The notes beneath the pieces are model-generated. The model saw nothing but the letters and a program-made list of their open reading frames with translations, was not told the DNA's origin and did not search any database. The position numbers were made by a program, and so were the translations under genes. Shown one piece after another: positions 1 to 64,000 of a stretch of 64,000 nt of DNA. The stretch covers positions 139,616 through 203,615 of the forward strand of contig QCGV01000001.1 of the NCBI GenBank assembly GCA_003278145.1, read 5' to 3'. This DNA comes from OCS116 cluster bacterium AG-390-A19 (GTDB lineage Bacteria > Pseudomonadota > Alphaproteobacteria > MED-G09). How positions within the stretch are numbered: position 1 is the first letter of the stretch; every line of letters begins with the position of its first letter.

Positions 1-1
1 G

Positions 2-601
2 GTTCTTAAAAGAGAGGCATTAAATTGGGGCTTGGATAAAGTTGATCCAATAATATCAAGTAGATTAGCTCAATTAGGTGAGCAATTTTTAGTAAATAAT
101 TTACCTAACGAAGAACTTTCTGAAGAGTCTTTAAATTCTTTTTATAACGAGAACAAACATTTTTATATTGATGATGCAAAAGTTACTTTCTCTCATATTT
201 TTTTTCGTAATAGTGATGAAAAAATAATCAATGATTTAACTTCTTATGTTCGAACTCAAAATGAAGAATTTTTTAATAATAATTTATTAAACAAGATTTC
301 AGTATTTCCGTATCAGAAAAATTATGCACAAAGAAGTGAGTCATTTATTAGAGGACATTTTGGTGAAAAAACAACACAAGAAATTTTTGCACTTGAAATT
401 AGTTCAAAGTGGCAAGGACCAATACAATCTCCTTATGGTTTTCATATAATTAAACTTACATCAGTTACAGAAGCTAAACAAAAATCATTTGAAGAGGTCA
501 GTGACTTAGTTTTAAAAAGATTTATTAGCGAAAGAAGAAAAGCAAATTTAAAATTAGAGTTAGAAAAAAAGATTTCTGGTTATCAAATAATTGATGATTA
601 A
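2..601 (+). CDS. Parvulin/PpiC-type peptidyl-prolyl isomerase-like protein, C-terminal part (5' end lies off the window)
   Basis: The frame is open from base 2, with no stop upstream of the listed TTG at 32. Parvulin-like core GPIQSPYGFHIIKL near the C-terminus. Overall resemblance to the PpiD/SurA-like ORF at 18360-19214. Confidence 0.6.
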   Translation, partial: VLKREALNWGLDKVDPIISSRLAQLGEQFLVNNLPNEELSEESLNSFYNENKHFYIDDAKVTFSHIFFRNSDEKIINDLTSYVRTQNEEFFNNNLLNKISVFPYQKNYAQRSESFIRGHFGEKTTQEIFALEISSKWQGPIQSPYGFHIIKLTSVTEAKQKSFEEVSDLVLKRFISERRKANLKLELEKKISGYQIIDD

Positions 602-1879
602 TTATGCTTTATCAAATTCAATATTTAGGCTATCCAGTCCTCTAAGTAAAACATTTGGACTATAGTTAAAATCATTTTTTTCAGTAAATCTCATATTTTT
701 TAATCTATCTAAAATGATTGGGAAAGCTGTATACATTTCCTTTCTTGATAAATTCATTCCAAGGCAAACATGAATTCCTTGCCCAAATGCAACATGACGA
801 CGAGCATTTTTTCTTGTTACATCAAATTTATCAGGATTTTCAAATAAATCTTCGTCTCTGTTTCCTGAGCCGTAACGAAGGAGTAAAGCTGACCCTGCTG
901 GAATTGCAACACCACCTAATTCAGTATCCTCTGTAGCAATTCTCCACATATTATTCGTCGGTGTAAGCAATCTAAGAGATTCTTCAATCATGTTTGGTAT
1001 TAGGCTATGATCATTAACAACTAATTCCATTTGATCTGGGTTTTCTATTAGTAGCTTTATTGCCTCAGTAATTGAATGTGCGGTAGTAGCATTACCAGCA
1101 ACAAGAAGCTGCTGGATAATTGATAACTGTTCTGGAGTTTCCATTTTTCTTGTAACATCGTTTTCATCTTCAAATTCTAAAGTTGCAAGATCTGATAAAA
1201 TATCATCGGTAGGATTTTTTGCTTTTTCATCTAATCTCTCAGCAAAATATTGTTGAAACTTTACTAGCTTTTTTGCAATTTCAATATGTTCCTCTGGCGT
1301 GCTTGTTCCTGATAATTGATCAGTAAATGCCTGTGAAGATATTCTAAAAAATTCATAGTCATCTGTTGATGCACCTAGCGCTTCAGCAATAACCCTAATT
1401 GGTAAGGGTTGTGCTAATTGAGTTGCAACTTCACATTTTCCATCTTCGATGAATTGATCAATTATAAAATTAGTCTTTTCTTCAATTGCTGGCCCCATAT
1501 CGGAAACTCTTTTAGGAGTAAATGCTTTATCAACCAAACTTCTATATTTTGTATGTCTAGGTGGATCAGCAGTAAGCATTGTGTTAACAGCAGGATAACC
1601 ATCCTTTTCCATGATTTCTGCTGCTTCCTGAGGATAAACATCAGATCCTCCATCCCTTTGTAGTGCACCGAAATCATTAGAAAATACTTTTGCATTTCTT
1701 GCTGCTTCGCATATTAATTCATGTTTTGATACTTGAAAAATACCTGTATTTGGATCTTGATACACAGGAGCTTCATCTCTTAGTTTTTTATAAAAAGCAT
1801 GGGGACATTTCATAAGCTCTTGGTCAAAAATATTTATCTCTTCTAAATTATCTTCAATTGGTTTAATGGCTTCACTCAT
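602..1879 (-). CDS. Cytochrome P450 monooxygenase
   Basis: Heme-thiolate loop FGQGIHVCLG, EXXR motif (ESLR), I-helix AGNATT, length 425 aa. Confidence 0.92.
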   Translation of the reverse strand: MSEAIKPIEDNLEEINIFDQELMKCPHAFYKKLRDEAPVYQDPNTGIFQVSKHELICEAARNAKVFSNDFGALQRDGGSDVYPQEAAEIMEKDGYPAVNTMLTADPPRHTKYRSLVDKAFTPKRVSDMGPAIEEKTNFIIDQFIEDGKCEVATQLAQPLPIRVIAEALGASTDDYEFFRISSQAFTDQLSGTSTPEEHIEIAKKLVKFQQYFAERLDEKAKNPTDDILSDLATLEFEDENDVTRKMETPEQLSIIQQLLVAGNATTAHSITEAIKLLIENPDQMELVVNDHSLIPNMIEESLRLLTPTNNMWRIATEDTELGGVAIPAGSALLLRYGSGNRDEDLFENPDKFDVTRKNARRHVAFGQGIHVCLGMNLSRKEMYTAFPIILDRLKNMRFTEKNDFNYSPNVLLRGLDSLNIEFDKA

Positions 1880-2135
1880 GATTTATGTCTCCTAAAAATC
1901 AACTTTAAATTATTATTATATAAGAGCTTTATGCACCTAATTTCAATAAAAAAGATAGAACTTATTTTTTCCTAAATTGTTGCAAAATAACAACATTTAC
2001 TAGTTTTTATATATAAAATTATTGACTAAAAAGAATTTAATTGAGAAAATTTAAAAAGTTAACTCAAAACTTATCATAAATAATAAAAAGTAAGTCTTTG
2101 AAAAAATTGATAATAATAATAATGGGGAGCTTAAA

Positions 2136-4607
2136 ATGCGTTTTTTTAAGTATATGTTTATTGGTTTCATTTTTGTTGCAATTACATTAATAGCTGATAA
2201 CAGAGCTTTTGCTCAAGAGACAGGTGTTTCTTCAAGACAGATAGACGAAATAATTGTTACTTCAAGAAAAACTGAAGAAAATATTCAGGATGTTCCAATT
2301 GCTGTTTATGCAGTAGATGAGAAAGCTTTAGATGATTTTCGACCAACAACTATGAGAGACTTAGATAGTCTTGCACCTAATTTGCAAGTTGGTATGAATT
2401 CAGCTTCAGGTAATCAAGGTGCAATTTTTGTTCGTGGATGTGGTTATGCCGAAGTAGAAAAAACTCAAAATCCACCAGTAGGCTTAATTGTTGATGGATT
2501 ATTTTTAGGAACTAATACCGGTACTTTATTAGATGCTTTTGATTGGTCTAAGATACAGGTGAATTCAGGTCCTCAAGGTGTTGTTTATGGTAAAAATACT
2601 TCTTGTGGTAATATTGTTGTAGAAAGAAATAAGCCATCAAAAGATTTTGAATTTGACACTGAAGTGTCAATTGGTAACTATGAGGCATATGAATTAGGCG
2701 TCATATTAAATATTCCTATCAATGATAAAGTTTCTTCACGTTGGAACTTTAGAAAACTTGCTCACCAAGGTTATTATGACAATTTATATACTGAAAAAGA
2801 TTCAGGACAATTAGATATTGCTGCGGCAAGTGCTCGTTTTTTAATTGAAGCATCTGAAAATACTGAAATTTATATCATTACAGACTATTATTATGATAGA
2901 GGTGATACAGCACCAGTTTCCTATTCAGGAAATCCTTTTGGTGCAGGATGTGTTCCTAATTTTGGAGCTGGTTTAGGATTGGTTGGAGCAGCTGATAATG
3001 GATGTACTCCTGGTCTGGGAGCAGTAACTGCAACTGAGTTAAGTACAGCTGGTGCAGCAATTGGTATTACTCCTTTTGCTGGTTTTGCAGGGCTTGAGCC
3101 ATTTTTCTCTCAAACTGAGGCACTTCCTCCTCACGTTGTTAATCTTGATAACCCAGAACAATCAGATATGGATTTTCTAAGAGGCAGTATTGAAGTTGTT
3201 TCAGATACTTTGATCGGTGAAGTAACTATTGCTACTTCTTATTTACAGTTAGATGACAATGTTCTTCAAGATTTTGATGCAACTCCAGGTTTTGGTGGTG
3301 GCCAAGGAAATCCTGCTACATTAGGTGGACCTCTTCATACTGCAAGAAATCAACATTTTTCTCAGTTTTCTCAGGAAATTAGAGTTTCTAATGATATAAC
3401 TGACAAATTAAACTTAACTACTGGAATATTTTTATGGAAAGACTCTATAATGCTTCAGCAACATTCTGGTGGAGTTGTTCAAACTTCAGGTCAAGATACA
3501 GAGTCTGTAGCAATTTTTGCATTAGTTAAATATGATGTATCAGATGATTTATCTATTTCTGGTGGTTTTAGATATGTTGATGAATCAAAAGACTTTCATT
3601 CTCAATATAATACTATTGTAGGTCCAGGTACTTATGGAACTGTTGCTCCTCTTGACTCTCCAGTTGTACTACCTAGGTTTACGAGATCAGCATCTTGGGA
3701 TGATTACATGGGTGAAGCATCTGTCGATTGGCAAGTAACAGAGGATAGTCTTTTATACGCTAGATGGGCAAGGGGCTTTAGATCAGGGGGTTATTCTATT
3801 AGATATGCAGCATCGGATACTCTAACTGCCTCTAGAGTAGCAGATCTGAATGCTCAAGGATTTGCTCTGGTTCCTCAAGCACATGCTAGAGAAGGAAGTG
3901 ACTTTAGTGTATTTGATCCAGAACTTACTGAATTATTTGAAATAGGATCTAAAAACACATTTTTAGATGGTTCTTTGCAAGTGAATGGTGCTGTCTTTCA
4001 AACTACTACTGAAGGTTTCCAAGCTTCAAGTATTTTGTCAACAGCTGGTGCGTTTAGAGCAACTGATACTTACATTAATAATTATCAGGAAACAGAAATA
4101 TCTGGTGCAGAGGTTCAAATTGTTTGGTTACCTCCAGTAGACGGTCTAACTCTCAGATTAAATTATGGTATCTTGGATCCAAAGATCAATGATGCTGTAG
4201 TTGATTCTGGAAGATTGGGTGTTGGCGGCAGACCAACCCAAGCAGGAACAATGGTTGATCTAGTAAATTCTGGGGTCACTCCTCAATTAGCGAGAGTTCC
4301 AGAGACAAGTTTTGCATTAACAGCTTTGTATGAATATAAACTTAATAATGGTGCATCGCTTAACACAAATGTAACATACAGAGGTTTCGATGATCAGAAT
4401 TTAACTATTTCATCATTCCCAGATAGTGAAGATGGATATGAGCTTCTAGATGCAACTATAACTTATGATGCTGGTGATTATTCTATTGCACTTATTGGTA
4501 GAAATCTTACTGACGAGGAATATAGAACTCACTCATTAACATCTGTTAGATTCCAAGGTTGGGGTGATCCTGCAACTTACATGTTAGAATTACGAAATTC
4601 TTGGTAA
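2136..4607 (+). CDS. TonB-dependent outer-membrane receptor
   Basis: Signal peptide; plug-type N-terminus (DEIIVTSRKTEENIQDVP, VNSGPQGVVYGKNTSCG); 823 aa with beta-strand-like alternation; C-terminal aromatic residue (..LRNSW); GGGGAG Shine-Dalgarno 7 nt upstream of the ATG. Confidence 0.85.
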   Translation: MRFFKYMFIGFIFVAITLIADNRAFAQETGVSSRQIDEIIVTSRKTEENIQDVPIAVYAVDEKALDDFRPTTMRDLDSLAPNLQVGMNSASGNQGAIFVRGCGYAEVEKTQNPPVGLIVDGLFLGTNTGTLLDAFDWSKIQVNSGPQGVVYGKNTSCGNIVVERNKPSKDFEFDTEVSIGNYEAYELGVILNIPINDKVSSRWNFRKLAHQGYYDNLYTEKDSGQLDIAAASARFLIEASENTEIYIITDYYYDRGDTAPVSYSGNPFGAGCVPNFGAGLGLVGAADNGCTPGLGAVTATELSTAGAAIGITPFAGFAGLEPFFSQTEALPPHVVNLDNPEQSDMDFLRGSIEVVSDTLIGEVTIATSYLQLDDNVLQDFDATPGFGGGQGNPATLGGPLHTARNQHFSQFSQEIRVSNDITDKLNLTTGIFLWKDSIMLQQHSGGVVQTSGQDTESVAIFALVKYDVSDDLSISGGFRYVDESKDFHSQYNTIVGPGTYGTVAPLDSPVVLPRFTRSASWDDYMGEASVDWQVTEDSLLYARWARGFRSGGYSIRYAASDTLTASRVADLNAQGFALVPQAHAREGSDFSVFDPELTELFEIGSKNTFLDGSLQVNGAVFQTTTEGFQASSILSTAGAFRATDTYINNYQETEISGAEVQIVWLPPVDGLTLRLNYGILDPKINDAVVDSGRLGVGGRPTQAGTMVDLVNSGVTPQLARVPETSFALTALYEYKLNNGASLNTNVTYRGFDDQNLTISSFPDSEDGYELLDATITYDAGDYSIALIGRNLTDEEYRTHSLTSVRFQGWGDPATYMLELRNSW

Positions 4608-4630
4608 TATAGTAAAAATAAAGAAATTAA

Positions 4631-4664
4631 AGGATGAAGCACTGGTGTTTCATCCTTTTTTTTT
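4631..4664 (+). terminator. Rho-independent terminator after the first TonB-dependent receptor
   Basis: AGGATGAAGCA / TGTTTCATCCT stem (11 bp including one G-U), 4-nt loop, followed by a run of 9 T. Confidence 0.85.
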
Positions 4665-4693
4665 GTAATATCAAAACTTAAATTCGGAAATCT

Positions 4694-5449
4694 ATGGAAA
4701 ATCTCAAAAATAAAACTTTTATTATTACTGGCGGAGGAAGGGGTATTGGAGCCGAAGCCTCTAAATTAATTGCTTCAAATGGAGCAAATGTGATTTTAAC
4801 ATGCAGAACTGAAAGTCAGGGTTTTTCCGTTGAAAAAGAAATATTAAATAATGGTGATAATGCTAAATTTATTCCTCAAGATGTAACTATAGAAAGTGAT
4901 TGGCGAAAAGTTATTGATGAAGGTCTCGAATTGTATGGTCGTATTGATGGAGTTGTAAATAACGCTGGAACATTCTCATGGAAATCTATGAATGAGTCTA
5001 AATTAGATGATTTTAAAGAAGTTATTGATGTTAATTTAGCTGGATCTTTTCTTGGTTTAAAATATGGGACAGAAGCTATTAGAAAACACGGAGAGGGTGG
5101 TTCTATTGTTATGATTTCTTCAGTTCTTGGTAAAGTAGGAGCACCAAATACTACTGCAGTTTGTGCTGCTAAAGGTGGTGTAAGACTTTTAGCAAAAGCA
5201 GGTGCTTGCGAATTAGGACCAGAAAAAATAAGAGTTAATTCAATTCATCCAGGCTTAACTGACACTGAGGTTGGAAAAGTTTTTACTTCTGGTTTAAGTG
5301 ATAAGCAATTTATCCAATCAAATATTCCTATGGGTAGAATGGCTAGATCAGAAGAAATCGCAAAAACAATTTTATTTTTAGTTTCCGAAGAGTCTTTTTT
5401 TATGACTGGTGCTGAATTGACTATTGATGGAGGTTTTACCGCAGGGTAG
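4694..5449 (+). CDS. Short-chain dehydrogenase/reductase (SDR) paralogue lacking the catalytic tyrosine
   Basis: TGGGRGIG cofactor motif, NNAG, ISSV serine. The expected Y-x3-K reads V156-C-A-A-K160 (codon GTT at 5159-5161). Confidence 0.85.
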   Translation: MENLKNKTFIITGGGRGIGAEASKLIASNGANVILTCRTESQGFSVEKEILNNGDNAKFIPQDVTIESDWRKVIDEGLELYGRIDGVVNNAGTFSWKSMNESKLDDFKEVIDVNLAGSFLGLKYGTEAIRKHGEGGSIVMISSVLGKVGAPNTTAVCAAKGGVRLLAKAGACELGPEKIRVNSIHPGLTDTEVGKVFTSGLSDKQFIQSNIPMGRMARSEEIAKTILFLVSEESFFMTGAELTIDGGFTAG

Positions 5450-5454
5450 TAATT

Positions 5455-6222
5455 ATGGGTAAATTAGATCAAAAAGTTGCAATTGTTACTGGTGCTACAT
5501 CAGGTATTGGAAGAGAAACTGCTATCTTGTTATCTCGAGAGGGAGCCTCAGTTGTATTCACTGGCAGAAATAAAGATGCTGCTGAAGAGACATCAGACCT
5601 TATTTCTAAAGAAGGAGGTAAATGTTTATTTATTCAGCATGATGTTGCCGATGAGAATAATTGGATTGAAGTTATAAAAACTACAAAGGATCATTTTGGT
5701 TCATTGGATATTTTAGTTAACAATGCCGGACAATTTTTTCTAAAACCAATAATGGAAACCTCTTTAGAGGATTTTAATCAAATTTGTTCAGTTAATATTG
5801 ATGGTGCATGGTTGGGTATGAAACACTGTCTACCTGAAATGAATGATGGTGGCGCTATTGTCAATGTGTCCTCCTTAATGGGCCAAATGGGTCTTCCTGA
5901 TGCCTCAGGTTATTGCGCCTCAAAAGGTGCGGTTACATCTATGACTAAGGCTGCTGCATTAGAGGTTGCAGATAGAAATATTAAAATAAATGCTTTACAC
6001 CCAGGCGTCATTTGGACACCTATGGTTGGAGCAGGTTCTGAGGGTGATAATGATCTAAAAAGTTTTTTTCAATTAGAAACCCCGCTTAGAGAAGTAGGGT
6101 TACCAAAAAATATGGCAGATGCTATATTATTTTTATGCACTACTGAGTACCTTACAGGATCAGATTTAAATGTAGATGGCGGAAGATTTGCTGATGGCGC
6201 TATGGGCAGTAACGCTAGTTAA
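5455..6222 (+). CDS. Classical SDR oxidoreductase
   Basis: TGATSGIG, NNAG, SSLMG...YCASKGAV (intact Y-x3-K), PG motif. Lies 5 nt after the preceding SDR. Confidence 0.88.
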   Translation: MGKLDQKVAIVTGATSGIGRETAILLSREGASVVFTGRNKDAAEETSDLISKEGGKCLFIQHDVADENNWIEVIKTTKDHFGSLDILVNNAGQFFLKPIMETSLEDFNQICSVNIDGAWLGMKHCLPEMNDGGAIVNVSSLMGQMGLPDASGYCASKGAVTSMTKAAALEVADRNIKINALHPGVIWTPMVGAGSEGDNDLKSFFQLETPLREVGLPKNMADAILFLCTTEYLTGSDLNVDGGRFADGAMGSNAS

Positions 6223-6230
6223 CAATTCTA

Positions 6231-7490
6231 ATGACAACATCTATTAAAACTTCACCGAAAGAGAGAAAATTAGGATTCAGGGTTCTGTTTCTTGCTATGT
6301 TTGCAATTGGAACTGGTCAGACTCTTTTTATTGCAGTTTTACCTCCTTATGCAAGAGGACTAGGTTTATCAGAAGTTCAAGTTGGATTTATATTTTCATT
6401 ATCAGCACTCGGTTGGATGATAATGAGCCCATTTTGGGGAAGAAAAAGTGATTTCATAGGTAGAAAATCTATAATAATTCTTGGTCTTTTAGTATACGCA
6501 TTTACAACAATTTTAATGGGGCTTGAATTTAGATTGAATGAGTTAGGGTATATTAATTTAAGTACTTTGTTTGGCTTATTAATCTTTACTAGAGGTTGTT
6601 ATGGTTTTTTAGGTTCAGGTGCCCACTCAGCATCGATGGCTTATGTAGCTGATCGAACTACTGAAAAAGAAAGATCAGGTATTATGGCTGTAATGGGTTC
6701 CGCTTTCGCAATTAGTGGCATTGTTGGCCCTGGTTTAGCCTCTGCTGCAGTTATGTTGGGTCCATTGGTACCTTATTTTCTTTTTGGTTTTATTACAGCA
6801 CTTATTGCTTTATTGATTTTTATTTTCTTACCTGAAAAAACTAAACCTATTCGTCCTGCTAAAGTCCATGAAGCAAGACTTACACCATATGATACACGAG
6901 TAATTACTTTTGCTTTGATGGGTTTATGTATTAGCCAAACATCAGCTGTTGTTATGCAAATTTTATCATTATATCTGCAAGATAAGTTTGGTTACAGTAA
7001 TACAGAAGCTTCAGTATATACTGGCTCAATGTTAATTTTTACTGGAGTTGCTACATTAATTGTTCAGTTAGGTATTATAAGAAATATTTCACCAACTCCA
7101 TCAATTTTACTAAGGCTTGGCTCAATAGCGACAATTATATCCCTAATATTGATTGTTGCCTCTAAAGACTTATATTTAATGGGTTTTGCAATGGCTATAT
7201 ATGGAGTTGGTGGAGCATTGATGGGACCAGGCTTATTTACAGGTCTATCACTAGCAGTTGGTAAAGATGAACAAGGTGCAGCAGCAGGTATTTTGGTAAG
7301 CTCTTATGCAGCGGGTTTTCTTATAAATCCTTTAACAGGTATGCAATTATTTATCATAAATGTTAACTTTCCTTATTATCTTGGGGTTGCATTAATGTTC
7401 ATATGCTTGTTGATTGCTTTTTTTGATAAAAGGCTAAATAGAGTTGTAGAATATGAGGACAATGTTGACTTTCAAAGTCATAATGGTTGA
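6231..7490 (+). CDS. Major facilitator superfamily transporter
   Basis: About 12 hydrophobic segments and an MFS loop motif (GRKSDFIGRK) between the predicted TM2 and TM3. Lies 8 nt after the SDR pair. Confidence 0.85.
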   Translation: MTTSIKTSPKERKLGFRVLFLAMFAIGTGQTLFIAVLPPYARGLGLSEVQVGFIFSLSALGWMIMSPFWGRKSDFIGRKSIIILGLLVYAFTTILMGLEFRLNELGYINLSTLFGLLIFTRGCYGFLGSGAHSASMAYVADRTTEKERSGIMAVMGSAFAISGIVGPGLASAAVMLGPLVPYFLFGFITALIALLIFIFLPEKTKPIRPAKVHEARLTPYDTRVITFALMGLCISQTSAVVMQILSLYLQDKFGYSNTEASVYTGSMLIFTGVATLIVQLGIIRNISPTPSILLRLGSIATIISLILIVASKDLYLMGFAMAIYGVGGALMGPGLFTGLSLAVGKDEQGAAAGILVSSYAAGFLINPLTGMQLFIINVNFPYYLGVALMFICLLIAFFDKRLNRVVEYEDNVDFQSHNG

Positions 7491-9587
7491 TTAAAAAGTT
7501 CCTTCAAGTTCGATTTTAAAAAAGCTATGCTCGTTTATATCAAAATTTTCTTGAATAAGTAGATCGTTATTTGATTTAAATCCATTATAAATTAATTTTC
7601 TTCCAAAGCCAAAATTTGTATCTAAAATATTTTTTGCAATAAAGTTAAAATTTAATCTTGGATTAATCTTGGCAGTAAAACCAAAACTTAAAGTAGGATC
7701 TTGTGCAAATCTTCCCCATAAATAAGGGTCATAAATATTAAATTGTGATTGGGATCTATAAGTTAAGCCCCAACTATATTTTCCTCCTGGGATATCTTGC
7801 CTTAAACCAATCATAGTTTGCCATCTTTTATACCATGAAAAATCTCTTTTAATATTTGTTACAGGATCGATCACTTCTGTACTTTGAAGATAGCCCATAA
7901 ACCTAAAAACACCTCCTTCAAGAAGTTTATTTATTCTAATACTCCCATCAATTCTTGCTTGAGTTTTTTCTCCTGAGCCTAAATTTCCTATCCCAGCATA
8001 ACCATCAATAGGAAGCCTATCTACTGGACCATCTATTTTACTAGCTAAACCTTTTATGGTTACAACCCCTCCATCATTAGGTAATCTCCATTCATGTTCT
8101 AATTTGACTTCCCAAGATGTTTCTGGTTTTAAGTCTGGATTTCCTGCACGAATAGTTTCTTCAAATTGGTCATAGCTTGAGATAAAGTCATCAAAATTAA
8201 TTTGACCAACATTTCTCTCAATATTAAATCTTATCTGCCGATTATTTTTATAGTCCCATTTAATATCTATTCTAGGTTTCCAATATTTAAACTCTCTTGA
8301 TAAATTTATATCTCCGGATTGGCTGATTTCTGACCATTCATAATTTAGGGCTAATTCTGTTCTAATTTTTTTTGATAAAGGAATGTTATATGATAAAAAT
8401 CCTTCATATCTATCTTCTTCTACTAATCCAGATGTATTAATTAGACCGGCGTTAGTAGCTACGGAGTCTTTATCGAAGTATATAAGATTAAAAGTCCTAT
8501 TTAATTTATTATAAGCGCTTTCAATACCGTATTCGAGTGAATTACTTTTGCCTATTAGTTTGTTAAAACTTAATCTAATAATTCTTTCATTTTCTTTTCT
8601 GATATTTGTTTCATCACTATTGTTGTAAGAGTCTATAGTGTCATCTAAGAACGAAGTATCATTTTGATCCTCATTCTCTTCTGTTAGCACAACTCTTAAT
8701 TTAAATGAGTTGTTTTTATTAATTTGATATTCCCAGTCACCTCCAAATTCCCATCCATCATTATCTTCTCTTCTATCCCAGTTAATTTTTTTGTAAAACG
8801 TCTCGTTATTGATATCTGAAGGTGAAAAATATTCTTGAATTTGTGGGGCATTTTCTTTGCCATTAAACCACACCAAAGTATTTATTCTTATAGTATTTTT
8901 ATCATTAATTTTTGAATTTAGATCTATATTTACCCTGTTACTCGATTGGTACTCAATTGTTTCTCTTAATCTATAATACAGAAGTGACTGTTCTTGATCG
9001 ACAGTAAATTCATTATATTTTCTGCTATTTAGATCACCAATTCTTTCAAATCCTATAACAATATCGGTTTTTTTTATTTTTGTTGCCCAAGATCCTATTC
9101 CTCGCCAGTTACTACTGCCAGAGGTTAGATATCCTAAAGCAGCACTCCAGGTTCCCGAGCCTTTTGATAAATTACCATCCACTATTATATTAACAATTAT
9201 TCCATCTGAACGAACATCAAGGCCTGCTTCCGAGCCTCTAATAACTTCTATTTTAATTAATGAGTCAGCATTTATTCTTTCTAATGTTTTTATAATGTTA
9301 TTACTTTTGGAGGATTGTCTTTCACCATTAATTAAAATTTGAGCCCCAGAAGAACCAAAACCTCTTTTTTTATTATTACTTCCTGGTTCGTAATTCTCTG
9401 AATAATTACCAGAGCTTAAATTTTCAACACCTGGTATTCTTTTAATGGCATCAGCGGCATTAGTTATATTGTATTGTCTAAAGTAAGCTTGATCATAGAT
9501 AATTTTATTACTTTCTTGAGAGAAAGCCTCAAGAGGAAATAAAATTAAAATAAATAAATAAAAAAAAAATTTTTTCCAAAAAATCAT
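7491..9587 (-). CDS. TonB-dependent receptor-like outer-membrane beta-barrel protein
   Basis: Signal peptide; plug-like segment (AADAIKRIPGV, IEVIRGSEAGLDV); long amphipathic beta-strand region; C-terminal Phe (..LEGTF). Lies 8 nt downstream of the dioxygenase gene on the same strand. Confidence 0.7.
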   Translation of the reverse strand: MIFWKKFFFYLFILILFPLEAFSQESNKIIYDQAYFRQYNITNAADAIKRIPGVENLSSGNYSENYEPGSNNKKRGFGSSGAQILINGERQSSKSNNIIKTLERINADSLIKIEVIRGSEAGLDVRSDGIIVNIIVDGNLSKGSGTWSAALGYLTSGSSNWRGIGSWATKIKKTDIVIGFERIGDLNSRKYNEFTVDQEQSLLYYRLRETIEYQSSNRVNIDLNSKINDKNTIRINTLVWFNGKENAPQIQEYFSPSDINNETFYKKINWDRREDNDGWEFGGDWEYQINKNNSFKLRVVLTEENEDQNDTSFLDDTIDSYNNSDETNIRKENERIIRLSFNKLIGKSNSLEYGIESAYNKLNRTFNLIYFDKDSVATNAGLINTSGLVEEDRYEGFLSYNIPLSKKIRTELALNYEWSEISQSGDINLSREFKYWKPRIDIKWDYKNNRQIRFNIERNVGQINFDDFISSYDQFEETIRAGNPDLKPETSWEVKLEHEWRLPNDGGVVTIKGLASKIDGPVDRLPIDGYAGIGNLGSGEKTQARIDGSIRINKLLEGGVFRFMGYLQSTEVIDPVTNIKRDFSWYKRWQTMIGLRQDIPGGKYSWGLTYRSQSQFNIYDPYLWGRFAQDPTLSFGFTAKINPRLNFNFIAKNILDTNFGFGRKLIYNGFKSNNDLLIQENFDINEHSFFKIELEGTF

Positions 9588-9595
9588 TAGTTTAT

Positions 9596-11005
9596 TTATG
9601 CTCTATTTTCAAACCAGCCATGGAAACCATAAGGCACTCTATGAGGGAGTTGAGCCGTAGCTACTGGACCATCATCAACATGTTGAGCATCTAAGAAGAT
9701 TAAATTTGATCTATTTTCAGCACCGTTATATTCCGTAGCTATTAACCATCCTTCTCCATCTTTACTGTCCTTTGATTTAGGTGCAAAAACAGGCTCACCT
9801 ACTGCTCCACCTTCAGCAGTGGTATAAGATTTTCTTTCACCAGTATTATAATCATAATGAATAATTGAATTAAGAGACATACCCTTAGGATGGTTCCCAA
9901 TACTTCCAGCATAGTAACCATGAGCGTATTTACGTAGTGCAAACCTTTCATCAAACCTTGGGAATTCCCCTGTTATATTATCTAATGAAGTTTTAATTAA
10001 TTTAGAATTCTTTATATCAATTTCCCATCTTGCATGTTTAGCTTCTGCTTCTGATTGTTTTGGCATAGTACCATCTGCATATGGGAATAAAGGTGGAAGT
10101 CCAAATTCCATACAATCACATATTATAGAACCATTTTCTTCATAAGAATTCATATAATGAAATACAAAGGTTGGATCTGCTTCAATCCATTTTGCATCTT
10201 TAGCAGTACCATTTCTAGGCATTACACAAATGTGGCTTCCTTTTTCAGGTTCCCATGCAAAAGCTGGACCCCCATTTATTACTCGCTCAAAATCACCCGT
10301 TAAAGGAAAAACAGGTATTATTATATAATTTTCAGTGGCAAAAAAATCATGAACCATTGATGGAAATGGTGCCTTAATTAACTCAGATTTTGAAATCTTT
10401 CCATCCTTTGATACAGATGTATACCTTATTGTATCACTAAAAAAACCATCAGCCATATATCCAAAAAATAATAATTCTCCTGTAACTGGATCTACTTTAG
10501 GATGGGCTGTAACAGGACCTTGAAGTTTACTATCAAATGTATGGGATCCAATTGACTTAAGAGTAAATGGATCAAACTCAAAAGGTGCATGTGCCTCTTC
10601 AAGCGCTAAAAGCTTTCCAGCATGAGAAACTATCGAAGTATTTGCTAACCCATCGGTTTCTAAACCCTGAACTGAAGGATCAGTATCTGTAGGGTCCATT
10701 CCACTTGGAAATAGTGCCTCACCGGCTTCGTGTTCTTTAAGCCACTTTACAGTTCTCATCCAACGGTTAATGTATGAAACTTTTCCATTATTGATATGAA
10801 AGGCATGAACCATTCCGTCGCCACCAAACCAATGAGATTTACCTCCTCTAGGAGAAAATTTTGGATCAGGACCATTTCTGTAATAGCTACCATTTATTTC
10901 TAAAGGAACATTACCCTCTATTATTAAATCATCAACGTTACTTTCCATTCTTAGTGGTGCAAAATTTCCTATGAGATGATCTTCTTTTGGATATGGTTTA
11001 GCCAT
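9596..11005 (-). CDS. Carotenoid-cleavage/lignostilbene dioxygenase family (RPE65/CCD) enzyme
   Basis: All four family iron-ligand histidine contexts are present: TAHPKVDP, MVHDFFATENY, VFHYMNSYEE, YGFHGWFE. Length 469 aa. Confidence 0.88.
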   Translation of the reverse strand: MAKPYPKEDHLIGNFAPLRMESNVDDLIIEGNVPLEINGSYYRNGPDPKFSPRGGKSHWFGGDGMVHAFHINNGKVSYINRWMRTVKWLKEHEAGEALFPSGMDPTDTDPSVQGLETDGLANTSIVSHAGKLLALEEAHAPFEFDPFTLKSIGSHTFDSKLQGPVTAHPKVDPVTGELLFFGYMADGFFSDTIRYTSVSKDGKISKSELIKAPFPSMVHDFFATENYIIIPVFPLTGDFERVINGGPAFAWEPEKGSHICVMPRNGTAKDAKWIEADPTFVFHYMNSYEENGSIICDCMEFGLPPLFPYADGTMPKQSEAEAKHARWEIDIKNSKLIKTSLDNITGEFPRFDERFALRKYAHGYYAGSIGNHPKGMSLNSIIHYDYNTGERKSYTTAEGGAVGEPVFAPKSKDSKDGEGWLIATEYNGAENRSNLIFLDAQHVDDGPVATAQLPHRVPYGFHGWFENRA

Positions 11006-11142
11006 TTTTAATTCCCCTTTATTTATTTCTTCTTCATGTATTATAAATTTTTATTTTTTATATGTAAAAGGGATTGTTGCTTTAGATTTACTGTGCTGTA
11101 ATAAAGATGTTTATAAGGCATTTATGAGAAGGAGATAGTTAA

Positions 11143-12573
11143 ATGAAAGAATGTATGCAATTTTATATTAACGGTGAATGGGTAGATCCAGTTGACCCAA
11201 AGTCTTTAGATGTTATTAATCCCGCAACAGAAGAAGTAATTGGTAAAATAGCTATGGGTAACAGCCAAGATGTTAATAAAGCTGTTGCTGCTGCGAAAGA
11301 AGCATTTGAAAGTTTTTCTCAAACAACAAAAGAAGAGCGTTTAGCTCTTATGGGAAAAATTCTTGAAGTTTATCAATCACGTTATGATGAAATTGCAGAA
11401 ACAATTTCTTCTGAAATGGGTGCACCTTTGTGGCTTTCAAAGGCGGCTCAAGCTGCTACTGGAGCAGGGCATTTTGGTACATTTATGGAAGTTTTAAAAA
11501 ATTATAACTTTGATGAAGATAAGGGAACAACCAGACTCAGAAAAGAGCCAGTTGGTGTCTGTGGTTTGATTACTCCTTGGAACTGGCCAATCAATCAGAT
11601 TGCTTGTAAGGTTGCACCAGCATTAGCTGCAGGATGTACTATGGTTTTAAAGCCATCAGAAGTTTCTCCGTTAAATGCAGTAATATTTGCTGAAGTTCTT
11701 CATGAAGCAGGAGTTCCTGCTGGAGTATTTAACCTTGTAAATGGTGATGGTTTAAGTGTCGGTGAAGCAATGTCCTCTCATCCCGATATTGATATGATGT
11801 CGTTTACGGGTTCAACTAGAGCAGGGGTTGCTGTAGCTAAAGCTTCTGCAGACACTGTAAAAAGAGTTTCTCAAGAATTAGGTGGTAAATCAGCTAACAT
11901 TATTCTTGATGATGCTGATTTCAATCAATCAGTTGCCGGCGGTGTTACAGGTTGCTTTATGAATTCTGGTCAATCATGTAATGCACCTACTCGAATGCTT
12001 GTTCCTGCTGATAGGCAGGATGAGGCTGTTGCTATTGCTAAAGCGACTGCAGAGGCAACTGTAGTAGGCGATCCCAAAGAAGTTGCAGCTGGAGGAATTG
12101 GTCCAGTTGTAAGTGAAGTTCAATTTAATAAAATTCAAGGATTAATTGAAAAAGGTATTGAGGAAGGCGCTACACTTGTTGCTGGTGGCCCAGGAAAGCC
12201 TGAAGGTTTTAATGCTGGTTATTATGTTAAACCAACTATTTTCTCAGATGTATCGAATGATATGACTATTGCCAGAGAAGAAATTTTTGGTCCTGTTTTA
12301 TCAATTCTTCCATACAAAGATGAAGATGATGCTATATCAATTGCCAATGATACAGAGTATGGATTATCAGGCTATGTATCTGGAAGTCAGGAAAAAGCTC
12401 AAAAGTTTGCTGAGAAATTTCGTTCAGGTAATGTTCATGTTAATGGCGCAGGTCCAGATTTTAATGCACCGTTTGGCGGCTATAAGAAGTCGGGTAATGG
12501 TAGAGAGTGGGGTGATCTTGGTTTTGAAGAATTCTTAGAAATCAAAGCGATTCTTGGCTATAACGCTGCTTAA
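11143..12573 (+). CDS. NAD(P)-dependent aldehyde dehydrogenase
   Basis: Catalytic Glu motif ELGGKS, catalytic Cys context NSGQSCNAPTR, PWNWP, EEIFGPV. AGGAG Shine-Dalgarno upstream. Confidence 0.93.
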   Translation: MKECMQFYINGEWVDPVDPKSLDVINPATEEVIGKIAMGNSQDVNKAVAAAKEAFESFSQTTKEERLALMGKILEVYQSRYDEIAETISSEMGAPLWLSKAAQAATGAGHFGTFMEVLKNYNFDEDKGTTRLRKEPVGVCGLITPWNWPINQIACKVAPALAAGCTMVLKPSEVSPLNAVIFAEVLHEAGVPAGVFNLVNGDGLSVGEAMSSHPDIDMMSFTGSTRAGVAVAKASADTVKRVSQELGGKSANIILDDADFNQSVAGGVTGCFMNSGQSCNAPTRMLVPADRQDEAVAIAKATAEATVVGDPKEVAAGGIGPVVSEVQFNKIQGLIEKGIEEGATLVAGGPGKPEGFNAGYYVKPTIFSDVSNDMTIAREEIFGPVLSILPYKDEDDAISIANDTEYGLSGYVSGSQEKAQKFAEKFRSGNVHVNGAGPDFNAPFGGYKKSGNGREWGDLGFEEFLEIKAILGYNAA

Positions 12574-12595
12574 ACTAAACTAAATTAAATTTAAG

Positions 12596-12623
12596 AAGGC
12601 TGCTCTTTTGTGCAGCCTTTTTT
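12596..12623. terminator. Bidirectional rho-independent terminator between convergent ALDH and PCu(A)C genes
   Basis: AAGGCTGC / GCAGCCTT 8-bp stem, 8-nt loop, then a T-run that reaches the stop codon of the minus-strand gene. Confidence 0.75.
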
Positions 12624-13047
12624 ATTTGATAGGTGGTTTAATTTTTAAAATTGGTTCTATAGAAATATTTTCATGATTTTGAAAAATAAGATTAATAAGG
12701 ATTTTATCTCCTAGCTTTAAATTTTTATCAATACTAGATAACATTATATGAAAACTTCCCGGTTGGAATAATACTGAGTTATTTGCAGGTATTTTTGTTC
12801 CATTAGAATGGTGTTTCATATGAGTCATGTTGCCCATTCTCTGGGTCTCATGGATCATTACAGACTTAGCATTCGGAGAAGAGGCTTTTATCAAAAAATC
12901 ATCTTCAGTATTTGTATTTTTAATTTCAAAATATACTGCACCCATTCCATTTGGAGTAAGTCTAGCCCATTCATTATCGATTATTATCTTTGCATAACCA
13001 TTGTTAAAACAGAAAGTAAGGGCTGCTAATATTAAAAATTTTTTCAT
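12622..13047 (-). CDS. Periplasmic copper chaperone PCu(A)C (DUF461 family)
   Basis: Signal peptide. Met/His copper motif of the H-x10-M ... H-x-M type (IHETQRMGNMTHM ... SFHIM). Length 141 aa. Confidence 0.75.
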   Translation of the reverse strand: MKKFLILAALTFCFNNGYAKIIIDNEWARLTPNGMGAVYFEIKNTNTEDDFLIKASSPNAKSVMIHETQRMGNMTHMKHHSNGTKIPANNSVLFQPGSFHIMLSSIDKNLKLGDKILINLIFQNHENISIEPILKIKPPIK

Positions 13048-13602
13048 TTAATTATTAGGAAGTATTTTCTCTACAGCTTTTACAAGGCTACCGGACATAG
13101 GTTTTGTTAGAGATGTAAATGATTTATTAAAAGATCCGTCAGGAGCAATTAAGTATTTATGAAAATTCCATTTTGGCGTTCCTGCAGATTGTGTAACAAG
13201 CCATTTATAAAAAGGGTGAGCATCATCACCTTTAACACTAACTTTTGAGGTCATTGGAAAATCTATTCCAAATGTAGTTTCACAAAATTCTTTAATCTCA
13301 CCATCGTTTCCTGGCTCCTGAGATTTAAAATTATTTGCGGGTACTCCAATAACAACCAAACCTTTGTCTTTATAATTTTCCCATAATGTTTGAAGACCTT
13401 CATATTGCCCTGTAAAACCGCATAAAGATGCAGTATTAACAACTAAAAGTGCTTTACCTTTATATTGATCAAGATTTAAATCGCCTCCTTCAATAGATTC
13501 AAAGCTAAATGAAAAAGCATTTGTATTTGATGCATTATCTGCAATAACATTGCTTTGATTAAAGCCAAAAAATACTAGAAGAGTTAACAAAAATTTTTTC
13601 AT
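13048..13602 (-). CDS. Glutathione peroxidase family protein with signal peptide (Cys-type)
   Basis: VVNTASLCGFTGQYEGL, NNFKSQEPG and KWNFHKYLI motifs. The active-site residue is encoded by TGC, not TGA. The stop codon abuts the PCu(A)C start with 0-nt gap. Confidence 0.85.
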   Translation of the reverse strand: MKKFLLTLLVFFGFNQSNVIADNASNTNAFSFSFESIEGGDLNLDQYKGKALLVVNTASLCGFTGQYEGLQTLWENYKDKGLVVIGVPANNFKSQEPGNDGEIKEFCETTFGIDFPMTSKVSVKGDDAHPFYKWLVTQSAGTPKWNFHKYLIAPDGSFNKSFTSLTKPMSGSLVKAVEKILPNN

Positions 13603-13807
13603 AACAATACCTATAAGTTAGTTTCAAAAATGAAAATATAATATCTTCAAAATTTTGGCCAATCTAACTGGTGTTATAATCTTTGTAAAATTAAATTTAT
13701 TTAATTAGTGCGATATTTTGACCTTTAAATCTTAAATTTTTAAGAAATATGAATGATTTATATCTAAATTTTCTATATCATAGTAGATAATTATAAAGAG
13801 AACAAAA

Positions 13808-15010
13808 ATGGATTTAAACGCTGGACCTGAATATATTGATTTTAGAGAAAATGTTCTCTCTTTTCTTGAAAAAAATAAACATATGGCTGGTAAAGCAAGA
13901 ACCCCTGTTAGGCCAAGTAGCGAGGAGCTTAAATGGCAAAAAAAATTAATCGATAATGGTTATGCTGCTAGAACTATTCCAAAAAAGTATGGCGGGTATG
14001 GAGCTCAGTCAGACGTTTTAAAATCACGAATAATTGCTGAGGAATTTAGTAAAGCTAATATCCCTATGGGTATGGCTAATCAAGGTATTTCTATGTTAGT
14101 GCCAACTCTTTTAGAATTAGGATCAGATGATCAAAAAAATGAGTGGATAAGCAAAACTATTTCAGGAGAGGTGATTTGGTGTCAGGGTTACTCTGAGCCT
14201 GGTTCAGGGTCTGATCTTGCTTCCTTACAAACAAAAGCAATTGTCGATGGTGATGATTTTATCATAAATGGTCAGAAAATCTGGACGTCAGGCGCTCAAA
14301 TTGCTGACATGATGTTTTGTTTAGTAAGAACTGAGCCTGAGGCTGCAAAACATAAAGGAATATCTTATATTTTAATTGATATGAAAACTCCTGGAATTGA
14401 AGTTCGACCTTTAATGACAATGACAGGACATGCAGAATTTAATGAAGTTTTTTTTACCGATGTAAGGGTTCCTAAAAACCAAATTGTTGGAAAAAGAGGA
14501 GAAGGTTGGTATGTGGCAAACGCAACTTTAACTCATGAAAGAGGGATGCTTGGTGATCCTAATCAGTCAGCGACACGTTTGAATGAGATTATTGATTTAA
14601 TGCATCAAGAAACCATTAACGGTGAGAAATTAATTAATAACCCTATCCATTTGGATAGATTAATGAAGCTTCAGGCAAGGGTGCTAAGTATGTCATTTAA
14701 TAGTTTGAGATTGTTGACGGCATCCCATAAGAAATTAGATGCCAAAATGGCAAAATTAATTGTTAAGTTAAATGGATGTCAGCTTAATCATGATCTTGCT
14801 GGTTTTGCGATTGACCTTCTTGGAGAGCTCGGCACAATTTATGGTAAAAGTAATCATGATCACGGCTCAGGAAAATGGCAATGGAAGTATATGTTTGACC
14901 TAGGATTAATTATTGGGGGCGGAACAGCTCAAATACAAAAAAATATAATAAGTGAAATAGGTCTTGGAATGCCTCGTGAACCAAAACCAATGGTTAATGG
15001 AAAAAAATAA
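13808..15010 (+). CDS. Acyl-CoA dehydrogenase, FAD-binding (alpha-like) subunit
   Basis: CQGYSEPGSGSDLASL FAD/substrate motif, INGQKIWTSGA, C-terminal GGGTAQIQKNIISE. Confidence 0.88.
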   Translation: MDLNAGPEYIDFRENVLSFLEKNKHMAGKARTPVRPSSEELKWQKKLIDNGYAARTIPKKYGGYGAQSDVLKSRIIAEEFSKANIPMGMANQGISMLVPTLLELGSDDQKNEWISKTISGEVIWCQGYSEPGSGSDLASLQTKAIVDGDDFIINGQKIWTSGAQIADMMFCLVRTEPEAAKHKGISYILIDMKTPGIEVRPLMTMTGHAEFNEVFFTDVRVPKNQIVGKRGEGWYVANATLTHERGMLGDPNQSATRLNEIIDLMHQETINGEKLINNPIHLDRLMKLQARVLSMSFNSLRLLTASHKKLDAKMAKLIVKLNGCQLNHDLAGFAIDLLGELGTIYGKSNHDHGSGKWQWKYMFDLGLIIGGGTAQIQKNIISEIGLGMPREPKPMVNGKK

Positions 15011-16092
15011 TGGAATTTGCATTATCAGAAGAACAAGAAATTCTAATGGACAGTGTTAAAAAGATGCTAGATGAAAATATTAGCATCGATAATCTACGTG
15101 AACACTCCAAAGGAGATGATTCATTAAGAAAGTCCTTACGAAAATTGATTATTGATATGGGTTTACCAGGTTTAATGATCCCAGAAGAGTATGGGGGATC
15201 TGGTTTAGGAGTTTTGGAAGCAAGTTTGGTAGCTGAACAATTAGGATCTTATGCAGCACCATCACCATGGATTGGAAGCTCTATAATGGCACCAACTGCA
15301 ATTTTATTTGATAAGGAAAATAATTTGGCTGAAAAATGGCTTCCACTGATTGCATCTGGTGAAATTACCGCTTGTGTGTCCCTTAGTGAAGTTATTGGAA
15401 AGAGAAGTGATTTAGGTTTAGTTTTAGATGGCACAAATGTTTCAGGGGTAAGTATTTTTGGAATAGATGGCGAGCTAAATCCAACAATAATAATAACAGC
15501 AGTAGATGATAATTTAATACTTGTTGAGACAGATAATAACGGTGTTGAAATCAATGAGATACCAACAATAGATTCAACCCGTCCAGTTGTTGAAATAATT
15601 TTTGATTCTTCAAAATGCCAAATAATAACTGGTGGTAAAGATGCCATTCAAAAAACAATTGATGTAGGAAGAATTGGTTTAGCAGCAGATTTGCTTGGTG
15701 CTAGCCAGAACATGATTAATAAAGCTGTTGAGTACTCGCTTGAGCGAAAACAGTTTGAAAGAGTTATAGGATCTTTTCAGGCGGTAAAACATATGTGTGC
15801 TGAAATGGCAGCTGACTTAGAGCCCTGTAGATCTTTAATGTGGTATGCGGCTTATTCACAAGATTTTATTAAAGATGAAGCAAGTCTTTTAGCATGTCAT
15901 GCAAAAGCTCATCTATCTGAGATTGGTCAAGATATTGCAAGAACTTCAACGCAAGTTTTTGGAGGAATGGGCTTTACCGATCTTTTAGGTATGCACTATT
16001 GGTTTAAAAGAGTAGGTTTATCAAGACAAATTCTTGGCGGTCCAGAAAGGGTTAGAAAAGAAGCAGCATTAATTCAGGGCTTTGAATTATAA
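15010..16092 (+). CDS. Acyl-CoA dehydrogenase family protein with a degenerate FAD motif (beta-like subunit)
   Basis: ACAD C-terminal helices (ERKQFERVIGSFQAVKH, QVFGGMGFT). The position of the TEPxxGSD motif reads CVSLSEVIGKRSDL. The start overlaps the upstream stop (TAATG). Confidence 0.8.
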   Translation: MEFALSEEQEILMDSVKKMLDENISIDNLREHSKGDDSLRKSLRKLIIDMGLPGLMIPEEYGGSGLGVLEASLVAEQLGSYAAPSPWIGSSIMAPTAILFDKENNLAEKWLPLIASGEITACVSLSEVIGKRSDLGLVLDGTNVSGVSIFGIDGELNPTIIITAVDDNLILVETDNNGVEINEIPTIDSTRPVVEIIFDSSKCQIITGGKDAIQKTIDVGRIGLAADLLGASQNMINKAVEYSLERKQFERVIGSFQAVKHMCAEMAADLEPCRSLMWYAAYSQDFIKDEASLLACHAKAHLSEIGQDIARTSTQVFGGMGFTDLLGMHYWFKRVGLSRQILGGPERVRKEAALIQGFEL

Positions 16093-16109
16093 AAATTGGG
16101 GGTTTATTC

Positions 16110-18353
16110 ATGAAAAAAATTATTCTTATTGCACTATTGGTTATTTTTGCAGGTGTTCTATATTTTTCAGGAGGCCTTTATTATGGTTGGACAGGTAAAT
16201 ATGAGAGAGCAGGTTCAATAAAAGGTAAAACAATACCTAACGAAATCATATCTAAAAGAACAGCTAATCAAATAAATTCCGCAAAAACCCTGGGTATTAA
16301 AGAACCTAAACAAATTCTTTTTGGCGACCTCCATGTTCATACAACATTTTCAACTGATGCTTTTTTATGGACTTTACCAATGTTAAATGGAACTGGTTCG
16401 GCTCCTATGGCTGATGCTTGTGATTATGCTAGATATTGTTCTGGAATAGATTTTTGGGCAACAACTGATCATGCTGAGGCATCAACTCCTAGAAAATGGA
16501 AAGAAACCAAAGAACTTATTCGTCAATGTTCTTTTGCAACTGATAGTGAAGAGAGTACTGATGTCATCCCATTTATTGGATTTGAATGGACACAGGTTGG
16601 AGCATTTCCATCTGAACACTATGGTCATAAGAACGTTATTTTCAAGGACCTGGATGATGAAAAAGTTGCAAAAAGACCTATTGCTGCATCTGGTGTTGCA
16701 GTAAATGCTTTGAGAAATAATACTGATAATACCGATAATGATTTTCGATTACTAGGGTTTACAGATCTTAAAAATTGGCAAGAATATGCCAATCTTCAGG
16801 CTTTTTTAAAAGAACTTCGTGATGTACCTTTTTGTGATCAGAATCTATCTTCAGATCAGCTACCTTTAGATTGTTTTGAACAAGCTAAAGACCCTGGTGA
16901 GTTGATGAGGCGTTTAGAAGAGCAATCTCTTGATCCATTAGTAATTCCTCATGGTTCATCTTGGGGTTTTTATACACCACCAACTTCAGCATGGGATAAA
17001 CAACTTAAGAAAGATATGAGACCAGAGTCTTTTCCTATTATTGAAGTTATGTCAGGACATGGAAATACTGAAGAATATAGATCATATAGACAAGTTATTG
17101 GTGAAATAGAAAACCCTATATGCCCCAGTCCGACTGAAAATTTTTTACCTTCATGTTGGCGTGCGGGTCAAATTATTGAAACTAGATGTTTAAATTCTGG
17201 TTTAGATGAAAAAGAGTGTTCTTCAAGAGCTGAAAAGGCCAGACAAGTAACAGCAAACCTTGGTGTTGGTTTTCATATAGCCGTACCAGGTGAAAATACT
17301 GAAGATTATTTAAATTCTGGCCAATGCCAAGATTGTTTTTTACCAGCGTTTAACCATAATCCAACAACATCGGTTCAGTATGGACTTGCTATTACAAACT
17401 TTGATGAAGATGAGCCAATAAATTTTAATTGGGGTTTTATTTCTTCTTCGGATAATCACAGGGCACGCCCTGGAACAGGTTACAAACCGGTTGATAGAAA
17501 AACTACCACTGAGTCTGCTGGAGCAAGGAGTGAATATTATAGAGGGTTACTTTTACCTAATCAGGGTCAAGAAGCAGATCCAAATATACTTCCTTTAACA
17601 CGTGAAGAAATTTTAGCTTCTAATGCCGGTTTTGCTTTAACTGAGCTTGAGAGGCAGCAAAGTTTTTGGACTCAAGGAGGTTTAGCAGCTGTTCATTCAG
17701 AAGGAAGAAATAGAAATGCAATTTGGGATGCTATGGAAAGGAAAGAAATTTATGGAACCTCAGGTCCTAGAATTTTACTTTGGTTTGATGAAGTTTCAAA
17801 TCAGGAAATTAACCCAATGGGCTCATCTTTATCCTTATCAAATAATCCAAAATTTATTGTAAAAGCTGTTGGTTCTTTCAAGCAAAAACCTGGTTGTGAA
17901 GACTTTGTTATGGATGGTTTACCAAGAGAAAAAATTGATACCTTGTGTGGAGGTGAATGCTATAATCCATCATCCGAGAGGTTAAATATTACTCGTATTG
18001 AAGTTATTAAAATTACTCCTCAAATATCATCTAATGAGAAAGTTGATGACCTCATTCAAGATCCTTGGCTAGTTTTACCATGTAATGGAGATAATGGTTG
18101 TGAAGTAGAATTTGAAGATCCAAGCTTTATTGAAAATGATAGACATTCGATTTACTATGTTAGAGCTATTCAAGAACCTACCGATACCATTAATGGTGAT
18201 AGCTTGAGGTGTAAGTATGATAGCGAGGGTAATTGTATAGAGGTAAATCCTTGCTGGGGAGATTATAGAGTAGACTCTAATGATGCGTGTTTATCTAAAG
18301 AAGAGCATAGAGCCTGGTCATCTCCAATTTATATATCCAAAAATAATAGTTAA
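16110..18353 (+). CDS. Membrane-anchored DUF3604-like protein (PHP-type metal-dependent hydrolase fold) with a Cys-rich C-terminus
   Basis: N-terminal TM helix. GDLHVHTTFSTDAF, TTDHAE and IPHGSSWG metal-site-like motifs. C-terminal 150 aa with multiple Cys pairs. GGGGG Shine-Dalgarno upstream. Confidence 0.7.
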   Translation: MKKIILIALLVIFAGVLYFSGGLYYGWTGKYERAGSIKGKTIPNEIISKRTANQINSAKTLGIKEPKQILFGDLHVHTTFSTDAFLWTLPMLNGTGSAPMADACDYARYCSGIDFWATTDHAEASTPRKWKETKELIRQCSFATDSEESTDVIPFIGFEWTQVGAFPSEHYGHKNVIFKDLDDEKVAKRPIAASGVAVNALRNNTDNTDNDFRLLGFTDLKNWQEYANLQAFLKELRDVPFCDQNLSSDQLPLDCFEQAKDPGELMRRLEEQSLDPLVIPHGSSWGFYTPPTSAWDKQLKKDMRPESFPIIEVMSGHGNTEEYRSYRQVIGEIENPICPSPTENFLPSCWRAGQIIETRCLNSGLDEKECSSRAEKARQVTANLGVGFHIAVPGENTEDYLNSGQCQDCFLPAFNHNPTTSVQYGLAITNFDEDEPINFNWGFISSSDNHRARPGTGYKPVDRKTTTESAGARSEYYRGLLLPNQGQEADPNILPLTREEILASNAGFALTELERQQSFWTQGGLAAVHSEGRNRNAIWDAMERKEIYGTSGPRILLWFDEVSNQEINPMGSSLSLSNNPKFIVKAVGSFKQKPGCEDFVMDGLPREKIDTLCGGECYNPSSERLNITRIEVIKITPQISSNEKVDDLIQDPWLVLPCNGDNGCEVEFEDPSFIENDRHSIYYVRAIQEPTDTINGDSLRCKYDSEGNCIEVNPCWGDYRVDSNDACLSKEEHRAWSSPIYISKNNS

Positions 18354-18359
18354 AATATT

Positions 18360-19214
18360 ATGAAAAAATCCTTTGTCTTTTTCGGGGTCTTACTTGGGTT
18401 GTTTTTAATTTTTATTGGTATCTTTAATTCTGATAAAAAACAAAAATTATCTGATGATATTGTTGCTCTTGTTGATAATCACCCTATTTTAAAATCTGAT
18501 CTAGATTTAGCTTTAAAAGCTTTATCAATGAATAAAGATAATCAGATAACAAGTGAGCAGATCCAGCTGGTAAAAGACAGACTAATTGACGAGCAACTTT
18601 TGTTACAAAGAGGTATTGATCTTGATTTACATCAAACATCAAACCCAATTAGAAAATTAATCGTTAATTCAATGATCGATAGTATCCTATCGGAAAATAA
18701 TGACTTTTTAATAGATGATAAAAATTTAAAGAAATTTTATAACGATAATATTTCTTTTTTTCTTCCATCAAAAGAATTGAGATTAAAATTGATTTTTTTA
18801 AAATTTAGATCTCAAGAAGAAGATGAAAAAAGATTAGACACTATTAGAGAAAGATTAATTAATGGGGATGATTTTGATATCGTCTCTAGAGAAGAGGGTG
18901 ACGAATTCCTGCCTAAAATACCTGACACCTTCCTTCCTGAAAGGAAGCTAAAAGATTATATTGATCCTAATTTAGTAAAAAATGCTTTTAATTTAGAGGA
19001 TGGTCAAATTACTAGCGAAATAGAGACTGATAAAGGTTATAGCTTTTTATATTTGGTTGAGTCTGAAAAAGGGGAGCCTTTACCGTTTGAGAGTATGAGG
19101 GATAAAATTAGAGGCGAATATAAGCGTCGTAAGGATGAGGAGGCTTTGCTTAATTATATCGAATGGTTAAGAAAAAAATACGATATTATTTATAATGAGA
19201 CTATTGATGAATAA
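18360..19214 (+). CDS. SurA/PpiD-like parvulin-domain protein with a degenerate PPIase core
   Basis: N-terminal signal anchor and a SurA-N-like helical region. The C-terminal parvulin-like region reads TDKGYSFLYLVE where parvulins have G-x-H-I/L-I. Confidence 0.6.
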   Translation: MKKSFVFFGVLLGLFLIFIGIFNSDKKQKLSDDIVALVDNHPILKSDLDLALKALSMNKDNQITSEQIQLVKDRLIDEQLLLQRGIDLDLHQTSNPIRKLIVNSMIDSILSENNDFLIDDKNLKKFYNDNISFFLPSKELRLKLIFLKFRSQEEDEKRLDTIRERLINGDDFDIVSREEGDEFLPKIPDTFLPERKLKDYIDPNLVKNAFNLEDGQITSEIETDKGYSFLYLVESEKGEPLPFESMRDKIRGEYKRRKDEEALLNYIEWLRKKYDIIYNETIDE

Positions 19215-20424
19215 GCTAAAAATATTTTTAATAGTAATCCTATGCTCTTTTTTTAGTTTCCCTGCAAACTCTCATCAGATAAGTCAGTCATTCTCAAATT
19301 GGACAGTAGAAGAAAAAAATATAACAGCAGTTTTTTCAGTTGCCCCAAGGTACATTACTCTTCTACCAGTTCTAGATGGTTATTATGATAGTTTGGAAGA
19401 TCAGTTATCAAATCATTTAAAAAAGAATATAAAAATATTTTCTAATGAAAAACCCTGTGAAATTTCTTCATCAATACTTACGAAAAGAAATGAAGATAAT
19501 TCAATTAAAGCAATGTTAAATTTTGAATGTCTTGAGACTGGTAATACTCTATCAATTGAAAATAATTCGTTTTTTGATGCATCGGCGGGACATATTCATT
19601 TTGCCAGAATAAAAATAAATTCAAATGATTGGGAAGAAACAATTTTTACCTCAACAAGAAAAAAGAATGAATTTTCTCTCATTTCTGGGAAAAACCAACA
19701 AAGCTCTTTTGAGGTCTTTTTTGATTACATAAAGCTTGGATTTGAGCATATTTTACTTGGATTTGATCATTTAGCATTTTTAATGACACTGCTCTTAGTT
19801 AGCTTAAATTTAAAGAAAGTTTTCTTTACGGTTACTGGCTTTACTATTGGGCACTCTATTACACTTGCCTTGGCTGCTTTGGGTTTAGTTCAACCTTCGT
19901 CAGTAGCAATTGAGGCTTTGATTGGTTTCACAATATTATTAGTAGCAAGCCAAGCACTACTATTAGAGGATAAAAAAAGCCCTATTTTTTTGAAAAGCTC
20001 TGTCGGGTTTTTAATTATTCTTGGATTAGCCTCTATAATTTTTGGAGGAATTGTATCACCGTTAACCTGGATAGGCTTAATTATATTTATGATAAGCTAC
20101 TCTTATCTTGTTGAGGTAAAAAAGGATGCAGAAAAGTTTAATCCAGCTTTAACACTTATCTTTGGTTTGATACATGGTTTTGGCTTTGCAAGTGTATTAC
20201 TTGAATTAGGTTTGCCAAAGGGTAAGGCCGTTTCATCTCTTTTTGGATTTAATCTAGGTGTTGAGCTTGGGCAGATACTTGTAGTTACCCTTGCGATTTT
20301 CACTCTTTACGTGCTAGGGAAAACAAAGTTAATTAATTATAAAGATATTTTTTATAATGTTTCGGCTTTATTATTAATTGCACTTGGGACTTTTTGGTTT
20401 GTTGGGAGAGTTTTCTCTCTCTAG
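19195..20424 (+). CDS. HupE/UreJ-family membrane protein with a ~190-aa N-terminal extracytoplasmic domain
   Basis: HILLGFDHLAFLMTLLL signature followed by about 6 TM helices. Alternative start ATG 19207 (MNKLKIFLIV.. signal peptide). Either start overlaps the upstream gene, by 20 or 8 nt. Confidence 0.75.
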   Translation: MRLLMNKLKIFLIVILCSFFSFPANSHQISQSFSNWTVEEKNITAVFSVAPRYITLLPVLDGYYDSLEDQLSNHLKKNIKIFSNEKPCEISSSILTKRNEDNSIKAMLNFECLETGNTLSIENNSFFDASAGHIHFARIKINSNDWEETIFTSTRKKNEFSLISGKNQQSSFEVFFDYIKLGFEHILLGFDHLAFLMTLLLVSLNLKKVFFTVTGFTIGHSITLALAALGLVQPSSVAIEALIGFTILLVASQALLLEDKKSPIFLKSSVGFLIILGLASIIFGGIVSPLTWIGLIIFMISYSYLVEVKKDAEKFNPALTLIFGLIHGFGFASVLLELGLPKGKAVSSLFGFNLGVELGQILVVTLAIFTLYVLGKTKLINYKDIFYNVSALLLIALGTFWFVGRVFSL

Positions 20425-20439
20425 TTAAAGAGATTTAAA

Positions 20440-21300
20440 ATGGAAGCAGAAAAAGTAATTTTACAATTTAGTTGCCCAGATAAACCTGGTGTATTAGCTG
20501 CTGTCACGCAATTTTTATTTAAAAACGATGCTTTTATGACTGAAGTTTCATCCTTCAGTGCGCATGATACAAAAAGATTTTTTAATCGTATTGCCTTCCA
20601 GAAAAGCGACTCGTCTAGTTTTAATTTAGACACTTTAGAAAAAGATTTTCTAGCTGATCTTAACGATTTTAATATTGATTGTAATTTCTATAATGCTGAA
20701 GTTCCATGTAGGACTGTAATTGCCGTTAGCAAATATAGCCATTGTTTGAATGATATTATTCATCGTTGGGAGGTTGATGCTTTACCAATTGATATTAGGG
20801 CAATAGTTTCTAACCATGATGATGCTCGAAGTTTCTCTGAGTGGAATAAGATTCCTTATCATCATTTACCTGTTTCAGCAGAAACAAAAAAAGATCAAGA
20901 AAAACTTTTTAAAGATGTTATTGAAGATAATGATGCTGAATTAGTAATTCTTGCAAGATATATGCAAATACTATCACCTGAGTTTTTAGATGGATTGACA
21001 TCTGACTGTATAAATATTCATCATTCTTTCCTTCCAGGTTTTAAGGGTGCAAAACCTTACCACCAAGCATATGACAGAGGTGTTAAAATTATCGGTGCGA
21101 CTGCACACTATGTTACAGACGACCTAGACGAGGGTCCAATTATTGAGCAAGATATTCGTCGTGTTGACCACAGCACTTCTCCAGAAAGCATGCAGCAAAG
21201 TGGATATGATATTGAATCATCAGTTCTTTTAAGAGCAGTAAGGCTCTATTCTGAACGACGCATTATGTTGAATGGAATAAAAACTGTCGTTTTTAATTAA
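20440..21300 (+). CDS. purU: Formyltetrahydrofolate deformylase
   Basis: N-terminal ACT-like domain plus formyltransferase core (NIHHSFLPGFKGAKPYHQAY, GATAHYVTDDLDEGPIIEQD). Confidence 0.93.
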   Translation: MEAEKVILQFSCPDKPGVLAAVTQFLFKNDAFMTEVSSFSAHDTKRFFNRIAFQKSDSSSFNLDTLEKDFLADLNDFNIDCNFYNAEVPCRTVIAVSKYSHCLNDIIHRWEVDALPIDIRAIVSNHDDARSFSEWNKIPYHHLPVSAETKKDQEKLFKDVIEDNDAELVILARYMQILSPEFLDGLTSDCINIHHSFLPGFKGAKPYHQAYDRGVKIIGATAHYVTDDLDEGPIIEQDIRRVDHSTSPESMQQSGYDIESSVLLRAVRLYSERRIMLNGIKTVVFN

Positions 21301-22751
21301 TCAGGATAATTTGAAGGTGGTATAAAATTATAACCTTCTTTTTCTAACAGCTTGGCAAGCCCAATTGTTTTTAAATCACCGTATTCAGGCCCAATAATTT
21401 GAATTCCTATTGGAAGTCCTTCCTTAGTTAAGCCAGTAGGTATAACTGTTGATGGAAGATAGCTAGCTATAGCAATACCTGCCCAAAAAACTTGCTCAAA
21501 ATATGGTCTCTCATCGTTGTCTACCATTATTGTCCTTTCTCCATAATTAAGATGATTATGATCAAAGGCCTCTGTAGCCATAACTGGAGTGATTAAAGCA
21601 TCATATTTTTTAAAGAATTCATGCCATTTCCATCTTAGATGTGTTCTGTCGTTGTTTGCATTATTATAATCTCTTAGAGAAGATGTTTGTTTTCTTAATG
21701 TGTAGGCGGATTCGCTTGTATCATTAGGATCAAGCTTTGAGAGTTTTTCTTTCAATAGATTATATTCATCATGACTTGTTCTCGATGCCATTGTTGGTAA
21801 AAGAAGAGATTGATATGTATCCATAGCTTTCAGCATATCGAAATCAGGTCGAGCTTCAAAATTTACCTCACCTCCAGCATCAGAAATTGTCTTGGCTACT
21901 TTTAACACTCTATTTTGAACCTCTTGATTTACAGGCGCAATATCGTCATTAACCCAAGCTGCAATTTTGTATTCTTTTAAATCTTTTTTTTCAGATTTCT
22001 GCAGGTCCATTTTTAATCCAGCGCTTTGTATTTCATCTGGACCTCCCATTATTAAAACACCTGTCTCTAAATCTTTAGCGCTTCTTCCCAAAGGCCCAAT
22101 AACAGTAAGATCTGATTGTGCTAAAGAGCCTGGAAGTGCATGACCCCTTGGCGGTAATAATCCCCAGGTTGGTTTATGTCCAAAAACTCCGCAGTAATGC
22201 GCTGGGTTTCTTATTGATCCACCAATATCTGAACCAGTTTCATAACCAGTAAGGCCAGCTGCTAAGGCTGCTGCAGATCCACCAGAGGATCCACCAGGTA
22301 CCTTTGCAAGATTCCAAGGATTATTTGTTGTGCCATAAATATCATTATAACTTTGAAAATCAGCTAGATTAAATGGAACATTTGTTTTACCAAAAATTAC
22401 TGCACCTGAATTTTTCAGTCTCTGAATCGACAAGGCGTCTTCTTTAACAATATTATCTTTTAAATCCGGCCTTCCATAAGTTGTTGGTGTATTTTTTACA
22501 CCATATGACTCTTTAACAGTCATTGGAACACCGTGCAAAGCACCTAAAATTTCACCTTTGAGAAGTTTTTCGTCTAATTCACGTGCTTGTTTTCTTGCTT
22601 CATCATAATTTTTAACAATAATTGCATTAATTGAAGGATTATAACTTTCAACTCTTTTAATAAAATACTCCAAAAGTTCAGAGCTGCTTATTTCCTTGTC
22701 TAAAACCATTTTAGCAAGTTCATTGGCTGATTTATATGATAGTTGTGTCAT
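21297..22751 (-). CDS. Amidase-signature family amidase
   Basis: GGSSGGSAAALAAG signature with GSDIGGSIRNPA. Length 484 aa. Confidence 0.9.
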   Translation of the reverse strand: MTQLSYKSANELAKMVLDKEISSSELLEYFIKRVESYNPSINAIIVKNYDEARKQARELDEKLLKGEILGALHGVPMTVKESYGVKNTPTTYGRPDLKDNIVKEDALSIQRLKNSGAVIFGKTNVPFNLADFQSYNDIYGTTNNPWNLAKVPGGSSGGSAAALAAGLTGYETGSDIGGSIRNPAHYCGVFGHKPTWGLLPPRGHALPGSLAQSDLTVIGPLGRSAKDLETGVLIMGGPDEIQSAGLKMDLQKSEKKDLKEYKIAAWVNDDIAPVNQEVQNRVLKVAKTISDAGGEVNFEARPDFDMLKAMDTYQSLLLPTMASRTSHDEYNLLKEKLSKLDPNDTSESAYTLRKQTSSLRDYNNANNDRTHLRWKWHEFFKKYDALITPVMATEAFDHNHLNYGERTIMVDNDERPYFEQVFWAGIAIASYLPSTVIPTGLTKEGLPIGIQIIGPEYGDLKTIGLAKLLEKEGYNFIPPSNYPD

Positions 22752-22808
22752 TATTTCCCCCTTTTGATAATATAAGGGAATTTTTTTACATTAGAAGAGT
22801 ATAAAAAA

Positions 22809-24104
22809 TTAAATTGAAATCCAATTACCTTCTGGAGACAATTGCTCATCCTGATCGTTATAAAAACTTTCAGCATTATTTTCTTTGAGAACTTTCAGCA
22901 TGTAAGGAAGCTCCATACCTTCCTTTTCAAGTTTATCAATAATTTTGTAAGGACCTATATTATCCATTGCCTTGAAAGGACCATTACTCCAATTAAAACC
23001 CCATTGCATTGCACGATCAACGCTAACAATATCATCGGCAATAATTGGTACTAGATTTGCCGCATAACATAATGTTGCTCCGTAAACATCCCATGCAAGA
23101 ATACCATCAGGGCCATCATCAAATAAAATATTAATATCATTTATATCTAACTCTTCTTTTTTTTGTGGTCTCCATGTCTTTGTTAAGAGATCAAAGGTTT
23201 CTTTATTTCGCGAACCATCCTCATTTTTAGTCATTCTGAAAAAACCGCCACCAGTTTTTCTTCCGAATTGGCCATTTGTTATCATTTCTTTTTCTGCTTC
23301 AGGAAATTCACCGTATTGTTTTCCTAGGTCTCCTTCAGGAAGATTAACTGCAAAGTTTTTACCTATCATTTCCATTACATCCAAACCTATAAGATCATAC
23401 AGGCTATAAAGTCCGGTTGATGGAAGCCCTATTGGGGTTGAAAGTATTGCATCTACTCTTTCTTGGCTTAATCCTTTATCCAATGCTTCTTTACCTTTAT
23501 GTAAACCAATAAACATAAAGAAACATCCAATTCTATTAGCAATAAAACTAATTGTATCTTTTGCAATAACAACCCCTTTTTCTAGGGTTTGAGTGCAAAA
23601 AAGATTGAGAGCTTCAACTGTTTCTGGATCTGTATCATTTCCAGGAACTATCTCTAATAATTTCATTGCTTTTACAGGATTAAAAAAATGAGTTACAGCT
23701 AAATTCTTTTTTAATCTGTCTGGCATTCCTTCTGAAATTTCTTTCAATAATATTCCTGAGGTATTTGAGGTAAGAATTGTGTGATCAGATCTAACTTCCT
23801 CAACTCGTTTTATAAGCTCTCTTTTTGCTTCAGCATTTTCAATAATTGCTTCGCAAATCCAATCATAATTTTTTAGCTTTTCTAAATCTTTATCGAAAGT
23901 ACCTGTTTCAATATTTGCCATTTTTTCTGGGTTATCAATTGGAGCAGGTATTCCGTTTAGCAATCTATCTTTTGCAGCATCAACTGCATCTTGATTAATC
24001 TCTAGAATTAGCACCTTTATATCCCTTTCAGCACATAAACCAGCTATACCAGCACCCATAGTACCACCACCAAGAACTGCCACAGATTTAATTTCTTTTG
24101 TCAT
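22809..24104 (-). CDS. 3-hydroxyacyl-CoA dehydrogenase (NAD-binding plus C-terminal domains)
   Basis: VLGGGTMGAGIAG Rossmann motif and the HFFNPV motif. 431 aa with no enoyl-CoA hydratase domain. Confidence 0.88.
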   Translation of the reverse strand: MTKEIKSVAVLGGGTMGAGIAGLCAERDIKVLILEINQDAVDAAKDRLLNGIPAPIDNPEKMANIETGTFDKDLEKLKNYDWICEAIIENAEAKRELIKRVEEVRSDHTILTSNTSGILLKEISEGMPDRLKKNLAVTHFFNPVKAMKLLEIVPGNDTDPETVEALNLFCTQTLEKGVVIAKDTISFIANRIGCFFMFIGLHKGKEALDKGLSQERVDAILSTPIGLPSTGLYSLYDLIGLDVMEMIGKNFAVNLPEGDLGKQYGEFPEAEKEMITNGQFGRKTGGGFFRMTKNEDGSRNKETFDLLTKTWRPQKKEELDINDINILFDDGPDGILAWDVYGATLCYAANLVPIIADDIVSVDRAMQWGFNWSNGPFKAMDNIGPYKIIDKLEKEGMELPYMLKVLKENNAESFYNDQDEQLSPEGNWISI

Positions 24105-24112
24105 ATTGTTTC

Positions 24113-24592
24113 CTAAAATTTAAGTTCTTCTTTTGAAACTACAATCCCATCCTCATCTGCATAAATAAAATCGCCATCAGAAATTGTAATATTTGCAAAA
24201 TTTAATGTCACATTAAATTCACCACCATCATTTTTTATAGATTTTTTTGGATGAGCAGCTAACGCTTTAACGCCAATTTTTTCAACTATGATTTCTAGTT
24301 GATCTCTCACACATCCATTTATAATTATACCAGACCAATTATTTTCAGAGGCCATGCTTGCTAAATTCCCACCAAGTAGGGCACAATTCATTGAACCTTC
24401 GCCATCAACAACCAAAACCTTATTAGTCCCGTCAGACTCAAGAGAAGATCTTACCTTTGTATTATCATCAAGAGTCTTAAGGGTAATAGCTTTACCGAAA
24501 AAAGCAGTTCTGCCTCCAAAATCCTTAAAAATTGGTTTTGCAACTAAAGTACTCTCCGGGTACTTATCGCATATATCTGCCGTTGGTAGCAT
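24113..24592 (-). CDS. RraA / 4-hydroxy-4-methyl-2-oxoglutarate aldolase family protein
   Basis: Collinear with E. coli RraA: DFGGRTAFFGKAITLK, VLVVDGEGS, GIIINGCVRD. Length 159 aa. Confidence 0.85.
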   Translation of the reverse strand: MLPTADICDKYPESTLVAKPIFKDFGGRTAFFGKAITLKTLDDNTKVRSSLESDGTNKVLVVDGEGSMNCALLGGNLASMASENNWSGIIINGCVRDQLEIIVEKIGVKALAAHPKKSIKNDGGEFNVTLNFANITISDGDFIYADEDGIVVSKEELKF

Positions 24593-24607
24593 AAAGCTTA
24601 GAGTTTA

Positions 24608-25882
24608 CTAAAATTGATCTGCTTCAGTAGAGTCACTTAATGCTGTTGTTGATGATTCACCACCTGCAGCAGCTTCAGAAACCATATCAAAATAGCCTGT
24701 TCCAACCTCTCTTTGGTGACGAGTGGCAGTATAACCATCTTTTTCAGAACCAAATTCTGCTTGCTGAAGTTCTGAGTAAGCACCCATACCTCGATCTCTA
24801 AAGTTAGATGCCAATTCAAACATTCCATAATTTAAAGAATGGAAGCCGGCTAATGTAACAAATTGATATTTAAAACCTAATTTTCCGATTTCTTCGCGGA
24901 AAGTCTCAATAGTATCTTTATCGAGGTTTGCTTCCCAATTAAAGCTTGGAGAGCAATTGTATGCTAACATTTGATTAGGATAAGCAGCTTTAACTTGTTT
25001 CGCAAATTCTGCGGCTACTTCAATACTAGGTACTGAGGTCTCCATCCAAATTAAATCTGCATGAGGTGCATAAGCAATTGCCCTTTTTACACAGTTATCA
25101 AAGCCTGAGCCTTCCTTAAGTCTATAAAAGCCTTCCGGAGTTCTATCGTCTCTATCAATAAACTCATGATCTCTCTCATCAACATCTGATGTAATTAGTT
25201 TAGCGCTTTCAGCATCTGTTCTTGCGACAATTATTGTAGGCACACCACAAACATCAGCTGCAAGTCTTGCTGCATTTAGATTTCTGATATGTTGTTTAGT
25301 TGGTATTAAAACTTTACCACCCATGTGACCACATTTTTTTTCAGAAGCAAGTTGATCCTCAAAATGAACGCCAGATGCACCAGCATCAATATAAGCTTTC
25401 ATAATTTCAAAACAATTTAGAGGTCCACCGAATCCTGCTTCAGCATCGGCAATAATAGGTGCAAACCAATCTCTTTTTGCTCCACCTTCAGATACTTCAA
25501 TTTGATCAGCTCTTTGAAGGGTTTTGTTAATCTTTCTTGCTAACTCAGGACCTGAATTGGCAGGGTATAAACTTTGATCAGGATATGTTGCACCAGCAGT
25601 ATTATTATCTGCAGCTACTTGCCAGCCTGACAAATAAATTGCTTTTAAACCAGCTCTTACCATCTGCATGGCTTGATTACCTGACAAGGCACCTAAAGAT
25701 GATACTTGATCCTCAGTATGAAGCATATTCCAAAGCTTATTTGAGCCTCTTGTAGCTAATGTATATTCAATTGGAAATGACCCTCTCAGTTTTTCAACAT
25801 CTTCAACTGAGTATGGTCTCTCAATACCATCGAATCTTCCTTCAGGAGCAGAAGGAACTAAATCATAAAAACTTTTTGCCAT
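24608..25882 (-). CDS. aceA: Isocitrate lyase
   Basis: KKCGHMGGK active-site signature. Length 424 aa. Confidence 0.95.
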
Positions 25883-25909
25883 GTTTTTCCCCTTTATTTA
25901 TTTGAAAGC

Positions 25910-27523
25910 TTATTTATTTAAAGAAATTATTTCTTCATAAGCTGATAGTGTTAGGAATTCTTTACAGTCAGGAGATATAGACATTTTCTCAAATAATTCA
26001 ATAGCTTTTTCATATTTTCCATCTTTCCATTGATTTTCTCCAATTATTTCTTTTAGACCTTTGATTTCATCGTCAAGAATTGATTTAAAAAATTCAACAG
26101 TAACAGTTCTTCCATCGCTAAGTGATGTTGAGTGTTTAAGCCATTGCCAAATCTGAGCACGAGAAATTTCAGCTGTTGCAGCATCTTCCATTAAATTATA
26201 AAGAGGCACAGCACCTCTTCCGCCTAACCATGCAGCTATATATTGAATACCAACCCTAATGCATTCTCTCATTCCATCCTCAGTCTTTTCTCCTTTGTGA
26301 ACCTCTAACAAATCTTTTTGCGTAATATTTATATTATCTAAAGAGACATCAAGTTGATTTTCCCCTGATATTGATGTGCTGAATACTTCGAGAGCAGTTG
26401 GAACGAGACCTGGATGAGCAACCCAAGTACCATCATGACCATTCTTTACTTCTCTTTCTTTATCTTTTTTTACTTTATCAAAAGCAGCATTATTTTTTTC
26501 ATCATCATCTTTGACAGGTATTTGTGCTGCCATACCGCCCATAGCAAAGGCACCTCTTTTATGGCATGTTTTTATAAGTAATAGTGAATATGCATTTAAA
26601 AAAGCATCACCCATAACAACCTGAGATCTATCAGGTAATATATAGTCTGGATTATTTCCTAATCTTTTAATGTAACTAAAAATATAATCCCATCTTCCGC
26701 AATTGAGACCAACTATATGATCCTTAAGTTCATATAAAATCTCATCCATTTGAAAAGCTGCCGGAAGAGTTTCTATTAATACTGTTGCTTTACATGTACC
26801 TATTGGTATGTTTAGTATTTCTTGCGCTTTATTAAAGACTTTATTCCAAAGTCTTGCTTCTAAGTAACTTTCCATTTTTGGTAGATAAAAATAAGGCCCT
26901 GTATTTTTTTCAAAAATATTTTTATGATTATGAAATAGATAAACTGCATAATCAAAGATACCTCCAGAAATTCTCTCACCGTCAATTTCAATATGCGCCT
27001 CTTCTAGATGCCATCCCCTTGGTCTAACTATAAGGACTGATGGGTTGGGATTAAGTTTATATTCTTTTCCAGAGTTTGGATCTTTGAAATCTATTTCATC
27101 ATTCCATAAATCCATTAAATTAATTTGTCCTTGAATTATATTTTCCCATGTTGGTGACATTGAGTCTTCAAAATCCGTCATAAAAGTTTTGGCATCAGAA
27201 TTTAGAGCATTAATAATCATTTTACGATCAACAGGACCAGTTATTTCAACTTGCCTATCAAGAAGATCATTAGGTATTGATGCAACTTTCCAATCTGACT
27301 CTCTTATAGATTTTGTTTCTTCTAAAAAATCAGGTAATGCACCATTATCAAGATCAAACTGTTTTCTTAGTCTTTCTTGAAGAACTCCTAATCTTTCTCT
27401 TTTAAACTCTCTTTCAAGCTCAGCAACAAATGCTAAGCATTCTTTAGTTAGTATTTTTTCAATTCCAGGATGATCCGGACCAAGGATTTCTACACCTTTT
27501 GGTGTTTCTAAATTCAATGCCAT
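25910..27523 (-). CDS. aceB: Malate synthase A
   Basis: 537 aa. Motifs typical of the A-type enzyme: GLNCGRWDYIFS, FYLPKMES, DGTWVAHPG. Confidence 0.93.
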   Translation of the reverse strand: MALNLETPKGVEILGPDHPGIEKILTKECLAFVAELEREFKRERLGVLQERLRKQFDLDNGALPDFLEETKSIRESDWKVASIPNDLLDRQVEITGPVDRKMIINALNSDAKTFMTDFEDSMSPTWENIIQGQINLMDLWNDEIDFKDPNSGKEYKLNPNPSVLIVRPRGWHLEEAHIEIDGERISGGIFDYAVYLFHNHKNIFEKNTGPYFYLPKMESYLEARLWNKVFNKAQEILNIPIGTCKATVLIETLPAAFQMDEILYELKDHIVGLNCGRWDYIFSYIKRLGNNPDYILPDRSQVVMGDAFLNAYSLLLIKTCHKRGAFAMGGMAAQIPVKDDDEKNNAAFDKVKKDKEREVKNGHDGTWVAHPGLVPTALEVFSTSISGENQLDVSLDNINITQKDLLEVHKGEKTEDGMRECIRVGIQYIAAWLGGRGAVPLYNLMEDAATAEISRAQIWQWLKHSTSLSDGRTVTVEFFKSILDDEIKGLKEIIGENQWKDGKYEKAIELFEKMSISPDCKEFLTLSAYEEIISLNK

Positions 27524-27618
27524 AAATTTTTTCCCTAATTTTTTAGATAAATGTTAATGGAAGGTATATCATAGAAAAATTATTTGGATAATGATATTTA
27601 TTTGATTCTAAAATTTTT

Positions 27619-29121
27619 TTGCGGAGAATTTTAAGCTTGGAAAAAAAGAAAAAAATTAAACCACAAAGACCTAGAGGCTTTGAAGATTTATCAGGAAGTA
27701 GCTTGAGTGAGCTTGTTCAATTGAGAGATTCCATTCAAAAAGTTTATGGTCTTTATGGTTTTGAACCTCTTGAAACTGGAATCATTGAATATTCAGATGT
27801 AATAGGGTCTTTTTTACCTGATCAAGATCGCCCAAATGAAGGTGTTTTTTCTTTTGAAGATGATGATAAAAGGTGGGTTTCATTAAGGTATGATTTGACT
27901 TCTGGCTTAGCTAGGTATGTAGCTGAGAATTTTGATAGCCTGCCTAAACCATATAGAAGATATCAATCAGGATGGGTTTTTAGAAATGAAAAACCAGGCC
28001 CTGGAAGATATAGACAATTTTATCAAATTGATGCTGATACAATTGGAAGTGATAATGCTCTTTCAGATGCCGAGATGTGCATGATGTTTTCTGATGCAAT
28101 ACAAAATACCGGTATTGAAGTAGGAAATTATGTAATACGTTTAAGTAATAGAAAAATTTTAGATGGGATTATTGATAGTCTTAATATTAAAGGAAATTCA
28201 TCAGGGTCTGAAATTAATCTATCAATTATGAGATCAATAGACAAGCTTGATCGACTGGGTTTAATGGGTGTAGAACAACTTCTTGGTGAAGGTAGAAAAG
28301 ATGATTCGGGAGACTATACTAAAGGCGCAGGTTTAGAGAAATCAGATATTAAACAAATATTATCATTTTTAGAAAGCGGAATTGAGTCAAAAATGCTTTC
28401 AAGAGAAGCATGTCTTAAAAATTTATCAAATCAATTTGGCACTAATGAAATTTTTAACGAAGCTCTAGAAGAATTGAATGAAATTTCAAAGATAATCGAT
28501 GCTGCTGGATATGATGAAAATAAAATTATAATTGATCCATCGGTTGTAAGAGGATTAGGATATTACACTGGTCCAGTTTATGAAGCTGATTTAACTTTTG
28601 ATATGGAAACAGATCAAGGGTTAGAAAAGTTTGGATCAATAGGTGGGGGTGGCCGTTATGATGATTTGGTTGCTAGACTAAAAGGAGTTAGAGTTCCTTC
28701 CACAGGTATCTCAGTTGGTGTTAGTAGATTAAGTAGTGCTTTAAAATACATAAATCAGTCAGAAGAAAATTCTGAGACTTTATCAGTTGTTGTTCTTGTG
28801 ATGGATAAAGAAAAAAGATCTGAATATTATAAAATTGCATCTAATTTAAGAAATGAGGGTATTAGTTCAGAGTGCTATTCTGGGGATGGAGGAATGAAGG
28901 CTCAGTTAAAGTATGCCGATAAACGAAATGCAAGGCTTGCTATTATTATTGGTGAGGATGAAGCTTCTTCCAAATCTGCAACAATTAAAGATTTATATAT
29001 TGGAAAAGAGTTTTCTGATAAAATTTCTGATAACAAAGAGTGGAGAAGCGGAAAAGATTCTCAGCAAAATGTACCAATTAAAGACCTTATTAACTCGGTA
29101 AAATCAATACTTTCAAAATAA
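27619..29121 (+). CDS. hisS: Histidine--tRNA ligase (long alphaproteobacterial type)
   Basis: Class II motifs (RYQSGWVFRNEKPGPGRYRQFYQIDAD, GGGGRYDDL). The in-frame TTG at 27637, 11 nt after GGAG, is a plausible alternative start. Confidence 0.92.
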   Translation: MRRILSLEKKKKIKPQRPRGFEDLSGSSLSELVQLRDSIQKVYGLYGFEPLETGIIEYSDVIGSFLPDQDRPNEGVFSFEDDDKRWVSLRYDLTSGLARYVAENFDSLPKPYRRYQSGWVFRNEKPGPGRYRQFYQIDADTIGSDNALSDAEMCMMFSDAIQNTGIEVGNYVIRLSNRKILDGIIDSLNIKGNSSGSEINLSIMRSIDKLDRLGLMGVEQLLGEGRKDDSGDYTKGAGLEKSDIKQILSFLESGIESKMLSREACLKNLSNQFGTNEIFNEALEELNEISKIIDAAGYDENKIIIDPSVVRGLGYYTGPVYEADLTFDMETDQGLEKFGSIGGGGRYDDLVARLKGVRVPSTGISVGVSRLSSALKYINQSEENSETLSVVVLVMDKEKRSEYYKIASNLRNEGISSECYSGDGGMKAQLKYADKRNARLAIIIGEDEASSKSATIKDLYIGKEFSDKISDNKEWRSGKDSQQNVPIKDLINSVKSILSK

Positions 29122-29177
29122 ATTCATATTTTATGAATAATTATATTGATTCTTAAATAAATTCATAATATATGAAT
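29122..29177. promoter_or_regulatory. Two copies of a perfect 17-bp palindrome, ATTCATA-N3-TATGAAT (candidate operator pair or RNA hairpins)
   Basis: Copy 1 is 29122-29138 (ATTCATATTTTATGAAT). Copy 2 is 29161-29177 (ATTCATAATATATGAAT). Both sit inside a 24-nt direct repeat, AAATAAATTCATAnnnTATGAATA, with 39-bp spacing. Copy 2 ends 4 nt before the hisZ ATG. Confidence 0.5.
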
Positions 29178-29181
29178 ATTT

Positions 29182-30540
29182 ATGATTAAGGAAACTAATA
29201 AAATTATTGACTTATTGGGAGGAACAGGCGCTTTAGCAAAGTTGTTAGATGTTAATCTTTCTGCTGTATCTAATTACAGAAAAAAAGGATTTCCAGATAG
29301 ATTACATTATAAAATTGCAACTTTATGCAATGAAAGAGATATTACTATCGATAGTAAAATTTTTGGCGAATTTTCTAATACTTTACCAGCTATTGATACC
29401 AGACCTTTGGAGATTTTAAGTGAAGTTTCTATAAAAGTTATCGAAAGTTTAACCGGCGATGATTTCGAGTTGATTGATCCACCTGTTTTAGTTTCCGCTG
29501 ATAAAGTTCTTGATAGATTAGGTGAGAATATTGCCGATAAGCTATATATATTTTCTGATCCAGCTGGCTCTAGACTCTGTTTGAGACCAGATCTTACGAT
29601 ACCAACATGTATCCATTATTTAAATAATGGTTTTAATGGTATTAAAAAAAACTATGCATATCATGGAAAGGTATTTCAGTTTCAAAATCCATCATCTAAT
29701 GAGCCAAATGAATTTACTCAGGCTGGTCTCGAGATTATTGGTGGTAATAGCTGTATTGAAAATGAAATAGAAGTTTTTTTTAGAACTTATAAGTCTATTG
29801 AACAGTCCGGAATTAGAAACTTCAATATTATTCTTGGAGATGTTTCTTTATTTTCGATTTTAATAGATGTTCTTGATATACCTGTTATATGGAAAGATCA
29901 GCTAAAAGCTAAATTTTGGAATGATAAAAATTTCAAAAAACTTCTAGATGAGCTAACTGTTAAGAAAAAAGTAAACAATAAGTTATTTCAAAAAATATCA
30001 AATTTAGATAATGATACTGCTGAAATTTTTGTTAGGGATACAATTGGATTGTTAGAAAATCAATCGCCTGTTGGAAGAAGTTTGAAAGAAATAACTCAAA
30101 GGCTGATAAAAAAATCTCAAGAAATAAAAACTGACCCACTTTCAAAACCAACTGTAAAACTTATAAAGGAATTTTTATCTATCTCTGATAAACCTCTGCA
30201 AGCCCTAAAAAAACTGAGGTCTATTTCTAAAAATATTGATAGTAGATTAAATTCTCAAATTGATTCTATGTCAGAGAGAATCGAAATGATGCTTAAGTTA
30301 AAGGTTGATATCAAAAATTCAATTTTATCAGTGGAAAAAGGGAGGATGGTTGAGTACTACACAGGATTTTTATTTGATTTTAATTCGAGTGATTTAAGAA
30401 ATAATCTAAATATCGCAGGAGGGGGCAGATATGATGATTTGATCAATTCTGTGAGTGATGAAAATAATATACCTGCTGTTGGTGCTGCTATTAATTTAGA
30501 TAGACTTGAAAAAATAATTTCTTCGGAGAAATTTAAATGA
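29182..30540 (+). CDS. hisZ: ATP phosphoribosyltransferase regulatory subunit HisZ with an in-frame N-terminal Cro/YdaS-like HTH domain
   Basis: Residues ~66-452 are HisS-paralogue-like (LRPDLTIPTCIHYL, QAGLEIIG, GGGRYDDL). Residues 1-65 (IIDLLGGTGALAKLLDVNLSAVSNYRKKGFP) resemble E. coli YdaS (VVGGQSAMARLLGVSPPSVNQWIKG). No stop codon and no internal ATG between the two parts. Confidence 0.8.
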   Translation: MIKETNKIIDLLGGTGALAKLLDVNLSAVSNYRKKGFPDRLHYKIATLCNERDITIDSKIFGEFSNTLPAIDTRPLEILSEVSIKVIESLTGDDFELIDPPVLVSADKVLDRLGENIADKLYIFSDPAGSRLCLRPDLTIPTCIHYLNNGFNGIKKNYAYHGKVFQFQNPSSNEPNEFTQAGLEIIGGNSCIENEIEVFFRTYKSIEQSGIRNFNIILGDVSLFSILIDVLDIPVIWKDQLKAKFWNDKNFKKLLDELTVKKKVNNKLFQKISNLDNDTAEIFVRDTIGLLENQSPVGRSLKEITQRLIKKSQEIKTDPLSKPTVKLIKEFLSISDKPLQALKKLRSISKNIDSRLNSQIDSMSERIEMMLKLKVDIKNSILSVEKGRMVEYYTGFLFDFNSSDLRNNLNIAGGGRYDDLINSVSDENNIPAVGAAINLDRLEKIISSEKFK

Positions 30541-31514
30541 GCTCAATATTGTTAGCACTACCTTCAAAAGGTAGGCTCCATGACCAAATGAATAAATTTT
30601 TTGAATCTTCTGGAATAATTCTTAAAAGATCTGGAGGTCAGAGGACTTATTCGGGTTTTATAAAAGATATAGAGGAAATAGAAATTATTTATCTTTCTGC
30701 AACAGAGATCTCTAGTGAACTATTAAAGGGTAATATTCATATGGGTGTTACCGGCATTGACTTAATTGAAGAAGGTAGAACAAGTGCATCAAAAGATGTT
30801 ACTCTGCTATCAAGGTTGGGTTTTGGAAAAGCCAATGTTGTAATAGCTGTCCCAGATCACTGGATAGATGTAGAAAATATAAGAGATTTATCTGAAGTAT
30901 CATCAGAATTTCGATCTTACAATAATAGAAGAATGAGAGTTGCTACAAAATTTACAAATATAACAAGAAATTTTTTCACAAAAAATGGTATTAATAACTA
31001 TAGACTTGTTGATAGTGCTGGAGCTACTGAGGGATCTCCTGCAGCAGGTACCTCTGAAATAATTGTTGATATAACAGAAACAGGTCAAACAATTGAGGCT
31101 AATAATTTAAAGGTTCTTGAAGACGGCATAATGCTTAAAAGTGAAATATGCATTTTCTCAAGTACAAATGATATTTGGAAAGATATTGATCTTAAACCTG
31201 TAGAGAGGTTTTTAAGAATAATTTCTGCACGATCTGAAGCATTAGGAAATGCTGAATTACTTTTTGACTACAATAGAGAGGATAAAGATCTAGAAATAAA
31301 TTTATTTAGAGAGTTTAATTCGTCATTTGTTAATGGTTCTCCAAATATTGGAGAGAGTGTTTCACTAATTACTCCAATCTCAATGGTACCATCTTGTACT
31401 TATTATTTAACAAGTAATGGATATGGACCAGTAAGAACAACAAGACCTGATTTTATTTATAATCAAGACTCTCGATCATGGAAACTTTTAAAAAACTCTA
31501 TTAATTTAAAATAA
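30537..31514 (+). CDS. hisG: ATP phosphoribosyltransferase
   Basis: LALPSKGRL N-terminus, DLIEE, ATKFTNITRNFF, IVDITETGQT. ATGA start/stop overlap with hisZ. Confidence 0.92.
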   Translation: MSSILLALPSKGRLHDQMNKFFESSGIILKRSGGQRTYSGFIKDIEEIEIIYLSATEISSELLKGNIHMGVTGIDLIEEGRTSASKDVTLLSRLGFGKANVVIAVPDHWIDVENIRDLSEVSSEFRSYNNRRMRVATKFTNITRNFFTKNGINNYRLVDSAGATEGSPAAGTSEIIVDITETGQTIEANNLKVLEDGIMLKSEICIFSSTNDIWKDIDLKPVERFLRIISARSEALGNAELLFDYNREDKDLEINLFREFNSSFVNGSPNIGESVSLITPISMVPSCTYYLTSNGYGPVRTTRPDFIYNQDSRSWKLLKNSINLK

Positions 31515-31543
31515 AAAAAGGCCATCTGGATAGATGGCCTTTC
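31513..31543. terminator. Bidirectional terminator hairpin between convergent hisG and groEL
   Basis: AGGCCATC / GATGGCCT 8-bp stem (31519-31540) with a 6-nt loop. Flanked by A7 on the left (a U-run for the minus-strand transcript) and TTCT on the right. Confidence 0.8.
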
Positions 31544-31568
31544 TAAATTTCAAATGAGTTTTTTTGGA

Positions 31569-33236
<1,668 letters not shown>

Positions 33237-33261
33237 TTATTCCTCCAATTAATGACTAATA

Positions 33262-33549
33262 TTAACTAATAATACCAAGAACATCTGACTCTTTCATAAT
33301 CAGTAATTCTTTACCATCGACAGTCACTTCTGTTCCTGACCATTTACCAAAAAGTATTTTGTCACCTGATTTTACATCAAGAGGTGTAACAGAGCCGTCT
33401 TCAGCTTTTGTTCCTGATCCAACAGCAACAACTTTACCTTCAGATGGTTTTTCCTTTGCTGTATCAGGTATAATTATACCACCAGCAGTTTTTTCATCTT
33501 CATCAATGCGTTCAACTAAAACACGGTCGTGTAAAGGACGAAATTTCAT
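33262..33549 (-). CDS. groS: Co-chaperonin GroES
   Basis: [12 protein letters not shown].., [13 protein letters not shown] mobile loop. Length 95 aa. Immediately upstream of groEL. Confidence 0.97.
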
Positions 33550-33850
33550 TTTTTTTTCTCCACTTTAATTTAAAAAAAATAACTAAATCCTTGATCTTTC
33601 CCATAATAAGATCTCGGGTCAACCTTAGGTAATTATCGTTTACCTCAGTGTCAAGTACTTAAACTCAATTTTTTGGATATTTTTTGAGTTTTTTACACTT
33701 TTTTTGTAAATTACTGATATATTTTGTTAAAAAATATATAAAATTTATTAAAAAACACCTAAATTTTATTAAATTTATACTTTTTTTTTATTTTTTTTCG
33801 AATTTTAATAATTATTTACATGTTTAATTAATAGACTATTAATTTTTTGA

Positions 33851-34786
33851 TTGTTAAATAGAGATATGTTTTTTCAAGCTTTACTTTTTCCAGTAGGTAT
33901 TTTGCTCCTGGCAGTTGGAGGGGATAGATTAGTTATAGGATCAGTTGCTCTTTCAAATAAACTTAATATTCCAGCATTTATAACGGGAATATTTATCATT
34001 GGATTTGGTACATCTCTTCCAGAGTTATTTGTGACACTAAGTGCTTTAAGTAAAAATGAAGCTGATATAGCAATTGGAGCTATTATTGGGTCAAATATTA
34101 TTAATATTCTTCTAATCTTGGGTTTATCACTAGTCCTTTCAAATAAGAAATCCCTAGAGTCCATTTCATATAAAGATATTTTAGTAATGATCTTATGTGC
34201 TTTCTTATTTTCATATTTTTTACAAATCGGTCTTATAAATAACCTTTGGTCAATAATTATGATTATTTTATTGCCGATTTATCTATTTGTTTCTTACAAA
34301 TTTTTTAATAACAATAATCAGTTGACTAACGATAGTTCACAAAATGGATCAATAATTTTTAATCTATTGATTGGATTTATTGCAATAATTTATGGATCAG
34401 AGATTTTTATAGAGGGTCTAATTTATATTTCAGAAGTTTTAAATATTCCTGAAGCAATTATTGGAATTAGTCTTGCAGCAATAGGGACATCTCTTCCAGA
34501 ATTAGCGGTAACAATTGCTTCTTTTATAAGAGGTAAGGGAAGTGTTGCTATTGGTAATGTTGTTGGTTCAAATATATTTAATATATTAGGCGTTTTAGGT
34601 TTATCTGCATTTATAAGCGGGCAGATTAGTTTTTCAAAATCCTTCTCAGGTATTGATACAGCTATTTTAATTCTTTCAAGTTTATGGGTTTTTATCCTAG
34701 TAAGAAATGGATCCACAAATCCGAAATTATATGGTTCCATTTCATTAATTGGATATTTTAGTTACATGATCTTTTTATATTCTTAA
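33851..34786 (+). CDS. Ca2+/Na+ antiporter family (CaCA, YrbG-like) membrane protein
   Basis: Two alpha-repeat motifs GTSLPEL (GFGTSLPELFVT and IGTSLPELAVT) in a ~10-TM protein. The listed start is TTG; ATG 33866 is an alternative. Confidence 0.85.
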   Translation: MLNRDMFFQALLFPVGILLLAVGGDRLVIGSVALSNKLNIPAFITGIFIIGFGTSLPELFVTLSALSKNEADIAIGAIIGSNIINILLILGLSLVLSNKKSLESISYKDILVMILCAFLFSYFLQIGLINNLWSIIMIILLPIYLFVSYKFFNNNNQLTNDSSQNGSIIFNLLIGFIAIIYGSEIFIEGLIYISEVLNIPEAIIGISLAAIGTSLPELAVTIASFIRGKGSVAIGNVVGSNIFNILGVLGLSAFISGQISFSKSFSGIDTAILILSSLWVFILVRNGSTNPKLYGSISLIGYFSYMIFLYS

Positions 34787-34788
34787 AA

Positions 34789-35703
34789 CTAAAAAGGCTC
34801 ATAAGGAAATACACTTACAGTAGCCCCTAAATCAGGTGCAATTGAGTCAAATGCTGGAAAAGCAGAATTCAATAGCTTTTCTGGTGTCCAGCCCTCAATA
34901 TCAGCAATACTTTTTATAGGCCTTGGTTGACTGAATAAAGCAACTTCATTTCCTCTAACTGACAAGATTTGGCCTGATAATTTACAATCAGGGGCCGCTA
35001 AAGCTACAGCAGTCTGAGCTACCTGATCGGGACGCATAGCATTTTTCATTCTTTCAACTCTTTGTTTTGATGCCTCGTCTTTGATAGGAATAGTCGCAAT
35101 CATTCTTGTCCATGCAAAAGGTGCAATAACATTTGACCTTACGTTTTTTATTTCATTTTCCATTGCAATTATTCTTGATAATCCGTGAATACCAAGCTTA
35201 GCTGCAGCGTAGTTAGCTTGACCAATATTGCCAATTAAACCTGTTGTTGAAGTAAATAAAACAAAATTACCTTCTTCTTTTTCTCTAAAATAGTTAATTG
35301 CAGACCTACAAACATTAAAAGACCCCTTTAGATGAACTGATAAAACTGAGTCCCAGTCTTCTTCATCCATCTTGTGAAACATTTTATCTCTAAGTATCCC
35401 TGCAGGATTTATTATCGAGTGAAGTTCACCATATTCATCAAGAGCTTGTTGAATCATATATTCTGTTCCTTTTCTATCGGTTACAGAGTCATTATTCGAT
35501 ACAGCCTGACCACCAGCAGAAATTATCTCTTTTTTTACAAGCTCTATGGGACCTTTATCCCCTTCATCACCCCCTGCTACAGAACCACCTAAATCATTTA
35601 TGACTAGTTTTGCACCTTCTCTTGCAGCAAGAAGAGCTGTTTCCTTTCCTATACCATTTGCTGCACCAGTGATTAATATAACTTTACCATCAAGAACACC
35701 CAT
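34789..35703 (-). CDS. SDR oxidoreductase of the multifunctional-enzyme-2 / hydroxyacyl-CoA dehydrogenase type
   Basis: ITGAANGIG, VINDLGGSVAGGDEGDKGP insert, YAAAK. Start moved to ATG 35703 because AGGAGG lies 8 nt upstream; the ORF track extends to 35745. Confidence 0.85.
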   Translation of the reverse strand: MGVLDGKVILITGAANGIGKETALLAAREGAKLVINDLGGSVAGGDEGDKGPIELVKKEIISAGGQAVSNNDSVTDRKGTEYMIQQALDEYGELHSIINPAGILRDKMFHKMDEEDWDSVLSVHLKGSFNVCRSAINYFREKEEGNFVLFTSTTGLIGNIGQANYAAAKLGIHGLSRIIAMENEIKNVRSNVIAPFAWTRMIATIPIKDEASKQRVERMKNAMRPDQVAQTAVALAAPDCKLSGQILSVRGNEVALFSQPRPIKSIADIEGWTPEKLLNSAFPAFDSIAPDLGATVSVFPYEPF

Positions 35704-35772
35704 AATAATAATCCTCCTAAAATTTTTTAAATTGTTATAAAACAATAATTACAAATCAGGTATATTTTTTTT

Positions 35773-36342
35773 ATGGTTGACTTAAAAAATATTATTAAAA
35801 GCGCTGAAACTGCTAATAAAGAATTTCATGATGGTTATCCTCCGGTTGAAAAATGGAATCCTGAACATTGTGGAGAAATAGGTTTAGAAATTAAAAGCGA
35901 TGGCACTTGGTATTACATGGATTCACCAATTGGTAGAAAAAGATTAGTAAATTTATTTGCAAGAATTTTAAGGAAAGAGAAAGATGGCAGTTATGTTTTA
36001 GTAACTCCTGTTGAAAAAATAATTATTAAAGTAGAAGATGCGCCCTTTATAGCCATTGACGTTTCTGTTGAAGGATTAAATAAAAATAAAATTTTAAAAT
36101 TCACAACCAATACCGGCGATACTGTAATAGCTTCAAAAGATTATCCAATAAGAGTTGAAATAGACAAAAAGACTAAGGAACCATCACCGTACATTTTAGT
36201 AAGAAGTAATCTTGAAGCAAAAATATCAAGATCTGTATTTTATGACCTTGTAAATATTGGTGATGATCATAAAGATTATTTTGGTATTTGGTCGGGCGGG
36301 TATTTTTTTCCTTTTATGAAGTCTAGTGAATTAAAATTCTAA
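35773..36342 (+). CDS. DUF1285 family protein
   Basis: Family-typical stretch DGTWYYMDSPIGRKRLVNLFARILRKEKDGSYVLVTPVEKIIIKVEDAPF. Usual alphaproteobacterial position upstream of the NUDIX gene. Confidence 0.75.
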   Translation: MVDLKNIIKSAETANKEFHDGYPPVEKWNPEHCGEIGLEIKSDGTWYYMDSPIGRKRLVNLFARILRKEKDGSYVLVTPVEKIIIKVEDAPFIAIDVSVEGLNKNKILKFTTNTGDTVIASKDYPIRVEIDKKTKEPSPYILVRSNLEAKISRSVFYDLVNIGDDHKDYFGIWSGGYFFPFMKSSELKF

Positions 36343-36344
36343 TT

Positions 36345-36977
36345 ATGAATATAAATTATAAATCTCTAATTGAGTCTGCTGTTGAAAAAAATCCACCCTC
36401 TGTAGGTGAGTTAGAAAAGTCACCTGGCATTAAAAGTGATTTTGATCTTATCGAGCAATATAATGATAGAATTAGTCCATCTAATTTAAAACCCGCATCG
36501 GTTGTAATTGGAATAATTGAGAGAGAAAGACCTTATATTTTTCTTACTAAGCGCTCCACTAATCTTTTACAACATTCAGGACAAATAGCTTTTCCAGGGG
36601 GAAAAGTTGAAAATGGCGAAACTTTTACAGAAGCTGCTTTAAGAGAAGCAAAAGAAGAGGTTGGTTTAGACTCTTCAGCGTTTAAAATATATGGATATTT
36701 GGACACCTATGAAACAGGTACTGGTTATAGAATTTTACCAGTCGTTGGTTTTATTGATTCAAAATTTGTACCTAGAATTAACAAAGAAGAGGTTGCTGAG
36801 ACATTTGAAGTACCTTTTGAATTTATTATGAATGAAGACAACCATCAATTACAATCTGGTGAATGGAAGGGTGTTGTAAGAAACTATTATACTATACCAT
36901 ATCAGGGGTATAATATTTGGGGTGCAACTGCTGGAATGATCAGAAATTTATATGAAAGGATAAAAAAAATTGATTAG
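36345..36977 (+). CDS. NUDIX hydrolase, CoA pyrophosphatase type
   Basis: Nudix box GGKVENGETFTEAALREAKEEVGL, preceded by the CoA-type motif LTKRSTNLLQHSGQIAFPGG. Confidence 0.85.
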   Translation: MNINYKSLIESAVEKNPPSVGELEKSPGIKSDFDLIEQYNDRISPSNLKPASVVIGIIERERPYIFLTKRSTNLLQHSGQIAFPGGKVENGETFTEAALREAKEEVGLDSSAFKIYGYLDTYETGTGYRILPVVGFIDSKFVPRINKEEVAETFEVPFEFIMNEDNHQLQSGEWKGVVRNYYTIPYQGYNIWGATAGMIRNLYERIKKID

Positions 36978-37215
36978 GATTATTTATTATTTATCTATTT
37001 TTCTATCGCCTTTAATAATTTACTTGTTTTGGATTTTTTTATCAAAAGGTAAGATTATTGAATTAAGAATTTTTTGGTCTCTTTTGATTGGATTATTTCT
37101 TATGGCTATTACACTATTTTCTACAGCCATTTTTAATAATGTTCCCATTGAAAAAAAATATGTACATCCTGAAGTAATAAATGGTGAACTGAAAGAAGGC
37201 CATTTTATTGAATAA
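36970..37215 (+). CDS. Small two-TM membrane protein of unknown function
   Basis: 81 aa with two hydrophobic helices. Overlaps the NUDIX gene by 8 nt and abuts cca. No recognisable motif. Confidence 0.4.
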   Translation: MIRIIYYLSIFLSPLIIYLFWIFLSKGKIIELRIFWSLLIGLFLMAITLFSTAIFNNVPIEKKYVHPEVINGELKEGHFIE

Positions 37216-38466
37216 ATGACTAATGAAATTCAATATAATTTTTTGAAAGATAAAATATGTATGAAAATTTTTTCTCTTTTGAATGAGAAAGAGGATACAT
37301 CTCGTTTTGTAGGAGGTTGTGTAAGAGACTCTATAATTGGCCTTAAAACAAATGATATAGATATTGCTACCAAATTAAAGCCAGAAGATGTTGTAAAGAT
37401 TTTAGGTTCTGAATCAATCAAAGTTGTTCCTACAGGAATCGATCATGGTACTGTTTCTGTTTTTTCAAAAGATTTTAACTTTGAAATAACGACATTAAGA
37501 TCTGATATATCAACTGATGGACGACATGCCGAAGTCATATTCTCTGATAGTTGGGAGGAAGATTCTCTAAGAAGAGATTTTACAATAAATTCTATTTATT
37601 TAAAACAAAATGGTGAAATATATGATCCTCATAATGGTATTCAGCACTTAAAGGAAAGAAAAATAATTTTTATTGGAAATCCCGATGAAAGAATTAATGA
37701 AGATTATTTGAGGATCTTAAGATTTTTTAGATTCAATGCTTTTTATGGAAATAGTAATTTAAAGTTATCTAGTTATTCAATTAAAGCATGCGCCAAAAAT
37801 AAGAATAAAATAAAAAAATTATCACCAGAGAGAGTTCAAAATGAATTTTTTAAAATTCTAAATTCATCAAATCCATATTTTATAATTAGTATTATGAAGA
37901 AAATAAAAATTCTTGATCTTTTATTTGAACATAAAACTGAAATAAAAATTTTTAAAAAATTACTATTAATTGACAAAGAAAATTCTTTTTCAAAAAATCA
38001 TATTTTAAGATTTGCATCTTTGGCTTTAAATAATAAGAAAATCAATTCAAATAATTTACAAATGTTTAATTTTTCAAAAAAAGAAAGAAAAGAGTTATGC
38101 TTCCTAACGAATCAAGAATTTGAAATTCATAATAAATTGAATAAATCGGATATAAAAAAAATTTTATATTCTATAGATAGAAAAATACTAAAGGATATGG
38201 CTAAGCTTTCTTGGGCTTTAAGTAATAATAGAGTAACAAACAAAAATTGGAAAACTGTTCTTACCCAAATAGATAAAGTTGCAATACCTATTTTTCCATT
38301 AAAAGCTAAGGATATATTAGATTATGGATTAGAGGAGGGGCCGATTATTGGCGAGATTTTAAAAACAATGGAACAAGATTGGTTAGATTCAAATTTTAAA
38401 CACAATAAAGAAGATTTACTATTTAAATTAGAAGCAATTATAAATAGAAAAAAACATGATAACTAA
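37216..38466 (+). CDS. cca: CCA tRNA nucleotidyltransferase / poly(A) polymerase family
   Basis: GGCVRDSIIGLKTNDIDIAT, RRDFTINS and YLRILRFFRF motifs. Confidence 0.85.
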   Translation: MTNEIQYNFLKDKICMKIFSLLNEKEDTSRFVGGCVRDSIIGLKTNDIDIATKLKPEDVVKILGSESIKVVPTGIDHGTVSVFSKDFNFEITTLRSDISTDGRHAEVIFSDSWEEDSLRRDFTINSIYLKQNGEIYDPHNGIQHLKERKIIFIGNPDERINEDYLRILRFFRFNAFYGNSNLKLSSYSIKACAKNKNKIKKLSPERVQNEFFKILNSSNPYFIISIMKKIKILDLLFEHKTEIKIFKKLLLIDKENSFSKNHILRFASLALNNKKINSNNLQMFNFSKKERKELCFLTNQEFEIHNKLNKSDIKKILYSIDRKILKDMAKLSWALSNNRVTNKNWKTVLTQIDKVAIPIFPLKAKDILDYGLEEGPIIGEILKTMEQDWLDSNFKHNKEDLLFKLEAIINRKKHDN

Positions 38467-38579
38467 TAGTGTAGTATTATGTCGCATTATCAAATATTTC
38501 CTTTACTTTCTCAAAAAGATATTTCATACACATTATCAAATTAACATATCAAATATTTTTAGATTTATTGGTAAATAAA

Positions 38580-39101
38580 ATGACAGATACTAATGACAAT
38601 CAAGACCCTTCAAGAAGAGATTTTTTATATATTACAACTGCAGTATTTGGAGCTACCGGAGCTGCAAGTGTTGCTTGGCCACTGATCGATCAGTTAAATC
38701 CAAGTGCTTCTGTTTCAGCTCTTTCAAGCATTGAAGCAGATATATCTTCAATTCCAGAAGGTGGGTCAATGAAAGTAGCTTGGAGAGGGAAGCCTATTTT
38801 TATAAGAAGGCGAACTAAAGAAGAAATTGAACTTGCAGAGAGGGAGGATTCTCTAAATCTGCCACATCCTGAAAAGGATTTAGATAGAGTTATAAACAAG
38901 GAATGGTTAGTTGTTGTAGGTGTATGTACTCATCTAGGATGCGTTCCTATAGCTGATAGCGGTGATTTTGGTGGTTGGTTCTGTCCATGCCATGGATCCC
39001 ATTATGATATATCGGGGCGAATAAGGAAAGGACCTGCTCCAACAAATCTCGAAATTCCTCCTTATGAATTTGTTAGTGAAAATATTATTAAGATTGGATA
39101 A
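38580..39101 (+). CDS. petA: Ubiquinol-cytochrome c reductase Rieske iron-sulfur subunit
   Basis: Rieske boxes CTHLGCVP and CPCHGSHYD. Tat-like SRRDFL. ATG 38580 preferred over the listed TTG 38568. Confidence 0.93.
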
Positions 39102-39106
39102 TAAAA

Positions 39107-40384
39107 ATGAATCATGATTATCAATACACTCCTAAAAATGGCTTTTCAAAATGGTTAGATAAAAGATTACCATTAATGCGGTTTGCAGATGAAAATCTTT
39201 TAAGCTTTCCAACTCCTAAAAATTTAAATTATTTTTATACTTTTGGTTTTATATTAACGATGTGTCTCGTAACTCAGATTATTACTGGTATAGTTTTGGC
39301 AATGCATTATGTACCAAATACATCTTTAGCATTTGATAGTATCGAACATATAATGCGTGATGTTAATTATGGTTGGTTAATAAGATATATGCATTCAAAT
39401 GGTGCATCCATGTTCTTTTTAGCAGTATTTATTCATATGTTTAGAGGTTTGTACTATGGTTCTTATAAGGAGCCGAGAGAAATTATATGGATTTTAGGTG
39501 TTGTAATTTTCTTGCTTATGATAATTACTGGTTTTATGGGATATGTCCTTCCATGGGGGCAAATGAGTTTCTGGGGTGCTACTGTTATCACAAATCTTGT
39601 TGCGACTATTCCTGTTATAGGAGAACCAGTTTTGACCCTTTTATTAGGAGGTTATAGCGTTGATAATCCAACTTTGAATCGTTTCTTTAGCTTACATTAC
39701 CTTCTACCATTTGTAATTTTTGGAGTAGTTATTCTTCATATTTGGGCACTGCATGTTACAGGAAATAATAATCCTACAGGTATTGAAGTTAAAGATGATA
39801 AAGATACAATTTCTTTCCACCCATATTATACTGTAAAAGATCTTTTTGCTTACGTTGTATTTTTATTAATGTTCTGTTATTTCATCTTTTACAATCCAAA
39901 TATTTTAGGTCATCCAGATAATTATATTGAGGCTGACCCAATGTTAACTCCTGCTCATATTGTTCCTGAATGGTATCTACTCCCATTTTATGCTATTTTG
40001 AGAGCTGTTCCAGACAAGCTAATGGGAGTTTTATTAATGTTTGGTTCAATTGTTGTTTTATTCTTCTTACCTTGGTTAGATACGATGAAAGTTAAATCAG
40101 CGCGTTACAGACCACTGTATAAAATATTTTTTCTTTTCTTTGTTATTTTTTGCCTACTTTTGGGTTATTTAGGTGCAAAGCCTCCTGAGGGTATATATTT
40201 GTTACTCTCTAGGGTAAGTACTATTTATTATTTTGCTTTTTTCTTAGTAATAATGCCAATTTTAAGCCGAATAGAAAAACCATCACCAATGCCTATTGGT
40301 ATATCAAATCCAGCCATTAACAATACTTCTGATAGTGATGGTGGAGTTTCAGGTACGCCATCATACGCAATGGATAGTAAATAG
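39107..40384 (+). CDS. petB: Cytochrome b
   Basis: [27 protein letters not shown] and [13 protein letters not shown] motifs. Length 425 aa. Confidence 0.95.
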
Positions 40385-40393
40385 GTATCAAGT

Positions 40394-41185
40394 ATGAATA
40401 TTTTTAGAAATATCTTTAAAAATAATATGTTTATTTTTCTTGTCTTAATTTTTGGCTTTAGTGTGACTGCTAATTCTGCTGAAGGAACAACTTTTAAAAA
40501 TTTGAAACCTGGTTTTTCTTTTGAAGGCCCATTCGGTAAATTTGACAAAGAAAGTTTAAAAAGAGGTTATCAAGTTTATTCTGAAGTTTGTTCTTCTTGC
40601 CATGGGCTGAAACAATTATCTTTTAGAAATTTATCACAACCAGGTGGACCTGAATTTTCTATCGAAAGGGTAAAAGAAATTGCTTCAGGATACTCTATTA
40701 CTGATGGATTTGATGAGTATGGCGAGCCCTTAGAAAGGTCAATGTTGCCAAGTGACCGTTTTCCAAGACCATATGGCAGTAAGGAAGAGGCAAAAGGTGC
40801 AAATAATGGAGCTTATCCTCCTGATTTATCTCTTATTGTTAAAGCCCGTGCTGATGGATATAATTATCTCTATTCTCTTTTAAAAGGATATGAAGAAGAA
40901 ATTCCTGAAGATTTAGATATTGGTGATTTGAGTTATAATCCCTGGTATCCCGGTGGAGCAATAGCCATGTATCAACCTTTATATGACGAGTCTGTTGAGT
41001 ATGAGGATGGTACTTTAGCTACTATAGATCAAATGTCATATGATGTTGCAAATTTTCTTACCTGGGCAGCTGAACCTACTATGGAAGAAAGAAAAAGATT
41101 GGGTTTTATAGTAATGGGATTTTTAATTATTTTTGTTATTTTGATGTATTTAAGCGTAAGTAGATTATTTAGAGATGTTCATTAA
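40394..41185 (+). CDS. petC: Cytochrome c1
   Basis: CSSCHG heme-binding motif, GAYPPDLS, C-terminal TM anchor. Follows petB. Confidence 0.92.
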   Translation: MNIFRNIFKNNMFIFLVLIFGFSVTANSAEGTTFKNLKPGFSFEGPFGKFDKESLKRGYQVYSEVCSSCHGLKQLSFRNLSQPGGPEFSIERVKEIASGYSITDGFDEYGEPLERSMLPSDRFPRPYGSKEEAKGANNGAYPPDLSLIVKARADGYNYLYSLLKGYEEEIPEDLDIGDLSYNPWYPGGAIAMYQPLYDESVEYEDGTLATIDQMSYDVANFLTWAAEPTMEERKRLGFIVMGFLIIFVILMYLSVSRLFRDVH

Positions 41186-42283
41186 TTAATTATTAAATCT
41201 AAAGTTCATAATATCCCCATCTTTGACTTCATATTCTTTGCCCTCAAGTCTTATCTTTCCAGAGTCCTTTGCTTCATTGTAACTTGAGTAGTTTATAAGT
41301 TCATCGTAATTAATTGTTTCTGCTCTAATAAATCCCTTCTCAAAGTCAGTATGTATTTTACCAGCAGACTCTGGTGCCAATGTATTTCTAGGTATTGTCC
41401 ATGCTCTTGTTTCTTTTGGTCCAGAAGTAAAATAAGTAACTAGGTCTAATGCGTTATAACCTTCATTAATCAAAGTATTTAATCCTGGTTCAGCTAAGCC
41501 TAGAGAATCAATATATTCATTTCTATCCTCATCATTTAAAACAGATATTTGACTCTCAATACTTGCAGAAATTTTTATTACATCAATTTCTTTAGTTGCA
41601 CCATACTCATCAATTTCTTTTGAGTATTTATTTCCAGAATTAGCGCTTACCTCGTCAACATTACAAACATAAATCATTTTTTTGCTAGTAAGGAGTGAAA
41701 ATTCTTCAAAATACTTTATATTTTTTTCATCAAGAGATTTGAAATCAAACAAACTATTATTATTTAGTTTTTCTAATATTTCATCGATTAATATTAATTT
41801 TTCTTTAGAATCTTTATCATTGCTTTTTGCTTTTTTTTCTAATGATACTTGTCTTTTTTCTAAGTTAGAAATATCAGATAGAAGGAGTTCTGTTTCAATA
41901 ATCTCAATATCTTTTATTGGATCAATTTGTCCATTAACATGTGTGATATTATCATCTTCAAAACATCTTACAACATGAGCAACTGCATCAACTTCTTTTA
42001 TGTTAGATAAAAATTGATTACCAAGACCTTCGCCTTGAGATGCACCTTTGACAAGACCAGCAATATCCACGAAGGTCAATCTTGCAGGTATAATTCTCTC
42101 AGATTTATTTAATTTTGATAATACTTCCAACCTTTTGTCAGGAACATCAACTTCTCCAATATTTGGTTCAATGGTACAGAAAGGATAATTTTCAGCTTGT
42201 GCAGCCGATGTTCGCGTAAGAGCATTAAATAAAGTTGATTTTCCAACATTTGGTAAACCAATTATTCCACAACGAAAGCCCAT
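41186..42283 (-). CDS. ychF: Ribosome-binding ATPase YchF
   Basis: GIIGLPNVGKSTLFNALT P-loop, TGS and C-terminal domain (EGKEYEVKDGDIMNFRFN). Confidence 0.95.
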   Translation of the reverse strand: MGFRCGIIGLPNVGKSTLFNALTRTSAAQAENYPFCTIEPNIGEVDVPDKRLEVLSKLNKSERIIPARLTFVDIAGLVKGASQGEGLGNQFLSNIKEVDAVAHVVRCFEDDNITHVNGQIDPIKDIEIIETELLLSDISNLEKRQVSLEKKAKSNDKDSKEKLILIDEILEKLNNNSLFDFKSLDEKNIKYFEEFSLLTSKKMIYVCNVDEVSANSGNKYSKEIDEYGATKEIDVIKISASIESQISVLNDEDRNEYIDSLGLAEPGLNTLINEGYNALDLVTYFTSGPKETRAWTIPRNTLAPESAGKIHTDFEKGFIRAETINYDELINYSSYNEAKDSGKIRLEGKEYEVKDGDIMNFRFNN

Positions 42284-42286
42284 AAT

Positions 42287-42871
42287 TTATTTTTTAAATT
42301 GAAGAATATTCTTCTGAAATTTTTTTTCATCGCCCTCGATAAGGGTAGATATATTTTCAGCAATCGAGGTTAATATTTTTTGAAGTGTTTCAGCATCTTC
42401 TTTTGAGAGGTCTCCTAAGACATGACCAGTAACTTTTTCTTTCTCACCAGGGTGACTAATACCTATTCTTATTCGAAAATAATCTGTTCCAATATTCTCA
42501 TCTATAGATTTTAGACCATTATGGCCAGCATGACCGCCACCTTTTTTAACTCTAACCTGCCCAAAAGGTAAATCAAGTTCATCATGAAAAACAATTATTC
42601 TCTCCGGGCCTATTTTATAAAAATTTGACGCTTCTCTTACTGCTCTTCCAGATTCATTCATAAAGGTTTGAGGTTTGAAAGAAATCAACTTTCTTTCATC
42701 AAGAGAACCCATTGCGGTTCTACCTAAAAATTTTGTTCTGCTTCTTCCAAATTTATGAAAAGATGAAAGACAGTCTAAAGCCATAAAGCCAACATTGTGT
42801 CTGTTATTTTTATGCTTTTCACCAGGGTTGCCAAGCCCAACAAAAAGAATTGTATCGTTTGATAAAGCCAA
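42287..42871 (-). CDS. pth: Peptidyl-tRNA hydrolase
   Basis: VGLGNPG..HNVGF, HDELDLPFG, GGHAGHNGLKS. Confidence 0.95.
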   Translation of the reverse strand: MALSNDTILFVGLGNPGEKHKNNRHNVGFMALDCLSSFHKFGRSRTKFLGRTAMGSLDERKLISFKPQTFMNESGRAVREASNFYKIGPERIIVFHDELDLPFGQVRVKKGGGHAGHNGLKSIDENIGTDYFRIRIGISHPGEKEKVTGHVLGDLSKEDAETLQKILTSIAENISTLIEGDEKKFQKNILQFKK

Positions 42872-42880
42872 GGTTTCTAA

Positions 42881-43585
42881 TTATTCCTTTTCTTCTGAAT
42901 CAGCTGCATCGGTCTCTGCTTCTTCACTTCCCTCTGCTTGATCATCACCTTCGGCAGCCTCTGGTGCTTCAGGAGCTTCCGCATCAGCAGCATCAAGAGC
43001 TTCAATTTCTTCTTCACTCTTAGGAGCTGCAATACTTGCAATAGTAATATCTCTATCAGTAATTGCAGAGACGATACCTTCAGGAAGCTTGACATCGGAT
43101 AAATGAACTGTTCCGCCAATTTCGAGACCAGTGAGATCCACCTCAACCACTTCTGGAATATTTGTAGCTGGGCAGTCGAGCTCTACTGTATAACGACTTA
43201 CATTAAGAATACCACCTTCTTTTAATCCAGGTGATTCTTCTTCAGCAATAAAACTAACTGAAACTTCAACCGAAATTCTAGCATCGGCACCAAGGCGAAG
43301 AAGGTCTACATGAATGATATTGCCTTTGACTGGGTGAAGTTGAACATCTTTTGATATTGCTTTAAATTTTTCACCACTTGATGTTTCAACATCTATTAAC
43401 TGAGATAACATTTTACCTGAGTTATATAGTTTTAAGGCTTCAATAGCGCTTAGACTTGCTGCCATAGGTTCTTTTTTGTCACCATAAATTATACACGGTA
43501 TCTGACCGTTTTTTCTAATTAACCTAGCTTGAGACTTACCTGTTTCTTCTCTTTCTTCAGCTTTCAATAAGGTGGTTTCTGCCAT
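42881..43585 (-). CDS. rplY: 50S ribosomal protein L25 / general stress protein Ctc, with an acidic C-terminal tail
   Basis: ARLIRKNGQIPCIIYG and HPVKGNIIHVDLLR motifs. Located between prs and pth. Confidence 0.9.
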   Translation of the reverse strand: MAETTLLKAEEREETGKSQARLIRKNGQIPCIIYGDKKEPMAASLSAIEALKLYNSGKMLSQLIDVETSSGEKFKAISKDVQLHPVKGNIIHVDLLRLGADARISVEVSVSFIAEEESPGLKEGGILNVSRYTVELDCPATNIPEVVEVDLTGLEIGGTVHLSDVKLPEGIVSAITDRDITIASIAAPKSEEEIEALDAADAEAPEAPEAAEGDDQAEGSEEAETDAADSEEKE

Positions 43586-43658
43586 CCTTTCTCTCCAAAA
43601 AATATAATTAAAATTTTTCCTGTGGCGCGTTATAACCCTGCTTTGGAATCAAATCAAG

Positions 43659-44591
43659 TTAATCAAACAAACTTGATACAGATTTTTCGTCAGATATTCT
43701 TTTAATTGCTTCTCCAAGAAGGGATGAAATTGAAATAACATCAATTTTATCTGATTTTTTTACTGCATCTGACTCTTCAATTGTGTCAGTAATTAATAAT
43801 TTTGTTAAGGATGAATTATTTACTCTTTCAACTGCTTTTCCCGAGAGCACACCATGTGTTACATATGAATATACTTTTGTAGCCCCTTGTTTAATAAGGG
43901 CATCAGATGCATTACAGAGTGTACCTGCAGAGTCAACAATATCATCAATCATAAAGCATTCCCTTCCTTCAACATCACCAATAATATTCATTACCTCAGA
44001 TTCTCCAGCTCTTTCCCTTCTCTTATCAACTATTGCAAGATCAGCGCCAATTCTTTTAGCTATAATTCTTGCTCTAACAACACCTCCAACATCGGGCGAG
44101 ACAATTATAGGGGTATCTTTCGTTAATTTACTTTTTATATCTTCAACTAAAACAGGAGCTGCAAATAAATTATCAGTTGGAATATCAAAAAAACCTTGGA
44201 TTTGACCTGCATGCAGATCCATTGTTAAAACTCTGTTTGCACCAGCTTTATCTATCATATTTGCAACTAGTTTTGAAGTAATGGGTGTTCTTGGCCCTGG
44301 CTTTCTGTCTTGTCTTGCATAACCATAATATGGAATAACAGCTGTTATTCTTTTTGCAGATGCTCTTCGAAGGGTATCAATAATAATTAATAGTTCCATT
44401 AAATTGTCATTTGCTGGATAAGATGTTGATTGAATAACAAACACATCTTCTCCACGAACATTTTCTTTCATTTCAACAAAGATTTCATTATCAGCAAATC
44501 TTTTTACATCACAATTTGATAACTCAAGACCAACATATTTACTAATACCATCAGCTAATTTTAAATTTGAATTCCCAGTTACTAACTTCAT
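43659..44591 (-). CDS. prs: Ribose-phosphate pyrophosphokinase
   Basis: [21 protein letters not shown] and DDIVDSAGT motifs. Confidence 0.96.
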
Positions 44592-44615
44592 TATGTCCCC
44601 ATTTTATTCGGATTA

Positions 44616-45689
44616 TTATTCTATATTTGTCGTTGTACCACAGGTAAATCCCTCAAGCGAGGGGAAATTTTTTGGTGCAAGAGCAATCACTTTAAACAAT
44701 TCTCCCATTTCATTATCATTCATTAATCTATTTAAACCATTCCTTAACTCTTGCTTCTGATGATCATTTGCAGTTTTTTCTAGAATATCTAATCTTTCTA
44801 AAGCTCCCATGTTTTTTAAGAATAAACCTTGTGTGTTGGGTCCATATACATCAATTTTATTCTCCTTTGCATTTAACTGGATATCTTTGAAATTTACATG
44901 ACTTGTTAAATCAATAAAACCAGGATCATCTAGTGGATTAGCAAATTTATTATTTTTAACCCCTTGAAAACTATCTCCATTACCTTCTAAATATCCATAA
45001 TCAAAAAATATTGCTGCACCTGAGTTTTTTTTAATAAAGCTTGAAATATAATTAATTATTTTTCTAATCTTAAAGTTAATTTCGATTATGGATCCTTCTT
45101 TTATGTCATTATGATCATTTTTGAATAATTTTTTTGATAGCTCTGTATTTTCGTATGAAAAAAATAGCTTATTATTCTTTGAGCTTATGCAGACTTCCTT
45201 CCAACTCTTATCTTTTTTAATAAATTGATGTATGGGCAATGCGTCTAAAAACTCATTTCCTATAAAAATAGTAGTTTTATTTGGTATATCCTCAATTTTT
45301 TTAAAGTGTGAGGCATCTTTTAATGCCTTTTTTTGTTGTTTTTTTAACTCATCATTAATATCTACAAAAACAAAATTACTGACTTTACCCTTTAGAACTC
45401 TATTAATATCTTTTAGCAAAGTACCTCTACCACCACCTAAATCCACAACTTGAAAATTTTTTGGTTTATTTAATTTAATCCATATATCTAATATCCATAT
45501 TCCAATTATTTCTCCAAAAATTTGAGATATGTCAGGAGATGTAACAAAATCACCACCAGACCCAAGTGGCATTTTTTTTCTGTAATATCCGTATTTTTTA
45601 TCCCCTAGAGATATTTCCATAAATTTAGCTAATGAAATGGGACCATTTTCATTAATTAGATTATGTATTTTCTTTTTAAGAATATTCAT
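44616..45689 (-). CDS. SAM-dependent methyltransferase, MidA/NDUFAF7 (DUF185) family
   Basis: GDFVTSPDISQIFGEIIGIW, VDLGGGRGTL and NEFLDALPIHQF motifs. Confidence 0.75.
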   Translation of the reverse strand: MNILKKKIHNLINENGPISLAKFMEISLGDKKYGYYRKKMPLGSGGDFVTSPDISQIFGEIIGIWILDIWIKLNKPKNFQVVDLGGGRGTLLKDINRVLKGKVSNFVFVDINDELKKQQKKALKDASHFKKIEDIPNKTTIFIGNEFLDALPIHQFIKKDKSWKEVCISSKNNKLFFSYENTELSKKLFKNDHNDIKEGSIIEINFKIRKIINYISSFIKKNSGAAIFFDYGYLEGNGDSFQGVKNNKFANPLDDPGFIDLTSHVNFKDIQLNAKENKIDVYGPNTQGLFLKNMGALERLDILEKTANDHQKQELRNGLNRLMNDNEMGELFKVIALAPKNFPSLEGFTCGTTTNIE

Positions 45690-46491
45690 TTTTTAAAGAT
45701 TGAAAAATTAGAATTAAACCAGCGATTAAAAAAGGAAGAGATAATATCATACCCATTGTAATATTTAGAAAAATATATCCGATGTGAAAGTCTGGTTCAC
45801 GAAAGTTTTCTACTAGTATTCTTGATAAAGAATAAAAGAATAGAAAGGTACCACTGATTAATCCTCTTTTCTTGAGTCCATTTGAGAAAACGAGTGCACA
45901 TAAAATAATAAATAGAGCTAAACCCTCTAAACTAGCTTCATATAATTGACTTGGATGCCTTGGATTAATTCCTGCATTTGGAAATATTACTCCCCAAGAT
46001 AAATTTGTCTCTTTTCCCCATAATTCTCCATTAATAAAGTTAGCAATTCTTCCAAAAAAAAGACCTATTGGAACAACTGCGCAAACTACATCACCCGTTT
46101 CCAAAATTGGAATTTTATGATATTTGGAATAGGAAATTATAGCTATAATAACCCCTAATGCACCCCCATGAAAAGACATACCTCCTTCCCATAAAGACAA
46201 TATTAGTAGTGGATTGTTAAGATAGAAATCAAAATTATAGAAGATTACATAACCAAATCTTGCACCAAAAATTATACCAAAAACTATCCAAATAAAGATT
46301 TCATCAATATTTTTTTTTGTAATTAATAAATTGCAGTTTTCTTTTTTTGCCTCAACTATTTTTAGAGCATAAAAAAGGCCTAAAACCATTCCTGCCATAT
46401 ACGCAAGGCCATACCAATATACATTTATTGGGCCAACTGAGAAGGCTATTGGATTAATATCTAATATATAATTTTTCATATAAGAATTCAT
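45676..46491 (-). CDS. lgt: Prolipoprotein diacylglyceryl transferase
   Basis: WYGLAYMAG, GGMSFHGGALG, GRIANFINGELWG, RHPSQLYE. Confidence 0.92.
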   Translation of the reverse strand: MNSYMKNYILDINPIAFSVGPINVYWYGLAYMAGMVLGLFYALKIVEAKKENCNLLITKKNIDEIFIWIVFGIIFGARFGYVIFYNFDFYLNNPLLILSLWEGGMSFHGGALGVIIAIISYSKYHKIPILETGDVVCAVVPIGLFFGRIANFINGELWGKETNLSWGVIFPNAGINPRHPSQLYEASLEGLALFIILCALVFSNGLKKRGLISGTFLFFYSLSRILVENFREPDFHIGYIFLNITMGMILSLPFLIAGLILIFQSLKNEYS

Positions 46492-46594
46492 ACATATTTA
46501 TATCACTAATTTGAAATTTTTTATCATTATTAGCTATTATCTTTTTTCAATTTGTAGTATGATAAGTCTTTTCAAATACTATATGTGGTAATTT

Positions 46595-47086
46595 ATGGCA
46601 TTAGCAAAAAATATTGAAATTTTTGAACATCCTCTTGATACTGTTGAAATAGTTGCAAGTTTGAGAGACTGGACTTACGAGAGAAGTGAAACAGAGGTTT
46701 CTATACTTGCTAAAGGAAAATGGTCAGATTATCAAATATCAGTTACCTGGGTTGATGATTATGAGGGTATTAATATAGTTTGTGGTTTTGATTTAAAATT
46801 TCAAAATATACATAAAGATAAAATACTTGAATTAGTGACATCTATTAATAATCAAATGTGGCTTGGTCATTTTGATGTTTGGGTTGATGATGGTATTGTT
46901 TTGTATAGAAACACTTCTTTATTTAATAGAGATAGAGTTTCTCAAGAACAGTTAGATAATGTGATGGTTAGGGCTGTATCAGCTTGCGATCAATTTTTCC
47001 CAGCATTTCAATATATTTTATGGGCTGGAAAGAATTCAAAAGAAGCATTGGAGGCTGTTCTTTTTAATACTGAGGGTGAGGCATAA
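46595..47086 (+). CDS. YbjN-like domain protein (unknown function)
   Basis: Size, charge pattern and position directly upstream of proC match the alphaproteobacterial YbjN-type gene. No catalytic motif. Confidence 0.5.
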   Translation: MALAKNIEIFEHPLDTVEIVASLRDWTYERSETEVSILAKGKWSDYQISVTWVDDYEGINIVCGFDLKFQNIHKDKILELVTSINNQMWLGHFDVWVDDGIVLYRNTSLFNRDRVSQEQLDNVMVRAVSACDQFFPAFQYILWAGKNSKEALEAVLFNTEGEA

Positions 47087-47098
47087 AACTTTAGGGTA

Positions 47099-47920
47099 AT
47101 GAATGATTCTCAAAAATTATTGATTATTGGCCTAGGGAAAATGGGAGCTAGTCTTTTAAAAGGATTAATCTCAGAAAAATCACTTAATTTAGGAATATCA
47201 GTTGTAGAGCCTAATGCAAATAACATAAATACAGACTTTATTAGTAATAATATTGATCACTACTTATCTATTGATGAAATTAATAATTTTGATTTTGATA
47301 TAGTCATTTTTGCTATTAAACCGCAAATTGTTAAAGAGGTTTGTGAAGAAATTTTATCAGTTTCTAAGAATAAGACTTTCTCCTTAATATCAATTTTAGC
47401 AGGAACAAAAATAAAAACATTTGAGAGGTTTTTTAATAACTATCCAATAATTAGAACAATGCCTAATTTAGCTGCCTCAGAAGGAAGTAGTATAACAGCT
47501 CTCTACGGAAACAGTTTTGTGAATAATAATTTGAAGATACTTACAGAAGAAATTTTTTCTAAAATCGGTGATCATTTTTGGATCAAAAATGAAAATGATA
47601 TGGATATTATAACCGCTATATCTGGTTCGGGGCCAGCATACTTCTTTTATTTAACTGAGTGTTTAAGTACTATTGCTATAGAAATGGGATTAAATGTAAA
47701 AGATATAGATAAATTTACAAAAATGGTTGCAAAAGGCTCGTCTGACTTAATGCTGTCCTCAGATAAATCAGTAAGTGAGTTGAGAGAAAATGTTACTTCA
47801 AAGGCAGGAACTACAGAAGCTGCTTTCGATGTATTAGATGACTCAGAAAAAACTTTCTATAATCTTCTAAGAAGTGCAATAAAAAATGCAATAAAGAGAA
47901 GTAAAGAATTGAGTGATTAA
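47099..47920 (+). CDS. proC: Pyrroline-5-carboxylate reductase
   Basis: IIGLGKMG Rossmann motif, RTMPNLAA, SGSGPAYFFY, TSKAGTTEAA. Confidence 0.9.
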   Translation: MNDSQKLLIIGLGKMGASLLKGLISEKSLNLGISVVEPNANNINTDFISNNIDHYLSIDEINNFDFDIVIFAIKPQIVKEVCEEILSVSKNKTFSLISILAGTKIKTFERFFNNYPIIRTMPNLAASEGSSITALYGNSFVNNNLKILTEEIFSKIGDHFWIKNENDMDIITAISGSGPAYFFYLTECLSTIAIEMGLNVKDIDKFTKMVAKGSSDLMLSSDKSVSELRENVTSKAGTTEAAFDVLDDSEKTFYNLLRSAIKNAIKRSKELSD

Positions 47921-49248
47921 GAAATCTTTGGAAGATTGATTTCAACTTTTAAACCACCCATTTCACTCTTTGAGAGATTAAGATCTCCATCAAGAGTTTT
48001 TATGATATCTTGGGAGATTGATAATCCGAGCCCTGATCCGGCTATATTTTGGTTTCTTGATGAGTCCAGCCTCTGAAATGGTTTTAAGGCTTTTTCATAG
48101 TCTTTCTCACTTATTCCAGGTCCATTATCCTCTATATTAATATTGATTTCATTATCTGACTCTGAAAGTTTAATAATAATTTTATCACCATATGCTTTAG
48201 CATTATTAATAATATTAATAATACATCTTTTGAGTGCAATATATTTACATTTATGATTAATTTCATTTTTTTTCAGAGGCTTGAAAATAATAAACTTGTT
48301 CTCATCTTTGCTTGTATCAATAACCTCTTCAATCAATTTATTAATGTTCACTAATGAACTTTCCTCGCTCGAAACGGTTTGTGAAAAATCTAAGTATGTT
48401 TCAAGCATATATTGCATCTCATCTACGTCTTTAAGTAGTTCTTCATTTTCTCTATTTTTTGAAAGCATTTCCAGTTGAAGTTTTATTCTTGTAAGAGGCG
48501 TTCTTAAATCGTGACTTACACCTGCCAACATTAAGGTTCTTTGCTCAATAAATTTTTCGATTCTTTCTTGCATTTTAATATATGCATCAGCAGCCTTTCT
48601 TACTTCAGAAGCACCGGATGGTTTAAAATTCTCAATTTTCTTACCCATTCCAAAAGACTCAGCAGCCTTAGCAAGCTTTTCAATAGGTTTAATTTGTTGT
48701 CTCAAAAATAATATGGCGATTGATAAAATTAATATCGAAGATATAACCATCCATACTAAAAAAATATGACTATTTGTAGCATATACATTTCTTCTAGGAA
48801 TCAAAAACTCAATAATACTTGAACCGAGAGGAATTATTACTTTTACTTTTTTTTCTTCAGGAAAATCCTGGACCCATGTTTTTGTATCCAATCTCTCTCC
48901 AATTTCTCTCACAAGAGTTCTTTCAACAATTGTTTTGGGAATATTATTGTCTAAGGATATTTCCTGATTTGAATAGTAATTAATTGAAATATCATAGAAT
49001 TCTTTAGCATAAGAAGAAATTGTCTCTTGATCAGTTTCTTTCTGCATTTTAATAATCATTCCAATTTCAGAAACAACTGATGAGGATAATTTTTTGGTTA
49101 CTAACTGCCAATGCCTCTCAAGAAATACAAAAGTTAAGATTGCTTGCAATACAACTATGGGTGCTATTATTATAATTAATGATCTTGTATAAAGACCATT
49201 AGGTGAAATTTTTTTTAATTTTTTAAATATTGGTATGTCAATTTTCAT
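47917..49248 (-). CDS. Two-component sensor histidine kinase (EnvZ-like, two TM plus HAMP)
   Basis: H-box SHDLRTPLTRI, N-box NAKAY, G-boxes DNGPGI and GSGLGLS. Start set at ATG 49248, which forms an ATGA overlap with the regulator stop; the ORF track extends to 49299. Confidence 0.88.
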   Translation of the reverse strand: MKIDIPIFKKLKKISPNGLYTRSLIIIIAPIVVLQAILTFVFLERHWQLVTKKLSSSVVSEIGMIIKMQKETDQETISSYAKEFYDISINYYSNQEISLDNNIPKTIVERTLVREIGERLDTKTWVQDFPEEKKVKVIIPLGSSIIEFLIPRRNVYATNSHIFLVWMVISSILILSIAILFLRQQIKPIEKLAKAAESFGMGKKIENFKPSGASEVRKAADAYIKMQERIEKFIEQRTLMLAGVSHDLRTPLTRIKLQLEMLSKNRENEELLKDVDEMQYMLETYLDFSQTVSSEESSLVNINKLIEEVIDTSKDENKFIIFKPLKKNEINHKCKYIALKRCIINIINNAKAYGDKIIIKLSESDNEININIEDNGPGISEKDYEKALKPFQRLDSSRNQNIAGSGLGLSISQDIIKTLDGDLNLSKSEMGGLKVEINLPKIS

Positions 49249-49943
49249 GATGAGTTTGGTCTTAAAATATAGCCTTTTCCTCGAACAGTTTGAAGCCATA
49301 TTGGCATAGTTGGGTCATCTTCAATTTTTTTTCTTAATCTATTAATGCCTACATCTATAGCCCTTCCTGGTTCATCAACCCCAGCTAATTCTTCTCTACT
49401 CATTGGTAGACCAGAATTTTTTGCAAGAGATATCAGCAGGTTTAATTCTTGTTCGGTTAAATAAACTCTTTTTCCAGATTTAGTAAAGTTTCTAGTTTCA
49501 ATGTTTAAAGTGAATTCACCAAAATTAACTTCTGGATTTAAAATTTTATCATTATTTGATCTTCTTAAAATTGAATTTATTCTCAGTAATAATTCTTTTG
49601 GGTTAAATGGTTTCGTTACATAATCATCTGCGCCTATTTCTAATCCTTCAATTTTAGAGTCAATTTCAGATTTGGCAGTTAATAAAATTATTGGTGTTTG
49701 AGATATTTCTCTTATTTCATTAGTGAATTCAAATCCATCAAAATTAGGCATCATTACATCTAAAATAATAAGGTCAAAATCTAATATTTTCATTTTCTGA
49801 CGTGCTGTAATAGCTGAGTCAGCTGTCGAAATAATAAAACCTTCATTAACAAGATACTCTTTTAATAATGTTCTTATTCTCTCATCATCATCAACGACAA
49901 GAAGATTTTTTAAGTTGTTTTTATTAATATCTATCTCATTCAT
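49245..49943 (-). CDS. OmpR-family response regulator
   Basis: Receiver domain (DDDERIR, DLIILDVMMP, LTAK) plus a winged-helix output domain (LTEQELNLL, RGKGY). Confidence 0.92.
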   Translation of the reverse strand: MNEIDINKNNLKNLLVVDDDERIRTLLKEYLVNEGFIISTADSAITARQKMKILDFDLIILDVMMPNFDGFEFTNEIREISQTPIILLTAKSEIDSKIEGLEIGADDYVTKPFNPKELLLRINSILRRSNNDKILNPEVNFGEFTLNIETRNFTKSGKRVYLTEQELNLLISLAKNSGLPMSREELAGVDEPGRAIDVGINRLRKKIEDDPTMPIWLQTVRGKGYILRPNSS

Positions 49944-50077
49944 AATTCATTAATAGTATAATAATTAAGATTATAAAATATTTTAAATTTCTATTTATTT
50001 TTTTAATAATCAATTTTATTGACTACATTAAGTCTCAATGATACCGATTTTTACTATATAAATAAATTTTTTTTGGA

Positions 50078-50971
50078 TTGGGAGATTATAATTTGGCTGA
50101 ATCTATGGAAAATCGTGATGGTTTAATCTGGTTTGATGGAGAATTTGTCGACTGGAAGAGTGCTAATATTCATATTCTCAATCATGGACTTCATTATGCT
50201 AGTTCAGTTTTCGAGGGTGAAAGGTCCTATTCTGGTAAAATTTTTAAAGTAAGAGAGCATACAGAAAGACTTTTTAGTTCTGCAGATGCTCTTGATTTAA
50301 AAATACCATTTTCTATTGATCAAATTATAGATGCTTCCTATGAGTCAATAAAATTGAATAACTTGGAAGATGCCTATTTAAGACCAATTGTTTGGCGGGG
50401 TTCTGAAATGGGTGTTTCTGCACCCGATGCTCCAGTACATTGTGCAATTGCAGTTTGGGAGTGGCCTTCATATTTTACGCCTGAAGAAATTTTGAAAGGT
50501 ATAAAAGTTACATTATCTGAATGGAAAAGACCTTCGCCTGAAACAATTCCATGTAAAGCCAAAGCTGCAGGTTTATATATGATTTGCACACTTGCCAAAC
50601 AAAAGGCTGAGTCAAAAGGTTTTTCTGATGCACTGATGCTTGATTATAGAGATCAAATTGCAGAAACAACTGGAGCAAATATCTTTTTTATAAAAGATAG
50701 AGAAATACATACACCTGTACCAGATTGTTTTTTAGATGGTATAACAAGGAGAACGGTTATCCAAATTGCAAAAAATCTTGGATTTAAAATAGTTGAAAGA
50801 GCAATGTTTCTTGACGATTTAAAGGACTTTGAACAGTGCTTTATAACTGGAACAGCTGCTGAGGTAACACCAGTTTGCGCAATAGATGATCATAATTTTG
50901 TTGTTGGAGATGAAATTAAAAAGATTTCTTCATCTTATATAGATTTAGTAAATAATTGGTCTGGTGATTAG
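50078..50971 (+). CDS. ilvE: Branched-chain amino acid aminotransferase (class IV)
   Basis: HGLHYASSVFEGERSY, YLRPIVWRG and GITRRTVI motifs. The listed start is TTG; ATG 50105 is an alternative. Confidence 0.9.
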   Translation: MGDYNLAESMENRDGLIWFDGEFVDWKSANIHILNHGLHYASSVFEGERSYSGKIFKVREHTERLFSSADALDLKIPFSIDQIIDASYESIKLNNLEDAYLRPIVWRGSEMGVSAPDAPVHCAIAVWEWPSYFTPEEILKGIKVTLSEWKRPSPETIPCKAKAAGLYMICTLAKQKAESKGFSDALMLDYRDQIAETTGANIFFIKDREIHTPVPDCFLDGITRRTVIQIAKNLGFKIVERAMFLDDLKDFEQCFITGTAAEVTPVCAIDDHNFVVGDEIKKISSSYIDLVNNWSGD

Positions 50972-51408
50972 AAATTTATCTCTAAATCTCTTCTATTTTG
51001 TTTTACCCATTTAGCACCTTTTGGTGAATGCTCTTTTTTCCAAAACGGAGCGTTTATTTTTAAAAAATCTATAATGTATTCATTAGCCTTAAATGCATCT
51101 TTCCTATGTTTTGTTTGAGTTATAACTAGGACTATAGGTTCATTAACTTCTAATTCTCCAAATCTATGAATAATTAAGCATTGACTTAGGCTCCATTTTT
51201 TAAAAGCTTTCTTAGCTGTTTCTTTTAAAACTTTTTTTGCCATTTTTGGATAATATTCAATTTCTAATTTTTCCAATGTTTCTTTTGGTTCAAGATCCCT
51301 TACCGATCCAAGAAAACAAACTACTGCTCCATCTATTTTATTATTTTGAAAATTTTTAACTTCTTGACTGAAATCAAATTCATTTGACTGTATTCTTATA
51401 TCAATCAT
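50968..51408 (-). CDS. moaE: Molybdopterin synthase catalytic subunit
   Basis: GAVVCFLGSVRD, LEIEYYPKMA, APFWKKE. Confidence 0.88.
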   Translation of the reverse strand: MIDIRIQSNEFDFSQEVKNFQNNKIDGAVVCFLGSVRDLEPKETLEKLEIEYYPKMAKKVLKETAKKAFKKWSLSQCLIIHRFGELEVNEPIVLVITQTKHRKDAFKANEYIIDFLKINAPFWKKEHSPKGAKWVKQNRRDLEINF

Positions 51409-51656
51409 TATCCACCTGTAACCGGAGGAAATATTGCAATTTCCTTTGTTTTGTTAATCTCATAATTCATATCCACCAGCTCTTCATCACAGGCAATGAG
51501 AAAATCGTAATTTTCAAAGACATTGTGATAAATTTTATTATGATTTTTAAGAAACACTATTAAATCTTCGATTGTTTTTACACTATTGGGAAAAGATATC
51601 TCTTCTTCGCTTTTTCCAATTAATTCTCTAATTTTTGCAAAATAAATAATTTTCAT
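51408..51656 (-). CDS. moaD: Molybdopterin synthase sulfur carrier subunit
   Basis: 82 aa with a ubiquitin-like pattern, ending in FPPVTGG. Directly upstream of moaE. Confidence 0.8.
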   Translation of the reverse strand: MKIIYFAKIRELIGKSEEEISFPNSVKTIEDLIVFLKNHNKIYHNVFENYDFLIACDEELVDMNYEINKTKEIAIFPPVTGG

Positions 51657-51657
51657 C

Positions 51658-52245
51658 TTATTTTTGTTTAATTAAGTCTAAAGCAGATCTAAAATAATTA
51701 AATCCAGTGCTAATGGACATAATAGAGGACAGCCAAAGTAGAATAGAAAATAATAAATAAAAATAATAAACATTATTTTCAATAATAGGAAAAATAATAA
51801 AGCCTGAAATTGCAATAAATTGTATTGCGGTTTTCCATTTTGATTGATTAGTGACGTTAACTTTGATTGATTTCTCACCTAAATACTCTCTTAAGCCAGA
51901 GACAAAGACCTCTCTATAGATTATTATTAGGGCGGGAATTATGTTTAAATTAGTTATTATAGAATTTACCATAAGTGCTATTAATATAGAAATAACAAGT
52001 ATTTTATCAGCTATAGGGTCGAGCATTTTTCCTAGTTCACTTACCTCGTTATTTTTTCTTGCATACCACCCATCAAAGAAATCAGTTATTCCGGCTACAC
52101 AAAAAAGAATAAAACTAACGATATAAATCAGTTTACTTGGAAAAATAATTATTATACCAGTTGTTATTACTGATAGAAGAATTCTGGTTATTGTTAAAAA
52201 ATTCGGCATCTTTCCAACTTGTATTTTATTCATTAAACCAATCAA
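51658..52245 (-). CDS. pgsA: CDP-diacylglycerol--glycerol-3-phosphate 3-phosphatidyltransferase
   Basis: CDP-alcohol phosphatidyltransferase motif DFFDGWYARK...GKMLDPIADK. The true start may be ATG 52209 (MPNFLTITRILL). Confidence 0.9.
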   Translation of the reverse strand: MIGLMNKIQVGKMPNFLTITRILLSVITTGIIIIFPSKLIYIVSFILFCVAGITDFFDGWYARKNNEVSELGKMLDPIADKILVISILIALMVNSIITNLNIIPALIIIYREVFVSGLREYLGEKSIKVNVTNQSKWKTAIQFIAISGFIIFPIIENNVYYFYLLFSILLWLSSIMSISTGFNYFRSALDLIKQK

Positions 52246-54082
52246 AGATCTTATTGGCCATATTTATAGAAACACCATCTACAGATGTTAATTCATCGGC
52301 TCTTGCCTGACTAACTGCACGGGCCGATCCAAAGAAATTTAGTAGAGCCTTTTTTCTTTTTAATCCAATTCCAGGTATCTCATCAAGGGGATTCTTTGTA
52401 AATTCTTTCTTTCTTTTTGCTTTGTGAGTTCCAATTGCAAATCTATGAGCTTCATCACGAAGTCTTTGAAGATAAAAGAGCATTGGATCATTCGGTTTGA
52501 ATAAATATGGCTTGTCTCTATCAGTGTAAAATTTTTCTCTACCAGCGTTTCTTTTTTCACCTTTTGCAATTGAAATGATTTTGACATCGCTTATACCTAA
52601 ATTATCAAGTGCCTTTTTTGTAGAGCTATATTGACCTTTACCTCCATCAATAAGAATAATATCAGGATATTTTAAACTATCATATGGTTTACTTTTTTTA
52701 ATTTTTTTAAACCTTCTTTCTATGACTTCATTCATCATTGCAAAATCATCATTTGTTTGAGCATTTTTAATATTAAATTTTCTATATTCACTTTTATCTA
52801 AACCTTCCTCATTCGCCACAACCATCGCTCCAACGGCATAGGAGCCCTGAATGTGACTATTATCATATATTTCAATTCTCTTTGGTATCTCTTTGAGTTC
52901 AAAAGCTTTTTGAAGTAATGAGAGATTTTTCTTATTACTTAACAAATTATTCTGATATCTTTGAAGTGCGTTTTTTGAATTTTCTAAGGCATGGTTAATT
53001 ATTTTTTGCCTTTCACCTTTTTGTGGTTTGATTATATTTATTTTTCTTTTTTCTTTTTTTGAAAAAGTTTCCGAGAGTAGTTTCTTTTCAATTAAATCAT
53101 GACTTGTTAGAATTAATTTTGGTATCGGTTTATTTTGGTAAAACTGGGGTATAAATGATTGAAGTATATCTTTTTCAGAAACATCATTTAAATGAATAGG
53201 GAAATAAGATTTATTTCCAAGATTCCTCCATGATCTAAAGAAAAAAACTTGAACACATGATTTATTATTAATTTTGCTTACAGCAAAAACATCAGCCTCT
53301 TCTAAAAATTGAGGATTAATAGTGTCTGATTTTGTCATATTGGCTAATGCACTAATTCTATCTCTATATTGAGCAGCAGTTTCATATTCTTTATTTTTTG
53401 AGGCAATCTGCATCTTAGTAGATAGTTTTTTTTGAATTAAAGTAGATTTACCACTGAAAAAATTTCTTACATCATTGACGAGTTCTTTATAATCCTCCTT
53501 ACTTATCATACTACCGCATGGACCAGAGCATCTTTTTAGGTGATAATTTAGACATGGTCTGTCACCTGCCTCAACCTCTCTATCTGTACAAGAACGTAAT
53601 AAAAATACTTTTTGTAAAGTATTTAGCGTTCTATTAACTGCCCCAGTATTTGCAAAAGGGCCATAATAGTAACCTGGTTTTGTTCTTGATCCACGATGCT
53701 TCTCTAACCTTGGAAAATCATGTTCTTTAGAGATAAAAATATATGGAAAAGTTTTATCATCTCTTAGCATAATATTATATCTTGGCTTTTTCTCTTTAAT
53801 TAAATTGAGCTCAAGAAGAAGGGCATCCATTTCTGTTTCGGTAATAGTGATCTCAACATCTTTAATAAGACTTATCATTTTAGTTATACGATTGTTATTA
53901 CCATTAGGTCTTGTATAACTTAGGAGTCTTTTCTTTAAATTTTTTGCCTTTCCAACATAAAGTACATTTTTTTTAATACCAATCATTCTATAGACACCTG
54001 GTTTTTCAGGCATATCTATTATTTTTTTCTGAAGAATTTCTCTTCCTGTAATATTGTTTTTTTCTAAAATTTTATTTTTCAT
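52226..54082 (-). CDS. uvrC: Excinuclease ABC subunit C
   Basis: GIY-YIG N-terminus (GVYRMIG..VLYVGKAKNLKKR), UVR domain, C-terminal HhH. Length 618 aa. Confidence 0.96.
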   Translation of the reverse strand: MKNKILEKNNITGREILQKKIIDMPEKPGVYRMIGIKKNVLYVGKAKNLKKRLLSYTRPNGNNNRITKMISLIKDVEITITETEMDALLLELNLIKEKKPRYNIMLRDDKTFPYIFISKEHDFPRLEKHRGSRTKPGYYYGPFANTGAVNRTLNTLQKVFLLRSCTDREVEAGDRPCLNYHLKRCSGPCGSMISKEDYKELVNDVRNFFSGKSTLIQKKLSTKMQIASKNKEYETAAQYRDRISALANMTKSDTINPQFLEEADVFAVSKINNKSCVQVFFFRSWRNLGNKSYFPIHLNDVSEKDILQSFIPQFYQNKPIPKLILTSHDLIEKKLLSETFSKKEKRKINIIKPQKGERQKIINHALENSKNALQRYQNNLLSNKKNLSLLQKAFELKEIPKRIEIYDNSHIQGSYAVGAMVVANEEGLDKSEYRKFNIKNAQTNDDFAMMNEVIERRFKKIKKSKPYDSLKYPDIILIDGGKGQYSSTKKALDNLGISDVKIISIAKGEKRNAGREKFYTDRDKPYLFKPNDPMLFYLQRLRDEAHRFAIGTHKAKRKKEFTKNPLDEIPGIGLKRKKALLNFFGSARAVSQARADELTSVDGVSINMANKIFDWFNE

Positions 54083-54126
54083 TGCTTTTTATTGATTATA
54101 TTAAAAATATTACTCAAAGAATAGCC

Positions 54127-54135
54127 TGTGGATAA
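54127..54135 (-). promoter_or_regulatory. Consensus DnaA box (TTATCCACA on the minus strand) in the uvrC upstream region
   Basis: The plus strand reads TGTGGATAA, an exact reverse complement of the E. coli-type consensus. On the minus strand it covers the -35 position relative to a TAATAT hexamer (54107-54112). Confidence 0.3.
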
Positions 54136-54379
54136 CTATGTTGACAACTCAACTGCTTAACTACGATTATATAATATATAAGAAATTTTAATTTTTTTTA
54201 TTAGAATATTATAACTTATTGAATTAATTGAATAATACTGAATTTTCATAAAATTTTAAAAATTTACAATAAATTAATTTTTCTTTCTAATATTGTGTAA
54301 TTGTAACTGTTAACAAGTTATATTTTTTTTAAATAAAGTGATCTAACTTATTGTTTAATATAGAAACTTAATTAATTTA

Positions 54380-55162
54380 TTAATCTTTAAAATTTTTATT
54401 TTCTTTTTTTATCCAGTCTAAGTGCTCACCGCCATCAAGAGTAATCATTTGACCGGTAAAAGAGGGTATATTAATTATAAATTTTACTGCCTGATATATC
54501 TCTCCTGGATTTGAACCAACTTTTAGTGGCGTGGATAAACATTGATTTTCAAAATCTTTTTTTGATTGTCTGGCTCCTTGAAGAGTAGGCCCTGGTCCAA
54601 TTGCGCATACTCTAATTTGAGGGCTAAGTGCTTGGGCTAATGTTTGAGTAAGCCACATAAGAGATTGTTTTGATGAAGTATATGAAATAAAATCTGGATT
54701 AGGAAAGAAAATTCTTTGGTCTATAATATTAATAATTAATCCTGGAGTATTTTTTCTTAGCTGATTGTTAAAATCTCTTGATAAAATAAGAGGAGCTTTT
54801 AAATTAATGTTATTATGACTCTCCCAAGACTCTAAATTAAGATTTTTGATATCATCGTTTTCAAATTTTGAAGCATTGTTAATTAAAAGTGATATGTTAC
54901 CAAATTTCTTCTTGGACTTTTCAATTAAATTTTTCACAGAATTGTTATTGTTTAAATCACATTTTATAATTGCTGCCTTACCTTTTCTTTTTATTATTTG
55001 ATTTTTAAGATTTTTAGCAGCAATGCTATTTGTATTATAATGAATAATTACCTTCCATCCATCATAAGCTAAGTTTTTTGAAATTTCTTTTCCTATCCTT
55101 TTTGCACCGCCTGTAATAAGCGCCACTCCTGGTTTTAATTCTTTTGTATGAATTGGAATCAT
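54380..55162 (-). CDS. SDR of the pteridine reductase / FolM type
   Basis: The cofactor motif reads TGGAKRIG (TGX3RXG rather than TGX3GXG). Also VIIHYNTNS and YTSSK (Y-x3-K). Lies 16 nt downstream of uvrB. Confidence 0.7.
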   Translation of the reverse strand: MIPIHTKELKPGVALITGGAKRIGKEISKNLAYDGWKVIIHYNTNSIAAKNLKNQIIKRKGKAAIIKCDLNNNNSVKNLIEKSKKKFGNISLLINNASKFENDDIKNLNLESWESHNNINLKAPLILSRDFNNQLRKNTPGLIINIIDQRIFFPNPDFISYTSSKQSLMWLTQTLAQALSPQIRVCAIGPGPTLQGARQSKKDFENQCLSTPLKVGSNPGEIYQAVKFIINIPSFTGQMITLDGGEHLDWIKKENKNFKD

Positions 55163-55178
55163 TTTCTCTATTATCTAT

Positions 55179-57275
55179 CTATAATTTCGCCATAGGATTT
55201 TCACTTAAAATTAAAGAAATTTCATTAAGCCTATTTATCTCATCTCTAATTTTAGCCGCTTCCTCAAAGTTTAAATCCTCTGCAGCTTTTAACATTTTAT
55301 CTTCTAATGATTTAAGATGTTTTTCAAGATTATTACCAATAAATAAATCATTATCAGTATGATCAGGCGCCTCAATTTGTACATGATCCTTCTCATAAAT
55401 ACTGCTTAGAATATCCTTTATGTTATTTTTAATACTTGAGGGAGTAATGTTATTTTTCTTATTATATTCTTTTTGTTTTTTTCGTCTTCTTTTTGTTTCA
55501 TTTAGGGCTCTCTCCATTGAACCAGTAATTTTATCCGCATATAAAATTACTTTTCCATCAACGTTTCTTGCTGCTCTTCCCATAGTTTGTATTAGTGAGG
55601 TTTCTGATCTTAGAAAACCCTCCTTATCAGCATCAAGAATTGCAACTAGAGAGCATTCTGGGATATCTAAACCTTCTCTAAGAAGATTTATACCTACTAG
55701 AACATCAAATACGCCTGTTCTCAAATCTCTAAGGATTTCTATCCTTTCTAGTGTATCAATATCCGAATGAAGGTATCGAACTTTAATATTTTGTTCATTC
55801 ATATATTCAGTTAAATCTTCAGCCATTTTTTTTGTTAAAACTGTCACAAGAACTCTTTGCCCTTTTTTTGCTGTTAATTTGCATTCATATATTAAGTCAT
55901 CAACTTGATTAGATGCCGGACGGATTTCACTTTTAGGATCAATTAAACCTGTTGGTCTAATGATTTGCTCTGAAAAAACACCACCTGACTGATCAAGCTC
56001 CCAAGGACCGGGGGTAGCAGAAACAAAAATACTTTTTGGTCTCATCAAATCCCATTCTTCAAATTTTAATGGACGATTATCCTTACATGAAGGTAAACGA
56101 AAACCATGCTCTGAAAGAGTTGATTTCCTGTTAAAATCACCTTTATACATTCCTCCAAGTTGAGGGATTGTTACATGACTTTCATCTGCAAAAATAATTG
56201 AGTCCTTAGGTAAATATTCAAATAATGTTGGAGGTGGTTCACCTGGCTTCCTACCTGTGAGATACCGGGAGTAGTTTTCAATTCCTGCGCAGCTTCCTGT
56301 AGCATCCATCATTTCTAAATCAAAAATTGTTCTTTGTTCTAATCTTTGCATTTCTAAAAGTTTATTTTCTTTTTCAAGCTCTTTGAGCCGCAAAAATAAT
56401 TCTTTTTTAATTTCTTGTGCTGCTTGTTGAAGTGTTGGTCTAGGAGTTACATAATGAGAATTAGCATATACTTTTATATTTTGTAATTCTCTAATTTTCT
56501 CTCCTGTGAGAGGATCAAATTCATTAATTTTTTCTACTTCATTGCCCCAAAGTGAAATTTTCCAGGCCCTGCCTTCTAAGTGTGCTGGCCAAATTTCAAC
56601 GACATCACCTCTTACCCTAAAAGTACCTCTAACAAATTTTGTATCATTTCTCTTATATTGAAGGGAAACAAGGTTATTCAAAAGGTCCTGTCTTTCAATT
56701 ATTTGTTCAGTTTCAATAGCTAAAGTCATTGATGAATATGTTTCAACTGATCCAATACCATAAATACATGATACAGATGAAACGATAATAACATCATCTC
56801 TTTCCATTAAAGATCTGGTAGCTGAATGTCTTAGTCTATCAATATGTTCATTTATACTTGCATCCTTTTCAATAAAAGTATCAGTTCTTGGAACATATGC
56901 TTCAGGTTGATAATAGTCATAGTATGAAACAAAATACTCAACAGCGTTATCAGGAAAGAATTCTTTAAATTCTGAATATAATTGAGCAGCTAGTGTCTTA
57001 TTTGGAGCAAGAATCAATGAGGGCTTTTGAGTTAATTCAATAATTTTCGCCATTGTGAAAGTTTTACCTGACCCTGTAACACCAAGAAGAACCTGTGATC
57101 TCTCATCATTTTTAATTCCTTCAACAAGCTCTTTAATAGCATTAGGTTGATCTCCAGATGGATCAAAATTTGAAACTAACTTTAGAGGAATTCCAGATTC
57201 GGTCTTAATATTTTTTTTCGGATGTTCTAATATCGGACCTATTTCATCATTTAAAAAAGAGTCAGCTTTATTCAT
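55179..57275 (-). CDS. uvrB: Excinuclease ABC subunit B
   Basis: [10 protein letters not shown] Walker A, DESH box, beta-hairpin region, C-terminal UVR domain. Length 698 aa. Confidence 0.97.
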
Positions 57276-58480
57276 TCTAGCTCATCGCAGAAATCAATTA
57301 TTCTTTTACAGGCTTCTTCAAGTTTTTCAATCGATGTTGCGTATGAAATTCTAAAATAGGGTGATAAACCAAATGCTGAGCCATGAACTACTCCTACGGA
57401 TTTATTTTTAAGTAAATTCATTGCAAAATCCTCATCATTTTTAATTTCTTCGCCACTGGTGAGTTTTTTTCCAATTACACCTTCACATGAGGGATAAATA
57501 TAAAATGCCCCCTTTGGCTTTAGACAGGACAACCCTTTAGCAGAATTTATCATTTCAACAACTTTATTTCTTCTCATCTCAAAGGAATCTAGCCAATCTT
57601 TTAAAAAACTTTGATCACCGTTCAAGGCTTCAACTGCTGCCCATTGACTTATTGATGAAGGGTTTGATGTTGATTGTCCCTGAAGTTTTCTCATAGAGTC
57701 TATAATTTTTTTAGGTCCTCCACAGTATCCTATTCTCCAGCCAGTCATTGAGTAAGCTTTTGAAACACCATTCATTGTTATTGTTCTCGAATTTATTTCA
57801 TCATCAATTTCACCAATTGTTGTAAACTTTTCTTTTTTTTCATATAGAAGATGTTCGTATATATCGTCTGACAAAATATAAATGTTTGGATATTTCTTGA
57901 GTACACTAACAAGAGACTGAAGTTCCTCTGATGAATAAACCTCCCCTGTAGGATTAGACGGAGAATTAATAATTATCCATTTTGTATTTTTTGTAATATT
58001 TTTTTTAAGATCATCAGCAGTAATTTTAAAATTACTATTTCTTGATGTCTCAATAGTAACTGGAGTTCCTCCGGCTAACTTAACTATATCGGGATAACTT
58101 ACCCAAAATGGTTTTGGAATAATTACTTCATCCCCAGGATTTAGCGTTGCAACCATTGCGTTGTAAATAATAGTTTTACCACCTGGAGCGACAGAAATAT
58201 TTTCTTTTAAAAAGTTTAAATTATTGTCCCGGATAAACTTATTTATTATTGCCTCTTTAAGTTCATCAATACCATCAACAGCTGTATATTTTGTTTCACC
58301 CCTAGTAATTGCCTCAATAGCAGCCTTTTTAATATTTTCAGGTGTATCAAAATCTGGCTCACCCGCAGATAAACTTATAACATCTTTCCCTTGATTTTTT
58401 AGATCTCTTGCAAGTTGTGTCATAGCAACAGTTGCAGAAGGAGCAATTTTTTCTAAATTTTTAGATAACGTTATTGACAT
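57272..58480 (-). CDS. Aspartate/aromatic aminotransferase (class I PLP enzyme)
   Basis: [16 protein letters not shown] and [13 protein letters not shown] (PLP lysine) motifs. Start placed at ATG 58480 (MSITLSK..); the ORF track extends to 58504. Confidence 0.9.
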
Positions 58481-58605
58481 AATTTCACCAAATAAAAAGA
58501 GCAAGATAAACTATGATGATTTAACAAACAAGCAATATGCTATTCAATCTTTATGATAATTGATGCACATGCTAGAGTTTATATAGTTTGATATAGTGGG
58601 AATGA

Positions 58606-60375
58606 ATGGAAGATAAAAATAAATATTATACTTTTTATGTGATTAAAAGAATCTGGAAGAATTATGCATCTGGATCTATGAAATTACTTTTAATAGCTCT
58701 TTTTTGTAATGCTATTGTTGCATTAACAACACCTGCTCTTCCTGAATTAATAAGAAGGGTAATTGATGATATTTTTGTGAATTCAAATCGAGAAATGTTA
58801 ACAATTCTTCCTTTAATAGCAATACTGATAATGTTTATTAGAGCTCTTGGAACTTATGGCGCAAATGTTGCAATTAATTACATAGGCCAAAAAATTGTTG
58901 GCTTATTGCAAAAGGATTTATACAAGGCAATTCTTAACTCTGACATGTCTTACATAAACTCTATTCATTCTGCACGATTTATTTCTAGTTTTACTGCTGA
59001 TACAACAAAGTTAAGAGAGACAATGTCATCAGTTGTTGTTAACTTATCGAGAAACATTCTTATGGTTTTAGGATTAGTTGGATATCTCTTTTATGTAGAC
59101 CCTACCTTAGCAACAATTTTTTTCCTTGTATTACCGCCTGCAGCAATTGGCTTAAGAATGCTAGGGAAGAGGTTAAGAAAAGCTATTAGAATGAGTCTTG
59201 AGGAAATAGGAACTCTATCGGCTTTGGTTTCAGAAACTCTAAAAGGTATGAGAATTATTAGAGCCTTTGGAAAGGAGAGAATTCATTCAGAGAAGGCCTC
59301 TTCAATTATTGATCAGGTTGTAAGTTTGTCGATGAAAGGTGTTAAGGCAAGATCTGCCTCAGCACCAATAATGGAAATAGTAACTGGTTTTGCCATTGCA
59401 GGCATAATTTATTATGCAGGAAATAAATCTTTAGATGGCCTTATGAGCGTTGGCAGCTTTATGGCATTTACTACAGCAGCAGGTTTACTCTATGATCCGT
59501 TAAAGGCTGTTGCTAATTTACAGGCTATGCTTCAGGAAGGTGTTGCCGCTTCACAAAGATTGTTTCCAATTTTAGATAATAAACCAAAAATAATAAGCCC
59601 TGATAAACCATTAGAGATTAAGAAATTTAAAGGATCGTTAAAATTTTCTAAGGTTAATTTTTCATATAACAATGATAGACAAGATAAAATTCTTAAAGAG
59701 ATTTCATTAGATATAAAGCCTGGTCAAACTGCAGCATTAGTTGGACCCTCTGGAGCAGGAAAATCAACCTTATTAAATCTAGTACCAAGATTTTATGATG
59801 TCTCAAGCGGTAGCGTGTTGCTTGATGATTATGATTTAAGAGATCTATCTTTGCAAAATGTCAGAAGTGCATCATCTTTGGTTTCTCAAGATGCTCTAAT
59901 TTTTGATATTTCTATTAAGGAAAATATAATTTTTGGATGTGATGGTATTTCAGATGAAATTTTTCTAAAAGTTTGCAAAGACTCTTTGGTAGATGATTTT
60001 GTCAAAGATCTTCCTAATAAGTATCTAACATTAGTTGGTGAGTCTGGGGTTAGATTATCAGGAGGACAAAAGCAAAGAGTTGCAATTGCAAGAGCAATGA
60101 TTAAGGATGCTCCAATACTTTTATTAGATGAAGCAACATCATCTCTTGATAGCGAGTCAGAAAAAAAGGTTCAAGAAGCTCTAGATAAATTAATGAAAGA
60201 TAAAACAGCTTTAATTGTTGCTCATAGATTATCAACTATTAAAAATGTTGATGTGATATATGTTATTGATAATGGAGCTATAGTTGAGCAAGGAACTCAT
60301 AAAGAGTTAGTTAATAAAAATGGCCTCTATGCATTTTTATTTAAAACTCAATTTTTAGGGGATAAAGTTGAGTAA
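58606..60375 (+). CDS. msbA: ABC transporter, fused permease/ATPase of the lipid A exporter MsbA type
   Basis: Six-TM domain plus GPSGAGKST, LSGGQKQR and LLLDEATS. Context with waaA and lpxK. Confidence 0.85.
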   Translation: MEDKNKYYTFYVIKRIWKNYASGSMKLLLIALFCNAIVALTTPALPELIRRVIDDIFVNSNREMLTILPLIAILIMFIRALGTYGANVAINYIGQKIVGLLQKDLYKAILNSDMSYINSIHSARFISSFTADTTKLRETMSSVVVNLSRNILMVLGLVGYLFYVDPTLATIFFLVLPPAAIGLRMLGKRLRKAIRMSLEEIGTLSALVSETLKGMRIIRAFGKERIHSEKASSIIDQVVSLSMKGVKARSASAPIMEIVTGFAIAGIIYYAGNKSLDGLMSVGSFMAFTTAAGLLYDPLKAVANLQAMLQEGVAASQRLFPILDNKPKIISPDKPLEIKKFKGSLKFSKVNFSYNNDRQDKILKEISLDIKPGQTAALVGPSGAGKSTLLNLVPRFYDVSSGSVLLDDYDLRDLSLQNVRSASSLVSQDALIFDISIKENIIFGCDGISDEIFLKVCKDSLVDDFVKDLPNKYLTLVGESGVRLSGGQKQRVAIARAMIKDAPILLLDEATSSLDSESEKKVQEALDKLMKDKTALIVAHRLSTIKNVDVIYVIDNGAIVEQGTHKELVNKNGLYAFLFKTQFLGDKVE

Positions 60376-61048
60376 GTTATTAATAGTAAAAATTTTATCA
60401 TTAATTTTTTTTATTTATTTAAAATTTGTCTCTTACACAATTAGGTGGAATTTAAATCACTATGATATTCCTGAGAGCTTTTGGAAAAGAAAAAAACCTT
60501 TTATTTGGGTTCATTGGCATGGCCAAAGTTTAATGCTACCTGGTAAATGGGATCATAATAAACAAAAATTATTTGCTCTAGTTTCAAGGCATGGAGATGG
60601 AAACTTTATTGCATCACTTTTATCAAAATATAAAATTCAATTAATTAGAGGAGCTGGAAATCCCAAAAAATTAGGTATAAAGGAAAAGGGTGGTGCAATG
60701 GCTCTACGCTCAATGATAAAAACCCTGAAATCTGGTTCATCCGTAGCTCTAACAGCAGATCAACCTCCTGGGCCCGGAAAGATTTGTGGTTTGGGGGTAA
60801 TTTCTCTAGCAAAAATGTCTGGTGCAGCCATCATACCTGTTGCAGCAGCTACATCAAATCGATATGAATTTAATAATTGGGATAATTTCACATTAAATTT
60901 TCCTTTCGGAAGAGGGTCAATAGTTTGGGGGAATCCAATTAAAGTAAAATCAAATGCATCAAGTGATGAAATGGAAGAGATAAGAAAGTTTTTGGAGGAT
61001 CAATTAAATAGTATTTCTGTGGAAGCTAGAGAAAATATTGATATTTGA
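60368..61048 (+). CDS. DUF374 (lysophospholipid acyltransferase-like) protein
   Basis: VSRHGDGNFIA and ALTADQPPGPG motifs. Conserved position upstream of waaA. Confidence 0.75.
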   Translation: MSKLLIVKILSLIFFIYLKFVSYTIRWNLNHYDIPESFWKRKKPFIWVHWHGQSLMLPGKWDHNKQKLFALVSRHGDGNFIASLLSKYKIQLIRGAGNPKKLGIKEKGGAMALRSMIKTLKSGSSVALTADQPPGPGKICGLGVISLAKMSGAAIIPVAAATSNRYEFNNWDNFTLNFPFGRGSIVWGNPIKVKSNASSDEMEEIRKFLEDQLNSISVEARENIDI

Positions 61049-62316
61049 AAATGATTATTTTTAAAATTTATAAACTAATAACTAAAATTATTAGACCTCT
61101 AATGTACCCATTCTTTATCTATAGACTATTCAAAAATAAAGAAGAAAAAGGAAAATACTCTGAAAGAAGAGGCTTTTCTTCAAATGTAAGACCAAAGGGA
61201 AGTCTAGTTTGGATTCATGCCGCTAGCGTAGGTGAGGCTTTATCGTCTATACCATTAATTGAAGAATTAAAGAAACTATCACCAAAAATTAAAATAATTA
61301 TTACAACTGGAACAAAAACTTCAAAGGAAGTAATAATCAAAAAGAATATAGATGGTGTCATTCATCAATATGCTCCATGGGATATAGAAAGTTTTTGTTC
61401 AAATTTTCTAAATTTTTGGCAACCAGATATAGCAATATTTCTAGAATCTGAAATTTGGCCAAATTTATTAAACGAAACCAATAATAAAAGTATTCCCATA
61501 TGCTTAATTAATGCAAGAATAACTAATAGGACTTTTAAAAACTGGTTGAAATTTCCTAAAACCATACAGTATTTATTATCATTTTTTTCAATAATAATTG
61601 CTCAAGATGAATTCAGTAAAGCTAAGCTCGAGAAATTGGGGGCTAAAAATATTTTTGTTTATGGAAATTTAAAAAATGACTCCAAGAAACTACTCTATGA
61701 TATAGAAGATTTAAAAAAATATGACGATTTTCTCAGAGAAAAAGACGTTTTAGTGTTGGCTTCAACTCATGAAGGTGAGGAAAATAATATAATTAATAAA
61801 TTTAGTGAACTTTTAAAAGATTTACCAAATTTATTCCTAGTTATAGCACCAAGGCACCCTGATCGAAGAGCTGATATAATCAAGATATTAAAGAAATCAG
61901 ATTTTACTCATAAAGAATTTATTTTGAGATCAAGTAATAATTATTTAAATGAAAATAAGAAAATATTTATTTTGGATACCATTGGCGAATTGGGTTACTT
62001 TTATGAAAAATCAAATGCTGTAATTTTAGGAGGTGCATTTGAGGGTTTTGGTGGTCACAATCCTATTGAACCAGCCCTTTTTGATAATGCCATCTTTACT
62101 GGACCTAATTTTTTTAATTTTAAAGACGAATATAGTGGATTATTAAAAGCTGGTGGTGCCAGAATAATATCAGATATGAATGATTTATTTATATTAAAAG
62201 ACAAAGAGAAAATAACAGAAATGGCTAATAATTCGAAAATATTTACTAAAAATATTGGAGGAACTGCAAATAAAATATCGAAAAAATTAATTGGTATATT
62301 GAATGAACATTACTGA
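61045..62316 (+). CDS. waaA: 3-deoxy-D-manno-octulosonic acid (Kdo) transferase
   Basis: VWIHAASVGE and GGHNPIEPA motifs. Length 423 aa. Confidence 0.9.
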   Translation: MKMIIFKIYKLITKIIRPLMYPFFIYRLFKNKEEKGKYSERRGFSSNVRPKGSLVWIHAASVGEALSSIPLIEELKKLSPKIKIIITTGTKTSKEVIIKKNIDGVIHQYAPWDIESFCSNFLNFWQPDIAIFLESEIWPNLLNETNNKSIPICLINARITNRTFKNWLKFPKTIQYLLSFFSIIIAQDEFSKAKLEKLGAKNIFVYGNLKNDSKKLLYDIEDLKKYDDFLREKDVLVLASTHEGEENNIINKFSELLKDLPNLFLVIAPRHPDRRADIIKILKKSDFTHKEFILRSSNNYLNENKKIFILDTIGELGYFYEKSNAVILGGAFEGFGGHNPIEPALFDNAIFTGPNFFNFKDEYSGLLKAGGARIISDMNDLFILKDKEKITEMANNSKIFTKNIGGTANKISKKLIGILNEHY

Positions 62317-63316
62317 ACCAAAATTTTGGTGGAATTTTAAACCATCGCTACAAATGAAGTTAATCTCATTTCCTTTTGGGTTAATTATAAAAATTCTTAT
62401 TTTTTTTCGCTATAAATTATTTAAAAAAACCCATCTGATTAAACCAGTAATATGTGTTGGTAATTTTGTTGTTGGTGGGCAGGGAAAAACACCATTTGTA
62501 AGATATTTAAGAAAACTTTTTCAAGATTTTAATTACAAAGCAGTAGTGATTTCTAATGGTTACGGTGGAAAGTTGGATTACCCAAAAATTATTACTTCGA
62601 GTGATAGTAGTATTGAGTGTGGAGACGAGGCATTACTTCACGCTAGTGATGGACCAACAATTGTTTCAAAAAATAGAGCTGATGCTATAAAAATCATTAA
62701 GCAAAATATTTTTGATTTGGTTATATTAGATGACGGATTTCAAAATCCTTCAATTCATAAAGATTTAAATATTATCATAGTTGATGCCTCAAAGGGTATT
62801 GGAAATAATCTTTTAATTCCCTTTGGACCTATGAGAGAGAGTTTAAATTTTGCTTTAAAAAGAATTGATATAATTATTTTAATTAATTCAGTGAATAAAA
62901 ATCATCAATCAATAGATTATATTTTAAAGTCTTGGAAAGGTCTTGTTATTAACGCAGAATATGAAACTTATGTTAATGAGGATATTAATGAGGATGTTAT
63001 TGTCTTTTCCGGAATATCTAATCCAGAAAAATTCTCTTACGGGCTTGAAAAAATTGGCGCTAAAATTAATAAGCATTTTATTTTCCCTGACCATAAAAAT
63101 ATCACTGAAGATAATGCAAAAGAAATATATGAATACTCTAAATCTAAAAACCTTAGAGTTATAACTACCGAGAAGGATCATGTTAAATTAAAAGACTCAA
63201 AAGAAAATTCATATAGAGAAAGTCTCTATTTGAACTCTATAATAGCTAGGGTGAGAATTAGATTAGATAATAAAATTTTAATAAATTTTTTAAGAGAGAG
63301 AAAATTAATTAAATAA
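62303..63316 (+). CDS. lpxK: Tetraacyldisaccharide 4'-kinase
   Basis: VGNFVVGGQGKTP P-loop, GDEALL, ILDDGFQN. Confidence 0.9.
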   Translation: MNITEPKFWWNFKPSLQMKLISFPFGLIIKILIFFRYKLFKKTHLIKPVICVGNFVVGGQGKTPFVRYLRKLFQDFNYKAVVISNGYGGKLDYPKIITSSDSSIECGDEALLHASDGPTIVSKNRADAIKIIKQNIFDLVILDDGFQNPSIHKDLNIIIVDASKGIGNNLLIPFGPMRESLNFALKRIDIIILINSVNKNHQSIDYILKSWKGLVINAEYETYVNEDINEDVIVFSGISNPEKFSYGLEKIGAKINKHFIFPDHKNITEDNAKEIYEYSKSKNLRVITTEKDHVKLKDSKENSYRESLYLNSIIARVRIRLDNKILINFLRERKLIK

Positions 63317-63317
63317 A

Positions 63318-63746
63318 ATGAAAATTATTTTCTACTTACTTTTTATTTATAGTTTTTTGATTGGTAATGCTCAATCTTTTGAGACATCAACTGTAGTAAT
63401 AGAAAATAAGAATTCTTCCAATATTTCTATAATTGCTGAAGTAATGACTACTGAAACTCAACAAGCTCGAGGAATGATGTATAGAAAGTCTTTAGATAGA
63501 GATAAGGGTATGTTATTTTTGTTCAAAGAACCAAAAAAAGCAGTTTTTTGGATGAAAAATACCTATGTTTCACTTGATTTAATTTTTATAAGAGAAGGTG
63601 GTTTCATTGACTCTATTCATGAAAATCTTGAGCCACTAAGTACAAAAAAAATAAAATCAAAAGAAGAGGTTATAGCTGTTCTTGAAATTCTAGGGGGTGA
63701 AGTTAAATTGAATAAAATTGAATTAGACTCAAGAGTTTTGTTTTAA
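63318..63746 (+). CDS. DUF192 domain protein with signal peptide
   Basis: ARGMMYRKSLDRDKGMLFLF ... FWMKNTYVSLDLIFI pattern typical of DUF192. Confidence 0.7.
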   Translation: MKIIFYLLFIYSFLIGNAQSFETSTVVIENKNSSNISIIAEVMTTETQQARGMMYRKSLDRDKGMLFLFKEPKKAVFWMKNTYVSLDLIFIREGGFIDSIHENLEPLSTKKIKSKEEVIAVLEILGGEVKLNKIELDSRVLF

Positions 63747-63760
63747 GAGTAATAAAGTTT

Positions 63761-64000
63761 TTATATATAATCTACCTTAAGTATTTCGTATGACTTTCCT
63801 CCTCCTGGAGTATTAACTTCAACAGACTCACCTACAGTTTTACCTATTAATGCTTTTGCCAAAGGGGACTGGATAGATATTTTTCCAGAATTAAAATCAG
63901 CCTCTATTTCTCCAACAATTTGATATTTTGACTCAACATCTGTTTCTTCATCAACTATTAATATGGTTGCGCTAAATTTTACTTCATCCCCAGATAGGTC
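63761..64000 (-). CDS. greA: Transcription elongation factor GreA, C-terminal 79 codons (5' end off window; not in the ORF track)
   Basis: The reverse-strand translation in frame with the window edge is ..[55 protein letters not shown]. The stop is TAA (plus-strand TTA at 63761-63763). Confidence 0.9.

What the first reader, a model, noticed from the sequence alone, without database searches (positions are those of the whole stretch)
602..12573. Regulator-less uptake-plus-oxidation locus: P450, two TonB-dependent receptors, two SDRs, MFS, cleavage dioxygenase, ALDH
**Seen in sequence:** eight adjacent genes form compact units.
- P450 on the minus strand.
- TBDR on the plus strand, ending in a strong terminator at 4631-4664.
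- SDR-SDR-MFS on the plus strand.
- Dioxygenase-TBDR on the minus strand.
- ALDH on the plus strand, ending in a terminator at 12596-12623.

Family calls rest on explicit motifs: FGQGIHVCLG; the four-His set of the RPE65/CCD family; ELGGKS plus SCNAPTR.

**Established:** TonB-dependent receptors import scarce or bulky substrates across the outer membrane. CCD-family enzymes cleave a C=C bond of carotenoids, apocarotenoids or stilbenoids to aldehydes. ALDHs oxidise such aldehydes to acids.

**Inference:** this is a self-contained module for capture and oxidative processing of a hydrophobic polyene or aromatic compound. It sits in an otherwise housekeeping, streamlined genome. The window contains no transcription factor for it, no ferredoxin or reductase partner for the P450, and no TonB-ExbBD.
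Basis: partly seen in the sequence, partly recalled or inferred. Interest (0 to 1): 0.68.

Follow-up and report, generated by a model that had tools for sequence, protein, structure and literature searches.

The report
Receptor-linked alkene-cleaving oxidation gene cluster
An abundant small-genome ocean bacterium (PS1/OCS116 group) keeps a conserved gene cluster pairing outer-membrane import channels with enzymes that cut and oxidise a greasy, double-bonded compound; the gene calls are right, the food molecule is unknown, and this is a new variant of a known kind of nutrient-uptake cluster.

Summary
**Observation:** confirmed.

**Organism:** a PS1/OCS116-clade alphaproteobacterium, with contigs up to about 1.5 Mb.

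**Conservation:** the locus keeps the same order and gene spacing in 16 species-level relatives.
- It is core genome, not a flexible island.
- Only TBDR1 comes and goes. It was lost by deletion in three relatives.

**Extent:** the locus is not self-contained. In a 99.7 %-identical contig the cluster continues left of the window. That stretch holds a Rieske oxygenase, a Rieske ferredoxin, two SDRs, ThuA, a third receptor and DUF3604.

**Dioxygenase:**
- It is co-transcribed with TBDR2.
- By sequence it sits with the lignostilbene dioxygenases.
- It lacks their phenol-binding Tyr and Lys, and the residues that close the stilbene pocket.
- All 80 homologues examined, including those from SAR86 and OM182, share these losses.
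- It therefore belongs to a distinct marine subfamily, probably acting on a longer, non-phenolic alkene.

**Other points:**
- SDR1 lacks the catalytic Tyr.
- Neither receptor matches siderophore or B12 receptors.
- There is no riboswitch and no conserved Fur box.
- A conserved palindrome travels with TBDR1, which points to a regulator encoded elsewhere.

**Verdict:** interpretation partly supported; new variant of a known kind; moderate interest.

The parts
32..601 (+). 3' part of a PpiC-type peptidyl-prolyl isomerase gene, cut by the window start. It is the last gene of the upstream unit: Rieske oxygenase, Rieske ferredoxin, SDR, ThuA, SDR, TBDR3, DUF3604, PPIase.
   Evidence: Pfam Rotamase_2. 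The full 276-aa gene and the upstream genes are seen in L081-L090, which are 99.7 % identical to the window.
602..1879 (-). Cytochrome P450 (425 aa, cytoplasmic). Its stop codon abuts the PPIase gene.
   Evidence: PF00067 at 95 bits. Heme motif FGQGIHVCLG at residue 365. Nearest solved structures are a CYP125 ancestor, CYP150A6 and CYP142, at 181-201 bits. No NCBIfam equivalog.
1979..1994 (.). Palindrome GTTGCAAAATAACAAC (GTTG-N8-CAAC), about 30 bp upstream of the TBDR1 -35 box. Candidate operator for a regulator encoded elsewhere.
   Evidence: Exact in the window, L004, L006, L010 and L011, with one mismatch in L003. These are all the loci with TBDR1 that were checked. It is absent from L001, L009 and L016, which lack TBDR1. 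Two matches in the window against 0.49 expected.
2022..2050 (+). Promoter-like site for TBDR1: TTGACT, 17 nt, GAAAAT, with an upstream TG.
   Evidence: TTGAC and the downstream AATTGAGA are conserved in all six orthologous intergenic regions.
2136..4607 (+). TBDR1, a TonB-dependent receptor (823 aa). It is transcribed alone and is the accessory, variable member of the locus.
   Evidence: Plug plus barrel. Signal peptide, TonB box DEIIVTS and C-terminal Trp. Best NCBIfam hit is the siderophore subfamily, at 84 bits against a cut-off of 223.5. PDB shows only plug-level similarity, 35 bits to FhuA. Absent from L001, L009 and L016.
4629..4666 (+). Intrinsic terminator after TBDR1: a 13-pair stem followed by a T-run.
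   Evidence: and the sequence. The hairpin survives as a remnant in L001, L009 and L016, which lack TBDR1.
4694..5449 (+). SDR1, an SDR-fold protein lacking the catalytic Tyr. Probably a non-catalytic or atypical partner of SDR2.
   Evidence: adh_short at 157 bits. TGGGRGIG is present but there is no YxxxK; the sequence reads AVCAAK. At the Tyr position the orthologues have V, F or L, with Y only in L004. The Lys is His in six of them. Nearest structure is 3-alpha,20-beta-hydroxysteroid dehydrogenase 2hsd.
5455..6222 (+). SDR2, a canonical short-chain dehydrogenase.
   Evidence: adh_short at 186 bits. TGATSGIG and YCASK are conserved in all orthologues. Nearest structures are R-specific alcohol dehydrogenases and 3-alpha(20-beta)-HSD.
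6231..7490 (+). MFS transporter (419 aa), last gene of the SDR1-SDR2-MFS operon. The direction of transport is not established.
   Evidence: MFS_1 at 162 bits. Only weak hits, 56 bits or less, to drug-efflux and aromatic-acid symporter families. Gaps of 5 and 8 bp to its neighbours. The same order is seen in all relatives.
7491..9587 (-). TBDR2, a TonB-dependent receptor (698 aa), co-transcribed downstream of the dioxygenase.
   Evidence: Plug 38 bits plus barrel 47 bits. Signal peptide and C-terminal Phe. No PDB relative at E below 0.01. Only TIGR01782 at 48 bits. The gap to the dioxygenase is 3-20 bp in 12 relatives. Detectable homologues are confined to the clade.
9596..11005 (-). Carotenoid-cleavage-family (RPE65) dioxygenase. 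It is lignostilbene-dioxygenase-like but lacks the phenol-binding and pocket-closing residues.
   Evidence: RPE65 at 440 bits. LSD model NF053778 at 404 bits against a cut-off of 800. Nearest structures are PbLSD 5v2d (317 bits) and LsdA (311 bits), against ACO at 172 bits. G102, M103, E136 and A138 stand at the positions of PbLSD Tyr103, Arg104, Lys135 and Asp137.
11040..11068 (-). Promoter of the dioxygenase-TBDR2 operon: TTTACA, 17 nt, TATAAT (11 of 12 matches to consensus).
   Evidence: Both hexamers are conserved in all 18 orthologous intergenic regions aligned.
11143..12573 (+). NAD(P)-dependent aldehyde dehydrogenase, transcribed divergently from the dioxygenase.
   Evidence: Aldedh at 518 bits. 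ELGGKS and SCNAPTR are present. Nearest structures are 6x9l (547 bits), 3i44 and 3ty7. No NCBIfam equivalog cut-off is reached.
12593..12622 (.). Two-way terminator hairpin between the ALDH gene and the convergent PCuAC gene.
   Evidence: found on both strands.

Best explanation
**What it is.** It forms four or five transcription units.

**Proposed steps**
1. TBDR2 imports the substrate across the outer membrane. It shares a strong, conserved sigma-70-type promoter with the dioxygenase.
2. The MFS protein probably carries the substrate across the inner membrane. All the enzymes lack signal peptides.
3. The Fe(II) four-His dioxygenase cleaves a C=C bond to give aldehydes or ketones.
4. The divergently transcribed ALDH oxidises the aldehyde to an acid.
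5. SDR2 oxidises a secondary alcohol, probably in complex with the Tyr-less SDR1. The P450 hydroxylates the substrate.

**Likely substrate.** The dioxygenase has lost the Tyr/Lys pair that binds the 4-hydroxyl of stilbenes. It has also lost the polar residues that close the stilbene pocket. The most likely substrate is therefore a longer, non-phenolic conjugated alkene, such as an apocarotenoid-like or other isoprenoid polyene, and not lignostilbene.

**TBDR1.** This is an accessory receptor. It has its own promoter, candidate operator and terminator.

**Shown.** Gene families, operon layout, conservation across the clade, the active-site substitutions, and the absence of an adjacent regulator gene or a riboswitch.

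**Inferred.** The direction of transport, the order of the steps and the identity of the substrate.
For: **Gene families**
- All eight family assignments hold.

**Operon layout and conservation**
- The dioxygenase|TBDR2 gap is 3-20 bp in the 12 relatives where it could be measured.
- SDR1-SDR2-MFS gaps are 6-43 bp in most loci.
- The dioxygenase promoter is conserved in 18 loci.
- The whole order is kept in 16 species-level genomes, with dioxygenase identity falling to 76 %.

**Independent re-association**
- In OM182 locus L072 the order is receptor, aldo-keto reductase, dioxygenase homologue, SDR, Rieske oxygenase, TetR.
- In SAR86 locus L057 the homologue sits between two alpha/beta hydrolases and an alkenal-type reductase.

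**Dioxygenase active site**
- Phe59 is kept.
- Tyr101 is Gly, Lys134 is Glu and Asp137 (PbLSD numbering) is Ala.
- The same kind of replacement is seen in all 80 homologues.
- These residues bind the stilbene 4-OH (PMC8191317).
- In PbLSD, moving Lys135 and Asp137 opens a carotenoid-type tunnel (PMC6097328).

**Partner enzymes resemble ones that act on bulky aliphatic or alicyclic substrates**
- P450: CYP125 and CYP142.
- SDRs: hydroxysteroid and secondary-alcohol dehydrogenases.
- ALDH: 6x9l at 547 bits. From memory this is P. syringae AldC. AldC is a long-chain aliphatic ALDH according to PMC7745063.

**Receptors**
- They are not siderophore or B12 type.
- There is no riboswitch and no conserved Fur box.

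**Expression in the sea**
- TonB-receptor transcripts of the OCS116 genus AG-430-B22 are abundant in situ (PMC13096325).
Against: - By overall sequence the dioxygenase is much closer to stilbene-cleaving enzymes (about 300-317 bits) than to carotenoid-cleaving ones (151-202 bits).
- A Glu at the Lys134 position could still hydrogen-bond a phenol.
- The adjoining unit carries a Rieske 'ring-hydroxylating' oxygenase and VOC-fold proteins. That would fit an aromatic substrate.
- Synteny within the clade includes unrelated flanking genes, so it does not prove a functional link.
- In most gammaproteobacterial genomes examined the homologue stands among unrelated genes.
- The resemblances of the P450, SDRs and ALDH are at roughly 30-55 % identity, and no equivalog cut-off is met.
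- The weak family hits of the MFS protein are mostly to exporters.
- No experiment bears on any step.
Confidence: 0.5

Rival explanations
1. This is a catabolic locus for phenolic stilbenoids or lignin-derived dimers, of the Sphingobium SYK-6 type. The receptor and MFS protein import an aromatic dimer. The SDRs oxidise or invert benzylic alcohols. The LSD-like enzyme cleaves the resulting stilbene. The ALDH oxidises vanillin-type aldehydes. The P450 and the neighbouring Rieske oxygenase demethylate or hydroxylate the rings.
For: - The best NCBIfam and PDB matches of the dioxygenase are all lignostilbene or resveratrol dioxygenases.
- The known SYK-6 pathways use the same parts list (PMC12997858; PMC8191317):
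  - SDR pairs (LigD/LigL, LdpB/LdpC);
  - LSDs;
  - aldehyde dehydrogenases;
  - the receptor DdvT;
  - the MFS transporter DdvK.
- A Rieske oxygenase, a Rieske ferredoxin and VOC-fold genes adjoin the locus.
Against: - The defining catalytic residues Tyr101 and Lys134 are missing from the window protein and from all 80 homologues.
- The LSD equivalog score is half the cut-off.
- The nearest structure to the ALDH is not a vanillin or benzaldehyde dehydrogenase.
- The hosts are open-ocean oligotrophs, namely OCS116, SAR86 and OM182. From general knowledge, lignin stilbenes are scarce there.
Confidence: 0.2
2. The locus is for salvage, not catabolism. The dioxygenase cuts an imported carotenoid or apocarotenoid to make a useful product, for example retinal for a rhodopsin or a signalling apocarotenoid. 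The other enzymes trim the by-products.
For: - The enzyme belongs to the carotenoid-cleavage family and its stilbene pocket gate is removed.
- Its operon mate is an import receptor.
- The promoter looks strong and constitutive.
- The subfamily is widespread in photic-zone lineages such as SAR86.
Against: - A divergently transcribed ALDH would oxidise retinal.
- There is no rhodopsin or carotenoid gene in the 64-kb window.
- No literature link was found.
- The cleavage position cannot be predicted from sequence.
Confidence: 0.1
3. The locus is not one functional unit. The genes are neighbours only because PS1/OCS116 genomes are collinear and tightly packed. TBDR1, and possibly TBDR2, import unrelated nutrients such as metal chelates. 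The oxidoreductases serve separate pathways.
For: - The unrelated flanking genes (PCuAC, glutathione peroxidase, PPIase) are just as syntenic.
- TBDR1 is transcribed alone, can be lost, and has its own candidate operator.
- The best subfamily hit of TBDR1 is 'siderophore'.
- Most gammaproteobacterial homologues of the dioxygenase examined have unrelated neighbours.
Against: - The dioxygenase and TBDR2 are 3-20 bp apart in the 12 relatives where the gap could be measured, behind one conserved promoter.
- About 25 kb holds an unusual density of receptors (3) and oxidoreductases: P450, dioxygenase, Rieske oxygenase, four SDR-fold proteins and the ALDH.
- OM182 rebuilds a receptor-dioxygenase-SDR-oxygenase set independently.
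- No receptor reaches any siderophore or B12 cut-off, and there is no conserved Fur box or riboswitch.
Confidence: 0.15

Closest known systems
Lignostilbene-alpha,beta-dioxygenases and stilbene-cleaving oxygenases (LsdA, LSD4, NOV1, PbLSD, CAO1)
   Same: - Same RPE65 fold family.
- Four-His iron site, with the second-sphere Glu135 equivalent, Phe59, Asn120 and Thr121 all kept.
- These are the highest-scoring solved relatives, at about 300-317 bits for the bacterial enzymes.
   Different: - Tyr101 is Gly and Lys134 is Glu.
- PbLSD Arg104 is Met and Asp137 is Ala.
- The score is 404 bits against the equivalog cut-off of 800.
- The gene is co-transcribed with a TonB-dependent receptor.
- There is no adjacent regulator gene, whereas nov1 is controlled by the MarR-like regulator Saro_0803 (title and abstract of PMC10046596, listed).
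DdvT (TonB-dependent receptor) plus DdvK (MFS) uptake of the lignin-derived biphenyl DDVA in Sphingobium sp. SYK-6
   Same: It follows the same logic. An outer-membrane TonB-dependent receptor and an inner-membrane MFS transporter feed an organic, non-chelate substrate to cytoplasmic oxidative enzymes (references cited in PMC12997858).
   Different: - Sequence relatedness to DdvT and DdvK could not be tested, because no reference sequences were at hand.
- The host is a marine oligotroph of about 1.5 Mb.
- The receptor is in one operon with the cleavage oxygenase.
- The substrate is probably not a phenolic dimer.
Carotenoid- and apocarotenoid-cleaving oxygenases (Synechocystis ACO, carotenoid 9,10-dioxygenase, NdCCD)
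   Same: - Same superfamily and iron site.
- They lack a phenol-binding Tyr/Lys pair (from my own knowledge of the family).
- They use a through-going hydrophobic tunnel, which the substitutions here could recreate (PMC6097328).
   Different: They score only 151-202 bits against the window protein, compared with 317 bits for PbLSD. No cleavage position or tunnel could be verified.
TonB-receptor-rich catabolic loci of marine oligotrophs (for example SAR86) and polysaccharide-utilisation-type loci
   Same: - Receptor genes sit among catabolic enzymes.
- Receptor transcripts are abundant in situ, as reported for the OCS116 genus AG-430-B22 and for SAR86A (PMC13096325).
   Different: - The enzymes here are oxygenases and dehydrogenases, not glycoside hydrolases or lipases.
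- There is no SusD-like partner.
- No regulator is encoded nearby.
CYP125 and CYP142 steroid side-chain monooxygenases
   Same: They are the best solved relatives of the P450, at 181-201 bits. They oxidise terminal methyl groups of isoprenoid-like chains (from established knowledge of these families).
   Different: The similarity is only family-level. No equivalog is reached. There are no steroid-ring degradation genes in the window, and no adjacent redox partner.

Membership tests
Carotenoid cleavage oxygenase superfamily (Pfam RPE65, PF03055) | Full-length match above the gathering score | tested here: met
   440 bits against a cut-off of 27, covering residues 15-465 of 469.
Carotenoid cleavage oxygenase superfamily (Pfam RPE65, PF03055) | Four His iron ligands and a second-sphere Glu | tested here: met
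   H168, H219, H283 and H462 align with LsdA His167/218/282/472. E137 aligns with Glu135. The other two second-sphere Glu residues were not checked one by one.
Lignostilbene-alpha,beta-dioxygenase (LSD / stilbene-cleaving oxygenase) | NCBIfam equivalog score (NF053778 or NF053780) | tested here: not met
   404 bits against a cut-off of 800, and 333 bits against 650.
Lignostilbene-alpha,beta-dioxygenase (LSD / stilbene-cleaving oxygenase) | [quoted passage not shown] | tested here: not met
   Phe is kept (F60). Tyr101 is G102 and Lys134 is E136, in a gap-free stretch of the alignments to LsdA and PbLSD. No Tyr or Lys stands at these positions in any of the 80 homologous loci.
Lignostilbene-alpha,beta-dioxygenase (LSD / stilbene-cleaving oxygenase) | Cleavage of trans-4-hydroxystilbenes to two aromatic aldehydes | not testable with these tools
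   This needs an enzyme assay.
TonB-dependent receptors | Plug domain, 22-strand-barrel domain, signal peptide, TonB box and C-terminal aromatic residue | tested here: met
   Pfam Plug plus TonB_dep_Rec for both receptors. TBDR1 has a signal peptide, DEIIVTS and a C-terminal W. TBDR2 has a signal peptide, a less typical N-terminal box (NKIIYDQ) and a C-terminal F.
Siderophore, heme or cobalamin TonB-dependent receptors | Subfamily or equivalog HMM score, a close solved relative, and a Fur box or B12 riboswitch upstream | tested here: not met
   - TBDR1: TIGR01783 at 84 bits against 223.5; BtuB at 18 bits.
- TBDR2: only TIGR01782 at 48 bits against 310.
- PDB: plug-only 35 bits for TBDR1, nothing for TBDR2.
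- No Rfam hit.
- The one Fur-like match, at 2108-2122, is at chance level and is not conserved.
Cytochrome P450 | PF00067 match, Cys-ligand loop FxxGxHxCxG, and ExxR | tested here: met
   95 bits. FGQGIHVCLG at residue 365 and ESLR at residue 300.
Cytochrome P450 | A ferredoxin and reductase encoded nearby (class I operon) | tested here: not met
   No ferredoxin or ferredoxin-reductase domain was found among the window's ORFs. A Rieske-type ferredoxin lies about 7 kb left of the window start, beside a Rieske oxygenase.
Classical short-chain dehydrogenases/reductases | TGxxxGxG cofactor motif and catalytic YxxxK | tested here: inconclusive
   - SDR2 meets both (TGATSGIG, YCASK).
- SDR1 has TGGGRGIG, but the catalytic Tyr is Val.
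- In the nine SDR1 orthologues the Tyr position is Val (one), Phe (one) or Leu (six), with Tyr only in L004.
- The Lys is His in six orthologues.
Aldehyde dehydrogenase superfamily | PF00171 match with the catalytic Glu (ELGGKS) and Cys (SCNAPTR) | tested here: met
   518 bits. Motifs at residues 245 and 278. No equivalog-level assignment was reached.
Flexible genomic island | Variable presence among close relatives, an atypical base composition, and tRNA or integrase genes at the borders | tested here: not met
   - The locus and both flanks are syntenic in L001-L016.
- GC is 0.31-0.36, against 0.28-0.37 in the rest of the window.
- There is no tRNA, and no integrase domain among the window ORFs scanned.
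- Only TBDR1 is variable.

The most novel reading that the evidence does not exclude
PS1/OCS116 bacteria, and with them SAR86, OM182 and other abundant marine gammaproteobacteria that carry the same Tyr/Lys-less dioxygenase subfamily, take up phytoplankton carotenoids or apocarotenoids through a dedicated TonB-dependent receptor. They then cleave and oxidise these compounds. That would be the first defined bacterial pathway for consuming, or salvaging retinoids from, the ocean's carotenoid pool.
Probability: 0.2. Interest if true: 0.8.

Novelty: new variant of a known kind. Interest (0 to 1): 0.45.

Why it matters
**The host lineage is active in the sea.** OCS116/PS1 bacteria are among the most transcriptionally active heterotrophs at the deep chlorophyll maximum, and their TonB-receptor transcripts are prominent there (PMC13096325). 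What those receptors import is unknown.

**This locus offers a rare handle on that question.** One receptor is fused into an operon with an alkene-cleaving oxygenase, which narrows down the chemistry of the cargo.

**The enzyme defines a testable subfamily.**
- It is lignostilbene-dioxygenase-like but has no phenol-binding dyad.
- Relatives of the window enzyme were found in 454 stretches across species-representative genomes. All 80 best ones examined share the motif ALEE[AG]H or a close variant.
- A few assays with apocarotenals, carotenoids and stilbenoids would show which part of marine dissolved organic matter these streamlined cells harvest.

**If the substrate turns out to be an ordinary stilbenoid,** the locus is simply a marine version of known lignin-dimer catabolism.

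Tried and rejected
- **Flexible island: rejected.** The flanks are syntenic, base composition is normal, and there are no tRNA or mobility genes.
- **Siderophore or B12 receptor: rejected as far as it can be tested.** No cut-off is met, there is no riboswitch, and the single Fur-like match is at chance level and not conserved.
- **Canonical lignostilbene dioxygenase: rejected** on catalytic residues and on the equivalog score.
- **A shared operator in both divergent promoter regions: not found.**
  - The ATTGTTG shared with the dioxygenase/ALDH spacer is just the ALDH -35 box.
  - The full palindrome occurs only beside TBDR1.
  - My second pattern search used the wrong spacing and is uninformative.
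- **Apparent truncated receptors in contig L085:** these are 100-bp breaks in the alignment to the window, which I take to be scaffold gaps and not real variants.
- **Literature:** searches linking carotenoid cleavage with SAR86 or retinal, or lignostilbene with marine TonB receptors, found nothing. Papers on PS1 genomes gave no information on rhodopsin.
- **PDB entry 6x9l:** the AldC paper that would confirm its identity was not held, so that identification rests on memory.
- **Extending further left in the same strain:** A relative at 81 % identity was used instead.
- **Neighbourhoods of the gammaproteobacterial homologues:** they are too varied to name a substrate.

Full report
**1.

- The ORF list gives the eight genes at exactly the stated coordinates.
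- Pfam places each above its gathering score: p450, Plug plus TonB_dep_Rec twice, adh_short twice, MFS_1, RPE65 (440 bits) and Aldedh (518 bits).
- The quoted motifs are present: FGQGIHVCLG, ELGGKS and SCNAPTR.
- The four iron-binding His of the dioxygenase align with those of LsdA.
- Both terminators are found. One is a 13-pair hairpin at 4629-4658 with a T-run. The other is a two-way hairpin at 12593-12622.
- Both receptors have signal peptides and a C-terminal aromatic residue. TBDR1 has a classic TonB box, DEIIVTS.
- None of the enzymes has a signal peptide, judged by reading their N-termini.

**2. Organism and conservation**

- The dioxygenase finds 454 related stretches in species-representative genomes. 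The 16 full-length best, at 76-94 % identity, are MAGs and SAGs labelled Rhodobiaceae, PS1 clade or OCS116.
- Close homologues of TBDR2 sit on contigs of 1.45-1.49 Mb. That fits a streamlined genome.
- Every relative with a long enough contig has the same gene order: PPIase, P450, TBDR1 (where present), SDR1, SDR2, MFS, TBDR2, dioxygenase, ALDH.
- The same flanking genes follow: PCuAC, glutathione peroxidase, two acyl-CoA dehydrogenases and DUF3604.
- Spacing is conserved:
  - dioxygenase|TBDR2, 3-20 bp in the 12 loci where it could be measured;
  - TBDR2|MFS, convergent, 0-3 bp;
  - SDR2|SDR1, 6-8 bp in most loci.
- GC content is unremarkable and there is no tRNA.
- The locus is therefore core genome for this clade, not a flexible island.
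- Because unrelated flanks are equally syntenic, synteny within the clade cannot by itself prove a functional link.

**3. TBDR1 is the one variable part**

- It is absent from L001, which is the closest relative at 94 % dioxygenase identity. It is also absent from L009 and L016.
- All three keep a remnant of the TBDR1 terminator hairpin upstream of SDR1. TBDR1 was therefore lost by deletion.
- Receptor identities do not follow enzyme identities:

| Relatives | TBDR1 identity to window | TBDR2 identity to window | Enzyme identity to window |
|---|---|---|---|
| L010, L011 | 81-84 % | 83-84 % | 58-83 % |
| L003, L004 | 71-72 % | 83 % | 70-91 % |
| L006, L009 | 73 % (L006 only) | 59-62 % | 59-84 % |

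- This pattern suggests that receptor alleles are exchanged within the clade or are diversifying.

**4. The locus is not self-contained**

- Contigs encoding the identical P450 include a TARA scaffold that is 99.7 % identical to window 1-11879.
- Left of the window start it carries one co-directional run: Rieske oxygenase alpha (454 aa), Rieske ferredoxin (128 aa), SDR (252 aa), ThuA (257 aa), SDR (233 aa), a third TonB receptor (749 aa), DUF3604 (639 aa), and the PPIase whose 3' end is window 32-601.
- A VOC-fold gene is transcribed divergently from this run.
- TBDR3 is a distant paralogue of TBDR1, at 26 % identity.
- In a relative at 81 % identity the next genes to the left are two VOC genes, a Zn-ADH and ThuA, and then a 2-oxoacid dehydrogenase E1 gene. 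No regulator is seen there.
- A second DUF3604-PPIase pair lies at window 16110-19214.
It is rich in receptors (3) and in oxygenases of three classes.

**5. Regulation**

- No regulator gene lies in or next to the locus.
- The only transcription factor in the window is an OmpR-type response regulator with its kinase at 47917-49943.
- Aligning the orthologous intergenic regions shows a strong sigma-70-type promoter for the dioxygenase-TBDR2 operon: TTTACA, 17 nt, TATAAT. It is conserved in all 18 loci aligned.
- A palindrome, GTTG-N8-CAAC, lies at 1979-1994. It is present in every locus with TBDR1 that was checked and absent from those without it. There are two copies in the window against 0.49 expected.
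- I read the palindrome as an operator for a regulator encoded elsewhere.
- There is no riboswitch.
- The single Fur-like match is at chance level and is not conserved.

**6. What kind of dioxygenase**

- By whole-sequence score it belongs with the stilbene-cleaving branch:

| Comparison | Score |
|---|---|
| NCBIfam LSD model NF053778 | 404 bits (cut-off 800) |
| PbLSD (5v2d) | 317 bits |
| LsdA | 311 bits |
| NOV1 | 305 bits |
| ACO | 172 bits |

[quoted passage not shown] The last two hydrogen-bond the 4-hydroxyl of the stilbene (PMC8191317).
- In gap-free alignment blocks the window protein has F60, G102 and E136 at these positions.
- In the closest structure, PbLSD, Lys135 interacts with Tyr103. 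Rotating Lys135 and Asp137, the latter pairing with Arg104 after rotation, turns the closed stilbene cavity into a carotenoid-type through-tunnel (PMC6097328).
- The window protein has Gly, Met, Glu and Ala at those four positions.
- All 80 homologous loci lack the Tyr and the Lys, and have Ala, Gly or Ser at the Asp137 position. This covers both the PS1 clade and marine Gammaproteobacteria such as SAR86, OM182 and K189A. The usual motif is ALEE[AG]H.
- This is therefore a distinct and widespread marine subfamily.
- Membership in the LSD family fails on a defining feature.
- An opened pocket for a longer, non-phenolic alkene is the most economical reading. It remains an inference.

**7. The partner genes**

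- **P450.** Its nearest structures are a CYP125 ancestor, CYP150A6 and CYP142.
- **SDR1.**
  - Its nearest structure is 3-alpha,20-beta-hydroxysteroid dehydrogenase.
  - Its catalytic Tyr is Val. In nine orthologues that position is Val in one, Phe in one and Leu in six, with Tyr only in L004.
  - The catalytic Lys is His in six orthologues.
  - It is probably a non-catalytic partner of the canonical SDR2.
  - From memory, this is comparable to the human HSD17B8/CBR4 heterotetramer.
- **SDR2.** It is canonical, with R-specific alcohol dehydrogenases as its nearest structures.
- **ALDH.** It is closest to 6x9l at 547 bits. From memory this is P. syringae AldC. AldC is a long-chain aliphatic ALDH according to PMC7745063.
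- **MFS.** It has only weak hits, mostly to efflux families, so its direction is open.
- **Receptors.** Neither reaches any siderophore, heme or B12 cut-off, and neither has a close solved relative. Detectable homologues of TBDR2 are confined to the clade.

**8. Outside the clade**

- The dioxygenase homologue usually sits among unrelated genes.
- There are two suggestive exceptions:
  - OM182 locus L072 has receptor, aldo-keto reductase, dioxygenase, SDR, Rieske oxygenase and TetR. Its Rieske oxygenase is 33 % identical over its full length to the PS1 one.
  - SAR86 locus L057 has two alpha/beta hydrolases, the dioxygenase and an alkenal-type reductase.
- A more distant Parvibaculales MAG places the Rieske-oxygenase homologue in a large cluster for degrading hydrophobic compounds. 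That cluster has a receptor, SDRs, a thiolase with a ChsH2-like protein, and a CoA ligase.

**9. Verdict**

- **Main reading.** This is a conserved uptake-and-oxidation cluster of multiple operons. TBDR2 and the dioxygenase form its functional core. TBDR1 is an accessory receptor under separate control.
- **Substrate.** Most likely a non-phenolic conjugated alkene such as an apocarotenoid-like isoprenoid. A phenolic stilbenoid of the lignin-dimer type is the main rival (PMC12997858).
- **Context.** High in-situ expression of OCS116 receptors gives the question ecological weight (PMC13096325).
- **Novelty.** A new variant of a known kind. TonB-receptor-linked catabolic loci and LSD-like enzymes are both known. 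The fusion of receptor and dioxygenase into one operon, and the dyad-less subfamily, are not described in the literature I could search.

Noticed in passing
window 16110-19214; also L089:11279-14073 (left of the window start): A two-gene pair, DUF3604 (secreted, with an N-terminal HxH motif) followed by a membrane-anchored PpiC-type PPIase, occurs on both sides of the locus. The two copies are old paralogues, at 27-28 % identity. The left copy follows a TonB-dependent receptor directly. This could be a periplasmic processing module of unknown function.
   Followed up: partly
window 4694-5449: SDR1 lacks the catalytic Tyr: its sequence reads AVCAAK where YxxxK is expected. In nine orthologues the Tyr position is Val in one, Phe in one and Leu in six, with Tyr only in L004. 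The Lys is His in six of them. Even so, the gene is kept next to the canonical SDR2 in every genome.
   Followed up: yes
window 1979-1994 and 58414-58429: The palindrome GTTG-N8-CAAC is conserved beside TBDR1 across the clade. A second copy in the window lies inside the 5' end of the aminotransferase gene, about 180 bp upstream of an ABC transporter gene. Whether the two belong to one regulon is unknown.
   Followed up: partly
window 2136-4607 and 7491-9587, compared with L003-L011: Receptor identities are out of step with enzyme identities across the clade. TBDR1 and TBDR2 of the distant OCS116 SAGs are 81-84 % identical to the window's. Closer or equally distant relatives have receptors only 59-73 % identical. 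This suggests allele exchange or diversifying selection on the surface proteins.
   Followed up: partly
window 7488-7493: The convergent MFS and TBDR2 genes end back to back, with 0-3 bp between their stop codons in all relatives. There is no intergenic terminator, so the two converging transcripts must end inside each other's coding sequence.
   Followed up: no
window 13808-16092: Two adjacent acyl-CoA dehydrogenase genes overlap by one base. The second has no hit to the middle-domain model. This resembles the heteromeric alpha/beta ACADs of steroid side-chain degradation. They are syntenic with the locus in all relatives.
   Followed up: no
window 22809-27523: Genes for 3-hydroxyacyl-CoA dehydrogenase, an RraA-like aldolase, isocitrate lyase and malate synthase lie together about 10 kb from the locus. 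A glyoxylate shunt would suit growth on acetyl-CoA from oxidised lipids or isoprenoids.
   Followed up: no
L072:6566-14240 (OM182 SAG) and L057:7981-12444 (SAR86B MAG): Gammaproteobacterial homologues of the dioxygenase show two different small clusters. In OM182 the order is receptor, aldo-keto reductase, dioxygenase, SDR, Rieske oxygenase, TetR. In SAR86 it is two alpha/beta hydrolases, the dioxygenase and an alkenal-type reductase.
   Followed up: partly
window 27619-31514: The histidyl-tRNA synthetase gene is followed by a HisS-like paralogue (452 aa, probably HisZ) and hisG. This looks like the usual HisZ/HisG arrangement.
   Followed up: no

What the first reader, a model, noticed from the sequence alone, without database searches (positions are those of the whole stretch)
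7491..12573. Cleavage dioxygenase co-transcribed with an outer-membrane receptor and divergent from an aldehyde dehydrogenase
**Seen:** the CCD-type gene (9596-11005) is followed after 8 nt by the 698-aa receptor-like barrel (7491-9587) on the same strand. The ALDH gene diverges from the dioxygenase across a 137-bp AT-rich spacer (11006-11142).

**Established:** the product of a CCD reaction is an aldehyde, and a dedicated ALDH is the usual next step. Examples are lignostilbene to vanillin to vanillate, and apocarotenal to apocarotenoic acid.

**Inference:** direct operonic coupling of a CCD enzyme to a TonB-dependent-type barrel suggests the substrate is taken up from outside, for example algal carotenoid or apocarotenoid debris or stilbenoids. 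A retinal-producing role (retinal as the aldehyde) is an alternative, in which case the ALDH would remove or convert it.
Basis: partly seen in the sequence, partly recalled or inferred. Interest (0 to 1): 0.6.

Follow-up and report, generated by a model that had tools for sequence, protein, structure and literature searches.

The report
Alkene-cleaving oxygenase with outer-membrane importer
A small marine PS1-clade bacterium pairs a double-bond-cleaving oxygenase with an outer-membrane import channel in one probable operon, next to an aldehyde-oxidising enzyme, most likely to import and break down pigment-like compounds; the parts are ordinary, the pairing was not found in the literature I could search, and the substrate is inferred.

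Summary
A full-length RPE65/CCD-family oxygenase (9596-11005, minus strand) is followed after 8 nt by a TonB-dependent transporter (7491-9587). An ALDH gene (11143-12573) diverges across a 137-bp spacer with 23% GC.

The host is a PS1-clade alphaproteobacterium (1.37-Mb MAG). All 18 family genomes that carry this oxygenase show the same ALDH<->CCD->receptor order wherever the contig allows. Gaps are 3-20 nt, and a conserved TTTACA-17-TATAAT-like promoter lies upstream.

Oxygenase and receptor are present together or missing together across 25 genomes. They sit on a strain-variable island of about 26 kb that also carries a P450, two more receptors, SDRs, an MFS transporter and acyl-CoA dehydrogenases.

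The enzyme is not a lignostilbene dioxygenase. The phenol-binding Tyr101/Lys134 pair is Gly/Glu, and it falls in an uncharacterised clade beside SAR86 enzymes.

The retinal idea is not supported. The family lacks blh and crtB, but rhodopsin presence does not track this locus.

Best reading (0.55): uptake, cleavage and oxidation of an exogenous non-phenolic alkene, probably carotenoid-derived.

The scan earlier noted other oxygenase-receptor clusters in SAR86 DNA.

The parts
9596..11005 (-). CCD/RPE65-family non-haem iron oxygenase (469 aa, no signal peptide). It has the four iron-ligand His (H168, H219, H283, H462) and the second-shell Glu (E137, E347, E404). Gly102 and Glu136 stand where LSDs have Tyr101 and Lys134.
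9588..9595 (-). 8-nt gap between the oxygenase stop and the receptor start. The gap is 3-20 nt in orthologous loci, too short for a terminator.
7491..9587 (-). TonB-dependent transporter (698 aa). It has a signal peptide ending ...EAFS/QE, a candidate TonB box KIIYD (a predicted strand), a plug, a barrel and a C-terminal Phe. It is a lineage-specific receptor with no close paralogue in the genome.
11040..11068 (-). Sigma-70-type promoter-like site TTTACA-17-TATAAT, 34 nt upstream of the oxygenase ATG. A regex search finds it at the same place in 11 of 13 family loci. The other two carry TTTACA-17-TATATT by eye.
11006..11142 (.). 137-bp divergent spacer (23% GC). It also holds a conserved TTATTACAGCACAG element nearer the ALDH gene, possibly an operator or the ALDH promoter region (not tested).
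11143..12573 (+). NAD(P)-dependent aldehyde dehydrogenase (476 aa) with catalytic Glu245 and Cys279. It has no close paralogue in this genome: the only other tblastn hit above 60 bits shares 31% identity.
12593..12622 (+). Terminator-like hairpin (11 pairs plus a T run) after the ALDH gene. It reads on both strands, between ALDH and PCuAC.
2136..7490 (+). Convergent neighbouring operon on the same island: second TonB-dependent receptor, two SDRs and an MFS transporter (gaps 86, 5 and 8 nt). The MFS stop abuts the receptor stop with 0 nt between them. The MFS is the candidate inner-membrane step.
602..1879 (-). Cytochrome P450 on the same island. Its best PDB relatives are CYP125, CYP142 and CYP150.
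13808..16092 (+). Overlapping pair of acyl-CoA dehydrogenase genes on the same island. ACAD1 has no orthologue in four of the genomes that lack the oxygenase; ACAD2 was not tested.

Best explanation
The oxygenase and the TonB-dependent transporter form a two-gene operon driven by a conserved promoter in the divergent spacer, and the ALDH is read the other way from the same spacer. Together with the convergent receptor-SDR-SDR-MFS operon and the P450, they form an uptake-and-oxidation module on a strain-variable island of about 26 kb in PS1-clade bacteria. Proposed mechanism: the receptor, energised by TonB, brings a scarce, poorly soluble unsaturated compound across the outer membrane, and the MFS or diffusion takes it into the cytoplasm. 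The cytoplasmic four-His iron oxygenase then cuts a C=C bond with O2 to give aldehyde products, and the ALDH oxidises these to acids for further breakdown, possibly through the island's acyl-CoA dehydrogenases. The substrate is not a 4-hydroxystilbene. It is most likely a carotenoid or apocarotenoid-type conjugated polyene from phytoplankton. Shown here: gene identities, catalytic residues, synteny, co-occurrence, the conserved promoter motif, the absence of the LSD residues and the phylogenetic position. Inferred: co-transcription, direction of transport, substrate class and the role of the ALDH product.
For: Anatomy and families. The order ALDH<->CCD->receptor holds in all 14 related loci and all 18 family genomes with the gene, where the contig allows, with 3-20 nt gaps. 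The promoter is conserved and there is no terminator-like site between the two genes. Across 25 family genomes, oxygenase and receptor occur together in 17, and neither was found in 7; one more has the oxygenase cut at a contig end. Four of the genomes without them also lack the ALDH and ACAD1 orthologues. TonB is present and there are 23 receptors. The LSD phenol pair is replaced by Gly/Glu (PMC6382310), and the enzyme's clade is separate from the LSDs and sister to SAR86. In the SAR86 sister clade the oxygenase is followed at 6-7 nt, or overlapped, by a CurA/PTGR1-type enone/enal reductase. That fits conjugated carbonyl products of polyene cleavage. Receptor-oxygenase adjacency recurs independently: in one gammaproteobacterial MAG together with SDRs, an ACAD and ThuA, and in 5 of 29 other alphaproteobacterial CCD loci, all with non-LSD enzymes. 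The genome is rich in enzymes for hydrophobic unsaturated compounds, with 8 P450 and about 9 CurA-like hits by tblastn. A receptor gene inside a catabolic cluster has an experimentally shown precedent in DdvT (PMC6874591).
Against: There are no transcript or activity data. The receptor's ligand cannot be read from its sequence: there is no PDB hit by sequence, the fold matches are generic, and homologues occur only in PS1. By overall similarity the enzyme is closer to LSD models than to the apocarotenoid model (404 vs 305 bits). Most gammaproteobacterial orthologues stand in housekeeping contexts with no receptor or ALDH. In two Pseudomonadales genomes the orthologue sits beside aromatic meta-cleavage genes. 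Co-occurrence is at the level of the whole island, so it cannot separate true coupling from co-residence. Synteny breaks fall at contig ends of MAGs, so 'missing' means not found in those assemblies. No CoA ligase is seen on the island.
Confidence: 0.55

Rival explanations
1. The module takes up and cleaves an aromatic alkene (a stilbenoid, or a lignin- or phenylpropanoid-derived compound).
For: The best NCBIfam and PDB matches are LSD-type enzymes. In two Pseudomonadales genomes the orthologue lies next to LigB, FAA-hydrolase, ALDH and CoA-ligase genes. CurA-type reductases also act on aryl enones (one search gives the family name; their activity on aryl enones is from my own knowledge). A TonB-dependent receptor for a lignin-derived dimer is known (PMC6874591).
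Against: Tyr101 and Lys134, which hold the 4-hydroxyl in NOV1, are Gly and Glu here and in all 119 homologues. Scores are far below the LSD equivalog cut-offs (404 vs 800). The clade is separate from the LSDs. In the sample of 29 alphaproteobacterial loci, none of the four true LSD-type loci had an adjacent receptor. From general knowledge, an open-ocean oligotroph sees little lignin.
Confidence: 0.12
2. The operon scavenges exogenous carotenoid or apocarotenoid to make retinal for the cell's proteorhodopsin.
For: The genome has a rhodopsin. No blh, crtB or lycopene cyclase was found. Neither blh nor crtB was found in any of 25 family genomes, although the blh search found the gene in two other alphaproteobacteria. 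SAR86 poses the same puzzle (PMC3358033; PMC7734400). CCD-family Diox1 homologues have been proposed as an alternative route to retinal (PMC5864233).
Against: Rhodopsin and the locus are not associated. Of 18 genomes with the oxygenase, 7 have a rhodopsin and 11 do not. Of 7 without it, 5 have one. Among genomes at least 90% complete the counts are 2, 4, 1 and 1. All three genomes of one genus have the locus and no rhodopsin. A divergently paired ALDH would destroy retinal. A second oxygenase of apocarotenoid type is the better candidate, and it too is independent of rhodopsin.
Confidence: 0.06
3. The adjacency is structural only. The receptor imports something unrelated (a metal chelate or cofactor), and the oxygenase acts on an endogenous or diffusible compound.
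For: Receptors are very common in this genome (23). The island also carries metal-related genes: PCuAC, HupE/UreJ and DUF3604. Most orthologues elsewhere have no receptor beside them. Fold matches are all to metal or siderophore transporters, though that is what the PDB mostly holds.
Against: A gap of 3-20 nt is kept in three genera while the receptor itself has diverged to 59% identity. Only one conserved promoter is seen. Receptor-oxygenase adjacency recurs independently in other lineages.
Confidence: 0.2

Closest known systems
Lignostilbene-alpha,beta-dioxygenases and stilbene oxygenases (LsdA 6ojw, NOV1 5j53, Pseudomonas brassicacearum 5v2d)
   Same: Same superfamily and length. These are the best sequence matches in the PDB (E about 1e-93 to 1e-90). 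The four His ligands, the Glu shell and Phe59 are conserved. An ALDH is the next enzyme in the known pathways.
   Different: Tyr101 is Gly and Lys134 is Glu. The NCBIfam score is half the equivalog cut-off. The clade is separate in the tree. The host is an oceanic oligotroph, and the gene is operonic with a TonB-dependent transporter.
Apocarotenoid and carotenoid oxygenases (Synechocystis ACO/Diox1 2biw; the NF052295 8'-apo-carotenoid 13,14-dioxygenase family)
   Same: Same superfamily and iron site. They also lack the phenol-binding pair. Their cleavage products are aldehydes.
   Different: Only distant similarity (172 bits to ACO; 305 vs a cut-off of 675 for NF052295). The genome's second oxygenase is nearer to this group than the one studied here.
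DdvT and the ddv genes of Sphingobium sp. SYK-6 (PMC6874591)
   Same: A TonB-dependent receptor encoded with catabolic genes that imports their organic substrate across the outer membrane.
   Different: Different substrate class (a biphenyl lignin dimer), different enzymes and a regulator present. The receptor here is unrelated beyond the fold.
Orthologous oxygenases of SAR86 and other marine Gammaproteobacteria (50-57% identity)
   Same: Same uncharacterised clade with the same LALEEAH motif. In the tree the PS1 enzymes sit next to SAR86 (support 92/88).
   Different: In SAR86 the partner gene is a CurA-type enone reductase, not a receptor or an ALDH. Most other orthologues stand alone.

Membership tests
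Carotenoid cleavage oxygenase superfamily (Pfam RPE65, PF03055) | Full-length match above the gathering score | tested here: met
   440 bits against a cut-off of 27, covering profile positions 1-467 of 469
Carotenoid cleavage oxygenase superfamily (Pfam RPE65, PF03055) | Four His iron ligands and second-shell Glu residues | tested here: met
   H168, H219, H283 and H462 align with LsdA H167/218/282/472. E137, E347 and E404 lie in the LEEAH, GEFPRF and GEPVF motifs, aligned to LsdA.
Carotenoid cleavage oxygenase superfamily (Pfam RPE65, PF03055) | O2-dependent C=C cleavage activity | not testable with these tools
   This needs an enzyme assay.
Lignostilbene / stilbene dioxygenases (LSD, NOV1 type) | Tyr101 and Lys134/135 binding the substrate's 4-hydroxyl | tested here: not met
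   Gly102 and Glu136 in the query. At the Lys134 position, Glu occurs in all 119 homologues. At the Tyr101 position there is a gap or Gly in the family alignment, and mostly Phe in a second alignment of alphaproteobacterial CCDs. The role of the pair is described in PMC6382310.
Lignostilbene / stilbene dioxygenases (LSD, NOV1 type) | NCBIfam equivalog score | tested here: not met
   NF053778 scores 404 bits against 800; NF053780 scores 333 against 650
Lignostilbene / stilbene dioxygenases (LSD, NOV1 type) | Groups with characterised LSDs in a tree | tested here: not met
   LsdA and 5v2d form their own clade with 100/100 support. The query clade is apart and sister to SAR86. Only two LSD sequences were available, and only as aligned parts.
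Apocarotenoid oxygenase (NF052295 / ACO type) | Equivalog score or close similarity | tested here: not met
   305 bits against a cut-off of 675; ACO 2biw scores 172 bits
TonB-dependent transporter | N-terminal plug plus 22-strand barrel | tested here: met
   Both Pfam domains score above their cut-offs. The model shows a plug and a barrel and matches FecA, PhuR and Fiu at E 1e-22 to 1e-20 with TM about 0.55. Model confidence is only moderate.
TonB-dependent transporter | Signal peptide, TonB box and C-terminal aromatic residue | tested here: inconclusive
   A signal-like N-terminus and a terminal Phe are seen. KIIYD (residues 28-32) is conserved and predicted as a strand. Its role as a TonB box was not tested.
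TonB-dependent transporter | TonB partner in the genome | tested here: met
   One TonB_C gene at C8:38192-38425, 66.9 bits
Aldehyde dehydrogenase superfamily | Full-length Pfam match with catalytic Cys and Glu | tested here: met
   518 bits; E245 in ELGGKS and C279 in GQSCNA. No NCBIfam equivalog cut-off is reached, so the substrate is unassigned.
Operon (oxygenase plus receptor) | One transcript | not testable with these tools
Indirect support: an 8-nt gap, no terminator-like site, and a conserved upstream promoter.

The most novel reading that the evidence does not exclude
The oxygenase-receptor operon is part of a pigment-scavenging route by which rhodopsin-bearing marine bacteria that lack both carotenoid synthesis and blh (the PS1 clade here, SAR86 elsewhere) obtain retinal or a retinal-like chromophore from algal carotenoids imported through a TonB-dependent transporter.
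Probability: 0.06. Interest if true: 0.85.

Novelty: new variant of a known kind. Interest (0 to 1): 0.45.

Why it matters
Carotenoids are among the most abundant lipids made in the sunlit ocean, yet which bacteria take them up, and how, is largely unknown. A conserved operon joining a cleavage oxygenase to its own outer-membrane transporter in an abundant oligotroph gives two concrete genes to test for pigment uptake and turnover. No TonB-dependent transporter for a carotenoid-type compound turned up in the literature I could search. The work also defines an uncharacterised oxygenase clade, widespread in marine Gammaproteobacteria and SAR86, that resembles lignostilbene dioxygenases but cannot use their phenol-activation mechanism. 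Finally, it shows that the PS1 family shares SAR86's unsolved problem of carrying rhodopsin without a known route to retinal.

Tried and rejected
1. LSD membership: rejected, because the Tyr/Lys pair is missing, scores are below cut-off and the clade is separate.

2. Retinal salvage by this locus: tested against rhodopsin distribution in 25 genomes, and no association was found.

3. I recalled that the ALDH's PDB relative SAV2122 (3ty7) was the staphyloxanthin aldehyde dehydrogenase, which would have pointed to carotenoid aldehydes. The literature shows that enzyme is an ALDH3 (6K0Z), so the lead was dropped.

4. Guilt by association in the 66 gammaproteobacterial orthologue loci: neighbours are mostly housekeeping and varied. 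Only the SAR86 CurA-type partner, one SZUA-307 cluster and two hpa-like contexts were informative.

5. Receptor specificity: there was no PDB hit by sequence, the fold hits were generic, and homologues occur only within PS1.

7. The promoter scan alone has no discriminating power (20 sites found against 26.7 expected). Only the conservation of one site across genera gives it weight.

8. Literature searches for a receptor-oxygenase cluster found nothing relevant.

9. I did not model the oxygenase structure, because coordinates are not returned and the pocket could not be inspected.
Full report
**Observation.**
- The 469-aa protein is a full-length RPE65/CCD-family oxygenase (440 bits).
- The 698-aa protein has Plug and TonB-dependent barrel domains above their Pfam cut-offs. 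It has a signal-like N-terminus and a terminal Phe. A moderate-confidence model best matches FecA, PhuR and Fiu.
- The 476-aa protein is an aldehyde dehydrogenase (518 bits) with catalytic Glu245 and Cys279.
- The oxygenase stop and the receptor start are 8 nt apart. The divergent spacer is 137 bp with 23% GC.

**Organism.** Related contigs are titled Rhodobiaceae bacterium, uncultured PS1 clade bacterium and Hyphomicrobiales bacterium. The host is therefore a PS1-clade alphaproteobacterium. The assembly is 1.37 Mb in 29 contigs and 83% complete. It has one TonB_C gene and 23 Plug-domain receptors.

**Is the oxygenase-receptor pair a unit?**
- In 14 related loci, and in all 18 family genomes that carry this oxygenase, the order is ALDH<->oxygenase->receptor wherever the contig allows.
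- The oxygenase-receptor gap is 3-20 nt.
- The best promoter-like site in the region is TTTACA-17-TATAAT at 11068-11040 on the minus strand. A regex search finds it at the same position in 11 of 13 family loci; the other two carry TTTACA-17-TATATT by eye.
- No terminator-like site lies between the two genes. One follows the ALDH gene.
- Across 25 family genomes in three genera, oxygenase and receptor occur together in 17. One more has the oxygenase cut at a contig end. Neither was found in 7, two of which are at least 93% complete.
- This supports co-transcription and joint inheritance.

**The island.**
- Four of the genomes without the pair also lack orthologues of the ALDH and of the first acyl-CoA dehydrogenase.
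- DNA comparison places the syntenic borders at about 4.65 kb before the window start and at window 21296.
- The variable block is therefore about 26 kb. It holds a third receptor, DUF3604, a PPIase, the P450, the receptor-SDR-SDR-MFS operon, the oxygenase-receptor pair, ALDH, PCuAC-GPx, the ACAD pair, the DUF3604-PPIase-HupE trio and purU.
- In two of the comparison MAGs the synteny breaks coincide with contig ends. 'Missing' therefore means not found in those assemblies.
- Co-occurrence is at island level and cannot by itself separate coupling from co-residence.

**What kind of oxygenase?**
- The best PDB and NCBIfam matches are lignostilbene dioxygenases, but far below the equivalog cut-offs (404 vs 800 bits).
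- In NOV1, Tyr101 and Lys134/135 hydrogen-bond the substrate's 4'-hydroxyl (PMC6382310). The aligned positions here are Gly102 and Glu136.
- At the Lys134 position, Glu occurs in all 119 aligned homologues and in the genome's second oxygenase. At the Tyr101 position these sequences have a gap or Gly.
- The four His ligands, the Glu shell and Phe59 are conserved.
- In a maximum-likelihood tree the PS1 enzymes are monophyletic (100/100). They lie inside a clade of marine gammaproteobacterial enzymes, next to SAR86 (92/88), and apart from LsdA and 5v2d.
- The shared low G+C of PS1 and SAR86 could inflate that sister relation.
- This is an uncharacterised clade, and in PS1 it probably arrived by horizontal transfer.

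**Context elsewhere.**
- The gammaproteobacterial orthologues (50-57% identity) mostly stand in varied housekeeping contexts without a receptor or ALDH.
- SAR86 and relatives: the oxygenase is followed at 6-7 nt, or overlapped, by a CurA/PTGR1-type NADPH enone/enal reductase (NF058644, 395 bits against a cut-off of 440). This fits conjugated carbonyl products.
- MAG SZUA-307: it has SDR, LuxR, receptor, oxygenase, ACAD-like, SDR, enone reductase, ThuA and SDR genes, all on one strand.
- Two Pseudomonadales genomes: homoprotocatechuate-type genes (LigB, FAA hydrolase, ALDH) lie beside SDR-oxygenase. This is a hint toward aromatics that I cannot dismiss.
- A sample of 29 other alphaproteobacterial CCD loci: five have an adjacent receptor. 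Three of these are co-directional with the receptor first, with gaps of about 27, 170 and 224 nt. All five carry non-LSD enzymes, and one also has a CurA-like gene upstream. I did not test this frequency formally against chance.

**The retinal alternative.**
- The genome has a rhodopsin but no blh, crtB or lycopene cyclase.
- In 25 family genomes rhodopsin occurs in 12, blh in 0 and crtB in 0. The blh search did find the gene in two other alphaproteobacteria.
- The same puzzle is described for SAR86 (PMC3358033; PMC7734400).
- Rhodopsin does not follow this locus, however. With the oxygenase, 7 genomes have a rhodopsin and 11 do not. Without it, 5 do and 2 do not. All three genomes of one genus have the locus and no rhodopsin.
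- A divergent ALDH would also oxidise retinal.
- A second oxygenase (C11:13231-14547) is closer to the 8'-apo-carotenoid 13,14-dioxygenase model. It is nearly universal in the family and likewise independent of rhodopsin.

**Other parts.**
- The ALDH's closest solved relatives (6x9l, 3i44, 3ty7) are uncharacterised.
- My recollection that 3ty7 was the staphyloxanthin enzyme was wrong.
- The P450 is nearest to CYP125, CYP142 and CYP150.
- The genome holds 8 P450 and about 9 CurA-like hits by tblastn. That is a large set for 1.37 Mb and suggests a specialisation in hydrophobic unsaturated compounds.

**Mechanism (best reading, 0.55).**
- The TonB-energised receptor imports a scarce unsaturated compound. 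The MFS or diffusion carries it inward.
- The cytoplasmic oxygenase, which has no signal peptide, cleaves a C=C bond. The ALDH oxidises the aldehyde, and further oxidation follows.
- The substrate is most likely a carotenoid-derived polyene. A non-phenolic aromatic alkene remains possible.

**Comparison and novelty.**
- The parts are known families. A receptor gene inside a catabolic cluster has a tested precedent in DdvT (PMC6874591).
- A cleavage oxygenase operonic with its own receptor was not found in the literature I could search.
- Earlier notes of this scan describe other oxygenase-receptor clusters in SAR86. These are leads, not evidence.
- I class the finding as a new variant of a known kind.

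Noticed in passing
G000:C10:1202-1840 (L003) and family genomes: Rhodopsin occurs in 12 of 25 PS1-family genomes, but blh (PF15461) and phytoene synthase (PF00494) were found in none. The family shares the retinal-source puzzle described for SAR86.
   Followed up: partly
G000:C11:13231-14547 (-), L131:7229-8722: A second CCD-family gene, about 39% identical to the one studied. Its best NCBIfam model is the 8'-apo-carotenoid 13,14-dioxygenase (367 bits). It is nearly universal in the family, has no adjacent receptor or ALDH, and has a P450 about 4 kb away.
   Followed up: partly
L087, L091, L094, L097, L104, L105, L116 (SAR86 and related MAGs): The orthologous oxygenase is followed at 6-7 nt, or overlapped, by a CurA/PTGR1-type NADPH enone/enal reductase. 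This looks like a conserved two-gene unit in the sister clade.
   Followed up: partly
L086:4935-16898: The gammaproteobacterial MAG SZUA-307 has SDR, LuxR-type regulator, TonB-dependent receptor, oxygenase, ACAD-like, SDR, enone reductase, ThuA and SDR genes, all on one strand.
   Followed up: partly
L061:2655-11404 (also L060): In two Pseudomonadales genomes the orthologue lies next to CoA ligase, FAA-hydrolase, LigB extradiol dioxygenase and ALDH genes, a homoprotocatechuate-like set.
   Followed up: no
L161, L162, L163, L164: Other Alphaproteobacteria have a TonB-dependent receptor directly beside a non-LSD CCD gene. In L161 two CCD genes flank the receptor. In L163 a CurA-like gene precedes the CCD gene.
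   Followed up: partly
window 7487-7494: The MFS gene (+) and the receptor gene (-) end back to back with 0 nt between their stop codons. That leaves no room for a terminator between the two convergent operons.
   Followed up: no
window about 11085-11105: A TTATTACAGCACAG element in the divergent spacer is conserved across PS1 genera, on the ALDH side of the oxygenase promoter. It may be an operator or the ALDH promoter. No regulator gene lies on the island.
   Followed up: no
whole genome G000: The genome holds 8 P450 and about 9 CurA-like enone-reductase hits by tblastn, plus 23 TonB-dependent receptors, in a 1.37-Mb assembly.
   Followed up: no
window -4650 to 21296 (G000:C1:134964-160911): A block of about 26 kb was not found in four related assemblies (G002, G003, G008, G014). 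Synteny resumes at the amidase gene (window 21297) in G002, at window 25203 in G003, and stops after an SDR gene upstream in G008. In G002 and G003 the breaks coincide with contig ends.
   Followed up: yes

What the first reader, a model, noticed from the sequence alone, without database searches (positions are those of the whole stretch)
29116..29181. Duplicated 24-nt unit containing a perfect ATTCATA-N3-TATGAAT palindrome between hisS and the HTH-hisZ gene
**Seen:** the 60-bp hisS-hisZ spacer consists largely of two copies of AAATAAATTCATAnnnTATGAATA, starting at 29116 and 29155 (39-bp period). Each copy holds a perfect 7-3-7 palindrome, at 29122-29138 and 29161-29177. The first copy overlaps the hisS stop codon. 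The second ends 4 nt before the hisZ ATG, where a Shine-Dalgarno sequence would be expected.

**Established:** dimeric HTH proteins of the Cro type bind palindromic operators of this size.

**Inference:** these are candidate operators for the HTH domain fused to HisZ, giving autoregulation of hisZ-hisG. Alternatively, as RNA they would form 7-bp hairpins that could occlude translation initiation of hisZ. Two identical palindromes in 60 bp are unlikely to be chance even in AT-rich DNA. I did not notice the motif elsewhere in the window, but I could not scan exhaustively.
Basis: partly seen in the sequence, partly recalled or inferred. Interest (0 to 1): 0.66.

Follow-up and report, generated by a model that had tools for sequence, protein, structure and literature searches.

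The report
Twin operators for a HisZ-fused repressor
Two identical 17-bp palindromes just upstream of the histidine-pathway gene hisZ are very probably the DNA sites bound by a phage-Cro-like domain fused to HisZ itself, which suggests that this enzyme subunit also controls transcription of its own hisZ-hisG operon.

Summary
ATTCATA-N3-TATGAAT occurs exactly twice in the 64-kb window, at 29122-29138 and 29161-29177, against 0 expected by chance. Both copies lie in the 60-bp hisS-hisZ spacer.

The window comes from a marine OCS116/PS1-clade alphaproteobacterium. In 20 related genomes both palindromes are kept, always 39 bp apart. Their arms are 97-98% identical between genomes, while the flanks are only 48-60% identical. 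A TTGAT box between them is equally conserved.

HisZ carries an N-terminal four-helix domain. It matches Cro of Xylella prophage Xfaso 1 by profile (E=5e-5) and by predicted fold. The same fusion occurs in about 20 further protein clusters. In 27 of 33 such distant loci (39-60% GC) the core TTCA-N7-TGAA lies within 250 nt upstream of the gene. That is about 95 times denser than in the rest of those loci. Three hisZ genes without the domain lack the motif. Stand-alone homologues of the domain sit in Cro/CI-like switches with paired TTCAAG-N3-CTTGAA sites.

No RNA structure is supported.

Best reading: these are operators through which HTH-HisZ autoregulates hisZ-hisG. Histidine may be the signal and the mRNA may be near-leaderless. 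Binding, the sign of regulation and the histidine dependence are all untested. I found no paper describing this.

The parts
27619..29121 (+). hisS (histidine--tRNA ligase). The 5' start codon is uncertain because the ORF as listed begins with TTG. The stop codon TAA is at 29119-29121 and abuts operator O1.
   Evidence: TIGR00442 hisS 363.8 bits, above the cut-off of 286.75. Pfam tRNA-synt_His plus HGTP_anticodon. ORF listed.
29122..29138 (.). Operator O1: ATTCATA-TTT-TATGAAT (core TTCATA-N3-TATGAA at 29123-29137). It lies upstream of the candidate -35 box.
   Evidence: Exact palindrome. In 19 distinct relatives the arms are 97% identical pairwise while the 3-nt centre is only 48% identical.
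29146..29151 (+). Candidate -35 box TTGATT (inferred).
   Evidence: The TTGAT columns are 96% identical, while the neighbouring spacer columns are 54-57% identical. The box sits 17 nt upstream of TATATG. The geometry TTGAC/T-N17-(-10)-N5-8-ATG recurs in distant lineages. The standard promoter scan did not call it because the -10 lacks T at position 6.
29161..29177 (.). Operator O2: ATTCATA-ATA-TATGAAT (core 29162-29176). It overlaps the candidate -10 and ends 4 nt before the hisZ ATG.
   Evidence: Exact palindrome. It is 98% identical pairwise in relatives, including its centre. It lies 39 bp from O1 in all 21 genomes.
29169..29174 (+). Candidate -10 box TATATG inside O2 (inferred). It would place the transcription start at or 1 nt before the A of the ATG at 29182.
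   Evidence: The TATAT in the centre of O2 is invariant, whereas the centre of O1 varies freely. Geometry. There is no experimental transcription start site.
29182..29334 (+). N-terminal Cro-like HTH domain of the HisZ fusion (aa 1-51, four helices; recognition helix about aa 26-35, LSAVSNYRKK).
   Evidence: AlphaFold2 gives pLDDT about 90 with helices at 2-11, 15-22, 26-35 and 39-51. The best Foldseek match is Xfaso 1 Cro 3bd1 (TM 0.63-0.65, 35% identity), followed by N15, P22 and 434 Cro. The profile against PDB sequences finds 3bd1 at E=5e-5. Pfam P22_Cro and YdaS hits and NCBIfam NF046037 are weak and below their cut-offs.
29335..29421 (+). Linker between the HTH and HisZ domains (aa 52-80). 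It includes helix 58-67 and a low-confidence stretch.
   Evidence: pLDDT is below 50 for aa 65-75. Length and sequence vary between lineages.
29422..30540 (+). HisZ domain: a HisRS-like catalytic core without an anticodon-binding domain, the regulatory subunit of ATP phosphoribosyltransferase. Its stop codon overlaps the hisG start (ATGA).
   Evidence: Pfam PF13393 at 107 bits. NF008953 at 292.6 bits, which is below the equivalog cut-off of 384. Foldseek top hits are HisZ structures 3od1, 1z7m, 8oy0 and 6ftt plus HisRS. The CLRPDLT and GGGRYD motifs are invariant across 86 fused and unfused HisZ sequences.
30537..31514 (+). hisG (catalytic subunit of ATP phosphoribosyltransferase, 325 aa). It is translationally coupled to hisZ and is the presumed co-regulated target.
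   Evidence: TIGR00070 at 166.9 bits, above the cut-off of 75.75. The 4-nt overlap with hisZ is shown.

Best explanation
The two palindromes are operator sites for the Cro-type HTH domain at the N-terminus of HisZ.

HisZ domains pair head-to-tail and form a tetrameric core in the ATP-PRT holoenzyme. This would bring two HTH domains together on each TTCATA-N3-TATGAA palindrome. Four HTH domains could then occupy O1 and O2 at once.

O1 lies just upstream of a promoter and O2 lies on top of it. The inferred promoter is -35 TTGATT at 29146-29151 and -10 TATATG at 29169-29174, with transcription starting at or next to the ATG. Occupancy should therefore shut off hisZ-hisG transcription. It should also block read-through from hisS. 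[quoted passage not shown]

HisZ is the histidine-binding subunit of the enzyme, so histidine is the likely co-repressor. Competition with HisG for HisZ is another possible signal.

Shown here: the sites, their conservation, their co-occurrence with the fusion, and the Cro-like nature of the domain. Inferred: binding itself, the promoter, repression rather than activation, histidine dependence, and leaderless translation.
For: 1. Specificity. The exact motif occurs twice in the window against 0.00 expected. No other site scores above 10.7 bits, against 24.1 bits for these two.

2. Conservation in 20 OCS116/PS1 genomes. Their fusion proteins are only 51-96% identical over the N-terminal 110 aa. 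Both sites are present in every genome, always 39 bp apart. Pairwise identity is 0.97 for the O1 arms, 0.98 for O2 and 0.96 for TTGAT. It is 0.48 for the hisS 3' end, 0.48 for the O1 centre and 0.54-0.60 for the rest of the spacer. This is base-specific conservation, not conservation of pairing.

3. The domain is a DNA-binding Cro relative. It matches Xfaso 1 Cro at E=5e-5 by profile. Its best fold matches are Xfaso 1, N15, P22 and 434 Cro. The model is confident, with pLDDT about 90.

4. The motif follows the fusion.
- A search of 1.84 billion representative proteins with the domain alone found about 19 further clusters of 354-470 aa. Eight were tested and all are HisZ.
- In 33 loci outside the PS1/OCS116 clade (39-60% GC), 27 carry TTCA-N7-TGAA within 250 nt upstream.
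- That is 42 sites, or 5.4 per kb, against 0.057 per kb in the rest of the loci. Dinucleotide shuffles of the same upstream regions give 0.6 +/- 0.7 sites.
- Exact TTCATA-N3-TATGAA occurs in genomes of 54-59% GC.

5. Negative controls. Two unfused hisZ genes overlap hisS by 4 nt and have no spacer. The Parvibaculum-type unfused hisZ has a 93-nt spacer with a Shine-Dalgarno sequence and no palindrome.

6. A lineage with a divergent recognition helix (QAVSQWTK, P0052) has different palindromes: ACTTTCA-N5-TGAAAGT and TGAAAG-N5-CTTTCA.

7. Stand-alone 73-aa homologues sit divergently from an XRE/CI-type gene, with paired TTCAAG-N3-CTTGAA sites between the two genes.

8. Promoter. The centre of O2 (TATAT) is invariant while the centre of O1 varies. 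The arrangement TTGAC(A/T)-N17-(-10-like)-N5-6-ATG recurs in at least 12 distant lineages. In several GC-rich ones, 1% or fewer of shuffles score as well.

9. Published work: HisZ binds histidine to mediate allosteric inhibition, and a tetrameric HisZ core is flanked by two HisG dimers (PMC10795190). The HisRS-type CLRPDLT and GGGRYD motifs are invariant in the fusions.
Against: - There are no binding, transcript or expression data of any kind.
- No complete genome of the clade could be scanned, so other regulon members or scattered copies beyond about 216 kb of sampled sequence are not excluded.
- Six of the 33 distant fusion loci have no exact TTCA-N7-TGAA core (L026, L060, L062, L069, L071, L079). 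Most of these have one-mismatch variants. L026 has none and is not preceded by hisS.
- Spacing between sites is 39 bp in the PS1/OCS116 genomes and in L036, but 15-93 bp elsewhere. 39 bp is about 3.7 helical turns, so the two sites are not on the same face of the DNA.
- The window protein's HTH scores below the curated cut-offs: P22_Cro 19 bits against 30.2, and NF046037 30.5 bits against 38.
- The proposed promoter fails the standard consensus scan. In AT-rich sequence it is not better than shuffles (0.29 of shuffles score as well for the window).
- About 60% of genes in the window also lack a Shine-Dalgarno sequence, so its absence before hisZ is not special.
- Histidine dependence rests only on what is known of unfused HisZ.
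Confidence: 0.72

Rival explanations
1. The palindromes are operators, but for a separate trans-acting regulator such as a histidine- or nitrogen-responsive factor encoded elsewhere. The fused HTH would do something else.
For: No binding data exist. No full genome was available to list other HTH proteins or other copies of the site. The core TTCA-N7-TGAA is short and AT-rich.
Against: The motif co-occurs with the fusion across lineages of 31-60% GC and is absent from three unfused hisZ loci. Stand-alone homologues of the same domain have the same core motif at their own promoters. A lineage with a different recognition helix has a different palindrome. No other copy occurs in the 64-kb window.
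Confidence: 0.1
2. The sites are bound by HTH-HisZ but act positively, or bind independently of histidine. For example, O1 could recruit RNA polymerase, or the DNA could simply tether the protein. In that case there would be no histidine-responsive repression.
For: O1 is centred about 51 bp upstream of the inferred start, which is upstream of the -35 box, where activators can act. Nothing tested here fixes the sign of regulation or the ligand.
Against: O2 covers the inferred -10 box and start site, and in GC-rich lineages the proximal site covers the -35 box TTGACT. That is the classic position for a repressor. End-product control of the first pathway enzyme is the expected logic. All of this is inference only.
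Confidence: 0.1
3. The repeats act as RNA. Two hairpins, or an alternative pairing between them, in a hisS-hisZ read-through transcript would attenuate transcription or occlude hisZ translation initiation.
For: Each palindrome can form a 7-bp hairpin. The 96-nt region folds at -13.9 kcal/mol with z = -2.0. No terminator separates hisS from hisZ, so read-through RNA is plausible.
Against: - Each hairpin is only -3.5 kcal/mol and is all A-U except for one G-C pair. The AUG lies outside it, and in the 43-nt context z = -0.6.
- RNAalifold finds 12 pairs with 0 compensatory changes and a covariation term of +0.05.
- The few substitutions that do occur are uncompensated: TTCAAA in L004, CATGAA in L008 and TGTGAA in L014.
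- There is no Rfam match even at E<=1.
- There is no terminator-like stem followed by a T-run.
- In GC-rich hosts the sites stay AT-rich and keep their sequence.
Confidence: 0.05
4. It is a chance or neutral duplication in AT-rich DNA, or a small mobile palindromic repeat, with no function.
For: The window is 29-35% GC. The two 24-nt units share an AAATAA flank, as a recent duplication would.
Against: 0.00 exact matches are expected and 2 are found. There are no further copies in the 64-kb window. Both copies are kept at fixed spacing in 20 genomes while the flanks have diverged to 48-60% identity.
Confidence: 0.02

Closest known systems
BirA, the biotin protein ligase and bio-operon repressor of E. 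coli (from my own knowledge)
   Same: An N-terminal HTH-type DNA-binding domain is fused to a ligand-binding domain of the class II aminoacyl-tRNA-synthetase-like fold. The protein is both part of metabolism and the repressor of the matching biosynthetic operon, and it binds a palindromic operator over the promoter as an oligomer.
   Different: BirA has a winged HTH and is itself catalytic. Its co-repressor is its own product, biotinyl-AMP, and it has one 40-bp operator. Here the domain is an all-alpha Cro type, and the partner is the non-catalytic HisRS paralogue HisZ. There are two 17-bp operators 39 bp apart, and the ligand is unknown.
Lambdoid Cro proteins of the all-alpha type (Xfaso 1 Cro 3bd1, P22 Cro 1rzs, N15 Cro 2hin/6on0) and their OR operators
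   Same: These are the best sequence and fold matches of the N-terminal domain. Cro dimers bind 15-18-bp pseudo-palindromes that overlap promoters, and several operators sit side by side. Stand-alone homologues of this domain sit in Cro/CI-like divergent gene pairs with paired TTCAAG-N3-CTTGAA sites.
   Different: Phage Cro is a free protein of about 60-70 aa in a lysis-lysogeny switch. Here the domain is covalently joined to a housekeeping enzyme subunit of a cellular operon, and dimerisation is presumably supplied by HisZ.
Known regulators of histidine biosynthesis: the his leader-peptide attenuator (Gammaproteobacteria), T-box(His) riboswitches, and the HisR repressor of the TrpR family (PMC9413887)
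   Same: The same pathway is controlled, presumably by the end product. Like HisR, this would be a DNA-binding repressor with a palindromic site directly upstream of the regulated operon, and it would be autoregulated.
   Different: No attenuator, T-box or Rfam element is present. HisR is a free TrpR-family protein of under 100 aa, not a Cro-like domain fused to HisZ. PMC9413887 does not mention a HisZ fusion or Alphaproteobacteria.
Other 'trigger enzymes' and autoregulating synthetases: PutA, NadR, and E. coli alanyl-tRNA synthetase, which represses its own promoter in the presence of alanine (from my own knowledge)
   Same: A metabolic or aaRS-type protein doubles as a ligand-dependent transcriptional repressor of its own gene or pathway.
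   Different: The DNA-binding folds and partner enzymes differ. None of these involves HisZ or ATP phosphoribosyltransferase.

Membership tests
Cro-type all-alpha HTH domains (Pfam PF14549 P22_Cro / PF15943 YdaS; NCBIfam NF046037 'carph-isopro domain') | Sequence match to the family model above its curated cut-off | tested here: inconclusive
   The window protein scores below the cut-offs: P22_Cro 19 bits against 30.2, YdaS 17.5 against 30, and NF046037 30.5 against 38. Relatives of the same fusion family pass NF046037: P0160 at 38.7, P0117 at 38.2 and the stand-alone P0145 at 48.8. A profile of the fusion N-termini finds Xfaso 1 Cro at E=5e-5.
Cro-type all-alpha HTH domains | Compact four- or five-helix fold with a helix-turn-helix (helices 2 and 3) | tested here: met
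   The AlphaFold2 models have pLDDT 85-91 over aa 1-51, with helices at 2-11, 14/15-22, 26-35 and 39-51. Foldseek top hits are Xfaso 1 Cro (TM 0.63-0.65, rmsd 2.4), N15 Cro, P22 Cro (rmsd 1.6) and 434 Cro. The Foldseek E-values themselves are weak (0.13 or higher) for so small a domain.
Cro-type all-alpha HTH domains | A dimer binds a pseudo-palindromic operator of about 15-18 bp at the promoter it controls | not testable with these tools
   Conserved 15-17-bp palindromes lie at the gene's own upstream region in 21 PS1/OCS116 genomes and in 27 of 33 distant loci. Binding itself needs gel shifts or footprinting.
HisZ (regulatory subunit of short-form ATP phosphoribosyltransferase) | HisRS-like class II catalytic core without an anticodon-binding domain | tested here: met
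   PF13393 scores 107 bits and there is no HGTP_anticodon hit, unlike the neighbouring hisS. Foldseek top hits are HisZ structures 3od1, 1z7m, 8oy0 and 6ftt.
HisZ (regulatory subunit of short-form ATP phosphoribosyltransferase) | Score above the NCBIfam equivalog cut-off | tested here: not met
   The best model, NF008953, scores 292.6 bits against a cut-off of 384. TIGR00443 scores 134 against 271.65. The more GC-rich fusion proteins pass: P0052 at 428.5 and P0117 at 396.6. The shortfall is therefore probably due to divergence in this AT-rich genome.
HisZ (regulatory subunit of short-form ATP phosphoribosyltransferase) | Encoded next to and co-expressed with hisG; the partner is a short HisG of about 210-230 aa | tested here: inconclusive
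   hisZ and hisG overlap by 4 nt, and the hisS-hisZ-hisG order is kept. However, HisG is 325 aa with an unassigned C-terminal part of about 110 aa.
Bifunctional enzyme-repressors (BirA-like 'trigger enzymes') | A DNA-binding domain and a metabolite-binding enzyme or enzyme-subunit domain in one polypeptide | tested here: met
   One 452-aa ORF contains both domains. The fusion is kept in relatives 96-50% identical to the window protein (with more distant fusions at 33-34%) and in about 19 further clusters.
Bifunctional enzyme-repressors (BirA-like 'trigger enzymes') | Ligand-dependent binding to an operator at the promoter of the cognate pathway genes | not testable with these tools
   Operator candidates are present and conserved. 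Histidine binding by HisZ is known only for unfused HisZ (PMC10795190).
RNA-level his regulation (leader-peptide attenuator, T-box, riboswitch) | A conserved RNA secondary structure with covariation, a terminator stem followed by a U-tract, or a match to a curated RNA family | tested here: not met
   No Rfam match at E<=1. No terminator-like sites. 0 of 12 consensus pairs show compensatory change. The hairpins are -3.5 kcal/mol.
Dispersed palindromic repeats (REP/MITE-like) | Many copies scattered through intergenic regions of the genome | tested here: not met
   Only two copies occur in the 64-kb window. In 152 kb of relatives, 4 relaxed-core sites lie outside the spacer. Whole genomes were not available.

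The most novel reading that the evidence does not exclude
HTH-HisZ would be a previously undescribed kind of one-component regulator built from an aminoacyl-tRNA-synthetase paralogue. The histidine-sensing subunit of ATP phosphoribosyltransferase would divide its time between the holoenzyme and the DNA. With histidine bound, its tetrameric core would place two pairs of Cro-like domains on two operators 39 bp apart. That would shut off a leaderless hisZ-hisG transcript and block read-through from hisS. A Cro from a prophage-type switch would thus have been recruited, together with its operators, to uncouple histidine biosynthesis from hisS in a widespread group of marine Alphaproteobacteria (the OCS116/PS1 clades and relatives).
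Probability: 0.4. Interest if true: 0.8.

Novelty: new variant of a known kind. Interest (0 to 1): 0.66.

Why it matters
How Alphaproteobacteria control histidine biosynthesis genes is largely unknown. The known mechanisms (leader-peptide attenuation, T-boxes and HisR) belong to other groups.

If the model holds, the first pathway enzyme would be controlled at two levels by one histidine-sensing protein. One level is allosteric, inside the HisZ-HisG complex. The other is transcriptional, through a fused Cro-like domain.

It would add an aaRS paralogue to the short list of 'trigger enzymes'. It would also give a clear example of a phage-switch module (a Cro plus its operators) being inserted into a housekeeping operon. 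The operon was previously translationally coupled, since hisS and hisZ overlap in relatives without the fusion.

The lineage is abundant in ocean surface water and has a small AT-rich genome with few regulators, so every regulator counts. The prediction is cheap to test. The operator is defined to the base pair, more than 50 natural variants are available, and unfused HisZ has already been purified and crystallised.

Tried and rejected
- RNA element. I folded the spacer, folded each hairpin, ran RNAalifold on 20 relatives and searched Rfam. The structures are weak, there is no covariation and there is no family match, so I rejected it.
- Intrinsic terminator of hisS. None was found.
- Standard sigma-70 promoter scan. 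It does not call the proposed promoter, and it finds only matches at the level expected by chance. The promoter proposal therefore rests on conservation and on geometry across lineages and is marked as inferred.
- Missing Shine-Dalgarno sequence as evidence for a leaderless mRNA. About 60% of genes in the window also lack one, so this is weak evidence on its own.
- Known operator motifs, recalled from memory: ARG box TGAAT-N4-ATTCA, alphaproteobacterial LexA GTTC-N7-GTTC, CtrA TTAA-N7-TTAA, FNR/CRP and Fur. The orientation or spacing of the half-sites does not fit any of them. I ran no formal search.
- A recognition code linking helix-3 residues to the inner operator bases (TTCATA type against TTCAAT type). 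Lineages are mixed and no clean rule emerged.
- A universal 39-bp operator spacing. It holds in all 21 PS1/OCS116 genomes and in L036, and in L032 if one mismatch is allowed. Other lineages show 15-93 bp.
- Literature. Six full-text searches found no paper on an HTH-HisZ fusion. Subscription journals are not covered.
- A genome-wide regulon search was not possible.
Full report
**1.

Reading 28900-29500 and the ORF list gives this layout:
- hisS ends with TAA at 29119-29121.
- A 60-bp spacer follows (29122-29181).
- A 452-aa ORF starts with ATG at 29182. Its stop overlaps the start of hisG (30537-31514).

The spacer holds two perfect 7-3-7 palindromes, ATTCATA-TTT-TATGAAT at 29122-29138 and ATTCATA-ATA-TATGAAT at 29161-29177. 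They are 39 bp apart.

In 64 kb there are exactly two exact matches, against 0.00 expected from dinucleotide shuffles. With two mismatches allowed, only two unrelated extra sites appear, which is the chance level. A weight matrix built from sites in relatives scores the two sites at 24.1 bits, and the next best site in the window scores 10.7. Even the bare core TTCA-N7-TGAA is found nowhere else in the window, although about 4.75 copies are expected.

The functional unit is the 15-17-bp palindrome.

**2. The genes**

- The upstream gene is hisS: TIGR00442 scores 363.8 bits and an anticodon-binding domain is present.
- The 452-aa protein has a HisRS-like core without an anticodon-binding domain (PF13393, 107 bits). 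Its best NCBIfam models are all 'ATP phosphoribosyltransferase regulatory subunit', though below their equivalog cut-offs (292.6 bits against 384).
- Its AlphaFold2 model (pLDDT 86) matches solved HisZ and HisRS structures.
- The CLRPDLT and GGGRYD motifs are invariant across 86 fused and unfused HisZ sequences.
- hisG follows with a 4-nt overlap (TIGR00070, 166.9 bits).

**3. The N-terminal extension is a Cro-type DNA-binding domain**

Residues 1-51 are predicted with pLDDT about 90 as four helices (2-11, 15-22, 26-35, 39-51). A partly disordered linker follows, reaching to about residue 80.

- Pfam gives only weak hits, to P22_Cro and YdaS.
- NCBIfam's 'carph-isopro domain' (NF046037) scores 30.5 bits for the window protein, below the cut-off of 38. 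It passes the cut-off in relatives.
- A profile of the fusion N-termini finds the Cro protein of Xylella prophage Xfaso 1 (3bd1) at E=5e-5 and P22 Cro at E=0.1.
- The predicted fold is closest to Xfaso 1 Cro (TM 0.63-0.65, 35% identity), then to N15, P22 and 434 Cro.

Searching the domain alone against 1.84 billion representative proteins gave 128 hits. About 19 of them are 354-470-aa proteins, and eight of eight tested are HisZ fusions. Most of the rest are stand-alone proteins of 60-110 aa.

Two stand-alone homologues could be inspected (L095, L089). Each sits divergently from an XRE/CI-type HTH gene, with paired TTCAAG-N3-CTTGAA palindromes between the two genes. This is a Cro/CI-like switch.

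**4. Conservation in close relatives**

The window belongs to the marine OCS116/PS1 group of Alphaproteobacteria. The best genome match is an OCS116 single-cell genome at 96% identity.

In 20 genomes of this group the N-terminal 110 residues are only 51-96% identical. Both palindromes are present in every one, always 39 bp apart centre to centre. Mean pairwise identity between 19 distinct sequences:

| Region | Pairwise identity |
|---|---|
| O1 arms | 0.97 |
| O2 | 0.98 |
| TTGAT box between them | 0.96 |
| hisS 3' end | 0.48 |
| 3-nt centre of O1 | 0.48 |
| Rest of the spacer | 0.54-0.60 |

In half of the genomes, and in GC-rich relatives, the hisS stop codon lies inside the left arm of O1 (..TCA TAA).

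**5. The motif travels with the fusion**

A metagenome scan with a profile of HTH domains from outside the PS1/OCS116 clade returned 65 loci.

- Exact TTCATA-N3-TATGAA is found upstream of distant fusion genes in genomes of 45-59% GC, for example L039, L046, L049, L054, L055, L066, L073, L077 and L078. No hit with one mismatch or fewer occurs anywhere else in any locus.
- Lineages without that exact form carry TTCAAT-N3-ATTGAA-type sites with the same TTCA-N7-TGAA core. In L036 two such sites are again 39 bp apart.
- Over 33 loci outside the PS1/OCS116 clade, 27 have at least one core site within 250 nt upstream. That is 42 sites, or 5.4 per kb, against 0.057 per kb in the remaining 106 kb. 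Dinucleotide shuffles of the upstream regions give 0.6 +/- 0.7 sites. The loci are not all independent lineages, but the effect is far beyond what redundancy could produce.
- A lineage with a different recognition helix (P0052, QAVSQWTK instead of SAVSNYRK) has different palindromes, ACTTTCA-N5-TGAAAGT and TGAAAG-N5-CTTTCA.
- Three hisZ genes without the domain have no such site. In two of them hisS and hisZ overlap by 4 nt. In the Parvibaculum type a 93-nt spacer carries an AAAGAGG Shine-Dalgarno sequence.

The HTH and the operator-bearing spacer therefore appear together.

**6. Mechanism**

The centre of O1 varies freely, whereas the centre of O2 (TATAT) is invariant. The TTGAT box sits at a fixed 15 nt upstream of O2. 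I read this as a promoter: TTGATT (29146-29151), a 17-nt spacer, then TATATG (29169-29174). This puts the start at or 1 nt before the A of the ATG.

The standard scan does not call this promoter, because the -10 lacks T at position 6. In AT-rich DNA the match is not better than shuffles. However, the same geometry, TTGAC(A/T)-N17-(-10-like)-N5-6-ATG, recurs in at least 12 distant GC-rich lineages. There it is rare in shuffles (0-10% score as well), and the proximal operator overlaps the -35 box.

No lineage shows a Shine-Dalgarno sequence before the fusion gene. About 60% of the window's genes also lack one, though, so this is weak support.

From the literature, HisZ binds histidine to mediate allosteric inhibition. 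It also forms a tetrameric core of head-to-tail dimers between two HisG dimers (PMC10795190).

The model is therefore as follows. HisZ oligomerisation pairs the HTH domains on each palindrome, and a tetramer could hold O1 and O2 together. Occupancy blocks the internal promoter and read-through from hisS. Histidine is the probable co-repressor, and competition with HisG for HisZ is another possible signal.

Binding, the sign of regulation, the ligand and the leaderless start are all inferred, not shown.

**7. Rival explanations**

- RNA hairpins or an attenuator. Each hairpin is -3.5 kcal/mol and neither includes the AUG. The region folds at z = -2.0. RNAalifold finds 0 compensatory pairs among 12. 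The rare substitutions are uncompensated. There is no Rfam match and no terminator.
- A different trans-acting factor. This cannot be excluded without binding data. It is disfavoured by the co-occurrence with the fusion, by the stand-alone homologues having the same core motif, and by the lineage with a divergent helix and a divergent site.
- Chance, or a dispersed repeat. This is excluded.

**8. Comparison with known systems, and novelty**

The system works like BirA and other 'trigger enzymes': a DNA-binding domain is fused to a metabolite-binding enzyme module that regulates its own pathway. It also resembles the alanine-dependent autorepression of E. coli AlaRS. Both comparisons are from my own knowledge.

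The DNA-binding module is a member, or a close relative, of the all-alpha Cro family. The known regulators of his genes are leader-peptide attenuators, T-boxes and HisR of the TrpR family (PMC9413887), and all are different.

Six full-text searches found no description of an HTH-HisZ fusion or its operators. Public annotation calls the protein simply 'ATP phosphoribosyltransferase regulatory subunit'.

I rate it a new variant of a known kind. It is well supported by comparative evidence, untested experimentally, and easy to test.

**9. Limits**

- No complete genome could be scanned, so the size of the regulon is unknown.
- Six of the 33 distant loci lack an exact core site.
- Spacing between sites differs among lineages.
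- HisG here is 325 aa with an unassigned C-terminal part, so the quaternary structure assumed from short-form enzymes may not transfer exactly.

Noticed in passing
window 1-64000 (sites at 29123-29137 and 29162-29176): The relaxed core TTCA-N7-TGAA occurs only at the two operator sites in the whole 64-kb window, although 4.75 +/- 2.2 copies are expected from dinucleotide shuffles. In 152 kb of relatives only 4 sites lie outside the spacer. This may reflect avoidance of spurious binding sites.
   Followed up: partly
window 30537-31514 (+), especially 31155-31511: HisG is 325 aa. The HisG models cover aa 5-211. The last 110 aa or so match no Pfam family, and no solved HisG aligns beyond aa 239. 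The HisG partners of both fused and unfused HisZ in relatives are also 300-333 aa. This is therefore neither the classical short form (about 210-230 aa) nor a recognisable long form with a HisG_C domain.
   Followed up: partly
L008-L020 at -58..-56 relative to the hisZ ATG; also L039, L055 and L066: In many relatives the hisS stop codon lies inside the left arm of operator O1 (..AGT TCA TAA or ..ATT TCA TAA). The last hisS codons and the operator therefore share the same bases. In the window the stop codon directly abuts O1.
   Followed up: yes
L095 1088-1704; L089 834-1419: Stand-alone homologues of the HTH domain (73 aa in L095) are transcribed divergently from a 101-104-aa XRE/CI-type HTH_3 protein. 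Two TTCAAG-N3-CTTGAA-type palindromes lie between the two genes. This looks like a Cro/CI switch, and it suggests where the HisZ-fused domain and its operators came from.
   Followed up: partly
window 29182-29385 (aa 1-68): NCBIfam has a curated model for this domain, NF046037 'carph-isopro domain-containing protein'. The window protein scores 30.5 bits against a cut-off of 38, and relatives score 38.2-48.8. I could not find what the name means or any paper that uses it.
   Followed up: partly
L026 2180-2530: This locus is an exception. One HTH-hisZ-hisG locus (P0131, on a 1.5-Mb contig) is not preceded by hisS. Instead a tRNA-Pro(cgg) lies upstream on the opposite strand, and the upstream region has no TTCA-N7-TGAA site.
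   Followed up: partly
L021 3920-4000; L024 3900-4000: Fusions with a divergent HTH domain carry other palindromes. L021 (P0052, 59% GC) has ACTTTCA-N5-TGAAAGT, then CTTGAA, then the inverted arrangement TGAAAG-N5-CTTTCA. L024 (P0117, 65% GC) has TTTCAGG-N8-CCTGAAA. The swapped half-site orientation of the second L021 site is unexplained.
   Followed up: no
window 27619-27700: The hisS ORF as listed starts with TTG and has a lysine-rich N-terminus (MRRILSLEKKKKIKPQRPRGF..). The hisS model aligns from residue 16. The true start codon is uncertain.
   Followed up: no
window 33827-33843: A palindrome, ATTAATA-GAC-TATTAAT, lies 8 nt upstream of the TTG-start ORF of a Ca/Na antiporter (33851-34786). 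It sits in the divergent region shared with groES (33262-33549, minus strand). It surfaced as a two-mismatch hit of the motif search and looks unrelated to the finding.
   Followed up: no
window 22809-27523 (-): Directly upstream of hisS, on the other strand, lie malate synthase A (25910-27523), isocitrate lyase (24608-25882), an RraA-family protein (24113-24592) and a 3-hydroxyacyl-CoA dehydrogenase (22809-24104). The first two are the glyoxylate shunt genes, so the shunt is encoded next to hisS-hisZ-hisG-groESL.
   Followed up: no
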